NCBI GenBank assembly: GCA_043745805.1
Contig: JAYTSD010000027.1
Location: 1-46,957, forward strand
Direction: 5' to 3'
Origin: Fibrobacteria bacterium
Lineage (GTDB): Bacteria; Fibrobacterota; Fibrobacteria; UBA11236
Length of the DNA: 46,957 nucleotides
The stretch's first letter is position 1. Every line of letters starts with the position of its first letter. Under the pieces are notes generated by a model. It did no database searches and was not told the DNA's origin. It saw only the letters and a program-made list of their open reading frames with translations. Shown here piece by piece: positions 1 through 46,957 of this stretch. The position numbers and the translations under genes were made by a program.

Positions 1-136
1 TTTGGCCATCGGTGAATCGTGATTTTTTCATAAGAACTTCCTTCATTCTATAAATGGAAATTCTACTTAATTTTTCGACCCTTTTATGGGGGGATTACAA
101 TGCGACTGGTGTTAATGCCATTTATCCTAAACCACA

Positions 137-520
137 ATGAGATACTTATTTGTTTTCATTTTATTTGTCGTAGGATGCGGTCAAAGAATTGATGTGCAAA
201 GAACGGCCATAGCTGGTCCGAATTCATCCACGGTTATTAAAGTAGAGCTCAAACGAATTTATAAAACTAAGGTTAAAGGTTCCGTTGAAATATTCAACAA
301 TAGTCCCAATGAAATTCAGTATGCCAATAGCCATCTTTTTTTACAGAATGGCAACGTACAAGTAAGAACATTTGTTGATTCTCCGAGCAGCCAATTGATT
401 GATGGACTTGGAATTAAAATTAAGGGTAAAGAAACCCTTAAATTTAAGGCGTGTTGGAACACTTCTTTCGGACGTGATCAAATTGATTCCGTCTATTTGA
501 TATTCAAGGACAGGGAGTAA
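137..520 (+). CDS. Hypothetical lipoprotein, putative immunity protein of an upstream polymorphic toxin
   Basis: Signal peptide II/lipobox (MRYLFVFILFVVG-C); ATGA overlap with an upstream short frame; lies directly before an Rhs remnant. Confidence 0.6.
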   Translation: MRYLFVFILFVVGCGQRIDVQRTAIAGPNSSTVIKVELKRIYKTKVKGSVEIFNNSPNEIQYANSHLFLQNGNVQVRTFVDSPSSQLIDGLGIKIKGKETLKFKACWNTSFGRDQIDSVYLIFKDRE

Positions 521-555
521 TCGATTTCAAGAACTCAAATTTATCTGAGCGATTT

Positions 556-1119
556 TTACTGTGGATATCACCGGATCCGATGCGTCAGCACTTTGATCTT
601 TACGGATATGGTAGTAACAATCCTATTAATAGAATTGATCCCGATGGAAATGCTGATGGCCCTGCTTTATTGGATGCGGGCTTACATGGAACTGGGGCTA
701 TTGCACTTGGTACGGGTGGTGCTGTTGTTGCACAAAAAGGGGGATTTTCAGGGTTTGCTGTAGGAATGTATACGATAATATTTGCTGGTGCTGAAATGTT
801 TACTGCTGAGAAAAATTTTATGATAGCATTATCGCAGGATCCTAAATTAGTTAATGCATCGACTTATACAAAATATCCGACGGATTTTTTGAAAGAATCC
901 GTTCCACCTGGCGTAAAGGATGTTATCGAAACTTTTGAAATGGCTTCATCGTTAAAAGGAGCTGTTGGTGGAGGGGTTGTTGATTTTGTTTCTTTTTGGC
1001 ATGATTTTTCCGCGAAATATCTAAGTACTCCTGATGAAGGACAAAATGTTGTTTCTCCAAGTATTAGACCCATTCCTACGGCTCCACCAGATGTTACTAG
1101 TAGAGTTGATAAGCCCTAA
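556..1119 (+). pseudogene. Orphan Rhs C-terminal toxin tip (hydrophobic, Gly-rich, putative membrane-acting toxin)
   Basis: The frame upstream of ATG 580 reads LLWISPDP-MRQHFDLYGYGSNNPINRIDPDG, the end of an Rhs-associated core (W-x-S-x-DP ... Y-x-Y-x-x-NNP-x-x-x-x-DP-x-G). No YD-repeat body precedes it. Confidence 0.8.
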
Positions 1120-1127
1120 GTTTATTT

Positions 1128-1286
1128 ATGAATTCTATATCGGTCTTAAAATACAGTATTATAATTCTCTATCTTACTTCGATTGGTTTTTTTTTAACTG
1201 GTAAGATATGGAGTTGTGTCGTCTATTTAATATTCGGAACTGTATTTTGGGGGTTTTATTTTTATATCAAATCGCGCAAAAAATAA
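1128..1286 (+). CDS. Small two-TM protein (52 aa), putative immunity protein of the Rhs tip
   Basis: Manual translation MNSISVLKYSIIILYLTSIGFFLTGKIWSCVVYLIFGTVFWGFYFYIKSRKK*; two hydrophobic helices and a basic C-tail; starts 8 nt after the toxin stop; below the ORF-track cutoff. Confidence 0.6.
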   Translation: MNSISVLKYSIIILYLTSIGFFLTGKIWSCVVYLIFGTVFWGFYFYIKSRKK

Positions 1287-1328
1287 CTGTTTCCGTTCGA
1301 ATTGCCATCGTAACCTGAGCCAAATAAA

Positions 1329-1391
1329 TTAGTCTTTCAGTAATCCTTTAGCATGACTAAGTACCGCTCTTTGTTTAGCAGGGGGTAACTG
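1329..1391 (-). pseudogene. Possible C-terminal remnant of a second XRE-type regulator
   Basis: QLPPAKQRAVLSHAKGLL resembles the C-terminus KLPQNEQRVVLKQIELL of the neighbouring XRE protein. Confidence 0.3.
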
Positions 1392-1563
1392 TCCCCGTCC
1401 GAAATAATATAATACTTCGAACTGAATTAAACTGGTCCGCCAAACAGTGCTAATTCGGCTGATTCCCGCGCAATCACTGTGCATCGGAGAACCCAAAATC
1501 ATCATAGCCGGTGCGATGGACATAGCGTAACCTATAAGTAACCATCTATTTTTTGTAGGGCAC

Positions 1564-1917
1564 TTACTTCCTCTTAGTCTCCAAACTCAATAACTCTATT
1601 TGCTTCAACACCACTCTTTGCTCATTTTGCGGCAGCTTATTAAATAGCTCCTGCACTTTGGCGGTTCTGGTGTTCTTATGCAGCTTAGGCATAGCCTTCT
1701 CCCCCTTAGCCGCTTCTCCATAAAGCTCTTCCACGCCCACCCCTAAAATCTTGGCGATAAGCGGTATCTTTTCCGCTTCTACTTTGCGGACGCCGTTTTC
1801 ATAATGGGCATAAGCAGACTGCGTAACCCCTAATTTTTTTGCAACGTCCGTTTGGGTTAAGCCATTGGCTTTTCGACACTTTAACCTGCGCGTGGCTTCG
1901 CGTTTGCAAGCAAACAT
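1564..1917 (-). CDS. XRE/Cro-like HTH transcriptional regulator (N-terminus possibly degenerate)
   Basis: RKANGLTQTDVAKKLGVTQSAYAHYENGVRK HTH_3 pattern. Confidence 0.85.
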   Translation of the reverse strand: MFACKREATRRLKCRKANGLTQTDVAKKLGVTQSAYAHYENGVRKVEAEKIPLIAKILGVGVEELYGEAAKGEKAMPKLHKNTRTAKVQELFNKLPQNEQRVVLKQIELLSLETKRK

Positions 1918-1926
1918 GAAAATAAA

Positions 1927-2202
1927 TCAATCGAATAAATCGCTATGGGTTCCGGTACGAACAAACACAAGGCATTTACGTGCCTCATCCTTCAAATAAA
2001 TCAAAAGCCAATCTGGTCGAATATGGCATTCGCCAAAACCTTCATACTCTCCTTTGAGTACATGGTCTCTATGTTTTGCAGCTAATGGCAAATCTTGAAG
2101 AAGCTTTTTCATAACGGCTTCTATCTCTCTTGGAGGAAGGCCTCGCTTATTACAAAGCTTATAATCTTTTTTGAACTGCTTGGTATATTCTGGCGTCCAC
2201 AT
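1927..2202 (-). CDS. yafQ: Type II TA toxin, YafQ family mRNA interferase
   Basis: FKKDYK, DHVLKG, ECHIRPDWLLIY and RTGTHSDLF signature motifs. Confidence 0.93.
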   Translation of the reverse strand: MWTPEYTKQFKKDYKLCNKRGLPPREIEAVMKKLLQDLPLAAKHRDHVLKGEYEGFGECHIRPDWLLIYLKDEARKCLVFVRTGTHSDLFD

Positions 2203-2462
2203 CAGTTGGATAGGCTACGAAATAGATCCTCTGTGCTTTTCAATCCTTTAACAGTTTGGCCAGCTTGAGCTTCTTTCATGGCTTTGCGAGTGGTGGTATT
2301 AGGTACTCTTACTTCAAAAGGGAGGCCGCGGCTTAAAAGAACTTGTTTATAAAAAATATTGATGGCAGAGGTGGCATTGAGGCCAAGCTTATCGAAAATA
2401 AGTTCAACTTTCTCTTTGAGATTGGAGTCGGTTCGAGCCCTTATCATAGCAGTTTTAGACAT
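2202..2462 (-). CDS. dinJ: Type II TA antitoxin, RelB/DinJ family
   Basis: MSKTAMIRARTD...LGL...AINIF...GLPFEV-x-x-PN; GGAGG RBS supports the start at 2462; overlaps the yafQ start. Confidence 0.92.
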   Translation of the reverse strand: MSKTAMIRARTDSNLKEKVELIFDKLGLNATSAINIFYKQVLLSRGLPFEVRVPNTTTRKAMKEAQAGQTVKGLKSTEDLFRSLSN

Positions 2463-2489
2463 TAATGTGCCTCCTGAGTTATAAAGGAT

Positions 2490-2518
2490 AATATACCCCA
2501 TTTGGGATACATTGTCAA
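2490..2518 (-). promoter_or_regulatory. Sigma70 promoter of dinJ-yafQ with operator-like palindrome
   Basis: Minus strand TTGACA (2518-2513), 17 bp, TATATT (2495-2490); imperfect inverted repeat aatatacccca-tt-tgggatacatt overlaps the spacer. Confidence 0.8.
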
Positions 2519-2577
2519 TTTGGTTTTGAGGGTTTGGGTAGTTGATTTATACCCTAAAACGGTAATATCTTTAGTCC

Positions 2578-2805
2578 ATGCTTAAGCAAAATTCTTTATA
2601 TTTTGCAAATGGGTTACTTTATAATTACCGTGAAGCAGGCAATTTTGTTTGGGGAGCGGGAATGAACCTAATAGGAATTCCATACAGCTTGGCTTGGGCG
2701 GGAGGTCAATATTATTCAATAAAAAATACGGGTCATGAGGATGAAGACTATGAAGTTAAGGCGTACACTAATGGATACAATTACATGAATGGTGAAAGGC
2801 ATTAA
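2578..2805 (+). pseudogene. C-terminal fragment of a polymorphic toxin, Ntox44-like RNase domain
   Basis: AGNFVWGAGM...G...AGGQ...DEDYE...GY resembles the polymorphic toxin 44 pattern; short, with no delivery domain; TAATG-coupled to the next gene. Confidence 0.6.
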
Positions 2806-3401
2806 TGAATATTCTTGGTAATTTCGTGATAATTTTTTTTGTAATATTAATGGAAAATGTTTTTTCAGAAATAGTCGTTACTCAAAAATTAGAGTCCCAA
2901 AACAATAAATATACTGCGTATCGATATTTTGAGACTATAGGAAATTCTAGGGGGGATATTCAAATTGCAGTTGTAAAAAAAGGACAATCGTTGCCAATGT
3001 TGGGAAATGTTGTTGTTCAAGCCCTTGATTTTTCTTTGAATAAATGGAGCGAAGATACTCTTTTTGTTTCAATTGCTCCAAAGTTCACACCAAAAGAAGT
3101 TTTTGGAAATGTTGATGGAGTTAAATTTTTTTATTCACAGGTTTTCACTAAAGTGATTAATTTTGGTTCTCGTAATCAGCTCGAGAAGATTGAGAGTATT
3201 TATTTTTATCCAAATTTTTTTCAAATCCTTAAAACCGGATTTCATACTTTTGTTCTTCCTAAAAAGACAATAGTAAGCACTACAAATAAAAACATTATAT
3301 TTGCTAATGATACTACGTTTAGCGGATTTGATTTTCATGGCGTCGCAATCAATAAAAAAATTATTTACCGAGGTTTAATTAGGAGCGGGTATTGGTATTA
3401 A
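2805..3401 (+). CDS. Hypothetical exported protein, putative immunity protein
   Basis: N-terminal signal-like hydrophobic stretch, low GC, translationally coupled to the toxin fragment. Confidence 0.55.
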   Translation: MNILGNFVIIFFVILMENVFSEIVVTQKLESQNNKYTAYRYFETIGNSRGDIQIAVVKKGQSLPMLGNVVVQALDFSLNKWSEDTLFVSIAPKFTPKEVFGNVDGVKFFYSQVFTKVINFGSRNQLEKIESIYFYPNFFQILKTGFHTFVLPKKTIVSTTNKNIIFANDTTFSGFDFHGVAINKKIIYRGLIRSGYWY

Positions 3402-3681
3402 CGGTATTTTTTTGTAAAACGCTATCTTGCGCAAAGCCTTGTAATCCCCAATAAAAGAGCTCAGAATTTAAGTAGAATTTCCACTTCAAGAAAAAAGGTC
3501 GCCCCGATGAGAAACATCCCGTGCCTTTTTACGAGCGCTTTGAACTTCCCCCGCTATAGTAGACCTTTACCCTTGCTGCATTGATAATAAAATTATTTCA
3601 AAATAAAATTTAGCCAATAAGTCATACTTGTTTTTTGCAAGAGTTTACGCTTATACCTTGCAATAGGTTTTTTATTTAAAG

Positions 3682-5328
3682 TTATTCGGGATTTCGCTCC
3701 CAATCCGAAATGGTATCCAAAATACCTTGCCCATTTTTCGCTCTTTGTAATTTTTTTCGTAGCGCTGCATTTTGAATGAGACGGCTAGCAATAGACAGCA
3801 ATTGTAAATGGGATTTATGTCCATCCTTTGGTGAGAGTAGTAAAAAAACCACTTCAATTGGAGTTTGCGTATTTGCATCTAAAATGCCATGTCGACATAA
3901 GCCAAAGGCCACCAAAGGCTTTTTCAAATTTTCAATGCGGGCATGTGGTAAAGCAATGCCTTCATTTAAAAAAGTAGATCCCTGTTTTTCGCGTTCCAAT
4001 ATCTTGGTAATCACTGCATGTGTTTCCAGCTCAATATTTTGAGAGATTAAAGTTTGGGTCAATTCGGAAATGGCTTGTTCTTTACTGAGTGGATAATCCC
4101 AAATCACAATACTATTTACTGGAAGTATTTCATTCAGTTGAATCTGTCCTGGGGCTCTTGAGGAGGCTAATGTGGGAGCGAGTTCAATTTCCTTTATTGG
4201 CTTGGTAAATAAAGTATCTACGACCATGAGAATAAGCCCTTGTCCCTCATTGAGTAATCTTTCGGCAACCGAATTTTTGCGTAACCAGATTTTCCACCAA
4301 GGTTTCGGTCTTGGTTTGCCGATAATAATGTAACCCGCATGATACTCTTTGGCAAAGCGCAATAATGTATCGACAATATCTTCGCCTTTAAAAGTGAATA
4401 CCGTAGCCCCTAATTGATTGGCTAGTGCCAGCATGTCGGCCATTAATCTCTGCTGCATCGCATCACCAAGTACTGGGTCATGGGCTAAAGTTTGCACATG
4501 CACGGCATACCAATTGCGATTTAAGCGGCCCGCTAAGCGTGAACCATGGCGTAACAAAGCTGCATTTTCCGGCCCGCGCTCATTCAAGCAAACCATAACC
4601 TGATCTGTATGCCCCAAGTTTTTTTCCAAAGTCGTTTCTCGGCGTTTCGAGTCGATTTGCGCGGCGAGTTCACGCAAAGTTAATTCTCGTAATTGCTCTA
4701 ATTGAGAAAGGCGAAAGAAATTTGCCAAAGCCGTTGGTACACGGTCCATAGGATAAATTTTCCCGCTCTGCAATCGTTTTTGTAAATCTTCTGGGGAAAC
4801 ATCTACGTTAACAATTTGATCGGCGTCGGCCAGCACAGAATCGGGTATACGCTCGCGCACTTTGACATGGGTGGCTTGTTCTACCGTATCATAGAGACTT
4901 TCTAAATGCTGAACATTGAGTGTGGAAATAACATTGATACCTGCGGCAAGTAGATCTTGTACATCTTGATAACGCTTGGCATTTCGGCTACCGGGTACTG
5001 TGGTATGCGCTAATTCATCGACCAATACAACTTTAGGTTGACGTGACAAAATAGCTTGCACATCCATTTCTTCCATAAGGGTGCCGCGATAGGATATTTG
5101 TTGTAGGGGAATTTGCTCTAACCCTTTTACTAAGATCGATGTGCCCGCTCGTCCATGCGTTTCCACGACCCCAATCACAACATCTTCGCCTTCTTCATGG
5201 AGGCGCTGACCTTCTTGCAACATTTGGCAGGTTTTCCCAACGCCCGCTACATAACCTAAATACACTTTAAGCCGTCCGCGTCTATCGCGGCGAATCATTT
5301 GGAGAAAGGAGCTTGCTTTATCGGTCAT
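3682..5328 (-). CDS. kdpD: Kinase-less KdpD variant: KdpD N-terminal domain + USP + PTS EIIA (PtsN/fructose-type) domain
   Basis: RGRLKVYLGYVAGVGKT, VLVDELAH, STLNVQHLES (KdpD-N); USP region; C-terminal REKQGSTFLNEGIALPHAR...HLQLLS (EIIA with phospho-His). No TM, HisKA or HATPase domain. Confidence 0.9.
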   Translation of the reverse strand: MTDKASSFLQMIRRDRRGRLKVYLGYVAGVGKTCQMLQEGQRLHEEGEDVVIGVVETHGRAGTSILVKGLEQIPLQQISYRGTLMEEMDVQAILSRQPKVVLVDELAHTTVPGSRNAKRYQDVQDLLAAGINVISTLNVQHLESLYDTVEQATHVKVRERIPDSVLADADQIVNVDVSPEDLQKRLQSGKIYPMDRVPTALANFFRLSQLEQLRELTLRELAAQIDSKRRETTLEKNLGHTDQVMVCLNERGPENAALLRHGSRLAGRLNRNWYAVHVQTLAHDPVLGDAMQQRLMADMLALANQLGATVFTFKGEDIVDTLLRFAKEYHAGYIIIGKPRPKPWWKIWLRKNSVAERLLNEGQGLILMVVDTLFTKPIKEIELAPTLASSRAPGQIQLNEILPVNSIVIWDYPLSKEQAISELTQTLISQNIELETHAVITKILEREKQGSTFLNEGIALPHARIENLKKPLVAFGLCRHGILDANTQTPIEVVFLLLSPKDGHKSHLQLLSIASRLIQNAALRKKLQRAKNGQGILDTISDWERNPE

Positions 5329-5343
5329 ACTAATCGGGATGAT

Positions 5344-5934
5344 TTACTTTAAGTTATCCAAAGCCAAGTTTAATTTTAGCACATTCACGCCGGGTTCACC
5401 TAGAAAACCTAAATCGCGACCACGGATATGGATATTAACTAAAGCCTGTAACTTTATAATGTCAAGGTTACGTGCTTTGGCTACATGATAAACTTGTAGG
5501 AAAGCATTATCCGGACTAATCTCTGGATCTAAACCGCTCGCTGAAGCCGTCACAGCATCTGCGGGGATTTCCGTATTTCCCTGCAAACCATTTTCCTCAC
5601 GATAGCGTGAGGCGCGTGCTTTTAAAGTATCCATTAAAATTTGTGACGTTTGCCCTAAATTGCTTCCGCCCGAACTGGTGGCATCATAGCCTCCACCTGC
5701 CAAGGAATAACGCGGATGAAAATATTTAGTGGAAGTAAAACCTTGCGCCAATAAAGCCGAACCGATAGCTTGACCTCGATCATTGTGGATTAAAGATCCT
5801 TGCGCTTGACTTGGAAAAATAGTTTTAGACAAACCCCAAACTATTAGGGGATAAATACCGCTCACAAGAATTAGTAATAGCGAGGCAGTTAGTAAGGAAA
5901 CTTTAAGTTCATTCCAAAAATTAATCTTATACAT
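5344..5934 (-). CDS. kdpC: K+-transporting ATPase subunit C
   Basis: SGGSNLG, IPADAVTASASGLDPEIS and VNVLKLNLALD motifs. Confidence 0.97.
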   Translation of the reverse strand: MYKINFWNELKVSLLTASLLLILVSGIYPLIVWGLSKTIFPSQAQGSLIHNDRGQAIGSALLAQGFTSTKYFHPRYSLAGGGYDATSSGGSNLGQTSQILMDTLKARASRYREENGLQGNTEIPADAVTASASGLDPEISPDNAFLQVYHVAKARNLDIIKLQALVNIHIRGRDLGFLGEPGVNVLKLNLALDNLK

Positions 5935-5935
5935 A

Positions 5936-7960
5936 TTAAGCCCATCCTAAAACATTAATAACTTTATCAATGATTTTAATGCCAATAAAAGGACTGATAA
6001 TTCCTCCCATACCATAGATGAGAAGATTGCGACGCAATATAGCACCTGCACCTAAAGCCCTAAATTTTACTCCACGCAAGGCCAGTGGAATCAATAACAC
6101 AATAATAATGGCATTGAAAATCACCGCGCTTAAAATAGCGCTTTGCGGGGAAGCCAAGCGCATAACATTCAAAGGAGCGATGATGGGAAATGTTCCCATC
6201 AAAAGCGCAGGAATGATGGCAAAATATTTAGCGACATCGTTGGCGATGCTAAAGGTAGTGAGGACGCCACGCGTGATCAAAAGCTGTTTTCCAATTTCGA
6301 CTATTTCGATCAATTTCGTGGGATTGGAATCCAGATCAACTAAGTTACCCGCTTCCTTAGCGGCTTGCGTACCGGAATTCATAGCCACGCCCACATCGGC
6401 TTGCGCTAATGCTGGCGCATCATTGGTTCCATCGCCTGTCATGGCCACCAAGCGGCCACCGGCTTGTTCTTTACGAATCAAGGCCAATTTATCTTCTGGA
6501 GTCGCTTGTGCCAGAAAATCATCTAAGCCAGCTTCCTTAGCAATTGCTGCGGCCGTTAGGGGATTATCGCCGGTAATCATGATGGTGCGAATGCCCATAG
6601 AACGAAAACGTCGGAAACGATCGGGAAGCCCACCTTTCACAATATCTTTGAGATAAATGGCTCCGAGTACTCGTAACTCATCGGCTACTAGCAAGGGTGT
6701 ACCACCCGCACGAGAAATACGTTCTACTTCTTGATGAACTTCTACTGGACAGGTTCCCTTGGCATATTTAAAAATAGAATCTGCCGCACCTTTGCGTATG
6801 GAGCGACCTTCCCAATTTAAACCGCTCATACGGGTTTGCGCCGTGAAAGGAACAAATTCGGCATTAGGATAATCGTGTATGGTGCGTTCTCGTAATCCAA
6901 ACTCTTTAGCTAGAACCACAATGCTACGTCCCTCAGGTGTTTCGTCTGCTAATGACGCTAATTGGGCTGCATCCGCTAGTTCCTGCGGAGTTACCCCAGG
7001 CGCGGGAATAAATTCCACCGCTTGGCGATTGCCCAAGGTGATAGTGCCGGTTTTATCAAGCAATAGCACGTCCACATCGCCTGCTGCTTCAATAGCGCGA
7101 CCGCTCATGGCCAAAACATTTTTTTGCAAGAGTCTATCCATACCCGCAATGCCAATGGCGCTGAGCAAGCCGCCGATGGTAGTGGGAATAAGACAAACAA
7201 ATAAGGAAACCAAAACGGTTACGGAAAAAAATATGCCGGCATAATTACCCAAGGGCCGCAAGGTGAGTACCACGATGAGGAAAATAATGGTCATACCCGA
7301 TAGCAAAATGGAAAGGGCAATTTCATTGGGTGTCTTTTGTCTTTTGGCGCCTTCCACCAAACCGATCATTCGATCTAAAAAGCTTTCCCCAGCCCCTGCG
7401 GTCACGCGCAATTTGATAGAGTCGGAAAGCACCCGTGTCCCGCCGGTTACGGCGCTTCTGTCGCCTCCCGCTTCGCGAATAACGGGAGCCGATTCACCAG
7501 TGATAGCGCTCTCATCTACTGTGGCTGCGCCTTCTATGATTTCTCCATCCGCAGGAATAATTTCTCCAGCTATTACTAAGACTAAATCGCCTTTGGATAA
7601 TTCTTCGGCGGAAACTGTGCGTGGATGGCCTTGATTATCCAGACGAGTCGCATTGGTTTTTGTACGAGAGTTACGCAGGGTATTGGCTTGCGCTTTACCA
7701 CGGCCTTCAGCAATGGCTTCCGCAAAGTTGGCGAAAAGCACGGTGAACCAAAGCCAAAGGCTGATTTGGATAACAAAACCAATGCTTTCATGATTATGCT
7801 TGAGAAAAAATATTTGTGCCGTGGTTAGGAATGCGCCCACTTCGGTGACGAAGATAACGGGATTCTTTATCAAATGTTTGGGATGTAATTTTTTTATCGC
7901 CTCCCCAATTGCGGGGAACACTATTTTACTGTCGAATAAGGAATTGTCTTTGGATTTCAT
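5936..7960 (-). CDS. kdpB: K+-transporting P-type ATPase subunit B
   Basis: TGES, DKTGT and [10 protein letters not shown] motifs; position within kdp. Confidence 0.98.
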
Positions 7961-7976
7961 ATAGCCTCAATAATCT

Positions 7977-9689
7977 TTAAAAAAATTTTCCGGTGTGCAT
8001 CATGAAATGTTCTAGAATCGGGCCCATAGCTAATGCAGGCAAAAAAGTTAAACCCCCTACAATCACTATGGTGCCCATCAGCAGTAATGTGAAGGTTACT
8101 CCTGACACAGGAAAAGAGCCCACGTTTTCGCTGGAGATTTTTTTACCGACTAAATTTCCGGCTAAAGCCATCACTGGAATAATCATCCAAAATCGACCAA
8201 TGAGTATGGCGAATCCTAATGCTGTATCCCACCAAGGGTTGTTGGCCCCAAGACCTGCAAAAGCGCTGCCATTATTGCCCGTAGCCGAGCTAAAGGCATA
8301 GAGTATTTCACTAAAGCCATGCGGCCCAGCATTATTCAAAGTGGCTAAAGCAGTTTTACTTACCGTTGCGAAGGCAGATAAACCTAAAATGGAAAACGCA
8401 CCCACTAAACTGTATAGCACGGCAATTTTTACATCATAGCCTTCGATTTTTTTACCGAGATATTCCGGTGTTCTTCCAACCATTAATCCCGCGATAAAAA
8501 CGGAGAGGACAATGAAAATGATTATGGCATAAAGCCCTGCGCCCACACCGCCGAAAATGAGTTCGCCCAATTGAATATTGAGTAAAGGGACTAAACCGCC
8601 GAGGGGAGTGAAAGAATCATGCATAGCATTCACGGCTCCGCAAGAAGCATCAGTGGTAATCGTGGCGAATAAGGCGGAATTAAAAATTCCAAAGCGAGTT
8701 TCCTTACCCTCCATGTTACCGTCACTTAGACGGATGCCCATGTCGTGCAAGAGGTGATTGGGATGGGTTTCGGACCACCAGCAAATCAAGGTTCCCGCAA
8801 GGAATAAAATCAGCATAGCCGACCAAACCGACCAACCATGTTTTTGGTTTTTTACCATGCGCCCCAAGTAATAGGTTAATGCGCTGCCGATGGAAAAGAT
8901 GGAAAGCATTTGTACGAAGTTGCTGAGCGGCGTGGCATTTTCAAAAGGATGTGCGGCATTGGCATTCATAAAGCCGCCGCCATTAGTGCCCAGCATTTTA
9001 ATGGCTAATTGCGAAGCTACCGGCCCTTGGGCAATGGTTTGGGAAAAACCATCGGGTCCAGTAACGGCTGTGTAACTGGAAAAATTTTGAATACTGCCTT
9101 GCGAAACTAAAAAGAGAGCATATATCAAACATATGGGCAAGAATAAATATAGGGTGAGGCGGATTAAATCGACCCAAAAATTTCCCAAGGTTTTCGCATT
9201 ACCCCGCGCGATACTCCTAACCAAAGCGGCAGCAATGGCGATGCCCACGGCAGCGGAGAAAAAATTATGGCTGGCCAAGCCCACCATTTGCGAGAAATAA
9301 GAACAAGTGGCTTCTCCCGTATAGCTTTGCCAATTGGTATTGGTGGTGAAGCTGACGGCAGTATTGAAAGCCAAATGCGGGCTAAAACCAAGGAAATGCT
9401 GAGGGTTGAGAGGAAGATAATATTGCAGCCGCAAAACGGCATAGGTAAACAGACAGGTTACTAGGCTGAAAACGAGCATGGATACTGTGTATTGCAACCA
9501 ATCCTGCTCTTTATCGGGTGTCACTTTGCCAACCCGATAAATCGATTTTTCCAACCCGCCTAAAATGGGATGCAGAAAAGTTTTTTCTTGCGGATTTAAA
9601 ATTTGGAAAAGAAATATCCCTAAAGGTTTAGTGATAAGAAAAAGTAAAAACACAAAAAGTGCAAGTTGTAACCCATCGATAGCATGCAT
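7977..9689 (-). CDS. kdpA: K+-transporting ATPase subunit A
   Basis: FTTNTNWQSY, LGTNGGG, SCGAVN and NNGSAFAGL selectivity-filter motifs. Confidence 0.98.
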   Translation of the reverse strand: MHAIDGLQLALFVFLLFLITKPLGIFLFQILNPQEKTFLHPILGGLEKSIYRVGKVTPDKEQDWLQYTVSMLVFSLVTCLFTYAVLRLQYYLPLNPQHFLGFSPHLAFNTAVSFTTNTNWQSYTGEATCSYFSQMVGLASHNFFSAAVGIAIAAALVRSIARGNAKTLGNFWVDLIRLTLYLFLPICLIYALFLVSQGSIQNFSSYTAVTGPDGFSQTIAQGPVASQLAIKMLGTNGGGFMNANAAHPFENATPLSNFVQMLSIFSIGSALTYYLGRMVKNQKHGWSVWSAMLILFLAGTLICWWSETHPNHLLHDMGIRLSDGNMEGKETRFGIFNSALFATITTDASCGAVNAMHDSFTPLGGLVPLLNIQLGELIFGGVGAGLYAIIIFIVLSVFIAGLMVGRTPEYLGKKIEGYDVKIAVLYSLVGAFSILGLSAFATVSKTALATLNNAGPHGFSEILYAFSSATGNNGSAFAGLGANNPWWDTALGFAILIGRFWMIIPVMALAGNLVGKKISSENVGSFPVSGVTFTLLLMGTIVIVGGLTFLPALAMGPILEHFMMHTGKFF

Positions 9690-9698
9690 AATAATCTC

Positions 9699-9782
9699 CT
9701 AAAAGCGATCGGGACGGAATAATGTGTAAAAGAGATAGCCTAATAGAGCTAAGCCTATGATTCCCATTAATAAATTTTCCAT
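9699..9782 (-). CDS. kdpF: K+-transporting ATPase subunit F (27 aa)
   Basis: Manual translation MENLLMGIIGLALLGYLFYTLFRPDRF*, with the typical YL-x-Y-x-L-x-x-P-[DE]-x-F end; immediately upstream of kdpA. Confidence 0.9.
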   Translation of the reverse strand: MENLLMGIIGLALLGYLFYTLFRPDRF

Positions 9783-9892
9783 TAATCATTCCTCCCCATA
9801 TGTTTACCTTGCCCTTGCAAAAACAACTTAAGCCCGAAAATACAGAGAAGAAAAAATGCTACTTGTAGGGTAATGAAAAGTATATCTAACAT
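9782..9892 (-). CDS. Small single-TM peptide (36 aa) upstream of kdpF
   Basis: MLDILFITLQVAFFLLCIFGLKLFLQGQGKHMGRND*; TAATG-coupled to kdpF and starts 3 nt after the kinase stop. Confidence 0.6.
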   Translation of the reverse strand: MLDILFITLQVAFFLLCIFGLKLFLQGQGKHMGRND

Positions 9893-9895
9893 GAT

Positions 9896-11713
9896 TTATC
9901 CTGCTTTGAGTAATGTGAAATGTACAGTTGTTCCTTGATTTTCAATGCTTTCCAAAGAGATGATTCCACCGTGGGCTTCCACAACTTCCTTGGCAATAGC
10001 AAGACCTAAGCCCGCTCCACCGGGATGTCCTTCTTGGGATCCGCGATAAAACTTTTCGAATATATGCGGAACATCATTGGCAGGAATTCCTAAGCCCGTA
10101 TCATTGACGCTAAAGCGAATGAAATGTTTTTCTTCTTGCGCCTGTATTTCGATTTTGCCGCCTGCAGCGGTATATTTCAAAGCATTGGAAAGCAAATTTC
10201 CTAACACCAAAGGAATGCGTATAGGATCGGCCATTACTTTTGGTAAATAAGGAGGAAGATGAGATTCTAGTTTTAAGCCTTTATCCTGAAAAGCATGCTG
10301 CATGGCTTCGATGCTTTGTAAAACGAATTCTCTCGCGTCAATGCTTTGTAAATCCATTTTCAAATTACCAGAACGAATTCGGCCTATATCTAACAGCCCT
10401 TCGATGGTTTGATGCAAATGCTCAGTATCTTCTCTTGCAGTCAATAGCAATTCTAATTGCCGATTATTCAAGTCACCTATCTTTTCGTCTAAGAGTAAAT
10501 GCACGGACATCCGCATAGAAGTCAAACGTGTTTTCAACTCATGGGAAACCGTAGACAATAAATCACTTTTACTTTCATCCAAGCGACGTAAATCCGTGAC
10601 ATCCGCTAGTACTAATGTCACCCCAACCAATTGCTTACTTTCATCGAGTATAGGAATAGCATGGGGCAAGAAAAAATGTTCTTTCCCCTCCTGAAAAATT
10701 TGTATTGCTGAAGCATAGCCTTCGGGATTAAATGAACGTAACTCCTGACGGACTTTTTGAAAAATCGTGTTGAGCCAAGGTAACTCCAAGGTTTCTACCT
10801 GGGTACCTGGTTTAATGCCAAAGCAAGTATGCGCCGGATTATTGGACATCTCTATAAACCCTTCGGCATTAATCACCGCTACGGCATCGGGAAGGCTATT
10901 AATAGCCATTTGCGTGGTGCGCTGGGTACGAATAAGTTTCACATGATCGGAGCGGCGAAACTCTCTCAAGCGTGAGGTCATGGTATTAAAGGATTCCGCC
11001 AATATTCCCATTTCATCTCGCGATCGCGCGTCTAGGGATAGTTCCAAATTGCCTTTGGCAATTTCTTGGGCCGATTGTGTCAGTTTGCGAATAGGATTGA
11101 GAATGAATTGCCCAGTTATAAATAAGAGCGCTACGAAACCCATTAAACCTGCAATGAGTAAAACAATTAAACCTTGCTTGGCACGACGAGCTTGATGTTT
11201 CACTTCACCATCGGTGGAGAGCATATTCTGTGCATTTAACGAGGCGATACCTTGAGTGAGGTTTTCGATCTTTTGCAATTGTCCTAAAAATTGATTTTGA
11301 TAATTAAGACGTCTTTGGGTAAGGTGCAAATGCACATCAGTATACTTGGAAAAATTGCTTTGTAAATCATTCCAGAAAATGATTAAGCTGTCCGTGAATT
11401 TTTGTTCTCCCATAACGGTGACATTATGTTTTTGAAAATCCAAACTATGAGTAAAAGCTTGTACATGCTCTTGCCAATGCGAAGAGGGGATGGGTTGCTC
11501 CTCCCATAAGGACACTAAAAGAATTTGATTGAGACTTTCCAATTCTGAGCGCATTTTTTCGCAGGCTTGAATGGATTCTAAATTTTCTTGAGAGATACGT
11601 TCGAAAGAAAAACTCACATTGCTAATTACACGAATGGCTAAAAAAGTGACCAATAGCAAAACAGCTAATAGTCCCGCAAAACCCAACATTAATTTTTGTC
11701 TTAGTCCCAACAT
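9896..11713 (-). CDS. Membrane sensor histidine kinase (periplasmic helical sensor-HAMP-PAS-HisKA-HATPase; KinB-like architecture)
   Basis: Two TM helices, HAMP (DEMGILAESFNTM), H-box SHELKTRL, N box NLLSNALKYT, G boxes; start chosen at MLGLRQK. Confidence 0.9.
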   Translation of the reverse strand: MLGLRQKLMLGFAGLLAVLLLVTFLAIRVISNVSFSFERISQENLESIQACEKMRSELESLNQILLVSLWEEQPIPSSHWQEHVQAFTHSLDFQKHNVTVMGEQKFTDSLIIFWNDLQSNFSKYTDVHLHLTQRRLNYQNQFLGQLQKIENLTQGIASLNAQNMLSTDGEVKHQARRAKQGLIVLLIAGLMGFVALLFITGQFILNPIRKLTQSAQEIAKGNLELSLDARSRDEMGILAESFNTMTSRLREFRRSDHVKLIRTQRTTQMAINSLPDAVAVINAEGFIEMSNNPAHTCFGIKPGTQVETLELPWLNTIFQKVRQELRSFNPEGYASAIQIFQEGKEHFFLPHAIPILDESKQLVGVTLVLADVTDLRRLDESKSDLLSTVSHELKTRLTSMRMSVHLLLDEKIGDLNNRQLELLLTAREDTEHLHQTIEGLLDIGRIRSGNLKMDLQSIDAREFVLQSIEAMQHAFQDKGLKLESHLPPYLPKVMADPIRIPLVLGNLLSNALKYTAAGGKIEIQAQEEKHFIRFSVNDTGLGIPANDVPHIFEKFYRGSQEGHPGGAGLGLAIAKEVVEAHGGIISLESIENQGTTVHFTLLKAG

Positions 11714-11727
11714 AAACACTCCACAAC

Positions 11728-11743
11728 TGCAAGGCACATGCCA
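11728..11743 (-). promoter_or_regulatory. Sigma54 (-24/-12) promoter
   Basis: Minus strand TGGCATGTGCCTTGCA, GG-N10-GC with TTGCA at -12; next to a sigma54 activator gene. Confidence 0.75.
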
Positions 11744-11814
11744 GAATAAAGGTTAGAAATCCCCTTTAAAATGATGGGATTTGTGGAGTGTTGATTATGA
11801 AATTATAGCGGACC

Positions 11815-11827
11815 TTGCAAAATGCAA
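11815..11827. promoter_or_regulatory. Putative enhancer-binding-protein site
   Basis: Inverted repeat TTGCA-AAA-TGCAA about 100 bp upstream of the predicted sigma54 start site. Confidence 0.5.
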
Positions 11828-11882
11828 GCTTATGCCTTTATGACATGGAAAAATGAAATGGTTGGGAGTTTTATAAATGAGA

Positions 11883-13226
11883 TTATAATCCGTATTTTTT
11901 ACGCCGTCTCCACAATGTTGCCCCATCAATGTCTAGTATGCGTGCCGCTTCTTCCAATGAAGGCGTCGAAGCAAGTATTTTGCGAATATGAATTTCTTCC
12001 AATTGTTCTAAGCTGACTTTATGCCCCACTTCTGGGGATGCCGCAGATGTAAGTTGCAGCTGTGATGGTAAATCGTCCAAGTTAATTTGTGCATCGTTAC
12101 AAACAATACAAGCTCTTTCGATGCTATTTCTTAATTCGCGAATATTTCCGGGCCAAGAATAATGAATGAGGGCGTCCATTGCGGTAGGACTAAAAATCGG
12201 GCAAGAACGTTGGTTTTTTTTAGCAAAAAATATTGCGAATCGTTCTACTAAAGCAGGGATATCTTCGATGCGAGTTCGCAAAGGAGGCAACTCAATTTGA
12301 AAAACATTGAGTCGAAACAATAAGTCTTCGCGAAATTTTCCTTCGCGTACTGCTTGTTCTAAATCAATATTGGTTGCGGCGATGATGCGAATATTCGCTC
12401 GACGCGTAATATTTTCGCCGACCCTTTCATATTCTTGATCTTGCAAAAAGCGTAAAAGCTTGGGTTGCGTAATTAAAGCCAAATCACCAATTTCGTCAAG
12501 AAATAAAGTTCCGCCATCATGTGCGGAAATACGGCCAAGATTGTCGCGCACGGCTCCGGTAAAAGCGCCTTTGACATGGCCGAATAATTCGCTTTCTAAA
12601 AGCTCAATAGATAATGATGGACAGGAAATGACTCCAAAGGGTTTCGCTTTTCTTTTGCTCCAATCGTGGATGGCGCGTGCAAGAACGCCTTTGCCAGTGC
12701 CGCTTTCTCCGCGCAGTAATACACCTGTTTCGGTGGGAGCGACTTGTTTTGCTAAGCGCAATACTTTTTCCATAGCCGGGCTTTGCGTCTGCAAATCAAT
12801 TTCTTGTGTGTTGACCTTTTCTTGAATCTGTTGACGTTTGGTGGCAATATTGGCCGCAATATTTTGCACTTGTTCGGGAGTAAAGGGTTTCGGCAAATAA
12901 TCCACGGCTCCACTTTTCATAGCGGCAACAGCGGTATCTACCGTGGCATAAGCTGTGATTATAATAATGTGTGCCTCTGGCAATTGCATTAGCAGTTTCG
13001 GGATATAATCCAAGCCGCGTTCGGTGCCTAATCGCATATCCAAAAAAATCAAATCGAATTTATGTTGCGCGGCCTGCTTTAAGGCATCTCCTCCATTTCC
13101 TACGGCGATGACTTTATGCCCGACTAACTCCAAGCAAAGCGTCAAGGTTCGACGAATATTAACTTCGTCATCCACGACAAGGATATGGAGAGGGAAAAGG
13201 GATAGAGAGGAGGAGTTTAACACCAT
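11883..13226 (-). CDS. Sigma54-dependent response regulator (REC-AAA+-HTH; AlgB/NtrC-like)
   Basis: VVDD and DMRLG receiver motifs, GESGTGK, GAFTGA, LFLDEIG, WPGNIREL, C-terminal HTH ATLWRRRKKYGL. Confidence 0.95.
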   Translation of the reverse strand: MVLNSSSLSLFPLHILVVDDEVNIRRTLTLCLELVGHKVIAVGNGGDALKQAAQHKFDLIFLDMRLGTERGLDYIPKLLMQLPEAHIIIITAYATVDTAVAAMKSGAVDYLPKPFTPEQVQNIAANIATKRQQIQEKVNTQEIDLQTQSPAMEKVLRLAKQVAPTETGVLLRGESGTGKGVLARAIHDWSKRKAKPFGVISCPSLSIELLESELFGHVKGAFTGAVRDNLGRISAHDGGTLFLDEIGDLALITQPKLLRFLQDQEYERVGENITRRANIRIIAATNIDLEQAVREGKFREDLLFRLNVFQIELPPLRTRIEDIPALVERFAIFFAKKNQRSCPIFSPTAMDALIHYSWPGNIRELRNSIERACIVCNDAQINLDDLPSQLQLTSAASPEVGHKVSLEQLEEIHIRKILASTPSLEEAARILDIDGATLWRRRKKYGL

Positions 13227-13238
13227 TTGGCTCTATTA

Positions 13239-15506
13239 CTATTTATTCTCCAACAAAAATCTATCCACTTCGCCGCGAATTTGTTCGCTGGCATTATAAT
13301 CCAAAATCTTCTCAATCAATTGTTTGCAAGCACTCACTCTTAAGGGTAAAAGCCCTGCTCTTACAGCATCTGCAGAAGCAGGAGCAATACTTAAACGAGT
13401 AATTCCTAGGCCTAACAGTAATGGCAAAGTATGCGGGTCCGAAGCCATTTCACCGCAAATAGTAACGGATTTATTGGTCTCATGCGCGGCATCCGCAATT
13501 TGTTTTAAGGCAATCCAAAGGGCGGGATGATAGGGTTGATAATAATCCGCAACTCGCTCATTGCCTCGGTCAACTGCAAATAAATATTGAATTAAATCAT
13601 TGGTACCAATGCAAATAAAGTCGAGTTCATTTAGGATTTTTTTGATTTGAATGACGGCTGAAGGGATTTCAATCATGGCGCCGAGTGGAGGTAACATAAA
13701 GGGTACTCCATATTGATTTTCTAAATCTATGCGAACTTCTTCAAAAGCATTTTTAATGAGTTGAATTTCTTTCACTAGAGAAATCATAGGAATTAAAATT
13801 TTCATTTTACCCGTTTGTGAAGCCCTTAATAGAGCGCGTAAATGGGGTTTCATAATTTCTGGACGTGCCAATAACATGCGAATAGAGCGCCAACCCAAAT
13901 AGGGATTTTCTTCCTTGCCCCAATCGAAATAACGCAACGGTTTATCACCACCCACATCCAATAGTCGAATGGTGGCGCCATGCTCGGCACTATGTTCCAA
14001 AATTTTAGAATACAATTCAAATTGAGCTTGTTCATCGGGCATTTGATTGCGGATCATAAAAAAGAATTCGGTGCGATATAAGCCGACTTCTTGTATACCA
14101 CTTTGTTCCATAATGGCAAAGTCCGAAAGTAAAGACACATTCGCGGAAAGTTGAATTTGCACGCCATCACGAGTTATAGACGTATGCGAAGGAACCATTA
14201 ATTGTTTGGTTTCTAAATCTTCCATGAGGCGCTTATATTCACGCTCCACATGAATATCGGGATTGATAAATAAAAGCCCCGAATTGGCATCCATAATCAC
14301 GGGCATGCCATTGTGTAAATAATTAGTCAGGCCGGGCAAGCCAATAAAACAAGGGATACCTAGAGAGCGCGCTAAAATAGCCGCATGGGAAGTTACACCA
14401 CCGGATTCACAAAGTACACCGAGAATTTTTTTGGTTTGTAAATAAACTAAATCGGAAGGCAATAATTCTACCGCTACAACGATGCTACCCTCTTGCGTAT
14501 CTTCCCAAGAGCTGCGTTTATCTTTTACATCATTGAGCGAATTCACAATACGTAAACCCACATCGCGAACATCGGCAATTTTACTAATGAGTTGTGCATT
14601 CCCTGAATCGGCAAAACTTTTGGCTAATTCACGCGTGGCGAGTTTTACCGCAAAGAACGCAGACATGCGTTCGCGAATATGATTTTCAATAGGACTGATG
14701 AGTAATGGATCGCTAAGCATCCATTCATGTACGGCAAAAATTTTAGCATCCATTTCGGCAAATAATTCACCCGCTTTGGATTTCAACCATTGGCTTTCTT
14801 TGCGTGCTAATTCAACGGCTTTATGAAAGACGGCTAATTCTTCTTTGGGATCGAGGCATTCGCTAAATAAAATGGTATCCCAAATTTGATGCGTTTGCAA
14901 AGTGGATACAGGGCCAGCGGCAATACCACCAAAGGCTACCTGCGCTCTAACAAAGGCTGGAGCGATAATGTTTTTGGGTTCTTCGGAGGGGATTTTTCCA
15001 TGCGATTTTAAAGAATGATTTTCCAGTAATGTGCCTAATTGAGCGGCCAAGGTAAAAACCAAATCTTCGACAGTAGAATCGAAGGGTCTATCATCTGTAC
15101 TTTGTAAAGTGAGTACCCCTAAACATTTTTTTGAGGAGGGCGGAATAGCTATACCCAAAAAATTTTGTAAGCGTTCTTCACCAAGAGATGGGAAATATTT
15201 AAACCGTTTATCTTTACTGGGATGTGCGATGTTAATCACATCACCACTGCTAAATACCGCACCGGTTAAACCTTCGTCGGTTTGCATGGAAATATCTTGA
15301 ATGGAATCGGAATGTAAACCGCAATTAGAAGTTAAATGCAATAAACCCGTTTGTGGACGATTTAAATAAATGGAGCATACATCTACTTCCATCTTTTCCG
15401 AAATTAAACGCACAATAGCATCGAGCGCCGGTTGGCTAGATTGGCTTTCCAACATCGTTTGTGTGACCGAACGAATAATTTCAAAGGCAGTAGATATATT
15501 GGACAA
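13239..15506 (-). CDS. ptsP: GAF-containing PEP-protein phosphotransferase (EI-Ntr)
   Basis: N-terminal GAF (DVCSIYL...EGLTG), GGVTSHAAILAR phospho-His, GLYRTEF, DVGGDK, IGTNDLIQY and ICGEMA motifs. Confidence 0.93.
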   Translation of the reverse strand: MSNISTAFEIIRSVTQTMLESQSSQPALDAIVRLISEKMEVDVCSIYLNRPQTGLLHLTSNCGLHSDSIQDISMQTDEGLTGAVFSSGDVINIAHPSKDKRFKYFPSLGEERLQNFLGIAIPPSSKKCLGVLTLQSTDDRPFDSTVEDLVFTLAAQLGTLLENHSLKSHGKIPSEEPKNIIAPAFVRAQVAFGGIAAGPVSTLQTHQIWDTILFSECLDPKEELAVFHKAVELARKESQWLKSKAGELFAEMDAKIFAVHEWMLSDPLLISPIENHIRERMSAFFAVKLATRELAKSFADSGNAQLISKIADVRDVGLRIVNSLNDVKDKRSSWEDTQEGSIVVAVELLPSDLVYLQTKKILGVLCESGGVTSHAAILARSLGIPCFIGLPGLTNYLHNGMPVIMDANSGLLFINPDIHVEREYKRLMEDLETKQLMVPSHTSITRDGVQIQLSANVSLLSDFAIMEQSGIQEVGLYRTEFFFMIRNQMPDEQAQFELYSKILEHSAEHGATIRLLDVGGDKPLRYFDWGKEENPYLGWRSIRMLLARPEIMKPHLRALLRASQTGKMKILIPMISLVKEIQLIKNAFEEVRIDLENQYGVPFMLPPLGAMIEIPSAVIQIKKILNELDFICIGTNDLIQYLFAVDRGNERVADYYQPYHPALWIALKQIADAAHETNKSVTICGEMASDPHTLPLLLGLGITRLSIAPASADAVRAGLLPLRVSACKQLIEKILDYNASEQIRGEVDRFLLENK

Positions 15507-15542
15507 AAGATGTCTTTCTATTTTTTTGTTTTTATAAAAAAA

Positions 15543-15830
15543 TTAATCCCAAATGATGCCAGGCTTGGCTTCGGGTAATTTGTCTTTGTTTTTTTTAGCC
15601 CATTCGAATTTCTTATTTAATAAATCCATTTTCGAATCTTCTTTGCTTTTGGCATCGGCAAATTTTTGCTCTAAATCATCTTTGCGAGTTTTATCTCCTT
15701 GCAAAAAACTTTCCAAAGAAATCGGGGCTTCCTTATGCGCTGTAAATTGAATTATGCCGCCATTGACGGAATCAATGATCAATTTAGCTCGACAACAAGG
15801 GCACTCGATTTTTAATTCTTTAGCTTCCAT
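15543..15830 (-). CDS. Conserved-looking hypothetical protein, CxxC ribbon plus coiled coil
   Basis: IECPCC..LIID N-terminus and charged helical C-terminus; GAGGA RBS before MEAKEL. Confidence 0.6.
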   Translation of the reverse strand: MEAKELKIECPCCRAKLIIDSVNGGIIQFTAHKEAPISLESFLQGDKTRKDDLEQKFADAKSKEDSKMDLLNKKFEWAKKNKDKLPEAKPGIIWD

Positions 15831-15913
15831 TTTATTTGAGTCCTCTTTTTTCCCTTGAGCCAAACAAGGTCTTTATTAATATACCCTGCAAAGGTTGATT
15901 TCCAAAAATATTT

Positions 15914-17719
15914 TTAGAATTTTTCTAATTTCAAAATATGCATTACTTCTTTATGCGGATTTAACTCCACATAATTAAAAGCGCCGCTCCAGACATAGCT
16001 TTCATGGCTGAGTAAATCATAGACTCCATAGATTTTTTCATTTTGTAATTCTAAAGCGCTTAAATCAAGCTCTAAGGTGGCATTTTGCGTATTTAAAGGG
16101 TCCAAATTTACTACGAACAGCAAAGTGGCATGCTCATCGGTTTTGGAATAAACCACTAATTGAGGATTATTGCTTTTGTGAAAATGAATATTCTTGTAAA
16201 ATTGTAAAGCCGTATATTCTTTGCGAAGTGTATTAATCGCTTGAATAAAAGGTTTAATATGTCCCGGCCTATCCCAATCCCAAACTTTATACTGATACTT
16301 TTCCGAAAATCCATATTCTTCTTTGCCCGGATAGGGTGTGCCTTCACATAATTCATAACCATTATACATGCCATAACTACCAACTAAAGTGGCTGCCAAT
16401 GCAAAACGAATTTTAAACATGGCGGGCGTTGCATTTTGTAATTGAAGTGGTAATATGTCGGGAGTAGTAGGGAAGAATATGCCTTTCATAAATAAGGCTG
16501 GTGCTTGTTGAGTTAACTCTTCAACATATTCCTGAATTTCTTTACTTTCGGTGCGCCAAGTAAAATAAGTGTACGACAAATCGAAACCAATTTTTGCCAA
16601 ACGCTTCATGACTTTAGGTTTAGTAAAGGCTTCGGCCAAGAAAATAATTTCGGGATTCCGTGTTTTGATTTCACGAATCACCCATTCCCAAAAACCAAAG
16701 GGCTTGGTATGCGGATTATCGACGCGGAAAATAGTGATGCCTCTATCCACCCAAAATTCTAAAATGGATTTTATTTCCATCCATAAATTTTCTTTATCAT
16801 TACAAAAAAAGTTTAAGGGATAAACATCTTCATAACGCTTGGGAGGGTTTTCGGCACATTTAATAGTGCCATCTTTTTCGCGATAAAACCAATCGGGATG
16901 ATCTTTTACATAAGGATGATCCGGTGAGCAATTGAGTGCAAAATCCAAGGCGATATTAAATCCCATAGACTGGCAGCGTGCTAAAAATTTTTCACAATCC
17001 TTTAAGGTTCCCAGTTCAGGATCGACCTGCTTGTGACCGCCTACTTCATTGCCAATGGCATAGGGACATCCAGGTTCGCCAGGTAAAGCCGTTAAACTAT
17101 TATTGCGGCCTTTGCGTTTGGTGCGACCAATGGGATGTAGTGGTGTGAGGTAAATCACATCAAATCCTAATTGAGCTATGGCTGGAAGTCGACTTTCCAT
17201 ATCGGCAAAGGATGCGCTTTTATTAGGATCGGACCCTTGCGAGCGTCCCCACATTTCATACCAAGCACTAAACTGTGTGAGTGGCGAATCGACGCGTAAT
17301 TTTCCGGAAGGATTATAAGTAAAAGGGATTTCACCTAGAGCCGGACCATTTTGGGTTTGCGCCTGAACGGTGAATTCATATTCTCCTTCGGGGCCGGCAA
17401 TAAATTCTCCGGCAAAGCCATCATTGTCCACAAAAAGAAAAGGCAGTTTTTGCCAAGTTTTTGCGCCTACTTTTCTCACCAATAAAATGGCTTCGCAAGG
17501 TCCATGACCATCACGGAAAATATCCGCTGTCACAGTAATTTTTTCACCTGGAATAGCTTTGATAGGGTAATAGTGTTCTAGTGTCGGTTGTAAATTTTCC
17601 ACCACCGTATGATGATTTGCGGGCAGCGGATGCATGGCAGGTAAGGATTTTGCCAGTGCGCTGGGTTTTGAGGTTTTAGTTAATGTTTTAGATACTACTT
17701 TAGATTTTTTTTTAAGCAT
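15914..17719 (-). CDS. glgE: Alpha-1,4-glucan:maltose-1-phosphate maltosyltransferase (GH13_3)
   Basis: ADIFRDGH, RKGRNN, AENPPKRYEDVYP, FRVDNPHTKP, FLAEAF and TPDIL motifs. Confidence 0.93.
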   Translation of the reverse strand: MLKKKSKVVSKTLTKTSKPSALAKSLPAMHPLPANHHTVVENLQPTLEHYYPIKAIPGEKITVTADIFRDGHGPCEAILLVRKVGAKTWQKLPFLFVDNDGFAGEFIAGPEGEYEFTVQAQTQNGPALGEIPFTYNPSGKLRVDSPLTQFSAWYEMWGRSQGSDPNKSASFADMESRLPAIAQLGFDVIYLTPLHPIGRTKRKGRNNSLTALPGEPGCPYAIGNEVGGHKQVDPELGTLKDCEKFLARCQSMGFNIALDFALNCSPDHPYVKDHPDWFYREKDGTIKCAENPPKRYEDVYPLNFFCNDKENLWMEIKSILEFWVDRGITIFRVDNPHTKPFGFWEWVIREIKTRNPEIIFLAEAFTKPKVMKRLAKIGFDLSYTYFTWRTESKEIQEYVEELTQQAPALFMKGIFFPTTPDILPLQLQNATPAMFKIRFALAATLVGSYGMYNGYELCEGTPYPGKEEYGFSEKYQYKVWDWDRPGHIKPFIQAINTLRKEYTALQFYKNIHFHKSNNPQLVVYSKTDEHATLLFVVNLDPLNTQNATLELDLSALELQNEKIYGVYDLLSHESYVWSGAFNYVELNPHKEVMHILKLEKF

Positions 17720-18932
17720 GGGGATGAATTAACTCCTCGTAAAAGCGACTAGTTTGTTCGGCAATTCCCGACCATGAAAAATATTTTTCAACACGCGCAC
17801 GTGATTTTTTGGCCATGGAAATTAAACGTTCGGGATTTTGTAAAAGATGATTGACCGCTTCGGCAATGTCTTCCGAAAATTGATCTGAATTTTTGGGTTC
17901 AAAATTTTCGCTGCTAATCGGTTGAAAAGGAATGAGTAATCCGGTTTCACCATGTACCACTACTTCAGGAATGCCGCCTACGGCCGAGGCTATTACAGGC
18001 GTTTCGCAGGCCATCGCTTCCAAATTAATGATGCCAAAGGGTTCATAAACCGAAGGGCAAATAAATAAAGTCGCATGAGTATAAATAGGAATGATTTGTT
18101 CTTTGGATAACATTTGGGGAATCCAAATTACGGGATTGGGAGTGTTGGCACGAATGATGGCTACGGTATCTTCCATTTCCTTGCCGATTTCTTTGGTATC
18201 CGGCGCCCCTGCGCAAAGCACGACTTGTAAGCCATTTTGCATATGCGGTATGGCATTGAGCAAATGAATCACACCCTTTTGCCTAGTAATACGGCCGACA
18301 AAAAGCACATAGGGTAATTCGGGATCTATACCAAAGGACCTTAATAATTCGGGATTTGGTGTGGGCTTATACTGTTTTAAATCAATACCATTGGGAATTA
18401 CACGGATTTTAGAAAGGGGTACACTATAAAGTTCATGTACATCGCGTTGCATGGATTCGGAAACAGCGATAATACCATCGGCATTTTGATAAGCGGTTTT
18501 TTCTAGCCAAGAGGAAACATGATAGGCATTGCCTAATTGTTCAACTTTCCAAGGGCGATGCGGTTCTAAACTATGCGTAGTCAAAACTAAAGGCGCACCT
18601 AAAAGAGGTTTAAGCAAACAGCCGGCAAAATGGGAATACCAAGTATGGCAATGCACAATATCGGCATGTTTGGCTGTGCCCGCAATGAGTATATCACGCA
18701 TTAAGGTATCCATAAGCTTATGATTACCTGCATTTTGACTGGGGAAAGTAAAATCGGGTTGCACACCATGCACATTTAAGTTGTGATGCTTTTCAGCTTG
18801 TTCACCAAAACAATACACGTCAACGTGATTATGAGGAATATGTGCGAGCTCTTTGGAGAGATACTCTACATGTACACCGGCACCCCCATAAACATGGGGA
18901 GGAAATTCATTAGATAATAAAGCGATTTTCAT
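17712..18932 (-). CDS. glgM: GT4 glycosyltransferase, GlgM / Corynebacterium-type GlgA (alpha-maltose-1-phosphate synthase)
   Basis: EFPPHVYGGAGVHV, HTWY, HSLEPHRPWKVEQLG, GRITRQKG and YEPFGIINLEAMAC motifs; overlaps glgE. Confidence 0.85.
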   Translation of the reverse strand: MKIALLSNEFPPHVYGGAGVHVEYLSKELAHIPHNHVDVYCFGEQAEKHHNLNVHGVQPDFTFPSQNAGNHKLMDTLMRDILIAGTAKHADIVHCHTWYSHFAGCLLKPLLGAPLVLTTHSLEPHRPWKVEQLGNAYHVSSWLEKTAYQNADGIIAVSESMQRDVHELYSVPLSKIRVIPNGIDLKQYKPTPNPELLRSFGIDPELPYVLFVGRITRQKGVIHLLNAIPHMQNGLQVVLCAGAPDTKEIGKEMEDTVAIIRANTPNPVIWIPQMLSKEQIIPIYTHATLFICPSVYEPFGIINLEAMACETPVIASAVGGIPEVVVHGETGLLIPFQPISSENFEPKNSDQFSEDIAEAVNHLLQNPERLISMAKKSRARVEKYFSWSGIAEQTSRFYEELIHPHA

Positions 18933-19084
18933 AGTGGAAAATTAAGAATAATCCGCCTTCCTCGCAAAAAAAGGCATACTTTTGAAAAAAAAATGTTGCG
19001 GAAAGCAACTAGGGAGTTGAAGCTGGGTAAAAGTTTCTTAGCTTGTTGAGTGATATGCTAAAGGCCAAAGATAAAACAGGTAAA

Positions 19085-21319
19085 ATGAGCAATGAAAATA
19101 ACTTGCCGCTAATAGAATCGCTGCAAAATGAGATTAAGCGCTTAAATCGTCAGCTTTCTTCCTTAATGGACATGACCGCACGATTAGAAGTTCATGATTT
19201 GGATCATTCTTTACATTTTGCCAATCAAAAACGCTTGATGGATTTTGTAGAACGCATCACTTTGCGCATGGATGATGATGATTTAATGGACATTATTGTC
19301 GAAGAGTTTTTAATTGAACTTAAAGCGGATAGAGTTTCTTATGTATTGTTGAATGACGGCCATAGCCGTACTTTGGCCGTCTCCAATGAAGCCGTAGATA
19401 AAGGTGGGAAACGTTTACCTTTACCGTATTTTATCTCGATAGAGAATGAAAACCCCTTTGTTAAACTGCTTTTTAACTGCCTCGATAAAGGCAATCTGCA
19501 AATTAGCGACTGGAATGAAACCATACAAATTTTGGCTGACAGCGATATTGAATCAGCGATGGAAGAAGAATTTCAAGCGGCTTTGGAAGATGAATTTGGA
19601 CTTACAGGTAGCGTAGATTGCCGTGTGGCTATGGCCTTTCCTATTGAAACGACCTTGGGTGGACGGTCTTTATTTTGTGTGCAGCGAAGTCATAATGATC
19701 AAATGTGGTCGAAGCATCAAAGAGAGCTTTTTCAAAATATGTGCCGTTATGCGGTTACTCTGCTCGATCAAACTCAATTGGCGGAGCATGTGCGCGATTT
19801 AAAAGATCAATTAGGGTCACTCATTGAAAGCATGCCTTCAGCTATTATCGGCATGGATTTATTAGGTACCATCAGTACCTGGAATACTAAAGCGCAGGAA
19901 TTTTTTGGCGTGAATGAAGAAGACGCTATTGGTAAAGTGTTATGGGATATTGTTCCCGAATATCGCTTTATTCAAAATGCCATGGCCGATGTGCTACAAG
20001 TGGAAGAGGATAAAGGTTTAGATTTTGAACCGCAACCTTTTAAAAAGGCCAATGGGAATGTGGTTTATCATCGCGCGAATTTATTTACCATGTTTAGCAG
20101 TAATCGCGGTGAAGTGGCTTTACGTATCGATGATGTTACCCGTACCGTGGAGCTTAATCAGCAACTTTTTCATTCCCAGCGCATGGAAACAGTAGGCACT
20201 TTAGCCGGTGGGTTAGCGCATGATTTTAATAATGTGCTGGGCGGCATAGTTGGCACAGCCTCCTTAATGAAACAGCGCTTGCGTCGCTTAGGGGATGAAA
20301 AAATCGATAAAGAATCTTTTTTAGAGGATTTGGAAATCATCGAAACCTGTACCACCAGAGCTTCGGATATGGTAAAGCGCTTATTAACCTTAGCGCGCAA
20401 AACCGAAATGCATTTAGAGCCGGTTAACCTGAATGCTACCATTAAAAGCATTGTGACTTTATGCCAAGTTTCTTTTGAAAGTCGCATACAAGTCAAAGCG
20501 CATTTTGGACCTGAAGATTTATGGGTTTTAGCCGATCCGTCGCAATTTGAACAAGCCGTATTAAATATTTGTGTAAATGCGCGCGATGCCATGCAATCAG
20601 GTGGAACCTTATTAATTTCTATCGCAAAGTTTGAGGTTACCGATATGTTTCGCCAAAAACATCCCGGTTGTGCGCCTAATGAATTAGTGAAAATATCGAT
20701 TAAAGATACTGGGGAAGGTATTCCTTTAGATCTATTAGATAAAGTTTTCGATCCATTTTTTTCCACCAAAAATGAAAAAGGCACTGGTTTAGGTTTAACT
20801 ATTGTGGATGCAATTGTTAAAGAGCATAATGGTTTTGTGGAAGTGAGCAGCGATATTAAAACCGGTACCACTTTCCGTTTATACTTTCCTATCACGCAAA
20901 AAACGGAAGGTCCGGCACAGGCACAGGTAACCGAAGTGGTACTGGGCAAAGGACGCATTTTAATTGTGGATGATGATGAAATGATGCGTAAAACCACGAA
21001 AAGAATTTTAACCGAATTAGGTTATGAATCCACTACCGTGGCGAATGGCGCCTCTTCAGTTAAAATGATTGAAGATGGTATGGCCTTTGATTTGGTTTTA
21101 TTAGATGTGGATATGCCGGGTATTAATGGATTGGACACGGCAAAAATTTTACGCAAATTAATTCCTGGTTTAAGAATTTTATTTTGCACGGGTCGCCAGC
21201 ATCAATATGAAATGGGTGATTGGCTTTCCCAAAAAAATGTTTGGCTTTTAGACAAGCCTTTTGATTTGGATAAATTATCCTCCGCTGTGCGCGGCGCCTT
21301 GGGTAAAAAAAGCAATTAA
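19085..21319 (+). CDS. Cytoplasmic hybrid histidine kinase (GAF-PAS-HisKA-HATPase-REC)
   Basis: AGGLAHDFNN H-box, NARDAM, FFSTK...GTGLGL, C-terminal receiver (VDDD, DVDMPG, KPF). Start uncertain (19043-19085). Confidence 0.92.
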   Translation: MSNENNLPLIESLQNEIKRLNRQLSSLMDMTARLEVHDLDHSLHFANQKRLMDFVERITLRMDDDDLMDIIVEEFLIELKADRVSYVLLNDGHSRTLAVSNEAVDKGGKRLPLPYFISIENENPFVKLLFNCLDKGNLQISDWNETIQILADSDIESAMEEEFQAALEDEFGLTGSVDCRVAMAFPIETTLGGRSLFCVQRSHNDQMWSKHQRELFQNMCRYAVTLLDQTQLAEHVRDLKDQLGSLIESMPSAIIGMDLLGTISTWNTKAQEFFGVNEEDAIGKVLWDIVPEYRFIQNAMADVLQVEEDKGLDFEPQPFKKANGNVVYHRANLFTMFSSNRGEVALRIDDVTRTVELNQQLFHSQRMETVGTLAGGLAHDFNNVLGGIVGTASLMKQRLRRLGDEKIDKESFLEDLEIIETCTTRASDMVKRLLTLARKTEMHLEPVNLNATIKSIVTLCQVSFESRIQVKAHFGPEDLWVLADPSQFEQAVLNICVNARDAMQSGGTLLISIAKFEVTDMFRQKHPGCAPNELVKISIKDTGEGIPLDLLDKVFDPFFSTKNEKGTGLGLTIVDAIVKEHNGFVEVSSDIKTGTTFRLYFPITQKTEGPAQAQVTEVVLGKGRILIVDDDEMMRKTTKRILTELGYESTTVANGASSVKMIEDGMAFDLVLLDVDMPGINGLDTAKILRKLIPGLRILFCTGRQHQYEMGDWLSQKNVWLLDKPFDLDKLSSAVRGALGKKSN

Positions 21320-21352
21320 AACAGAAAAAGAAGAAAAGTTTACGGAGTAGAT

Positions 21353-21688
21353 ATGGCTTTCTCAGAGCAAGAAAAAGATTTGGTTATTCAGGCTTTGCAA
21401 TATTATGTGCAACAATTGAATATGCAATTACCTCCTGCGGCAATGCAAAAAATGATGAGCGTGGTACAAAATATTGTCATAAAATTGGATGAACCAGATG
21501 CGGCAGGGCCGGGTGCAAAAGGGATTCAGCCCACAGGGATTAATGAGGATTGGTTTGAAAATGTTTGTCAAACCTGTCCCAAGCTCAATGCTTCGGGATG
21601 CACTGATAAAATCACGGTAAAGTTTCCGGGTAAATGTGATCCGATTATTAAATATGAGCGCAGTAAAGTTGGCAACCGTGAAGCATAA
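21353..21688 (+). CDS. Hypothetical protein with a C-terminal four-Cys cluster
   Basis: GGAG RBS; CQTC-x7-C-x11-C; overlaps the rnr start. Confidence 0.7.
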   Translation: MAFSEQEKDLVIQALQYYVQQLNMQLPPAAMQKMMSVVQNIVIKLDEPDAAGPGAKGIQPTGINEDWFENVCQTCPKLNASGCTDKITVKFPGKCDPIIKYERSKVGNREA

Positions 21689-23666
21689 AAATAAAAAAGC
21701 CAAAAATCGTAGTTTTATTCCGGGCAACAATGGGGCTAGGAGTGGTACTAGTCAAGGAACTAGTGATAATACTAGTGGGGGCAGCGAAGGAAAATCTCGT
21801 CCTCCTAAAAAAAGTCGTGAGGGTAAGCGAGAAGGACATCGCGAAAGACCTTTTGAAAAGTTTCGTGATAAGAAAAAAGATTCTCGTTCCGCACCCGAAA
21901 AAACCATTAAAGGCAAAGTGGTGGTGGAGAATGGCAATTACTTTGTTTTTCCTTTAGGCGAGGATAAAAAATCCGTAAAGCAAGGCGGTAAAGGCGCAAA
22001 ACAATTGCGTTTAGAAAGACTTTTTATTCCTAAGCGTTTTATTCAAGGCACGAAGGCCGGCGCTTTAGTTATTGCCGAGGATATGGGCGAGTATGCCGAG
22101 CATTTGGGCCGTGTAGGCCGCATCATCTCCACGATTGACACGGAAATTTCCTTTCCCGAAGTGTCGCGGGCATTTTTCAAAAACTTTCATTTAACCAGTG
22201 CTTATCCTGCTAAAGCACTTGAAGAAGCGGATGCTTTTCCCGAACCGGAATTTGATCCTCAAGGTAAAAGACGCGACTATCGTCATTTACATGTGGTGAC
22301 CATCGATCCAGTTACGGCGCGTGATCATGATGATGCCATTTCTTTGGAACGCTTGCCCAATGGCAATTGGCAAGTTGGCGTGCATATAGCGGATGTGGCG
22401 GAATATGTAAAATCGGATAGCTCCATTGATAAAGAAGCGCAGAAGCGTGCTTTTACCCAGTATCTTCCATGGACCGCTGCACCCATGTTACCGCACCGTT
22501 TATCCTCCGACTTATGCAGTTTATTAGAAGGTAAAGATCGCTTTGCTTTTAGCTGTATGATGGAAGTCGATGGCATGGGCGAGGTGAAACATTATGAATT
22601 TGTGGAAAGTATGATTCGCGTAGCCAAGTTTTATGCTTATGAAGAAGCACAAAAACAAAAAGACGAGGGCGATGAAACACTTAAGCTATTGGATACCTTT
22701 GCGAATATTTTAAAAGATAAACGCCGTCGCGATGGATTTATTGATTTTCAATTTCCCGAAGCAAGGGTGGAGCTAGATGAAAATGGAGTGCCCAAAAGAA
22801 TTTATGCAGGAGAGCATTTAGCCTCGCATTCATGGATTGAAGAATGCATGTTACTGGCCAATCAGGTAACGGCTATGTTTCTTACTAAAAATAAAATCCC
22901 CGGACATTTTCGCGTACATGAACAACCCGATTTAGATGTTGTTTCTACCTTAAGAAATTTAGTTGGCCCCGAAATGGGCAGTGTAGGGGCGTCCAAGGAG
23001 CTTGCTAAAAGTGAGTCGCGCTTAAAAGAAACTAAAGGCTATTTAAATCCTGGCGTACAACAATTTTTTATTCATCTCTTAAATGCGGGTGGAAAAAATC
23101 TTCCGGTGGCTTTACAGCGAAAAATTTTGCAAAGCATGAAAAAAGCACAGTATTCCCATTTATCCTTAGGTCATTTTGCCTTGGGCTGGGAGCATTATGC
23201 ACATTTCACATCGCCTATTCGTCGTTATGCGGATTTATGGACGCATCGCGTGATGAAACTTTTTTTACAAAGTAAAAAAGCACCTGCGGCTTTAAAACCA
23301 AAGGCTGCACATATTGCAGAATGGGTTTCGGAACGTGAATTAGAAGTGATGAAGGTCGAGCGTAAAGCCATGCGTGTAGCGGTGGCATGGATTTTCCAGG
23401 AATATATTGGCGATGAATTTGATGCGGAAATTAGCGGTGTCGAAAATTTTGGCCTCTTCGTACAAATTCGTAATCCTTATGGTGAAGGTATGATTCCGGT
23501 GTCGCGTTTGCGTGATGATTATTATGAAAAAGATATGCAAACGGGAATGCTAGTTGGTAAACGTAAACAAATGAAATTTGCTTTAGGTGATAAAATTCGT
23601 GTGCGTTTAGAAAAATCTGATCCCATTGCGGCCCAAGTTGATTTTGATTTTCTAGGAAAACTATGA
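21678..23666 (+). CDS. rnr: Ribonuclease R / RNB-family exoribonuclease with C-terminal S1 domain
   Basis: TIDPVTARDHDDAIS, VHIADV, IEECMLLAN, HFTSPIRRYADL and an S1 domain; probable GTG start at 21678. Confidence 0.9.
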   Translation: MKHKNKKAKNRSFIPGNNGARSGTSQGTSDNTSGGSEGKSRPPKKSREGKREGHRERPFEKFRDKKKDSRSAPEKTIKGKVVVENGNYFVFPLGEDKKSVKQGGKGAKQLRLERLFIPKRFIQGTKAGALVIAEDMGEYAEHLGRVGRIISTIDTEISFPEVSRAFFKNFHLTSAYPAKALEEADAFPEPEFDPQGKRRDYRHLHVVTIDPVTARDHDDAISLERLPNGNWQVGVHIADVAEYVKSDSSIDKEAQKRAFTQYLPWTAAPMLPHRLSSDLCSLLEGKDRFAFSCMMEVDGMGEVKHYEFVESMIRVAKFYAYEEAQKQKDEGDETLKLLDTFANILKDKRRRDGFIDFQFPEARVELDENGVPKRIYAGEHLASHSWIEECMLLANQVTAMFLTKNKIPGHFRVHEQPDLDVVSTLRNLVGPEMGSVGASKELAKSESRLKETKGYLNPGVQQFFIHLLNAGGKNLPVALQRKILQSMKKAQYSHLSLGHFALGWEHYAHFTSPIRRYADLWTHRVMKLFLQSKKAPAALKPKAAHIAEWVSERELEVMKVERKAMRVAVAWIFQEYIGDEFDAEISGVENFGLFVQIRNPYGEGMIPVSRLRDDYYEKDMQTGMLVGKRKQMKFALGDKIRVRLEKSDPIAAQVDFDFLGKL

Positions 23667-24388
23667 GTTTGAGCAATGCGCTGAGTTATCTCACCGTATT
23701 ACCCATTCCTTTTCGTCCAGAAACACCGCTTAGCCGATCGGTACATTATTTCCCTTTGGTGGGCGTGATCATGGGCAGTCTATTGGTGATTGTATCTGTC
23801 GCTTTACAACAATTTTTGCCAGCATTAATAGCAATGCCATTAATTATTATCCTACTGGAAGGCATGACCGGAGGCATGCATTTGCGCGGCTTGGCAGATG
23901 CCGCTGATCAACTCAAAAAAATTGGAGAGTTAAGTGCGCGATTTTTCCATAATAATGTGGGGCTTTTGGGATTGCTTTCGGTAAGTGCGACGCTATGTAT
24001 AAAAACCATTTCACTGATTATGATGCGCGAACAATGGCAAGGGTTTGCTTTATTACTCACACCTATTTTTGGTCGTAGTGCGCAAGCTTTAGGATTAATT
24101 TTTTGTCGTCATCAATTAGCCGGTGACTTTTCGCATGCTGAATTTGTGCAAAGAAGGCGCATTCGTGCATTTTGTTTTGTATTTATTTTATTAAGCTTAA
24201 CGACTTTGTTACCTATTAAAGCCGCACTTTTTATTTTAGCGCAATATTTTATTGGCATCACCCTATTATTGCGATTTTTTAATCATCGCCACCAAGGATT
24301 GACACTATCTTCTTTAAGTGCGGTGTCCGAATTTTCGGAAACTTCCCTGTTACTGTTGTGTGGCGTGATTTCTCGCGTTTTTTATTAA
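23663..24388 (+). CDS. cobS: CobS-family (adenosylcobinamide-GDP ribazoletransferase-like) membrane protein, divergent
   Basis: ALSYLTVLPIP, YFPLVG, TGGMHLRGLADAAD and C-terminal GLT...AVSEFSE; ATGA overlap with rnr. Confidence 0.7.
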   Translation: MSLSNALSYLTVLPIPFRPETPLSRSVHYFPLVGVIMGSLLVIVSVALQQFLPALIAMPLIIILLEGMTGGMHLRGLADAADQLKKIGELSARFFHNNVGLLGLLSVSATLCIKTISLIMMREQWQGFALLLTPIFGRSAQALGLIFCRHQLAGDFSHAEFVQRRRIRAFCFVFILLSLTTLLPIKAALFILAQYFIGITLLLRFFNHRHQGLTLSSLSAVSEFSETSLLLLCGVISRVFY

Positions 24389-24443
24389 TATCTAACTTAA
24401 AAATATTTTTAATTCAGTTCTTGATTAATAAATCGCAAGCCAC

Positions 24444-24470
24444 AAAAAAAGGTGAATCTTTCGACTCACC
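24444..24470 (-). terminator. Rho-independent terminator of rhlE
   Basis: Minus strand GGTGAGTC-GAAA-GATTCACC followed by T7, about 30 nt after the stop. Confidence 0.8.
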
Positions 24471-24498
24471 TAAAATCATTAATATTTGTGCTACTTGA

Positions 24499-25845
24499 TT
24501 AGCGCGAAAAAGAGTTTTGTCTATAACCACTCTTTGCAGGGCGATCACTAGGCTGAGGTCGACGGCCATGCGAAGCTCCCGAAGTAGGTCGTGCGGGTGC
24601 CGCAGCAGGACGAAAACCTTGATTTGAAAGAGGAACTGCGCGATGATCGCGATGTTCATGGTGGATTTGTGGTTTCGCTGAACGGGCTGGAGGCGGTGTC
24701 GCGGCAGGTGGAGCAAGTACTTCTAATTGAGGCGTGTCCATGATCTTTAAGCGTTGACGAATCAAGCGTTCGATATCCCCTAATAAATGTCTTTCTTCGC
24801 TATCGCAAAAAGAAAAAGAAATTCCGGAAGCACCCGCTCTGGCGGTACGGCCAATGCGATGCACATAGGTTTCGGGAACTTCGGGCAAATCATAATTGAC
24901 TACATGAGTCACATCATCAACGTCAATACCACGTGAAGCCAAATCAGTTGCAATAAGTACGCGGCAAGATCCATCTTTAAAACGTGATAAAGAACGTTGA
25001 CGAGCATTCTGAGATTTATTGCCATGAATCGCTTCAGCGGCAATACGATATTTATCTAAAATGCGAGTTAATTTATCGGCACCATGTTTGGTACGGGTGA
25101 AAACTAATACGCGGCTAACCGCTTCATCGCTAAGCACATGACGTAACAAAGCCGGTTTGTATTCGCGACGCACGTGATAAACACTTTGCTCAATACGATC
25201 CGCAGTTGAGGAAACAGGTGCCACTTCAATAAATACCGGCTTATTCAAAAGGCTATCCGCCAATTTGCGAATTTCAGGTGGCATGGTCGCCGAAAACAAA
25301 AGGGTTTGGCGTTGATTGGGTAACAGTTTGGATATGCGACGTACATCATGTACAAAACCCATATCCAACATGCGATCCGCTTCATCAAGCACAAAAAATT
25401 CTATGCCGTCTAAGGTGAGTGCGCGTTGTTCCAGTAAATCCATAAGACGACCCGGTGTCGCTACTAAAATATCTACGCCCTGACGTAAACGATTTTTTTG
25501 CGGAACATCACTGACGCCACCAAAAACTACGGCTTGTGAAAGGCGCAGGTTACGTCCATAAGAAGCAAAGCTTTCGGCGATTTGCACTGCGAGTTCGCGT
25601 GTAGGGGTTAAAATTAAAGCGCGTACTTTTTTACGTGGCGCGGTGGCATTAGCCGTAAGAATATGCAACATAGGTAAGGCAAAAGCTGCGGTTTTTCCGG
25701 TACCCGTTTGCGCACATCCTAATAAATCACGCTTTTCCAAAATAGGAGGAATCGCCGCGGCTTGAATAGGGGTGGGTTGCTCATAACCTTCGGCAGTTAA
25801 AGCCGAAAGAATAGCTGGGTTTAATTGGAGATCTTTAAAATGCAT
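24499..25845 (-). CDS. rhlE: DEAD-box RNA helicase, RhlE-like
   Basis: Q motif PTPIQ, AQTGTGKT, PTRELA, DEAD, SAT, IHGNKSQ and HRIGRTAR; disordered basic tail. Confidence 0.9.
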   Translation of the reverse strand: MHFKDLQLNPAILSALTAEGYEQPTPIQAAAIPPILEKRDLLGCAQTGTGKTAAFALPMLHILTANATAPRKKVRALILTPTRELAVQIAESFASYGRNLRLSQAVVFGGVSDVPQKNRLRQGVDILVATPGRLMDLLEQRALTLDGIEFFVLDEADRMLDMGFVHDVRRISKLLPNQRQTLLFSATMPPEIRKLADSLLNKPVFIEVAPVSSTADRIEQSVYHVRREYKPALLRHVLSDEAVSRVLVFTRTKHGADKLTRILDKYRIAAEAIHGNKSQNARQRSLSRFKDGSCRVLIATDLASRGIDVDDVTHVVNYDLPEVPETYVHRIGRTARAGASGISFSFCDSEERHLLGDIERLIRQRLKIMDTPQLEVLAPPAATPPPARSAKPQIHHEHRDHRAVPLSNQGFRPAAAPARPTSGASHGRRPQPSDRPAKSGYRQNSFSR

Positions 25846-25861
25846 GGAATAAAATCCTTGT

Positions 25862-26120
25862 TTATATGATAGGCGGGGTGAAAACCCTGTGCCTCATAAG
25901 CTTCCCCGCTGGGGCTTTTAGAGGGCTGCGCCCAACTATCCGTAAAGGGTAAGAAGGCGCTTTATCGGCTGTTATCAGTCGAACAGGAACTATGCTCATA
26001 TTATTTTGAATAGGCTCATAGTCTTTCGGACTAGTGAACACCGACACCTAATAGGGGATGGATTCGCGTCCGCAGGAAGACTAACTATGGTTTCGTTTTA
26101 AATGAGAGGCAGTTAGTAAC
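25862..26120. ncRNA. Candidate structured RNA upstream of rhlE (leader or divergent sRNA)
   Basis: Dense series of hairpins, GC-richer than the flanks; no recognised Rfam family. Confidence 0.4.
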
Positions 26121-26225
26121 AGTCCTTAACATCTAAGTTACATTAATTTTGGAAAAATAAAAGGGGTAACCTAGATATTCCTCGCTAAACTCGAAAAACC
26201 CGCAAATTGCTTAACAAATAAGCCC

Positions 26226-27830
26226 TTAATTCGCGTGATGTCGAATGCGTTCGATATGTCGATTAAATTCCATTATATATTTTTTGGAGGTTAGGGTATC
26301 ACAAATGGGTTTAAGTAATAAACAAAGATGTATCCATTTTTTACCCCACCAGGAAAGCGGAAGCAAATTTCTTTGTACTAAATATTGCATCAAATCACCA
26401 AATAACGCATTCCAAGTAAAAACGCTAATGCCTTTACCCGTTAAAAATGCAGAACGATGACAAATAATCAAATGATGTTCAAGATTATTTAAGGCGGGAT
26501 GTTTATAGCTTGCACCTAATTTATAAAAACCAATTTTTTCATATAGGGGTAACAATTCATTTACGGCGGAAGTTAGGAGCCAATGCCTATCCGACAATAA
26601 AAAATATTTTAAACCATGTTCAAAAATCCCCGTAAGTAAATCGGTACCGCGATAATCCCGATGAATACAAAGACGCGACACTTCGATTAAATTGGATTTA
26701 GGTGGCAAGGCTACGGGATATTTTTGGCCTTCAAAACCTTTTTGACTATCGAGTAAAGTGTCTTCTGTGGTGGGAAAAGCAAATGTCATAGAGCCTACAA
26801 GTTCATCGCGATGCCAGGCCATTAAAATTCTACTTTTGCCATCCAATGAAGAAGCCATTTCTTCAGCGGTCGTACTTTCATTTTTTTTACCTGCTTGCAC
26901 ATAGGCATTACGACGTAAATGTAAAACTTGCGCATAGTCTTCATTGCTTTTTACGGTGCGAAAGCGCAAATGCTCTTTCACGAGTTTGGCTCTAAACCCA
27001 CAAGCACGGAGTTGTGCCGGTGTCCACTGTTGGGAAAAAAGTAATAAATCGCATATGCCATTATGCAGATGATAATTAATGTTTAAACATTGTGATCCAA
27101 ACTTTACTTCATTCTCTCGAAAGGCACTCACCCAACTGATTCGCCCTGTATAAGCTAGGTTGCGGAAATTCGCTATTTCAAAATAAAGTTCAAATTCCAT
27201 TCCGACAAAAACAAAGGTACTTGGGTCTTTAGATAAAAATGAAAACCCCATATGTGGATTTATATCTGCAACCTGTAAGTTACACCAATTTCCTAATAAT
27301 AAAGGATGTTTAAAACGAGCATGTAAGGATAGTTGTGCGCCCATCGGTAAGCGTGGATGCTCTCGCCTTTCGGGAGACATTGGCCTTGGATCATTTAAAT
27401 CTTGACGTCGCAATCCAATTTTAAAACCATCCTTGCGAGAAGAAATATTTTTTACTTCACACCAAACTTGAACGTCTTGTTTATCTGCCGTTTTGATTTG
27501 AACTTGTAAAGCTTGTCCAACATTAATGGCATCAATGTGCTTTACCATTTCAGGGGCAATTAAAATTCCGAAGCCAAGCGAAGAGAAATCCCACAACTTA
27601 ACGGCTTGCCAATCAGCATGATAATTTGATTTTATAAAAGTTTTTATTACTCCAAGCTCACGTTCCGAAATCCGTCCTAAGGCTCTTTGCTCTTGTATAC
27701 TTTGATGTTTAAAAATGCCGGTGTTGAGTTTGCTATAGTCTACTTTAGGGCGCGCTGACCAATCGACAGGGACTTTATCGATTGTCTCTTGGAGTCGGTT
27801 TTTAGATTTTTTCGTTTTAACTAAATTCAC
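26226..27830 (-). CDS. PilZ-PilZ-GNAT fusion (FeeM/LuxI-like N-acyltransferase domain)
   Basis: RALGR + DFSSLG, REHPR + DINPHMG; C-terminal LRRNAYV...IEVSRLCIHRDYRG...LYEKIGF. Confidence 0.75.
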   Translation of the reverse strand: MNLVKTKKSKNRLQETIDKVPVDWSARPKVDYSKLNTGIFKHQSIQEQRALGRISERELGVIKTFIKSNYHADWQAVKLWDFSSLGFGILIAPEMVKHIDAINVGQALQVQIKTADKQDVQVWCEVKNISSRKDGFKIGLRRQDLNDPRPMSPERREHPRLPMGAQLSLHARFKHPLLLGNWCNLQVADINPHMGFSFLSKDPSTFVFVGMEFELYFEIANFRNLAYTGRISWVSAFRENEVKFGSQCLNINYHLHNGICDLLLFSQQWTPAQLRACGFRAKLVKEHLRFRTVKSNEDYAQVLHLRRNAYVQAGKKNESTTAEEMASSLDGKSRILMAWHRDELVGSMTFAFPTTEDTLLDSQKGFEGQKYPVALPPKSNLIEVSRLCIHRDYRGTDLLTGIFEHGLKYFLLSDRHWLLTSAVNELLPLYEKIGFYKLGASYKHPALNNLEHHLIICHRSAFLTGKGISVFTWNALFGDLMQYLVQRNLLPLSWWGKKWIHLCLLLKPICDTLTSKKYIMEFNRHIERIRHHAN

Positions 27831-27860
27831 AAAATCACCATAACTATCTATTTAACATAT

Positions 27861-28526
27861 TCATTTTACGCTGGATACCGCATCTAAAATGCCCTGTAGC
27901 ATAATTCCATGTAACTTACAAGTACCGGTCGCTCCATGGATAATTGCAGCTAAATCATCGGGTGTTTCAATGGTTTCGGTAAAATATTCATGCAACCATT
28001 TTGTATGTACAGAATCTAAATGGGCATGTTCTGCTAAAAAGGACATGGCTTCTGGAGGAATACCTAAGGCCGCTAAACTTTTGAGCAAACTATTACCACT
28101 TAAGGTAGGCAACATTTCTAAATGATACATGTATCCCAAATAGGCTAAAGGATTGGCTCGTTCTACTTGATAGACTGCAAAGGCTAACATCGCTTCGGTA
28201 GTGGCCAAGGGACGACCATGTGGAATACTTGAGGTATCAACACCTAAGGCCTGTAAATCTTTTAAAGCCATTTCATGATGTCCAAATTCAGCGGAACAAT
28301 GACGAAAAATTTTTCCACAAATAGCCATTTTTTTTCCACGTAATTTGGTGGCCATTAAAGCGAGGGTGGGTGGATTTTCTCGGGTATTGTAATAGGTTTC
28401 TCGGAGGAATAATTTATAATGTTCGATTCCCAAAGTACCGGTCTGTAATGCCTGAAAAAAAGTTCCGGTGAATAAAAAATTTTGCGCCTCTAACCAAGCG
28501 GAATGAATTTGATCATTTGGTGACAT
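27861..28526 (-). CDS. Heme-oxygenase-like diiron oxidase (iron-containing redox enzyme; PqqC/TenA/CADD superfamily)
   Basis: All-helical; ETY, EFGH, LGYMYHLE and EHAHLDSVH supply an E/H/D two-metal ligand pattern. Confidence 0.8.
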   Translation of the reverse strand: MSPNDQIHSAWLEAQNFLFTGTFFQALQTGTLGIEHYKLFLRETYYNTRENPPTLALMATKLRGKKMAICGKIFRHCSAEFGHHEMALKDLQALGVDTSSIPHGRPLATTEAMLAFAVYQVERANPLAYLGYMYHLEMLPTLSGNSLLKSLAALGIPPEAMSFLAEHAHLDSVHTKWLHEYFTETIETPDDLAAIIHGATGTCKLHGIMLQGILDAVSSVK

Positions 28527-30093
28527 AGGAAATTTCCATATTCGGGTTAATTATTTCTTGAAATTTCTGCTCCAGTTTCGCCTTATAAATCCTTTCTACT
28601 ACAACCTTCATCCAAAATTTTGCATGCAATATGCATCGTTGTCTGAACGTTAAGGGAATTAAATTTCGAATAACCATTTCCTGTACGACATTTCCATGAG
28701 TGAGGCACCAAGCAATCAAGGACATGTTTTTTCCAATAATTAAATCTTCGCGAGAAAGTATAATTAGATGATGGATTTGATTATTCAAGGAGGCAATGGG
28801 CATTGCTGCGCCAGTTTTAGTAAAACCAATTTTTTCATATAGTGGCATTAATTCATCGGTAACAAATGTGATAACCCAATGACGATCGGACAAGAGAAAA
28901 ATTTTTGAAAGATTAATAAAAAATGCTGTTAATAAATCGGCCTGTCGATAATCCCGATGCGTGCATAATGAAAAAACCTCTATCATTTGTTCTCTAGGAG
29001 GTAACGGGACGGGATATTTTTTTTCAGGAAACTCTCCTTCTGAACGTAAAGATGAATTCGCAGAGTTCGGAAAATTTAAGACGATAGAAGCAATTAATTG
29101 CTTTTTGTGATAGACAGTTAATATGCGACTATGTGCATCTAACTCCAATGCAGAATCTTCAACCTCGGAAAAAGGATTTTTTTTTCCAACAGCCACATAA
29201 GCATTGCGCCTTAAAGTTAACACCTCTGCATATTGCTCCATTGAGCTTACAAAACCAAATTTAATAAGTTCGCACAATTCGCTGACCCAAAAGCCACAAG
29301 CATTTAAGGCGGCAGGTGACCAATTTTCCGTTTGCAAGAAATACTCACCCATACTATTGCATAAGGCTCGAGACATCATAAGTTGATTAACTTTGAAATA
29401 TAAATTTCCGTTTGCGGTCACAAATACTTCGGAGACAATACCGATACATGGCGTGATATCAAATGTGGGTAAATCTAAATGGAGAGAAAACTTCATGCCT
29501 GGGATCACAAGCAAAGAAGGATCATCAGAACTAAAGATTATTTCTGGCCCTTTTCCCAATGCTTCCACATGGCCATAACACCATTCTCGATAAATTATAG
29601 GATTGGCAATTTTTACAACTAACGGAAATTCCGAATGCGGGATAAGGCTCTTGTCGGCTAAGGCACTTTCCACATTGGAAAGAACATTTAATTTTCGGCA
29701 TAAACCAATGCGCAAACCTTTTTCGGTCACGGTTAAATTGGTGACCATACAAGTGGCTTGCACCTTTTCGGATTGGGAAATTTCCAGACATAATTCAATG
29801 GACTCGCCGTTTATCGCTGAAAAAGTATAACCTTTTTGATACGAAAATAATATGCCAAAACCGGTGGGGGAATAATCCCATAGTCGAACAGGTGTCCAGT
29901 TGGGATATTTAAGAGAACGTATCTTAGCGGGTACCTTATCGATTTCTCTTTCCGTGATTCTATCGCTTTTGCGACCTCCTAAAACTTCAAAGGGACGCCA
30001 ACAATCTTGCGGTAGCTTTTCAAGATCAACAGTAACGGGAGACTGTTTTTCACTCCTCTTTTCCTGTATTGAGGTTTGTTCTTGATTACTCAT
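28513..30093 (-). CDS. PilZ-(degenerate PilZ)-GNAT fusion, paralog of 26226-27830
   Basis: RKSDR + DYSPTG; shared LRRNAYV, KYPV-x-LPP, HRDYR and LLSDRHW blocks. Confidence 0.75.
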   Translation of the reverse strand: MSNQEQTSIQEKRSEKQSPVTVDLEKLPQDCWRPFEVLGGRKSDRITEREIDKVPAKIRSLKYPNWTPVRLWDYSPTGFGILFSYQKGYTFSAINGESIELCLEISQSEKVQATCMVTNLTVTEKGLRIGLCRKLNVLSNVESALADKSLIPHSEFPLVVKIANPIIYREWCYGHVEALGKGPEIIFSSDDPSLLVIPGMKFSLHLDLPTFDITPCIGIVSEVFVTANGNLYFKVNQLMMSRALCNSMGEYFLQTENWSPAALNACGFWVSELCELIKFGFVSSMEQYAEVLTLRRNAYVAVGKKNPFSEVEDSALELDAHSRILTVYHKKQLIASIVLNFPNSANSSLRSEGEFPEKKYPVPLPPREQMIEVFSLCTHRDYRQADLLTAFFINLSKIFLLSDRHWVITFVTDELMPLYEKIGFTKTGAAMPIASLNNQIHHLIILSREDLIIGKNMSLIAWCLTHGNVVQEMVIRNLIPLTFRQRCILHAKFWMKVVVERIYKAKLEQKFQEIINPNMEISYVTK

Positions 30094-30254
30094 ATTAATA
30101 CCTAGCTAGCTCAATTATTGTAGAGGATGGCCACTAAAACGCCAAGTTAAAGGTCTATCATTGGGAGTGGATATTTGCGATTAAAGGGGAAGTTTATCTT
30201 TTATAGCCTATCTGAGATCTCAAATTTTTACACCAAGAGCTATAATTTAATGCT

Positions 30255-32414
30255 ATGTCCGAAAAAATTTATTCTAATAAAGTCCTGCAAGCCACCTTTA
30301 GTTATATCGACAAGCACTTAGGCAAAAATGTCAGCGAAGAAATTTTAAATGAATTGGGGGTCGACCGACTTTTTTTTCAAGATGTAAATGATTTTCAAAC
30401 GCTGGAATTTGCCGATCACATGATGGATGTGGCGATCAAGCATACGGGTATAAAAGATTTACCTTATCGTTGCGGCCGAGCCATTGCAGAGAGTACGGGT
30501 GTTTTAGGCGGTTTTGTAGCAGGCATTCTTTCACCATCTATGCTCATGAAACAGTTGGCCAAAGTGGAAGGTCAGTTGGCCCGTAAAACGATTTCCCATA
30601 CCAAAGAATTGAGTCCGAATCATTACCATATAAAAGTTTCTTTTCGTGACGGGTTTCAAGAAGGTATCAATGGATGCCAAAATCGAATTGGATGTTACGA
30701 ATCCTCATCTCGATTTTTTGGCTTACCTTATGCAAATGTAGAACATCCTCAGTGTTTTTTTAGAGGTGATAAGCAATGCGAATACTTTGTGACTATTCCT
30801 GAGTTTGGATTTATTTTCTATCGCAAAATAGCCTTGTTTTTATTTTTTTTGACTTTGATTTTTAGTGTCATCTCTATTGTTTCAGTCCATTCTATTGGGG
30901 CCGGCATAATATCTGCAGTTTGTTTGATCACCGGACTTCTAGCCTATTCTTTTTACAGCTATCAAAACGCCAAAAAATCCATGGAATGGTCCACGCTCAC
31001 CAATGAAGCTGTTCTTCAACAGAAAAATGAATTAGAACGAAGTAATATTCAAGTAAGTTCCTTGCAGAATTTAACGGTTGAACTTAATGCAACGGTTAAG
31101 TTGCAAGATATTTGTGAAATTGTTACGCATACCTTAACCAAAAGTTTTCAATATGATTCTAGTCAAATTTGGTTATTAGATGATTCCAAAAAAAATCTTT
31201 TCTGTAAAAGTGCAATTGGCTATAGTCCGGATTTAATGCAGCGCTTATTGGCCACTCAGTTTGAAATGGGGCAGGGTTGGGATAATCCGCATGGGCTATT
31301 GATTCAAACCTTGGAGCAAGGCAAAACACTTTTGGTAAATGATGTGGATGAGGCCTTAGCAAAATTATCTGCAAGTACTCGCGCATTTTTATCCACTTTA
31401 AAAATGTCCTCTTTCATTATTACACCACTTTTCGATCAACAAACTCCCATTGGAATTTTATCTGCGGAAAATCATCATGGTAAAAAAGTGGAAAATAAAG
31501 ATAAATTGCTTTTTCATTCCATTTCCAATATTGTAGCGAATGCCTTAGTGAAATCCGATTTATTTACCTCGTTGGAAGAAAAAATTCAGGAGCGCACAAA
31601 AGAACTTGAAGCCACTACGGAACAGTTAATGCTTGCCAAGGAAATGGCCATACAAAGTGAAAAGATGTCTTCATTAGGGCAAATGGCTGCTGGTGTGGCG
31701 CATGAAATCAATAATCCTTTAAACTTTTTGGTTAATATTTTACCAGAATTTAGTCGCGATATCGATGCCTTAGCTAAAATTCGTGACCTAGCTTTAAACG
31801 GGAACTTGGATCAATCCGTTCGTGAGGCCATAACTAAAGTAGATGAAGAAAGTGATTTGTCTGCGCATCTAGAAGAAAAAGAATATGTATTTGGTCGTAT
31901 TACCAAGGCTTTGGGTAAAAGTACGCAAATAGCTAATAGCTTAAAAGTTTTTTCTCGTACTTCTAATAAAGAAAAAATTAGTGTGGAAAATGTAAAACAA
32001 ATGTTTACTAGTGTTTTAGAGATGATTCCAACTCAAGTAATTGGGGATACTGAGGTAGTAATAAATATCGAAGACGATTTGCAATGGAAAGTGAATGCCA
32101 ATGAATTTGAACAAGCTATAATGGTATTAATCAAAAATGCTATTGAGGCTATGGATAAAAAAGGTAAAGTGGAAGTGCTGGGGCACAAAACTCCTCAGGG
32201 TATGTTGCTTTTATTTAAAGATCAGGGTTCGGGAATCCCTTTAAATATTCAAAGGAAAATTTTCGATCCCTTTTTCACTACCAAAGCTCCAGGGCAGGGC
32301 ACAGGCTTAGGGCTTACCATCGCTTTAGAAATATTTAAAAAGTATGGCGGACGTTTGGAATTAGAAAGTGAAACGGGAAAAGGTGCGACCTTTAAAGTGA
32401 CTTTTTTGAAATGA
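30255..32414 (+). CDS. Sensor histidine kinase (V4R/HNOX-like N-terminus, 2 TM, GAF, HisKA, HATPase)
   Basis: CQNRIG...VEHPQCFFRGDKQCEY V4R-like Cys motif; two adjacent TM helices; GAF; AHEINNPL; FFTTK...GTGLGL. Confidence 0.88.
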   Translation: MSEKIYSNKVLQATFSYIDKHLGKNVSEEILNELGVDRLFFQDVNDFQTLEFADHMMDVAIKHTGIKDLPYRCGRAIAESTGVLGGFVAGILSPSMLMKQLAKVEGQLARKTISHTKELSPNHYHIKVSFRDGFQEGINGCQNRIGCYESSSRFFGLPYANVEHPQCFFRGDKQCEYFVTIPEFGFIFYRKIALFLFFLTLIFSVISIVSVHSIGAGIISAVCLITGLLAYSFYSYQNAKKSMEWSTLTNEAVLQQKNELERSNIQVSSLQNLTVELNATVKLQDICEIVTHTLTKSFQYDSSQIWLLDDSKKNLFCKSAIGYSPDLMQRLLATQFEMGQGWDNPHGLLIQTLEQGKTLLVNDVDEALAKLSASTRAFLSTLKMSSFIITPLFDQQTPIGILSAENHHGKKVENKDKLLFHSISNIVANALVKSDLFTSLEEKIQERTKELEATTEQLMLAKEMAIQSEKMSSLGQMAAGVAHEINNPLNFLVNILPEFSRDIDALAKIRDLALNGNLDQSVREAITKVDEESDLSAHLEEKEYVFGRITKALGKSTQIANSLKVFSRTSNKEKISVENVKQMFTSVLEMIPTQVIGDTEVVINIEDDLQWKVNANEFEQAIMVLIKNAIEAMDKKGKVEVLGHKTPQGMLLLFKDQGSGIPLNIQRKIFDPFFTTKAPGQGTGLGLTIALEIFKKYGGRLELESETGKGATFKVTFLK

Positions 32415-32440
32415 AGGGTTCTTAACTTTATTTCAAAAAA

Positions 32441-33253
32441 TTAAGGTCGCTTGGTACTATTTCCTAAAATACTTGGATCTGAATTTTGATCATCAACATC
32501 AGTAACTTTATTGATAATAGGCGGACTGTTTTTTGCATCCGCCGACTTATCCATTAAAGCATAATAAGAGCCGCCCATAATCGCGGCGGCACCCGCAATA
32601 GACCACGCTATTTTTCCTGCCGACCAAAAGCCGGGTGCTTTGCTGGAATCGTTTTTCGGTGGATTTATAGTTTGGGTAACATTCACGTTTTTTTGATAAT
32701 CGAAATAATTAATCCATTCCCCTTTGGAATCTAAATTGTGGGTTTTAACGGAAGGTTCAATAAAAGCAATACATCCTTTAAAATAAACCTTATCAAATAA
32801 AACTTTTCGACTATTTAAAATTAAGGGAGTTGGAGCATTCCAAAATTGGGTATGATGCAATTCTAAGCTAGCCTCTTGCGCAACGAGTATATTGCCCCAA
32901 GCCCCATTTCCGGGTTGTGCTAAAAACCCACTATCGACTAGTGAGCCAGCAAAATAAATGGGTAAATTACTATTCCCTTTTGCCACTAATCGACCTTGAA
33001 CATTGATTTGATTGTCAAGTGAAACTTTTTTGAAATAAAGTAAAGAACCATTAAAAATGGTGGTTATTTGATTGCGTGGGACAATCATGCTATCGCATGG
33101 TAAGGCTATGGGAATAGTGCGAGAGGTATTTTCTCGGCCAATTAATTCTGGCAGCAGGCGATATTTGGCACTATCACCTTGGCAATTATGTTTAGCTAAA
33201 ACCAAGCTTGGCTGCACATAAAATATCATTAATAGCAAAAATAAAATTCTCAT
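32441..33253 (-). CDS. Hypothetical exported protein, beta-helix-like region with a C-terminal hydrophobic segment
   Basis: Signal peptide; VQGRLVAKG...PIYF...WGNI pattern; IAWSIAGAAAIMGG segment; ATGA overlap with the upstream gene. Confidence 0.65.
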   Translation of the reverse strand: MRILFLLLMIFYVQPSLVLAKHNCQGDSAKYRLLPELIGRENTSRTIPIALPCDSMIVPRNQITTIFNGSLLYFKKVSLDNQINVQGRLVAKGNSNLPIYFAGSLVDSGFLAQPGNGAWGNILVAQEASLELHHTQFWNAPTPLILNSRKVLFDKVYFKGCIAFIEPSVKTHNLDSKGEWINYFDYQKNVNVTQTINPPKNDSSKAPGFWSAGKIAWSIAGAAAIMGGSYYALMDKSADAKNSPPIINKVTDVDDQNSDPSILGNSTKRP

Positions 33254-36200
33254 AAGCCACCTTTTACTAACATTTTTCTTTGCGCACTATAATGTTGCTG
33301 CGAGGTTTTCATGGCTAAGGTGCAAATATAAAGTCCTGGTTGCCAAGTGCTACCATCCAGTTTTAAAGAATGCGATCCAGGCATACTAGGTTGAAACACC
33401 TGTTGAAAAACAACTTTGCCCTGCAAATTTCGCACGGTGATTTGTGTGCGTAAAGACCCAAGACCGCCAGGTAAAGAGTATTTGAGTAAGGTTTCTCCGC
33501 GAAAAGGATTTGGGGCATTTGATTCAATGGCTAAGGTTTTAGGTAGGGTAACTTGCCAAGTACTGATGCGATTCTGCACATATTCGGGAGACCCTGCGAT
33601 AAGTTGAAAATTATTTTCGCCAGCAACTAGCGGTAATTGGTCTAAATCACTGGCTTGATACACTTTATTATTTTCGGCATCTAAAAGCGCAAATACGCCT
33701 GCGGCGCCCTGCCATTCGGCTTGTAAAGGTAAAAGGGTGGCTATGGGTGAATGAATAGATAAGGTTTCATCAACCGTATTTAGTTGACTTAAGCGTTTTT
33801 GAAAATACCCGCCAATTTGCAAGGAAAAGTCTTCTTCTAAAGGCGATAAGAATGGGGCTTGTCTTTTTGCCGTTCCGGTAAATAAGGAAGCTTGTAGGTT
33901 ACGGTTTAAAATCAAGGATAAGCTGTTGCCATTATTGCTTGGATTATTGGGAGCTGATTTTTTATTGAGTAGGGAAGGGTTGAATAAGTTGATGGGATTA
34001 AAGCTTAACTTTAAGGCTGAATCCGCATGAATGAAATAGCCAATAAATGGCTTTAAAGTCGTAGTCGTATCCCAATGCGCAGTATTTGTGTTCCACAAAT
34101 AAAAGTTTGAAGTTGAATTTTCATCGAATGCTATCGCATTTTCTGAAAAGGAGAAATGATATGGATTCGAAATTAAATTCCAACCCGAGTCGAGTTTAAG
34201 GGTGTCGGGATTTAAGGAGGGCATGGTATTGTCCTGAATATTTATTTGAAATGACTCTTCAGCTGCAAATAAATATCCTTTACCTCTTTCTAAAATTAAT
34301 GTGTCATTTAAGGTATTCTTCACCCATTTATCTTTTTTCCATTCTTTGAAAACAGGAAGAAGTTTTGGTGTGACTTTTGGTTTTAATTGCTTTGCATAAT
34401 TCCCATTAAAAGGAATGCCGATTAATTGTTTCTTTAATGCATGATATGTAGGAACTGCATTTTGTATGACAGTTGAAAATTTCCGTTCATCAGGAATAGG
34501 TAACCATTGACCGAGCGCACTGGGCACACCAGCTTGCGTTTTAAAATTAATTTGATAAAAATAACTGTTGGTATTGGAGAGGGATAAATTTGTGGCTTGG
34601 GTAATGAGATCAAAATTACCTATGATTTTTTGTGTGCTGCCATCCGGTTCAAGTCGTAACAAATTCATTTGGTATTTTAGGCTATTAAAATTTGCGGTAT
34701 CAGAGCCAAGTGTGGGGACAAAACTCCAAGTGTTTCCTTTTAAAGGAGTCGGTTTTTGCGGAAGCGGAGAATAAGGCGTACGATCTTCTGGTTTAAGCTT
34801 TTCATAAGCTAAAATGTATTTCACCTTGGAAAGTTTTCCGCTACGGCCAAAGACAATACGGTTTCCAGCTATATAGCCTTTGGAATTGGTTAATTCATTC
34901 CATAAAGTTCCATTTTCGGAAGTCATTAGGCGTACAGAGTCTAAGTTGATGATGGGATCATTTAAATCAAAACTTAAATCAAAATTTACACTATCCATAT
35001 TGATTAAAGTGATTTTTCGACCCCCTCTAAATACCTTCGTGGAATCATTTTTTATGCTATCGGGAATTATAGTTGCGTCCAGTAGGCCCACTAGAATGTT
35101 TCCTGGTCTGGTAGCGATAATTTTGTTGAGTTTATCTCCGTTGGCTAGGCTTACATTAAAGGATGAATCGCGCGGAATTGGATAGGCTGTTGCCAGTAAA
35201 AATATTTTATTCGTGTCGGTCGTTTGTAAAAAAATGGAATAGGTAGAATTCACTTTTATGAGATTCGGAAGAGAATCAAGCTGATTATTATTTCGTACAT
35301 AAGCATGTTGAGAGGCATCTTTGGTTAGCAATTTCAAAGTTAATGAATCATTGGCATTCACGCGGCCTACCCAATGGAAAGCATAAGGATTTCCGAAGTT
35401 GGTGTTGAATTTGAGGCTACTCGTGTCAAAGGCAATAATATCACGCGAGATTTGATAACCAGGGGATGCCGTTTTGTATAGTAAATCTTGCCCAGACAAT
35501 TTTAAGGTATCGCGAAGGTTACCTAGGCTTAAATGTTCGGTTAAAATACCTTGCAGGCTGGATGCGAAATTTGTGCTGACATAGTATTTATTAGCAGAAT
35601 CAATGGCTTTGAGTGCGGTTCCATTATTTAACTCAAAATACAATGAGTCTTTTATGAAGGCAGTATCAACACCATTTTTGGTTATGCCGATGGTAACAAG
35701 TCCTGAACCTTCTGCATTGGTTGTAGAGCTGAATCCATGACTGTTTCCGTTTTTTTGTAAAATGCGATGTCTTTTGTTTGAGTCAGAATAATTCAAAGGT
35801 TGAGTAATGGTTCTACCCGTGCGAGAAATATTGGCAAAGCGGAAGGACGTGTCGACGCTTAAATCAACGGTAACATTGATTCCCTTTTTGGTATTTTGAT
35901 TTGTAAATACCGGAACAAAAATTTTCGCGGTGCTTATGGTATTGGTAAAAATGCTATCACTTTCATTTCCTGCAATATCTGCATGGTATGTACCCGAATA
36001 AAAATTGAATAACATGGGTGCGCCTAAAGTTTTCGAGCCCGGAAATAAAATGGAATTAATGACTACGGGGCCGGTAATTATTAAGGCGGTATCTTTTTTC
36101 CAAAAAGTTCGGTTTGCTTCTACAATAGCGGAATAGGGTGTTGTCGTGTCATAGTTAATGGATATTACTCTAGGAATTGAGGAGGCATTTACGGTTAACT

Positions 36201-37278
36201 TAAGGCTATCCTTGCCCAGCTTTGTCGTAAAATTTGTGCTATCAGGAAATAAATTATAAGTGGGATAATTAGCTGAACCTGGGTTTTGATAACCGCGATT
36301 GGTTTCCGTAATATTTTTGAAACTCCATTTTGAGATTGGATCAGTAAATACGGGAATAATTGGATTGCTACTTGCGTCCGAAAATCCAAGTCCAGAAGGA
36401 TAATCAAATCCAGCCCATTCGGCGAAACGGGCATTACCGGTAATACTTCCACTACTACCCCAATTGGACTGAGTCATAATCCATTTACTGGGGCTTCCTA
36501 CTATAGACGTTGTAGCTGGCGCATGTCCAAAAATATTATTGTCACAAAAAAGCGCGGATTGAAAATTTCCCGACAAAGTGAATTGAGTATAGTTCACGGT
36601 ATTATTCGAAAGGGTTAAGCGATGTTTTGTCGCTGAGGCAATGAATTCTCCGGCAAAATTGAAATAATTATTTTTTAGGGAAACAGTATCGCTAGAAATA
36701 TTGACTTTGGTGCTTGTGCTTAAGCCGATGGAAAAAATATTTCGCTTTATTTCCACCGATGAGGTAGAGGTCCCTAACCAAGAGATAAATGTGGTATTCA
36801 GTACATCACCAAAAATTTGGCAGGAATCTATACTCAAATTTTTATTCTCGCTACCTATGATATAGCCTTCGATTAATTTGGCGGCATCGCTTTTTGCTTT
36901 AAAAGCCAGATTGCGAAAGCGTACTGAACCTAAGTTGTTTTTGAAACTAAATAGCGTTCCTTGGAATTCAATAATCTCCGAACTATTTGCGTCATCGCGA
37001 ATAAACACTAGGCTATCGCCACTGAAACTATTTAAAACGAGGGTTCCGATATTTACATAGGATTGAAAGCGTACAATATAGGAGGTGTTGGCGTGGCTGC
37101 TTATGTCATTGGCCAGGGCGGTTAAATTATTACTCGCATCTATTAAATAAGTCGTTGTAGCGGCACTTAGGCTTGCCCAAGAAAACAGTACTATAAACAA
37201 GGAAAAGACCTTGTGATTTAGGACCGTCAATGGTTTTATCTTACGAGTGAAATTCATTCCCCAAAAAGATAAAAACAA
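33250..37278 (-). CDS. Large secreted beta-rich protein with a T9SS type A / FlgD-Ig-like C-terminal domain
   Basis: Signal peptide (..ASLSA), N-terminal beta-helix-like repeats, GWNLISNPY, and NAPNPF...VRNLQGKVV...PGLY...KMLVK at the C-terminus. The true start may be slightly downstream. Confidence 0.75.
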   Translation of the reverse strand: MFLSFWGMNFTRKIKPLTVLNHKVFSLFIVLFSWASLSAATTTYLIDASNNLTALANDISSHANTSYIVRFQSYVNIGTLVLNSFSGDSLVFIRDDANSSEIIEFQGTLFSFKNNLGSVRFRNLAFKAKSDAAKLIEGYIIGSENKNLSIDSCQIFGDVLNTTFISWLGTSTSSVEIKRNIFSIGLSTSTKVNISSDTVSLKNNYFNFAGEFIASATKHRLTLSNNTVNYTQFTLSGNFQSALFCDNNIFGHAPATTSIVGSPSKWIMTQSNWGSSGSITGNARFAEWAGFDYPSGLGFSDASSNPIIPVFTDPISKWSFKNITETNRGYQNPGSANYPTYNLFPDSTNFTTKLGKDSLKLTVNASSIPRVISINYDTTTPYSAIVEANRTFWKKDTALIITGPVVINSILFPGSKTLGAPMLFNFYSGTYHADIAGNESDSIFTNTISTAKIFVPVFTNQNTKKGINVTVDLSVDTSFRFANISRTGRTITQPLNYSDSNKRHRILQKNGNSHGFSSTTNAEGSGLVTIGITKNGVDTAFIKDSLYFELNNGTALKAIDSANKYYVSTNFASSLQGILTEHLSLGNLRDTLKLSGQDLLYKTASPGYQISRDIIAFDTSSLKFNTNFGNPYAFHWVGRVNANDSLTLKLLTKDASQHAYVRNNNQLDSLPNLIKVNSTYSIFLQTTDTNKIFLLATAYPIPRDSSFNVSLANGDKLNKIIATRPGNILVGLLDATIIPDSIKNDSTKVFRGGRKITLINMDSVNFDLSFDLNDPIINLDSVRLMTSENGTLWNELTNSKGYIAGNRIVFGRSGKLSKVKYILAYEKLKPEDRTPYSPLPQKPTPLKGNTWSFVPTLGSDTANFNSLKYQMNLLRLEPDGSTQKIIGNFDLITQATNLSLSNTNSYFYQINFKTQAGVPSALGQWLPIPDERKFSTVIQNAVPTYHALKKQLIGIPFNGNYAKQLKPKVTPKLLPVFKEWKKDKWVKNTLNDTLILERGKGYLFAAEESFQINIQDNTMPSLNPDTLKLDSGWNLISNPYHFSFSENAIAFDENSTSNFYLWNTNTAHWDTTTTLKPFIGYFIHADSALKLSFNPINLFNPSLLNKKSAPNNPSNNGNSLSLILNRNLQASLFTGTAKRQAPFLSPLEEDFSLQIGGYFQKRLSQLNTVDETLSIHSPIATLLPLQAEWQGAAGVFALLDAENNKVYQASDLDQLPLVAGENNFQLIAGSPEYVQNRISTWQVTLPKTLAIESNAPNPFRGETLLKYSLPGGLGSLRTQITVRNLQGKVVFQQVFQPSMPGSHSLKLDGSTWQPGLYICTLAMKTSQQHYSAQRKMLVKGGL

Positions 37279-37381
37279 GGCGGCAACTTCTACTCAACCT
37301 TTTAAAAACTCCCCTTAAATTTCGTCAAAGAATTTCGTTTCGGCCTCCTTTCATGCTTAGTAATCAGTATATTTCATACAT

Positions 37382-38377
37382 ATGATTAGGACCTTTGTTT
37401 TCTCATGGATATTTTTATTTGGTGCAGCATTTGCGGTGCTAAAACCGCATTGGATGCGACAAGACATAAGCCGCCTTCCCAATATTGAAGTCACTTCCAT
37501 GGCTATGGACGATCAAGGCAATAAATGGTTTGGGACTAGAGGAGGGCTTGTGCGTTTATCTGCTTATGGCGGACAATGGACAATGTATACCACGGAGAGC
37601 ACTCAAGGGGGCTTAAAAAGTAATTTTATCAATGCTATCGCTATTGATGAATATCGAGATCTATGGCTGGCTACGGATAGTGGCGTGAGTTATTTTGCCA
37701 ATGGAATATGGAAAAGTTTTACGGTGGCCAATACCAAAAATGGCTTACCCGATAATTTTGTTACCTCCTTAGCTTTGGGTCGAGATCATGAAAAGTGGTT
37801 CGGCACCAAAAATGGTTTTGCCCAATTGCATGGCAACGCATGGACCACTTACACGGGTGAAAAGATAAGTGGACGTTTGCCGAATAAAGTTGTTACTGCG
37901 ATTGCCGTCGATAAAAATGGGGATAAATGGCTGGGCACATTGGCTGGTTTGGTGTGCTTTAATGGAGCCTCTTGGAAAACGTTCACCAAAGAAAATACCG
38001 ATAGTGGTTTAGCGCATAATAGTATTGTTTCCGTAGTGCTTTTACCCAATGGTGATAAATGGGTGGCGTCGGCAATTGGATTTTCGCGGCTAGCGGGCAA
38101 AACCTGGACATCCTTTAAAGACCTTAAGGAATTGGGCGATATTGCCTCGGAGCAAGTGTATCAATTAAACTCCGACAATGAGGGTCATGTATGGGTTTCC
38201 TCCAAAGGCGGCGCAGCCTTATTTAATAATGGGTTTTGGAAAACGTTCACTAAAGAAAATTCAGGCGGTGGACTTCCCACTAAATTTGTTTATGCAGCCA
38301 TGTCCGGTCAAAACGGTGAAGCTTGGTTTGGGACGCATGAAGGGATTGTATTACTTAGTTATAGCGAAGAAGAATAA
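37382..38377 (+). CDS. Exported stand-alone beta-propeller (two-component regulator propeller repeats)
   Basis: About seven repeats of W-x-x-[YF]T...GLP-x-N-x-V-x-x-[IL]A-x-D-x-x-G-x-KW-x-GT-x-x-G; signal peptide. Confidence 0.85.
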   Translation: MIRTFVFSWIFLFGAAFAVLKPHWMRQDISRLPNIEVTSMAMDDQGNKWFGTRGGLVRLSAYGGQWTMYTTESTQGGLKSNFINAIAIDEYRDLWLATDSGVSYFANGIWKSFTVANTKNGLPDNFVTSLALGRDHEKWFGTKNGFAQLHGNAWTTYTGEKISGRLPNKVVTAIAVDKNGDKWLGTLAGLVCFNGASWKTFTKENTDSGLAHNSIVSVVLLPNGDKWVASAIGFSRLAGKTWTSFKDLKELGDIASEQVYQLNSDNEGHVWVSSKGGAALFNNGFWKTFTKENSGGGLPTKFVYAAMSGQNGEAWFGTHEGIVLLSYSEEE

Positions 38378-38431
38378 GTTTAGCTCTGCGCTCCTGATAC
38401 TTAATTTTATATTTAATTTCGCCAGCCAATT

Positions 38432-39478
38432 TTAGTCAATCGTGAAAAAATAATAGTTCATGGTTTGATTAGTATTCAATTTCCCATTTCCTACAAAATT
38501 AAAGACTTCGCCGCCCATATAACTTTTTACCGCCATCTTGGTGAAGCCACTAAATTCATCTAAAGTGGATCTTTGTAATTTATCTTGACTGCGTTCCAAT
38601 AAAGTTTTGCTGCCATTATCAAATTGAAATTGTAATTGTGTGGGAACCTTTACACCAAGCGCCTTGCTTTGATTTAATATTTGCATAGAACTTGGTTTCA
38701 ACAAGGAAAATACTCCACCTTTTTCTTGTAAACCATAACCTAAAATTTGATGCCCATAATCCCCATCCGCTTGTAAGTAATATCCTGCTTCGTATGACCC
38801 AGTATGCGAAACATAACGAAAGCCTGAATTCACTAATTCGGGAGCGAAATTACTTTGATAGGTGTGATCCATGTATGCCGTTCCTTGTACTTTTAGCGTG
38901 TCATTATTGATGGCTAAAAATCCTTGTACCTTGGCAAAAGGAATATGAATAAAAATCCCTATTTTTTCTTTACCACCCAAGCGAAATAAACCATCACCCC
39001 AAACTTGACCCGGTTTAATTTCCGTAAATTGTAAGTTTAGGTAGTACGAAGTGTTTTTTTTGGTAGTGGAAAAATAAACTTCATGGCTTTCGGGTAATTT
39101 GCCCTTAAACCAAATCTTTTCATGGACACTTAATTTTTGCGAAGAGTCTTCAAAAGTAAAATTCTCTTTTTTATACTCCCGCGCGACAAAATAATTTCTG
39201 CCCTTAAAATTCAATACGGTTAAGTCGGACCCGCAAAGGGGAGGTTTGAATGAACCCACATTGGCGCGAGTATAATTGAGATTGACTTGCATATCATTAT
39301 CGAGAGTGAAACTATAGGACCAAAATTCATTATACGAATTGTTGCCGAGTGGATGAGGTTTTAAATCGCCCACTGTGGTGGGCCTTAATTCACCCGTAGG
39401 GAGTTGATTCGCGGCTTTGCATAAGCTTAAGTTTATTCCGAAAAGCACTAGGTTAAAAATCAGTAAGTATTTTTGCAT
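38432..39478 (-). CDS. Exported AttH/CrtC/Svf1-like lipocalin-fold protein
   Basis: Signal peptide; EFWSYSF (EWWY-like) and GTAYMDH motifs. Confidence 0.5.
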   Translation of the reverse strand: MQKYLLIFNLVLFGINLSLCKAANQLPTGELRPTTVGDLKPHPLGNNSYNEFWSYSFTLDNDMQVNLNYTRANVGSFKPPLCGSDLTVLNFKGRNYFVAREYKKENFTFEDSSQKLSVHEKIWFKGKLPESHEVYFSTTKKNTSYYLNLQFTEIKPGQVWGDGLFRLGGKEKIGIFIHIPFAKVQGFLAINNDTLKVQGTAYMDHTYQSNFAPELVNSGFRYVSHTGSYEAGYYLQADGDYGHQILGYGLQEKGGVFSLLKPSSMQILNQSKALGVKVPTQLQFQFDNGSKTLLERSQDKLQRSTLDEFSGFTKMAVKSYMGGEVFNFVGNGKLNTNQTMNYYFFTID

Positions 39479-39539
39479 TTAATTATCCTCATAGAATAAA
39501 TTATAAACATTAAGCTTAAAAAGCGTAAGCCCGAAATTC

Positions 39540-40223
39540 CTATAATAAATGGGTTTTTAAATAAACTAATCCATTTTTTAAAAGGCTTTGCGTATGCGGC
39601 AAGCTTTGCTTTAACCAGTCTGCTGAAAACAAATGTCGGGAGTGTAAAAATAGCGCCAGAAAAATAAGCCACATATTAACAATGACTAAAGCGGAAAATA
39701 AAAATCCATAAGCTTGTAAATCCGTTTGATAAAAACGCAACTCTTTGCTCATGCGATAAATAAAAGATCCTAATAAACCACCGAGCAATAAACTCCACTT
39801 CCATTGCAAAGGCTCTTGAATGAGAAAACCGATTCCCCAAATGAAGCACACCCAAAGTGGCAAGAAATAAGGCCCTAAAGCAATTAGAGGGTTGGCGCGT
39901 GCTAATAAAACTTCGCCACCATCCTTTAAGGTAGCCGATAAGGATTGGGGTGGGGAAAAAGTAAGATAGCCAAATAAGGCATGGGTTAATTCATGTTCCA
40001 AAGTATCAATAAAATCGAGTGGGTCGGTTTTACCTAGGCTTTGCCAAATCTTTCCAAAGCCCGAGCGAAAAGCGAATCCACCTGCAAAGGCCCATAGCAA
40101 AGGGCTTGTAAAGCATGCCTTCCAAATTATAGCTTGCCCCAAGGCCCAAAGCGCCGCATAAATTTGCAACCCTAATATCGGCAAGCTGAGCCAACGGAGC
40201 AAAATGAATATCCAAGATTTCAT
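39540..40223 (-). CDS. M50B-like intramembrane metallopeptidase
   Basis: HELTH (HExxH) next to a TM helix, IALGPY, downstream TD motif, multiple TM helices. Confidence 0.7.
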   Translation of the reverse strand: MKSWIFILLRWLSLPILGLQIYAALWALGQAIIWKACFTSPLLWAFAGGFAFRSGFGKIWQSLGKTDPLDFIDTLEHELTHALFGYLTFSPPQSLSATLKDGGEVLLARANPLIALGPYFLPLWVCFIWGIGFLIQEPLQWKWSLLLGGLLGSFIYRMSKELRFYQTDLQAYGFLFSALVIVNMWLIFLALFLHSRHLFSADWLKQSLPHTQSLLKNGLVYLKTHLL

Positions 40224-40335
40224 CGGTTAAATATAGCTGATAGGGAAATGTTATGTATAAATATGTCGTGGCAATTTCCCAGTTTACGCCAAGGAAAATT
40301 ATATTTCCATTATAACAGAAAATTATAGGAGTGTT

Positions 40336-41622
40336 ATGACAGCAATTAAAAAAGTAACGGGCCGCCAGATTTTAGATTCACGGGGCAATCCCACGGTGGA
40401 AGTGGATGTGCTTTTAGACAATGGTGTAATGGGCCGCGCGGCAGTTCCATCAGGCGCATCAACCGGTGAGCGTGAAGCTTGCGAGTTACGCGATGGCGAT
40501 AAAGCCGTTTACTTGGGCAAAGGTGTTTTGAAGGCGGTAAAAAACGTCAATACTGTTTTGAATAAAGCCTTAGCCGGCAAAGATGTTTATGCGCAAGCCG
40601 AACTCGATGCTTTGATGATTAAACTCGATGGCACGCCGAACAAAACCAAACTCGGCGCCAATGCTTTACTCGGTTGTTCCATGGCCATTGCCAAAGCCGC
40701 AGCCGCAGATAAAAAAGTTTCCTTATTTATTTACTTAGGCGAATTAGCCGGTAACAAAAATTTCGTGTTACCCCTGCCTATGTGTAATATTATCAATGGT
40801 GGCGCGCATTCTGATGCCCCTATTGATTTTCAAGAATTCATGATTGCTCCTGTGGGTGCCAAAAGCTTTTCCGAAGGCTTACGCATGTCGGTAGAAATTT
40901 TCCATGCTTTAAAATCCATTTTGAAAAAACGCGGTCTTTCCACCGCCGTGGGTGATGAAGGTGGTTTTGCACCTACTTTAAAAGGCACTACCGATGCATT
41001 GGATAGCATTATCAAGGCGATTAAAGCCGCAGGTTACAAGCCTGGATCCGATATTAAAATTGCTCTCGATGTGGCTTCGTCGGAATTTTATGACAAAGAC
41101 AAAAAGCAATATATTTTACACAAGTCCACCGGCAAGGCTTATTCCAGCAAGCAAATGGTGAAATTGTATGAAGACCTTGTTAAGAAATATCCGATTTATT
41201 CCATTGAAGATGGCATGGATCAAAATGACTGGGAAGGTTGGAAACTTTTAACCGATACGCTTGGTAAAAAAGTTCAATTAGTGGGCGATGATTTATTCGT
41301 AACCAATCCTGCGATTTTGAAACAAGGTATTGACACCAAAACCGCGAATGCCATTTTGATTAAGGTTAATCAAATCGGTACTTTAAGCGAAACCTTGGAA
41401 GCTATTGCCATGGCGCAAAAAGCCAACTTTGGTGTAGTGTCCTCGCATCGTTCCGGCGAAACTGAAGACAGCTTTATCGCGGACTTGGCGGTAGCCACTG
41501 GCGCAGGTCAAATCAAAACCGGTTCCTTGAGTCGCACCGATCGCGTTTGCAAATACAATCAATTGATTCGTATTGAAGAAGAACTCGGCAAAGCCGCGAA
41601 GTGGAAGAAAAACCGCTTCTAG
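40336..41622 (+). CDS. eno: Enolase
   Basis: [38 protein letters not shown] and KYNQL motifs. Confidence 0.99.
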
Positions 41623-41710
41623 TTTTTGATTAGTAAATAATTAATAAATCTATTACTTAAGTCGGTTGTTTAGTTTTTCCTTGGTGGAGAAATTAAGCAG
41701 CCGTTTTTTT

Positions 41711-42490
41711 TTAATCCCGCAGCACAATCCCACGCGTGGCCCATTTTTTCCGCTTCTGACGTTCTTCCTTGGTGGTATAACCCTTTTTTATACCGCGATA
41801 ATTGGAGCGTGCGGGATCCAAAGCGCAGGCCAACATAAAATCGATCATAGCTTTGAATACCACCAGCAAATTGTCTTGCGGAATATGCGGCAAATTTTCT
41901 AAACCACGACGATGCGCTTCACCCAGAAAAAAATGAATCGACTCCAAGGTCGATAAACAATACTCTGCAGGCTGTTCTTTAATTCTAAAAATAGATTCAT
42001 GGTTTGCGGTAAAGGATAGGCGCGGCAAGCTGCGAATATTTTGCGAAAGCGTCATCATCTTTTTAGCGCAAGGCCAAGTGCCGTCGATTAAAAACAGAAT
42101 CAATTTACGCCCCAAATTTTTCAGCTCAAGTAAAGGAGAAATGTCGTCCGTGGAAATATTCAAAGATTTTTCGCCAGGATACAAAACCAAGCAAAAATTT
42201 TGAGGATCTTGAATCAAAGCATTAACTTGGGCATTATGCGTGAAATCAATACCGACAATAATATCTGAATTCATAAGGGCGGCATGTGTTACCCTACCGG
42301 TGCCGAGCTTTTCCTTTTTCGCTTCCATAGGATGCATAAGCAAAACAAAGCGGGTGTCCGTGGCAAAGGGTTTGATGAGATGACAAAGACAATACTCTTT
42401 AATCCAAAAGCATTGATAACAAGTATTTTCTCGCTTATAGGTTACAGGCTCTTGCTTTTGCTTGAGTTGTAAATAAGTAGCCTTATCCAA
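41711..42490 (-). CDS. tapT: DTW-domain tRNA-uridine aminocarboxypropyltransferase (TapT/YfiP-like)
   Basis: CxxC..CxC N-terminus, HPME, TG, LYP, IDGTW and LSTLES motifs. Confidence 0.85.
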   Translation of the reverse strand: MDKATYLQLKQKQEPVTYKRENTCYQCFWIKEYCLCHLIKPFATDTRFVLLMHPMEAKKEKLGTGRVTHAALMNSDIIVGIDFTHNAQVNALIQDPQNFCLVLYPGEKSLNISTDDISPLLELKNLGRKLILFLIDGTWPCAKKMMTLSQNIRSLPRLSFTANHESIFRIKEQPAEYCLSTLESIHFFLGEAHRRGLENLPHIPQDNLLVVFKAMIDFMLACALDPARSNYRGIKKGYTTKEERQKRKKWATRGIVLRD

Positions 42491-42519
42491 ATCTTTTAAT
42501 CTTTCCTCAATAATGAAGC

Positions 42520-43923
42520 TTATTCCAGTAAACGAACCTTAAAGCGACGACCTTTAATTTTATTTTCATCCAATTGCAAAAAAGCTTTTTTCGCGGACTT
42601 CATCTCCACCGAAACATAAGCGGTATAATCCAGCACATCGATTTTACCCACGGCCTTGCCTTCAATACCCTCTTCGCCCGTTAAAGCGCCTAAAATATCA
42701 CCGGCTCGAAGCTTGTCTTTACGTCCTGCCGCGATTACCAAGGTTACCCAATCGGCCCATAAAAAGCCTTCACCTTGTCCTACAACGGAGTCCAAATTTT
42801 CTGAAGCAATAGGGGATTGCAAAGCCTCACATAATGCCTTCATTTTATATTGCTCATTGGCCGATGCCAAAGTAAAAGCAATGCCACTTTTTCCCGCGCG
42901 TCCTGTGCGTCCAATGCGATGCACATAGGTTTCGGAATCATGCGGTATTTCATAATTAATCACCATGGATAAATCTTCAATATCCAAGCCACGTGCGGCC
43001 ACATCAGTAGCGACTAGTACGCGACAACTTTGATGACGAAAGCGCATCAGCACATTTTCTCTATCGCGTTGTTCCATATCGCCATGTAAAGTCGCAACGC
43101 TAAATCTTTTATCCAATAAATAAGCATACAATTCATTGGCCGCCACTTTAGTATTGCAAAAAATAATCGTTGAGCGCGGTTTAAAATGGGCTAGTAATGC
43201 CGCGGTCCCTTCGAGCTTATCGCTTCTTTCACAAAGCATAAATTTTTGTTCAATATCGCTTTGACCCGGTTCCGCTTCAATATTTATATGTGTCGGATGA
43301 CTTTGAAAACGATTACTCAAGATGCGAATATCTTCGGGAAAGGTAGCAGAAAAAAATAAAGTTTGGCGATGGGCAGGGGTAACCGCTATGATATCAGTAA
43401 TATCTGTCAAAAATCCCATTTCCAACATTCTATCGGCTTCGTCTAATACCAAGGTTTTTACGGCATCGAGCGAAAGGGTTTCTCGATTCAAATGATCTTT
43501 AATACGTCCCGGCGTACCTACCAAAATATGTGCATTATTTTTCAAAGAGGCTTTTTGCAAAGCCATCACTTGGCCACCATATAATGTCAAAACTTTGACA
43601 TTACTTTGATAACGTGCGAGTTTCCGTATTTCCTCGGTAACCTGTATGCTCAATTCCCGCGTTGGACATAATACCAAAGCTTGCACGCGCATATCTTGCA
43701 CATCGAGCTTATTAATCAAAGGAATAGCAAAAGCCGCAGTTTTACCACTACCCGTTTTAGCTTGCGCCACTAAATCTTCACCCTTTAAAGCAATAGGTAA
43801 AGCGGCAGATTGAATAGGCGTTAATTTTTGATAGCCCAAGTTTTCCAGATTAGCTAATTGCGCGGCAGGTAAATCGCATTCTGAAAATAAAGTAAAAGCG
43901 GAATGGGGTGTAGTGGAAGTCAA
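42520..43923 (-). CDS. dbpA: DEAD-box RNA helicase DbpA
   Basis: DEAD core plus C-terminal DbpA RNA-binding domain (GRKDKLRAGDILGALT...VGKI...IKGRRFKV). Confidence 0.95.
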   Translation of the reverse strand: MTSTTPHSAFTLFSECDLPAAQLANLENLGYQKLTPIQSAALPIALKGEDLVAQAKTGSGKTAAFAIPLINKLDVQDMRVQALVLCPTRELSIQVTEEIRKLARYQSNVKVLTLYGGQVMALQKASLKNNAHILVGTPGRIKDHLNRETLSLDAVKTLVLDEADRMLEMGFLTDITDIIAVTPAHRQTLFFSATFPEDIRILSNRFQSHPTHINIEAEPGQSDIEQKFMLCERSDKLEGTAALLAHFKPRSTIIFCNTKVAANELYAYLLDKRFSVATLHGDMEQRDRENVLMRFRHQSCRVLVATDVAARGLDIEDLSMVINYEIPHDSETYVHRIGRTGRAGKSGIAFTLASANEQYKMKALCEALQSPIASENLDSVVGQGEGFLWADWVTLVIAAGRKDKLRAGDILGALTGEEGIEGKAVGKIDVLDYTAYVSVEMKSAKKAFLQLDENKIKGRRFKVRLLE

Positions 43924-44013
43924 AAGTTGCTTTCGATAAAGCGAGTAAAGATAAGTATAAGCCGATAAAGGGGGAAGCCCCCTAGCCTCGGCTTCGGTTT
44001 GCGCAATTTTGGA

Positions 44014-44042
44014 TTGTAGGGCCTAAAAACCCGTCCCTACAA
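44014..44042. repeat. REP-like palindrome
   Basis: TTGTAGGG-N13-CCCTACAA, a GTAG-flanked hairpin; single copy in this window. Confidence 0.45.
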
Positions 44043-44467
44043 ATCAGCAAACCGTGATCCTCATCTACCCCAAAGTTGTGCCGCTGGAATTCGGCAAAGG
44101 CTTTGGGTAACGTACGAGTAAACACCCATTTTCAAAATTAATTCCTGATTTAATTCCTCATCAAACCAAAAACAAATTCATTTGAAATTACAAACCAACA
44201 TTGCACCCAAATCGCAGTGTTTGTGTGTATTCTTAAAAATGGTTAAAATTTCATAAAACAAAATTCTCTGCTTTGTTACCCTGCGAGTTCATTGCCCCAA
44301 TTTATCCAAATTTTTATGATGTTGCTTCGAAATTTCTGCAGAACCTTAATATCATGGATTTTTAAAATAAAGTCTATTTATTTGTGCAATATTTTTAATT
44401 AAGATAATAATTATAGACATTATAAAAATAACTGCCCTAAATCCATGAAATTGTGTTATAATATATA

Positions 44468-44505
44468 CGTCTATTTAAATAGACGATATTATACTTAAAG
44501 TATAA
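44468..44505. promoter_or_regulatory. Operator palindromes upstream of the hipBA-like operon
   Basis: Perfect 18-bp CGTCTATTTAAATAGACG (44468-44485) and TTATACTT-A-AAGTATAA (44489-44505). Confidence 0.7.
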
Positions 44506-44518
44506 AAGGATAGACGCA

Positions 44519-44878
44519 ATGGAAAAAGGTAAAAAAACAGGGAGGCTTCCTCTTCCAGTCAACCGCGTGCTTCGAAAATTAGGTCAGGATATTTCCGATG
44601 CTAGACGGAGACGGCGTATACCCGCTGCTCTTTTGGCGGAAAGAGCGGCTATTAATCGTATGACGCTTTATAAAATTGAAAGGGGAATGCCTGGAGTATC
44701 CATGGGTTCCTATACAACGGTACTTTTTGTATTAGGTTTGATGGAGCCGCTAAATAGTTTAGCCGAGGCAAAAAATGATCCCATTGGACTTGCCCTCGAA
44801 GAAGAAAGGCTGCCGAAAAGGATTCATCTTCCACGCAAAAAAAAGATGATTCCGCCGAAAGCAAAGGATCACAAATAA
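44519..44878 (+). CDS. XRE-family HTH antitoxin (HipB-like)
   Basis: ARRRRRIP..LAERAAINRMTLYKIERG..GVSMG HTH; TAATG-coupled to hipA. Confidence 0.85.
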   Translation: MEKGKKTGRLPLPVNRVLRKLGQDISDARRRRRIPAALLAERAAINRMTLYKIERGMPGVSMGSYTTVLFVLGLMEPLNSLAEAKNDPIGLALEEERLPKRIHLPRKKKMIPPKAKDHK

Positions 44879-46134
44879 TGGATAAAAATATTTTTGTCTA
44901 TGTGGATCTCCAAGGTAACTCTTATTTGATGGGACAACTTTGGGCGCGTATGCGCAAGGATAAACAGACTGCAACCTTTGAGTATGATAAGGAATGGTTA
45001 ACTCGACCTGATCACTTTTCCCTAGAACCCGCTTTGATGTTAGGTCCAGGACCTTTTCATGCCGATGCGAATAAACCGCTTTTTGGATCCATAGGGGATT
45101 CGGCACCTGATCGTTGGGGGCGAACATTAATGCGCCGTGCTGAACGCAAACGTGCGGAGCGCGAAGGTATTGTACCGAGAACATTACATGAAGTTGAATA
45201 TCTGCTTTTGGTCGATGATGAGGCGCGTCAAGGCGCATTGCGGTTTTCGGAATCACTAGGTGGCCCATTTATGGCTCCACATAGTGCCACTAAAATACCG
45301 CCTTTGATTGAGTTACCGAAACTACTTTCTGCCGTGGAACGAATTGCTGAGGATACCGATGAGGATGAAGATTTACGACTGCTGCTAGCACCTGGTTCTT
45401 CCTTGGGAGGCGCACGGCCAAAAGCTTCAATAAGAGATCGGGACGGTCATTTGGCTATCGCAAAATTTCCTCATAGGGATGATGGAATCAGTCTGGTTAA
45501 ATGGGAAGCTTTGGCTTTGAGGCTTGCAAAGAAAGCGGGTATTGTAATTTCTGAATGGCGTATAGAGAATGTCGCAAACCAGCCGGTTTTGGTATTACGA
45601 CGATTCGACCGAACGGGAACAATGAGAATACCCTTTCTTTCCGCTATGAGTATGTTGGGAGCGAATGATGGTGAATCACATAGCTATTTGGAAATTGCTG
45701 ATGCCATTAGGCAACATGGAGGATCACCAAAAGAGGATTTACATGCTTTGTGGAGGCGTATGGTTTTCAATATTCTGATTTCGAACACGGATGATCATCT
45801 TCGCAATCATGGCTTTCTATATGAAGGCATAAATGGATGGCGACTTTCGCCAGCTTATGATCTTAATCCGGTGCCTACCGATATTAAACCACGCATTTTA
45901 ACCACAGCTATCAATGAAGACGATGGCACTGCCTCACTCGACTTGGCATTGCAGGTTGCAAATTATTTTGAACTCGAAATAGAGGACGCTAAAATGGTTG
46001 CTGCTGAGGTCGGGCTAGCTGTATCTAAGTGGCAAAGCGAAGCCGCAGTTCTGGGAATTTCCGCGAAGGAAATAAACCGCATGAGTTCAGCCTTTGAGCA
46101 TAAGGATTTGAAAGCTGCGTTGAGGTTTGGTTAA
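44878..46134 (+). CDS. hipA: Type II TA HipA-family Ser/Thr kinase toxin
   Basis: DSAPDRWGR, SSLGGARPKA, IAKFP, RRFDR, NTDDHLRNHGF and LSPAYD motifs. Confidence 0.93.
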   Translation: MDKNIFVYVDLQGNSYLMGQLWARMRKDKQTATFEYDKEWLTRPDHFSLEPALMLGPGPFHADANKPLFGSIGDSAPDRWGRTLMRRAERKRAEREGIVPRTLHEVEYLLLVDDEARQGALRFSESLGGPFMAPHSATKIPPLIELPKLLSAVERIAEDTDEDEDLRLLLAPGSSLGGARPKASIRDRDGHLAIAKFPHRDDGISLVKWEALALRLAKKAGIVISEWRIENVANQPVLVLRRFDRTGTMRIPFLSAMSMLGANDGESHSYLEIADAIRQHGGSPKEDLHALWRRMVFNILISNTDDHLRNHGFLYEGINGWRLSPAYDLNPVPTDIKPRILTTAINEDDGTASLDLALQVANYFELEIEDAKMVAAEVGLAVSKWQSEAAVLGISAKEINRMSSAFEHKDLKAALRFG

Positions 46135-46582
46135 CCATTACTAAGTATTGCTTTTGTTCAATCCATACGTTTAGGTTACAAAAGAATTTTTAGAACCAAA
46201 TTAATTTTGGCATTGTGTCTATTGGCTTATATAAAATATGGAACAGAATTTGGATTGCAAAATAAATTTTATATTGGTTTAGCCTATTCTATTTCTGGCG
46301 ACAGAATAAAAAGCATTACGGCTTAGAACTCAAAAATAAATTTTGGAATCCCTGACATTGCAGTGTGATATCAATCGCTACTATAAGTAGTTTATAGTAT
46401 AACAAAAAATAAGAATGACTTATTGGCGAAATTTTATATTGTAAAACGCAATCAAAATAAAATCACAAAAGTGTTTACACGATTAAAATAGTTACTAACT
46501 TCATAGAATATTCTTTGCCTGTGAAAATGTAAAAGAGTAAAACGTTTCGTTTAAAATGCGTAAGAAAAGTTAGGGAGGGATT

Positions 46583-46957
46583 ATGCGTAATCACTATATT
46601 GAATGTCTTTTGGGAATGCTTGTTTTTGGCACTTCGCTTTGTGTCGATGTAGAAGCACAATCGCAAGCTAATGATGTTTCAAATGGAGATGCTGTGGTGG
46701 TCATAGACACTCTTACTCCCAAGAGAATTAAAAGTAATCATCTGGAATTGCAAAAAATGCTTTTAGTGGATTCCTTGTCTTGGCTTAAAGCGAATGCTAC
46801 TCGTTCCGCTGACACTAAAGATGCAGAAGTAGCCAATGTTTACAATAAAAGACATGTGGCTAGGCTTAAAGGCTTTTGCAATGATAAGCGCTTTGCTTCT
46901 TTAAGCGAAGTTGATTTACTCACCGAAATGACTTCGGAAGAGCGCGGGTTTTGCAAA
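46583..46957 (+). CDS. Partial hypothetical exported protein (runs off the window)
   Basis: GGAGG RBS, MRNHYIECLLGMLVFGTSLCVDVEA-Q signal-like N-terminus, frame open to the end of the window. Confidence 0.65.
   Translation, partial: MRNHYIECLLGMLVFGTSLCVDVEAQSQANDVSNGDAVVVIDTLTPKRIKSNHLELQKMLLVDSLSWLKANATRSADTKDAEVANVYNKRHVARLKGFCNDKRFASLSEVDLLTEMTSEERGFCK

Follow-up and report, generated by a model that had tools for sequence, protein, structure and literature searches.

Four adjacent genes in a Fibrobacteria genome raise the question of whether they form one functional module and, if so, what it makes and what it senses. The window is the whole 46,957 nucleotide stretch of contig JAYTSD010000027.1 that was analysed. 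Within it, a sequence-only reading had proposed a minus-strand operon with a 14-nt overlap and a 30-nt gap that shares a 161-bp intergenic region with a kinase gene, and re-reading of the four open reading frames (26226-27830, 27861-28526 and 28513-30093 on the minus strand, 30255-32414 on the plus strand) reproduces this geometry exactly. The genes and their parts are as follows, where NAS is N-acyl amino acid synthase and HDO is heme-oxygenase-like diiron oxidase.

26226..27830, minus strand: gene A, tandem PilZ plus FeeM-type NAS, 534 aa, GTG start
27396..27698, minus strand: PilZ module 1 of A (residues ~45-145), with R49xxxR53 and D81xSxxG86
27075..27383, minus strand: PilZ-like module 2 of A (residues ~150-252), with R156xxxR160 and D189xN191xxxG195
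26457..26966, minus strand: FeeM-type NAS (GNAT) domain of A (residues ~289-458), catalytic Glu383 in 'IEVSRL'
26229..26456, minus strand: C-terminal three-helix extension of A (residues 459-534), from the structure model
27861..28526, minus strand: HDO, 221 aa, Pfam PF14518
28513..30093, minus strand: gene B, A paralogue, PilZ/PilZ-like plus FeeM-type NAS, 526 aa, by Pfam FeeM
30094..30254, no strand: divergent intergenic region, 161 bp, between ORF ends, putative shared control region
30255..32414, plus strand: sensor histidine kinase, 719 aa, by Pfam
30255..30809, plus strand: heme-less H-NOX-like N-terminal domain of the kinase (residues 1-185), with C141/H164/C167/C175, by model and fold match
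30804..30962, plus strand: hydrophobic hairpin of the kinase (residues 184-236), two membrane helices predicted by Kyte-Doolittle scan

We tentatively favor, at a little under an even chance, the reading that the four genes are one functional module in which the NAS synthases and the HDO make an acylated product and the kinase senses that product or a precursor. Judged from the encoded proteins, the product is probably a modified fatty-acyl amino acid, which the module may also sense. The B, HDO and A genes follow one another in the same direction, with either an overlap or a 30-nt gap between neighbors, and probably share one transcript. At 30145-30117 the intergenic region has one minus-strand promoter-like match; such matches are no more frequent there than in shuffled sequences, and a palindrome scan of the region found nothing beyond short palindromes.

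The sensor kinase and its domain in Bdellovibrionota

The kinase contains Pfam GAF (residues 283-431), weak HisKA (474-499) and HATPase_c (616-717) matches and a visible H-box, 'AHEINNPL'; the NCBIfam LuxN model gives a weak partial match to the kinase core (53.9 bits, cut-off 1550). The sequence-only reading had given it a V4R-like N-terminus; the GAF/HATPase_c kinase stands, but the N-terminus has no Pfam match, HNOB and V4R included, and its model (pLDDT 86) is H-NOX-like. Foldseek matches it to H-NOX 2o09 with an E-value of 3.7e-7 (H-NOX TM 0.67-0.72), and its VIA Z scores to H-NOX are 15.7 and 15.4 over 170-174 aligned residues, as against 8.7-9.4 for the V4R/PoxR/DmpR/Bet3 group (PoxR 9.3, V4R 8.7). 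We therefore replace the V4R identity with a heme-less H-NOX-like fold, of which V4R, PoxR, DmpR and Bet3 are, by these model comparisons, remoter relatives. Residues C141/H164/C167/C175 are conserved in the alignment, and the 94-108 helix, the expected place of a proximal His, has no conserved His there and an invariant E105. With two membrane helices between them, the N-terminal sensor lies on the same side of the membrane as the GAF and kinase parts, presumably in the cytoplasm. The kinase would be the dedicated, membrane-anchored sensor of the module, its H-NOX-like pocket and/or GAF domain most likely binding the lipid product or precursor, and the signal would pass by phosphotransfer to a putative response regulator.

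The trio of NAS, HDO and sensor domain recurs in two phyla. Among nine fetched Bdellovibrionota loci that hold NAS and HDO, the same sensor domain adjoins them in seven, fused there to a class III cyclase and not to a kinase; around ten loci from this phylum picked only by a strong HDO match, a FeeM NAS adjoins in eight and the sensor-cyclase in six. The HDO of these loci belongs to the same subfamily as that of Fibrobacteria, and most Bdellovibrionota versions of the sensor have lost the Cys/His site. Their gene order and orientation vary, which argues for selection on the neighborhood. An HDO lies within ~3.5 kb in only 9 of the 42 Bdellovibrionota genomes that have a PilZ-NAS match. Stand-alone FeeM NAS genes occupy the same place beside HDO in other genomes, and because such PilZ-less genes also pair with HDO, the wider family does not require fusion to PilZ.

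Adjacency alone cannot separate product sensing from sensing of another cue. It is possible, if on balance unlikely, that the genes make a bulk surface lipid, biosurfactant or antibiotic at high c-di-GMP, for example N-acyltyrosine-type surfactants or ornithine- or glycine-lipid-like membrane lipids, and that the kinase controls operon transcription in response to oxygen, redox state, a fatty acid, or a host or prey metabolite. c-di-GMP typically governs surface behavior, the kinase has two candidate ligand domains (H-NOX-like and GAF), neither of which is tied to the product, and three loci, L045-L047, hold HDO and NAS with no sensor. The N-acyltyrosines of the synthases Nas343 and Nas354 are, moreover, surface-active and antibacterial (PMC4897644). 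Against this explanation, the sensor domain occurs in the source genome as a single copy, at the cassette, and it accompanies NAS and HDO in a second phylum, where its output domain differs; a cassette-only sensor kept with NAS and HDO across phyla looks more like the receptor of a cognate ligand than like a general environmental sensor.

The oxidase and the two synthases

The middle gene had been taken for an HDO, and this is confirmed by a Pfam Haem_oxygenas_2 (PF14518) match of 83.5 bits and by metal-ligand residues that do not vary: all of 24 sequences share E43, H76, E80, H83, E137, E166, H167, D171 and H174. The EFGH and HxxxDxxH motifs can be aligned with those of MboA (9ypi), to which the overall match has an E-value of 0.0018; among PDB sequences the closest is 3dde (E 6e-21). 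The enzyme could use O2 to tailor an N-acyl amino acid (for example by desaturation, decarboxylation, C-C cleavage or N-oxygenation), or to make an unusual amine that would be acylated later. One form of the second option, which we think doubtful, has the HDO convert a free amino acid into a non-proteinogenic amine or amino acid before the two NAS proteins acylate it, maybe at two positions or with two chains. BesC, HrmI, AetD and PolF act on a free amino acid. Most characterized HDOs take amino acids or amino acid derivatives as substrates (PMC13108848; PMC13185094), and two conserved, catalytically intact NAS paralogues would fit two acylation events. The same two sources give fatty acids as the substrate of UndA and a peptide side chain as that of MboA, so a lipidated HDO substrate is equally possible, and sequence gives no decision on the order of steps.

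Genes A and B had been described as twin PilZ-GNAT acyltransferases. A and B share 35% identity over 97% of the length of B, and Pfam FeeM matches A with 39.1 bits (cut-off 27; residues 302-449) and B with 29.2 bits; in the PilZ/NAS family as a whole FeeM is matched in 21 of 21 members and PilZ in 11 of 21. The PilZ half of the description is borne out by RxxxR and DxSxxG motifs conserved in both proteins but not by the Pfam scans of the whole proteins, in which PilZ falls just below its cut-off in A (22.2 bits against 22.5) and is absent from B; the N-terminal 260 aa of A scanned alone score 25.4 bits in two stretches. B retains R41xxxR45, D73xSxxG78 and its catalytic Glu, E372, all of them conserved across 31 B-type sequences. 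In module 1 of A, D81 is invariant and R49 and R53 are retained in at least 90% of aligned sequences; its RxxxR segment has a low pLDDT, and the Gly of DxSxxG is substituted in many A-type homologues (consensus DFTSISFG). The module 2 motif is invariant in 71 A-type sequences and missing from the aligned B-type proteins. The AlphaFold model of A (pLDDT 89, pTM 0.84) has a visible second barrel, and its barrels match YcgR, MotI, PlzA and VCA0042 in Foldseek (E ~3e-7 to 3e-6); its C-terminal extension forms helices at 470-486, 494-505 and 507-533 (pLDDT >89) and includes an invariant W473. The N-terminal barrel pair of A and B most likely binds c-di-GMP and would thereby switch the synthase; seven GGDEF matches in the source genome indicate that it is able to make c-di-GMP. 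Models of an A/B complex have a median score of 0.47 (runs 0.57, 0.39 and 0.47; best control 0.01) on the scale of a benchmark in which 116 of 157 solved complexes, as against 2 of 215 mismatched pairs, attained the mark, and where scores of 0.60 or less comprised 18 of those 157 complexes and both mismatches that passed. The runs share at least 71% of contacts with a partner pLDDT of at least 74, a hint that A and B might interact physically.

The FeeM-type domains most likely acylate an amino acid or amine with a fatty acyl group taken from acyl-ACP. The sequence-only reading had likewise preferred FeeM-type enzymes to protein acetyltransferases, and it is upheld by FeeM matches above cut-off and a retained catalytic Glu in both proteins. 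We consider it very unlikely that A and B are c-di-GMP-regulated protein or small-molecule acetyltransferases and not lipoamino-acid synthases. Cyclic-AMP-regulated GNAT protein acetyltransferases of mycobacteria provide an analogue for such enzymes, and FeeM 2g0b, the best Foldseek match of the GNAT part of A (E 1.4e-8), has many acetyl-CoA-dependent GNATs near its E-value, among them 5jph (E 1.1e-7), whose target TM-score exceeds that of FeeM; a profile search of PDB sequences gave weak matches only (serotonin N-acetyltransferase, E 0.13). The only Pfam families above cut-off in A/B-type proteins, however, are FeeM and Acetyltransf_5 (NAS- and OlsB-like), a conserved Y393-R-G-T-D397 stands in place of the usual GNAT pyrophosphate loop (R/Q-x-x-G-x-G/A), and A and B are replaced beside HDO elsewhere by the stand-alone FeeM genes. 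None of the NCBIfam NAS subfamilies, the PEP-CTERM-associated one included, matched A or B. The catalytic E383 of A is invariant across 89 aligned sequences and corresponds to Glu103 ('IAEVSAL') of Nas354, a residue whose mutation to Ala abolished the phenotypes (PMC4897644).

Conservation in Fibrobacterota

The kinase-B-HDO-A module recurs within one Fibrobacteria family, from which most of the 17 sampled Fibrobacterota loci with an A-type gene come. The B-HDO-A order is found in 14 of the 17, and an orthologous kinase, on whose synteny the sequence-only reading had staked its proposal, flanks the operon divergently in 14 of 17. Contig ends interrupt two of the other loci. L003 carries a pair of cassettes and a pair of kinase paralogues, HDO is missing from L004, where B, a second B-like gene and A are present, and in L017 and L021 A and B occur singly. 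Related genomes with the same gene order have ~50% protein identity; the arrangement is not due to chance. Across 39 genomes of the order the parts co-occur: NAS is present in 21, the sensor domain in 18 and HDO in 18, with all three in 16 and none in 18. At the genus level the three parts come and go together. Comparison of the neighborhoods found no conserved response regulator, ACP, transporter or fatty-acid gene beside the module. An unrelated ABC-F ATPase gene is conserved downstream in 11 loci, and plain synteny is thus present here too. That gene and the one-family bias of the sample could suggest an order merely inherited among close relatives without functional coupling, which is scarcely credible given the rearranged order, orientation and different fusions of the trio in Bdellovibrionota and the joint gain or loss of its parts.

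Comparison with known systems

UndA, BesC, SznF, AetD, HrmI, PolF and MboA share the PF14518/TENA Pfam assignment with this HDO (review PMC13108848), and MboA shares its His/carboxylate ligand motifs, but it is only distantly related in sequence to characterized HDOs and its nearest structure, 3dde, has no assigned function; our literature search found no report of a characterized HDO with a NAS partner. FeeM, an environmental DNA NAS of the same Pfam family as A, is a stand-alone domain of ~190 aa, with 13-15% identity in the Foldseek alignment. Bacterial H-NOX/HnoK and soluble guanylate cyclase H-NOX domains match the fold of the whole sensor domain, and its Cys/His/Cys/Cys cluster aligns with the C-terminal HxxC...C of Shewanella H-NOX. 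Unlike H-NOX proteins, it lacks their YxSxR motif and occurs within a membrane-anchored fusion protein instead of on its own, with a kinase as its output in Fibrobacteria and a class III cyclase in Bdellovibrionota. The V4R domains, the phenol-sensing domains of PoxR, DmpR and MopR, and TRAPP Bet3 share its C-terminal alpha/beta subdomain, with lower scores and only ~130-140 residues aligned; the V4R/PoxR/Bet3 group binds hydrophobic ligands, and one Bet3 entry in the Foldseek list, 6aq3, is palmitate-bound.

LuxM/LuxN and CqsA/CqsS likewise place the gene of a small-molecule synthase next to that of a membrane-bound histidine kinase. The synthase chemistry and receptor domain are unrelated, and the present pair, a candidate signaling system, has a presumably cytoplasmic sensor domain. 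The sequence-only reading did not recognize a characterized system, and in agreement we found no published description of NAS-PilZ, HDO and sensor kinase together. What is already in print is only a reversed-order NAS-PilZ fusion that makes N-acyltyrosine: the metagenomic Nas343 and Nas354 (Thies et al. 2016, PMC4897644) are ~394 aa proteins with NAS N-terminal and a single PilZ domain C-terminal, for which the authors proposed, and did not demonstrate, c-di-GMP regulation. According to the authors these genes presumably lie outside any biosynthetic operon, and their account of them mentions neither HDO nor kinase. The locus described here differs from them in its two N-terminal PilZ barrels, C-terminal three-helix extension, two paralogous synthases, HDO and sensor.

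The kinase–B–HDO–A cassette and its surroundings

The cassette contains two paralogous genes, A and B, whose products combine a PilZ part with a FeeM-type synthase of N-acyl amino acids (NAS), a gene between them for a heme-oxygenase-like diiron oxidase (HDO), and a divergent sensor histidine kinase gene.

Open reading frames of the cassette
26226-27830, minus strand: gene A (PilZ and NAS, 534 aa)
27861-28526, minus strand: HDO gene (221 aa)
28513-30093, minus strand: gene B (PilZ and NAS, 526 aa)
30255-32414, plus strand: sensor histidine kinase gene (719 aa)

These four reading frames, the 14-nt overlap of B with the HDO gene, the 30-nt gap between the HDO gene and A and the 161-bp divergent spacer before the kinase gene are as the sequence-only reading had placed them. 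The biosynthetic part is small, three genes in about 3.9 kb. The genome (3.95 Mb, 99% complete) carries one copy of the cassette, one of the sensor domain that forms kinase residues 1-185, and seven GGDEF matches. The sequencing runs listed comprise four sediment-metagenome DNA runs of a single study, two of them possible sources of this DNA, and none of RNA. The palindromes present in the 161-bp spacer are all short ones, promoter- and terminator-like sites are no more frequent between 25700 and 32700 than in shuffled sequence, and nothing in the entire window reaches an Rfam gathering score.

The genes for the DEAD-box helicase, a 270-aa protein, a 1342-aa protein with a type IX secretion (T9SS) tail, CobS and RNase II have no BLAST counterparts in related loci and are therefore excluded from the module. 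The 270-aa (32441-33253, minus strand) and 1342-aa (33250-37278, minus strand) genes abut the kinase gene, and neither is conserved in related loci; the former protein has a hydrophobic N-terminal segment and no NCBIfam family, and the latter a C-terminal T9SS sorting signal that is weak, with 20.5 bits where the cut-off is 23. A 380-bp non-coding stretch, 25846-26225, separates gene A from the helicase gene (24499-25845, minus strand); it includes a GC-rich hairpin-like segment with no Rfam match, and could serve the helicase gene as a long 5' leader.

Two other regions of the window are of separate interest. The gene at 3682-5328 (minus strand) fuses a KdpD N-terminal sensor domain to a PTS EIIA-2 domain where the histidine kinase would be, and adjoins kdpC, kdpB and kdpA (5344-9689, minus strand), after which come genes for a HAMP kinase (9896-11737), a sigma-54 response regulator (11883-13226) and a PtsP-like GAF-Enzyme I protein (13239-15506); the nitrogen PTS may be hard-wired to potassium uptake by this fusion. 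A HipA-like kinase gene at 44878-46134 (plus strand; HipA_C, E 1e-49) is overlapped by a 169-aa opposite-strand frame, 44759-45268, and the two may form a toxin-antitoxin locus.

The encoded proteins

PilZ domains that bind c-di-GMP have an RxxxR motif followed some 20-30 residues on by (D/N)xSxxG. Both A (R49xxxR53, D81FSSLG86) and B (R41xxxR45, D73YSPTG78) have this signature, with 28 residues from RxxxR to DxSxxG in each, and the motif residues are conserved in the A-type and B-type alignments alike. A-type proteins, and only they, have a second PilZ-like module, in A R156xxxR160 with a variant D189xNxxxG195, of which R156, R160, D189, N191 and G195 are invariant. The Pfam PilZ model (PF07238) scores 22.2 bits on whole A against a gathering cut-off of 22.5 and 25.4 bits, in two matched stretches, when the N-terminal 260 residues are scanned alone; it gives no match in B, and matches 11 of 21 family members (best E 9.5e-9). 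An AlphaFold model of A built from 89 sequences (pLDDT 89, pTM 0.84) places two beta-barrels before a GNAT domain, which is extended C-terminally by three helices; the RxxxR segment is disordered, as is expected of an unliganded PilZ domain. By Foldseek its N-terminus matches the two-barrel c-di-GMP receptors YcgR (5y6f), MotI (5vx6), PP4397 (3kyf), PlzA (7mie), VCA0042 and MrkH (E 3e-7 to 3e-6). The PilZ assignment made from the sequence agrees with the motifs in both proteins and with the predicted receptor-like barrels of A.

The synthase parts of A and B score 39.1 and 29.2 bits with the Pfam FeeM model (cut-off 27), and this model matches 21 of 21 family members; A also matches Acetyltransf_5, and neither protein has an NCBIfam family. 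FeeM (2g0b) is the top Foldseek match to the GNAT part of A (E 1.4e-8), and because generic acetyltransferases score nearly as well, the fold alone cannot separate an NAS from an acetyltransferase. What do separate the two, as far as sequence comparison goes, are the Pfam family, a glutamate motif and the stand-alone FeeM genes found in the same genomic place in other bacteria. The glutamate (E383 in A, E372 in B) is invariant within IEV(S)xL and, by similarity of motif rather than structural superposition, resembles FeeM Glu95 and Nas354 Glu103. In excerpts of PMC4897644 the catalytic Glu103 of Nas354 is seen to lie within IAEVSAL (in the mutagenic primer), and its alanine mutant lost the phenotypes. 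The PilZ-NAS profile finds only weak GNAT matches among PDB sequences (E 0.13 or worse). The earlier assignment of A and B as FeeM-type GNATs therefore holds, FeeM being over its cut-off in both and the catalytic glutamate invariant.

The HDO protein matches Pfam PF14518 with 83.5 bits (cut-off 28.9), and nearly all of the 53 homologues found have this domain alone. Residues E43, H76, E80, H83, E137, E166, H167, D171 and H174 are invariant across 24 sequences, Bdellovibrio copies included. The metal ligands of HDO enzymes are three histidines and three to four carboxylates on core helices (PMC13108848, in excerpt), a set to which H83, H167 and H174 with E43, E80, E137 and D171 would conform (H76 and E166 being the other invariant residues). 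The protein's EFGH and HxxxDxxH motifs align with those of MboA, a diiron HDO with a characterised structure, and its nearest solved sequence is 3dde (E 6e-21). Of CADD and PqqC, names that some sources use, the NCBIfam CADD model gives 20.8 bits against a cut-off of 200 and no PqqC model matches; NCBIfam names no family for the protein. The PF14518 match and the conserved putative ligands uphold the diiron oxidase proposed at the outset.

The kinase has a HATPase_c domain (70.6 bits), a HisKA match below its cut-off (18 bits) with an AHEINNPL H-box, and a Pfam GAF domain; no cognate response regulator is found nearby. A hydrophobic stretch at residues 184-236 suggests a two-helix hairpin, which would put the sensor and the GAF and kinase parts on one side of the membrane. 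Residues 1-192 match no Pfam family at E up to 5, HNOB (PF07700) and V4R (PF02830) included. A model of the sensor domain built from 16 orthologues (pLDDT 86) matches H-NOX over its full length, by Foldseek with E 3.7e-7 and TM 0.67-0.72 and by VIA-align with Z 15.7 (rmsd 3.4, 174 residues) and 15.4 (rmsd 3.3, 170 residues). The VirS N-terminal domain (11.0), Bet3 (9.4), PoxR (9.3), DmpR (9.0) and the V4R protein 2oso (8.7) follow, the PoxR, DmpR and V4R alignments each covering about 130-140 residues and all scoring below H-NOX. The sequence-only reading had called this domain V4R-like; the fold class was right, but the H-NOX matches exceed those to V4R and PoxR, which makes H-NOX the nearest relative (Z 15.7 versus 8.7 for V4R).

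H-NOX domains are heme gas sensors, with a proximal heme-ligating histidine and a YxSxR propionate motif. When the heme site is mapped approximately, from the aligned ranges of VIA-align, helix 94-108 has no conserved histidine in the 16 sequences (E105 is invariant there), and no YxSxR is seen in the sensor domain, where segment 133-139 reads GFxExxx. Of a Cys/His cluster at the position where the HxxC...C of the Shewanella H-NOX aligns, C141, H164 and C167 do not vary and C175 hardly does.

Distribution in Fibrobacterota and beyond

Among 17 Fibrobacterota loci with an A-type gene, 14 have the order B-HDO-A, and 14 keep an orthologous kinase gene divergently beside the genes (about 46-53% identity, full length), a synteny specified beforehand as bearing on whether the kinase belongs to the system. 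Two of the 17 are cut by contig ends, and in one MAG (L017 and L021) A and B each stand alone. Across the order, NAS is found in 21 of 39 genomes, the sensor domain in 18 and HDO in 18, with all three in 16 and none in 18, counts that include one genome (G254) flagged unpublished; the genomes with none belong to a small-genome genus (0 of 12) or to a sister family (0 of 6). In the phylum, 23 of 296 genomes have NAS.

Several loci vary the arrangement. In a Fibrobacteres MAG (L003:3110-17498) two tandem kinase paralogues precede two B-HDO-A cassettes with a class III cyclase gene between them, so that sensor and cassette copy numbers are equal. At L004:1790-11701 two kinase genes are followed by B, a second B-like gene and A, with no HDO, and genome G256 likewise has no HDO match; the L004 type may be a natural version of the pathway that dispenses with the oxidase. 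A locus binned as "uncultured Bifidobacteriales" (L015), a label that is probably wrong, has a full Fibrobacteria-type module (kinase, extra HDO, B, HDO, A) whose proteins are 46-56% identical to those of the window. An ABC-F ATPase gene lies downstream in 11 loci, is absent beside the window's cassette, and is read as plain synteny. The class III cyclase genes of five Fibrobacterota loci (beside the cassette in L003 and L007) have no sensor domain.

A search of 5.8 billion proteins for the synthases gave 93 hits: 76 A-like (44-58% identity, the window's A included), 16 B-like (32-37%, the window's B included) and one spurious ABC protein; all named organisms among them are Fibrobacteria or Fibrobacteres MAGs. 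In a tree computed in quick mode, with only one outgroup row and with long branches, Fibrobacteria A and B are sister clades within one well-supported group (SH-aLRT 100) that excludes the Bdellovibrionota forms, a placement that points to a lineage-specific duplication. Complex prediction for A 61-534 with B 53-526 scored 0.47 against 0.01 for the best control, which is weak support: in the tool's calibration, passes at this level are wrong more often than they are right, except for pairs that were already likely partners; an A/B heterodimer is possible.

Searching 1.84 billion representatives with the profile turned up 367 clusters at E <= 1e-30, many of them full-length (470-520 aa); of 15 sampled, all match FeeM and 11 match PilZ. 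The commonest phylum of the Atlas FeeM/PilZ clusters is Spirochaetota, Bdellovibrionota or Pseudomonadota, taxa of distant representatives being taken from the Atlas summary and record titles. Because the clusters span several phyla, the PilZ–FeeM fusion is, judged by its sequences, a broad and unstudied family. In two Bdellovibrio MAG loci (L018, L019) an HDO gene (about 34% identity) directly precedes that of a 577-aa PilZ-FeeM protein, and the divergent neighbour encodes an N-terminal domain, a membrane segment, a GAF domain and a class III cyclase; L020, a short contig, has the same HDO-NAS pair. A PilZ-NAS profile matches in 42 of 301 sampled Bdellovibrionota genomes, and in nine of these 42 an HDO match lies up to about 3.5 kb away, in varying orientations. 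Only three of the 19 strongest NAS matches are HDO-linked, so most PilZ-NAS genes have no HDO link. The sensor domain is adjacent in seven of nine fetched loci with NAS and HDO, the other two being cut at the contig start, and in the fetched Bdellovibrionota loci it is fused to a class III cyclase every time.

A less biased sample is given by ten loci around strong HDO hits, chosen regardless of NAS. Eight have an adjacent FeeM NAS gene (seven over the Pfam cut-off), mostly PilZ-less and of 197-246 aa, and six an adjacent sensor-cyclase gene. From these counts, HDO with a FeeM NAS is the robust core, often joined by the H-NOX-like sensor as a third member whose output part can be exchanged; a PilZ fusion is an addition seen in some of the family.

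The sensor-cyclase proteins (L019:5939-8236, minus strand; L028:8327-10555, plus strand; L029:2798-4975, minus strand; L030:3840-5978, minus strand; L033:7386-9566, minus strand; L038:4168-5892, plus strand; and others) begin with the H-NOX-like domain and continue through membrane helices, in many cases with a GAF domain as well, to a class III adenylate/guanylate cyclase domain; the Cys/His cluster is lost in most Bdellovibrionota copies. At one Bdellovibrionota locus (L036:5029-10445) a sensor-cyclase gene and one for a PilZ-less FeeM NAS accompany three HDO paralogues, and genes for a methyltransferase, an EamA transporter and an aldo-keto reductase are close by; the pathway there seems to be expanded and equipped with an exporter.

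Proposed function and relation to known systems

The module is a real, conserved and undescribed unit of known domain families. In open-access PMC and bioRxiv we found no report of the combination, as the sequence-only reading had supposed, none of an HDO paired with an NAS, none that ties H-NOX to an N-acyl amino acid, and nothing judged related on Bdellovibrio with PilZ and GNAT; for PilZ or c-di-GMP with NAS or FeeM, Thies et al. (PMC4897644) alone is relevant there. The most likely function is that c-di-GMP would gate synthesis of an N-acyl amino acid that is oxidatively tailored, the synthesis being coupled to a dedicated heme-less H-NOX-like sensor. A wider proposal, which we regard as doubtful, is a new lipid circuit in at least two phyla, in which c-di-GMP would switch on PilZ-fused synthases, these and HDO would jointly produce an oxidised N-acyl amino acid, and a heme-less H-NOX-type receptor would read the lipid and pass the signal to a histidine kinase in Fibrobacteria or a class III cyclase in Bdellovibrionota.

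If true, a nucleotide second messenger would be converted to a lipid signal and then back to phosphorylation or a cyclic nucleotide. To our knowledge the PilZ-gated enzymes described so far are polysaccharide makers, and this would be the first direct gating of small-lipid synthesis by c-di-GMP. It would also mean that HDO enzymes have a new substrate class and that the H-NOX fold takes a ligand other than heme. For HDO enzymology there would be a new, phylogenetically coherent subfamily whose evident partner enzyme makes a substrate hypothesis tractable, and the three-gene module is of a size that suits heterologous expression. The H-NOX family would gain a heme-less, possibly lipid-binding branch; in Bdellovibrionota the sensor-cyclase layout is reminiscent of soluble guanylate cyclase, though heme ligands are not evident. 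What NAS enzymes do physiologically, a question that according to PMC4897644 has had no clear answer since they were discovered in eDNA, could then be tested directly. The known proteins most like A in make-up are Nas343 and Nas354, which make N-acyltyrosines in E. coli (same source, in excerpt); the IAEVSAL motif of Nas354 matches IEVSRL of A, and in both Nas proteins the PilZ domain is C-terminal to the NAS domain.
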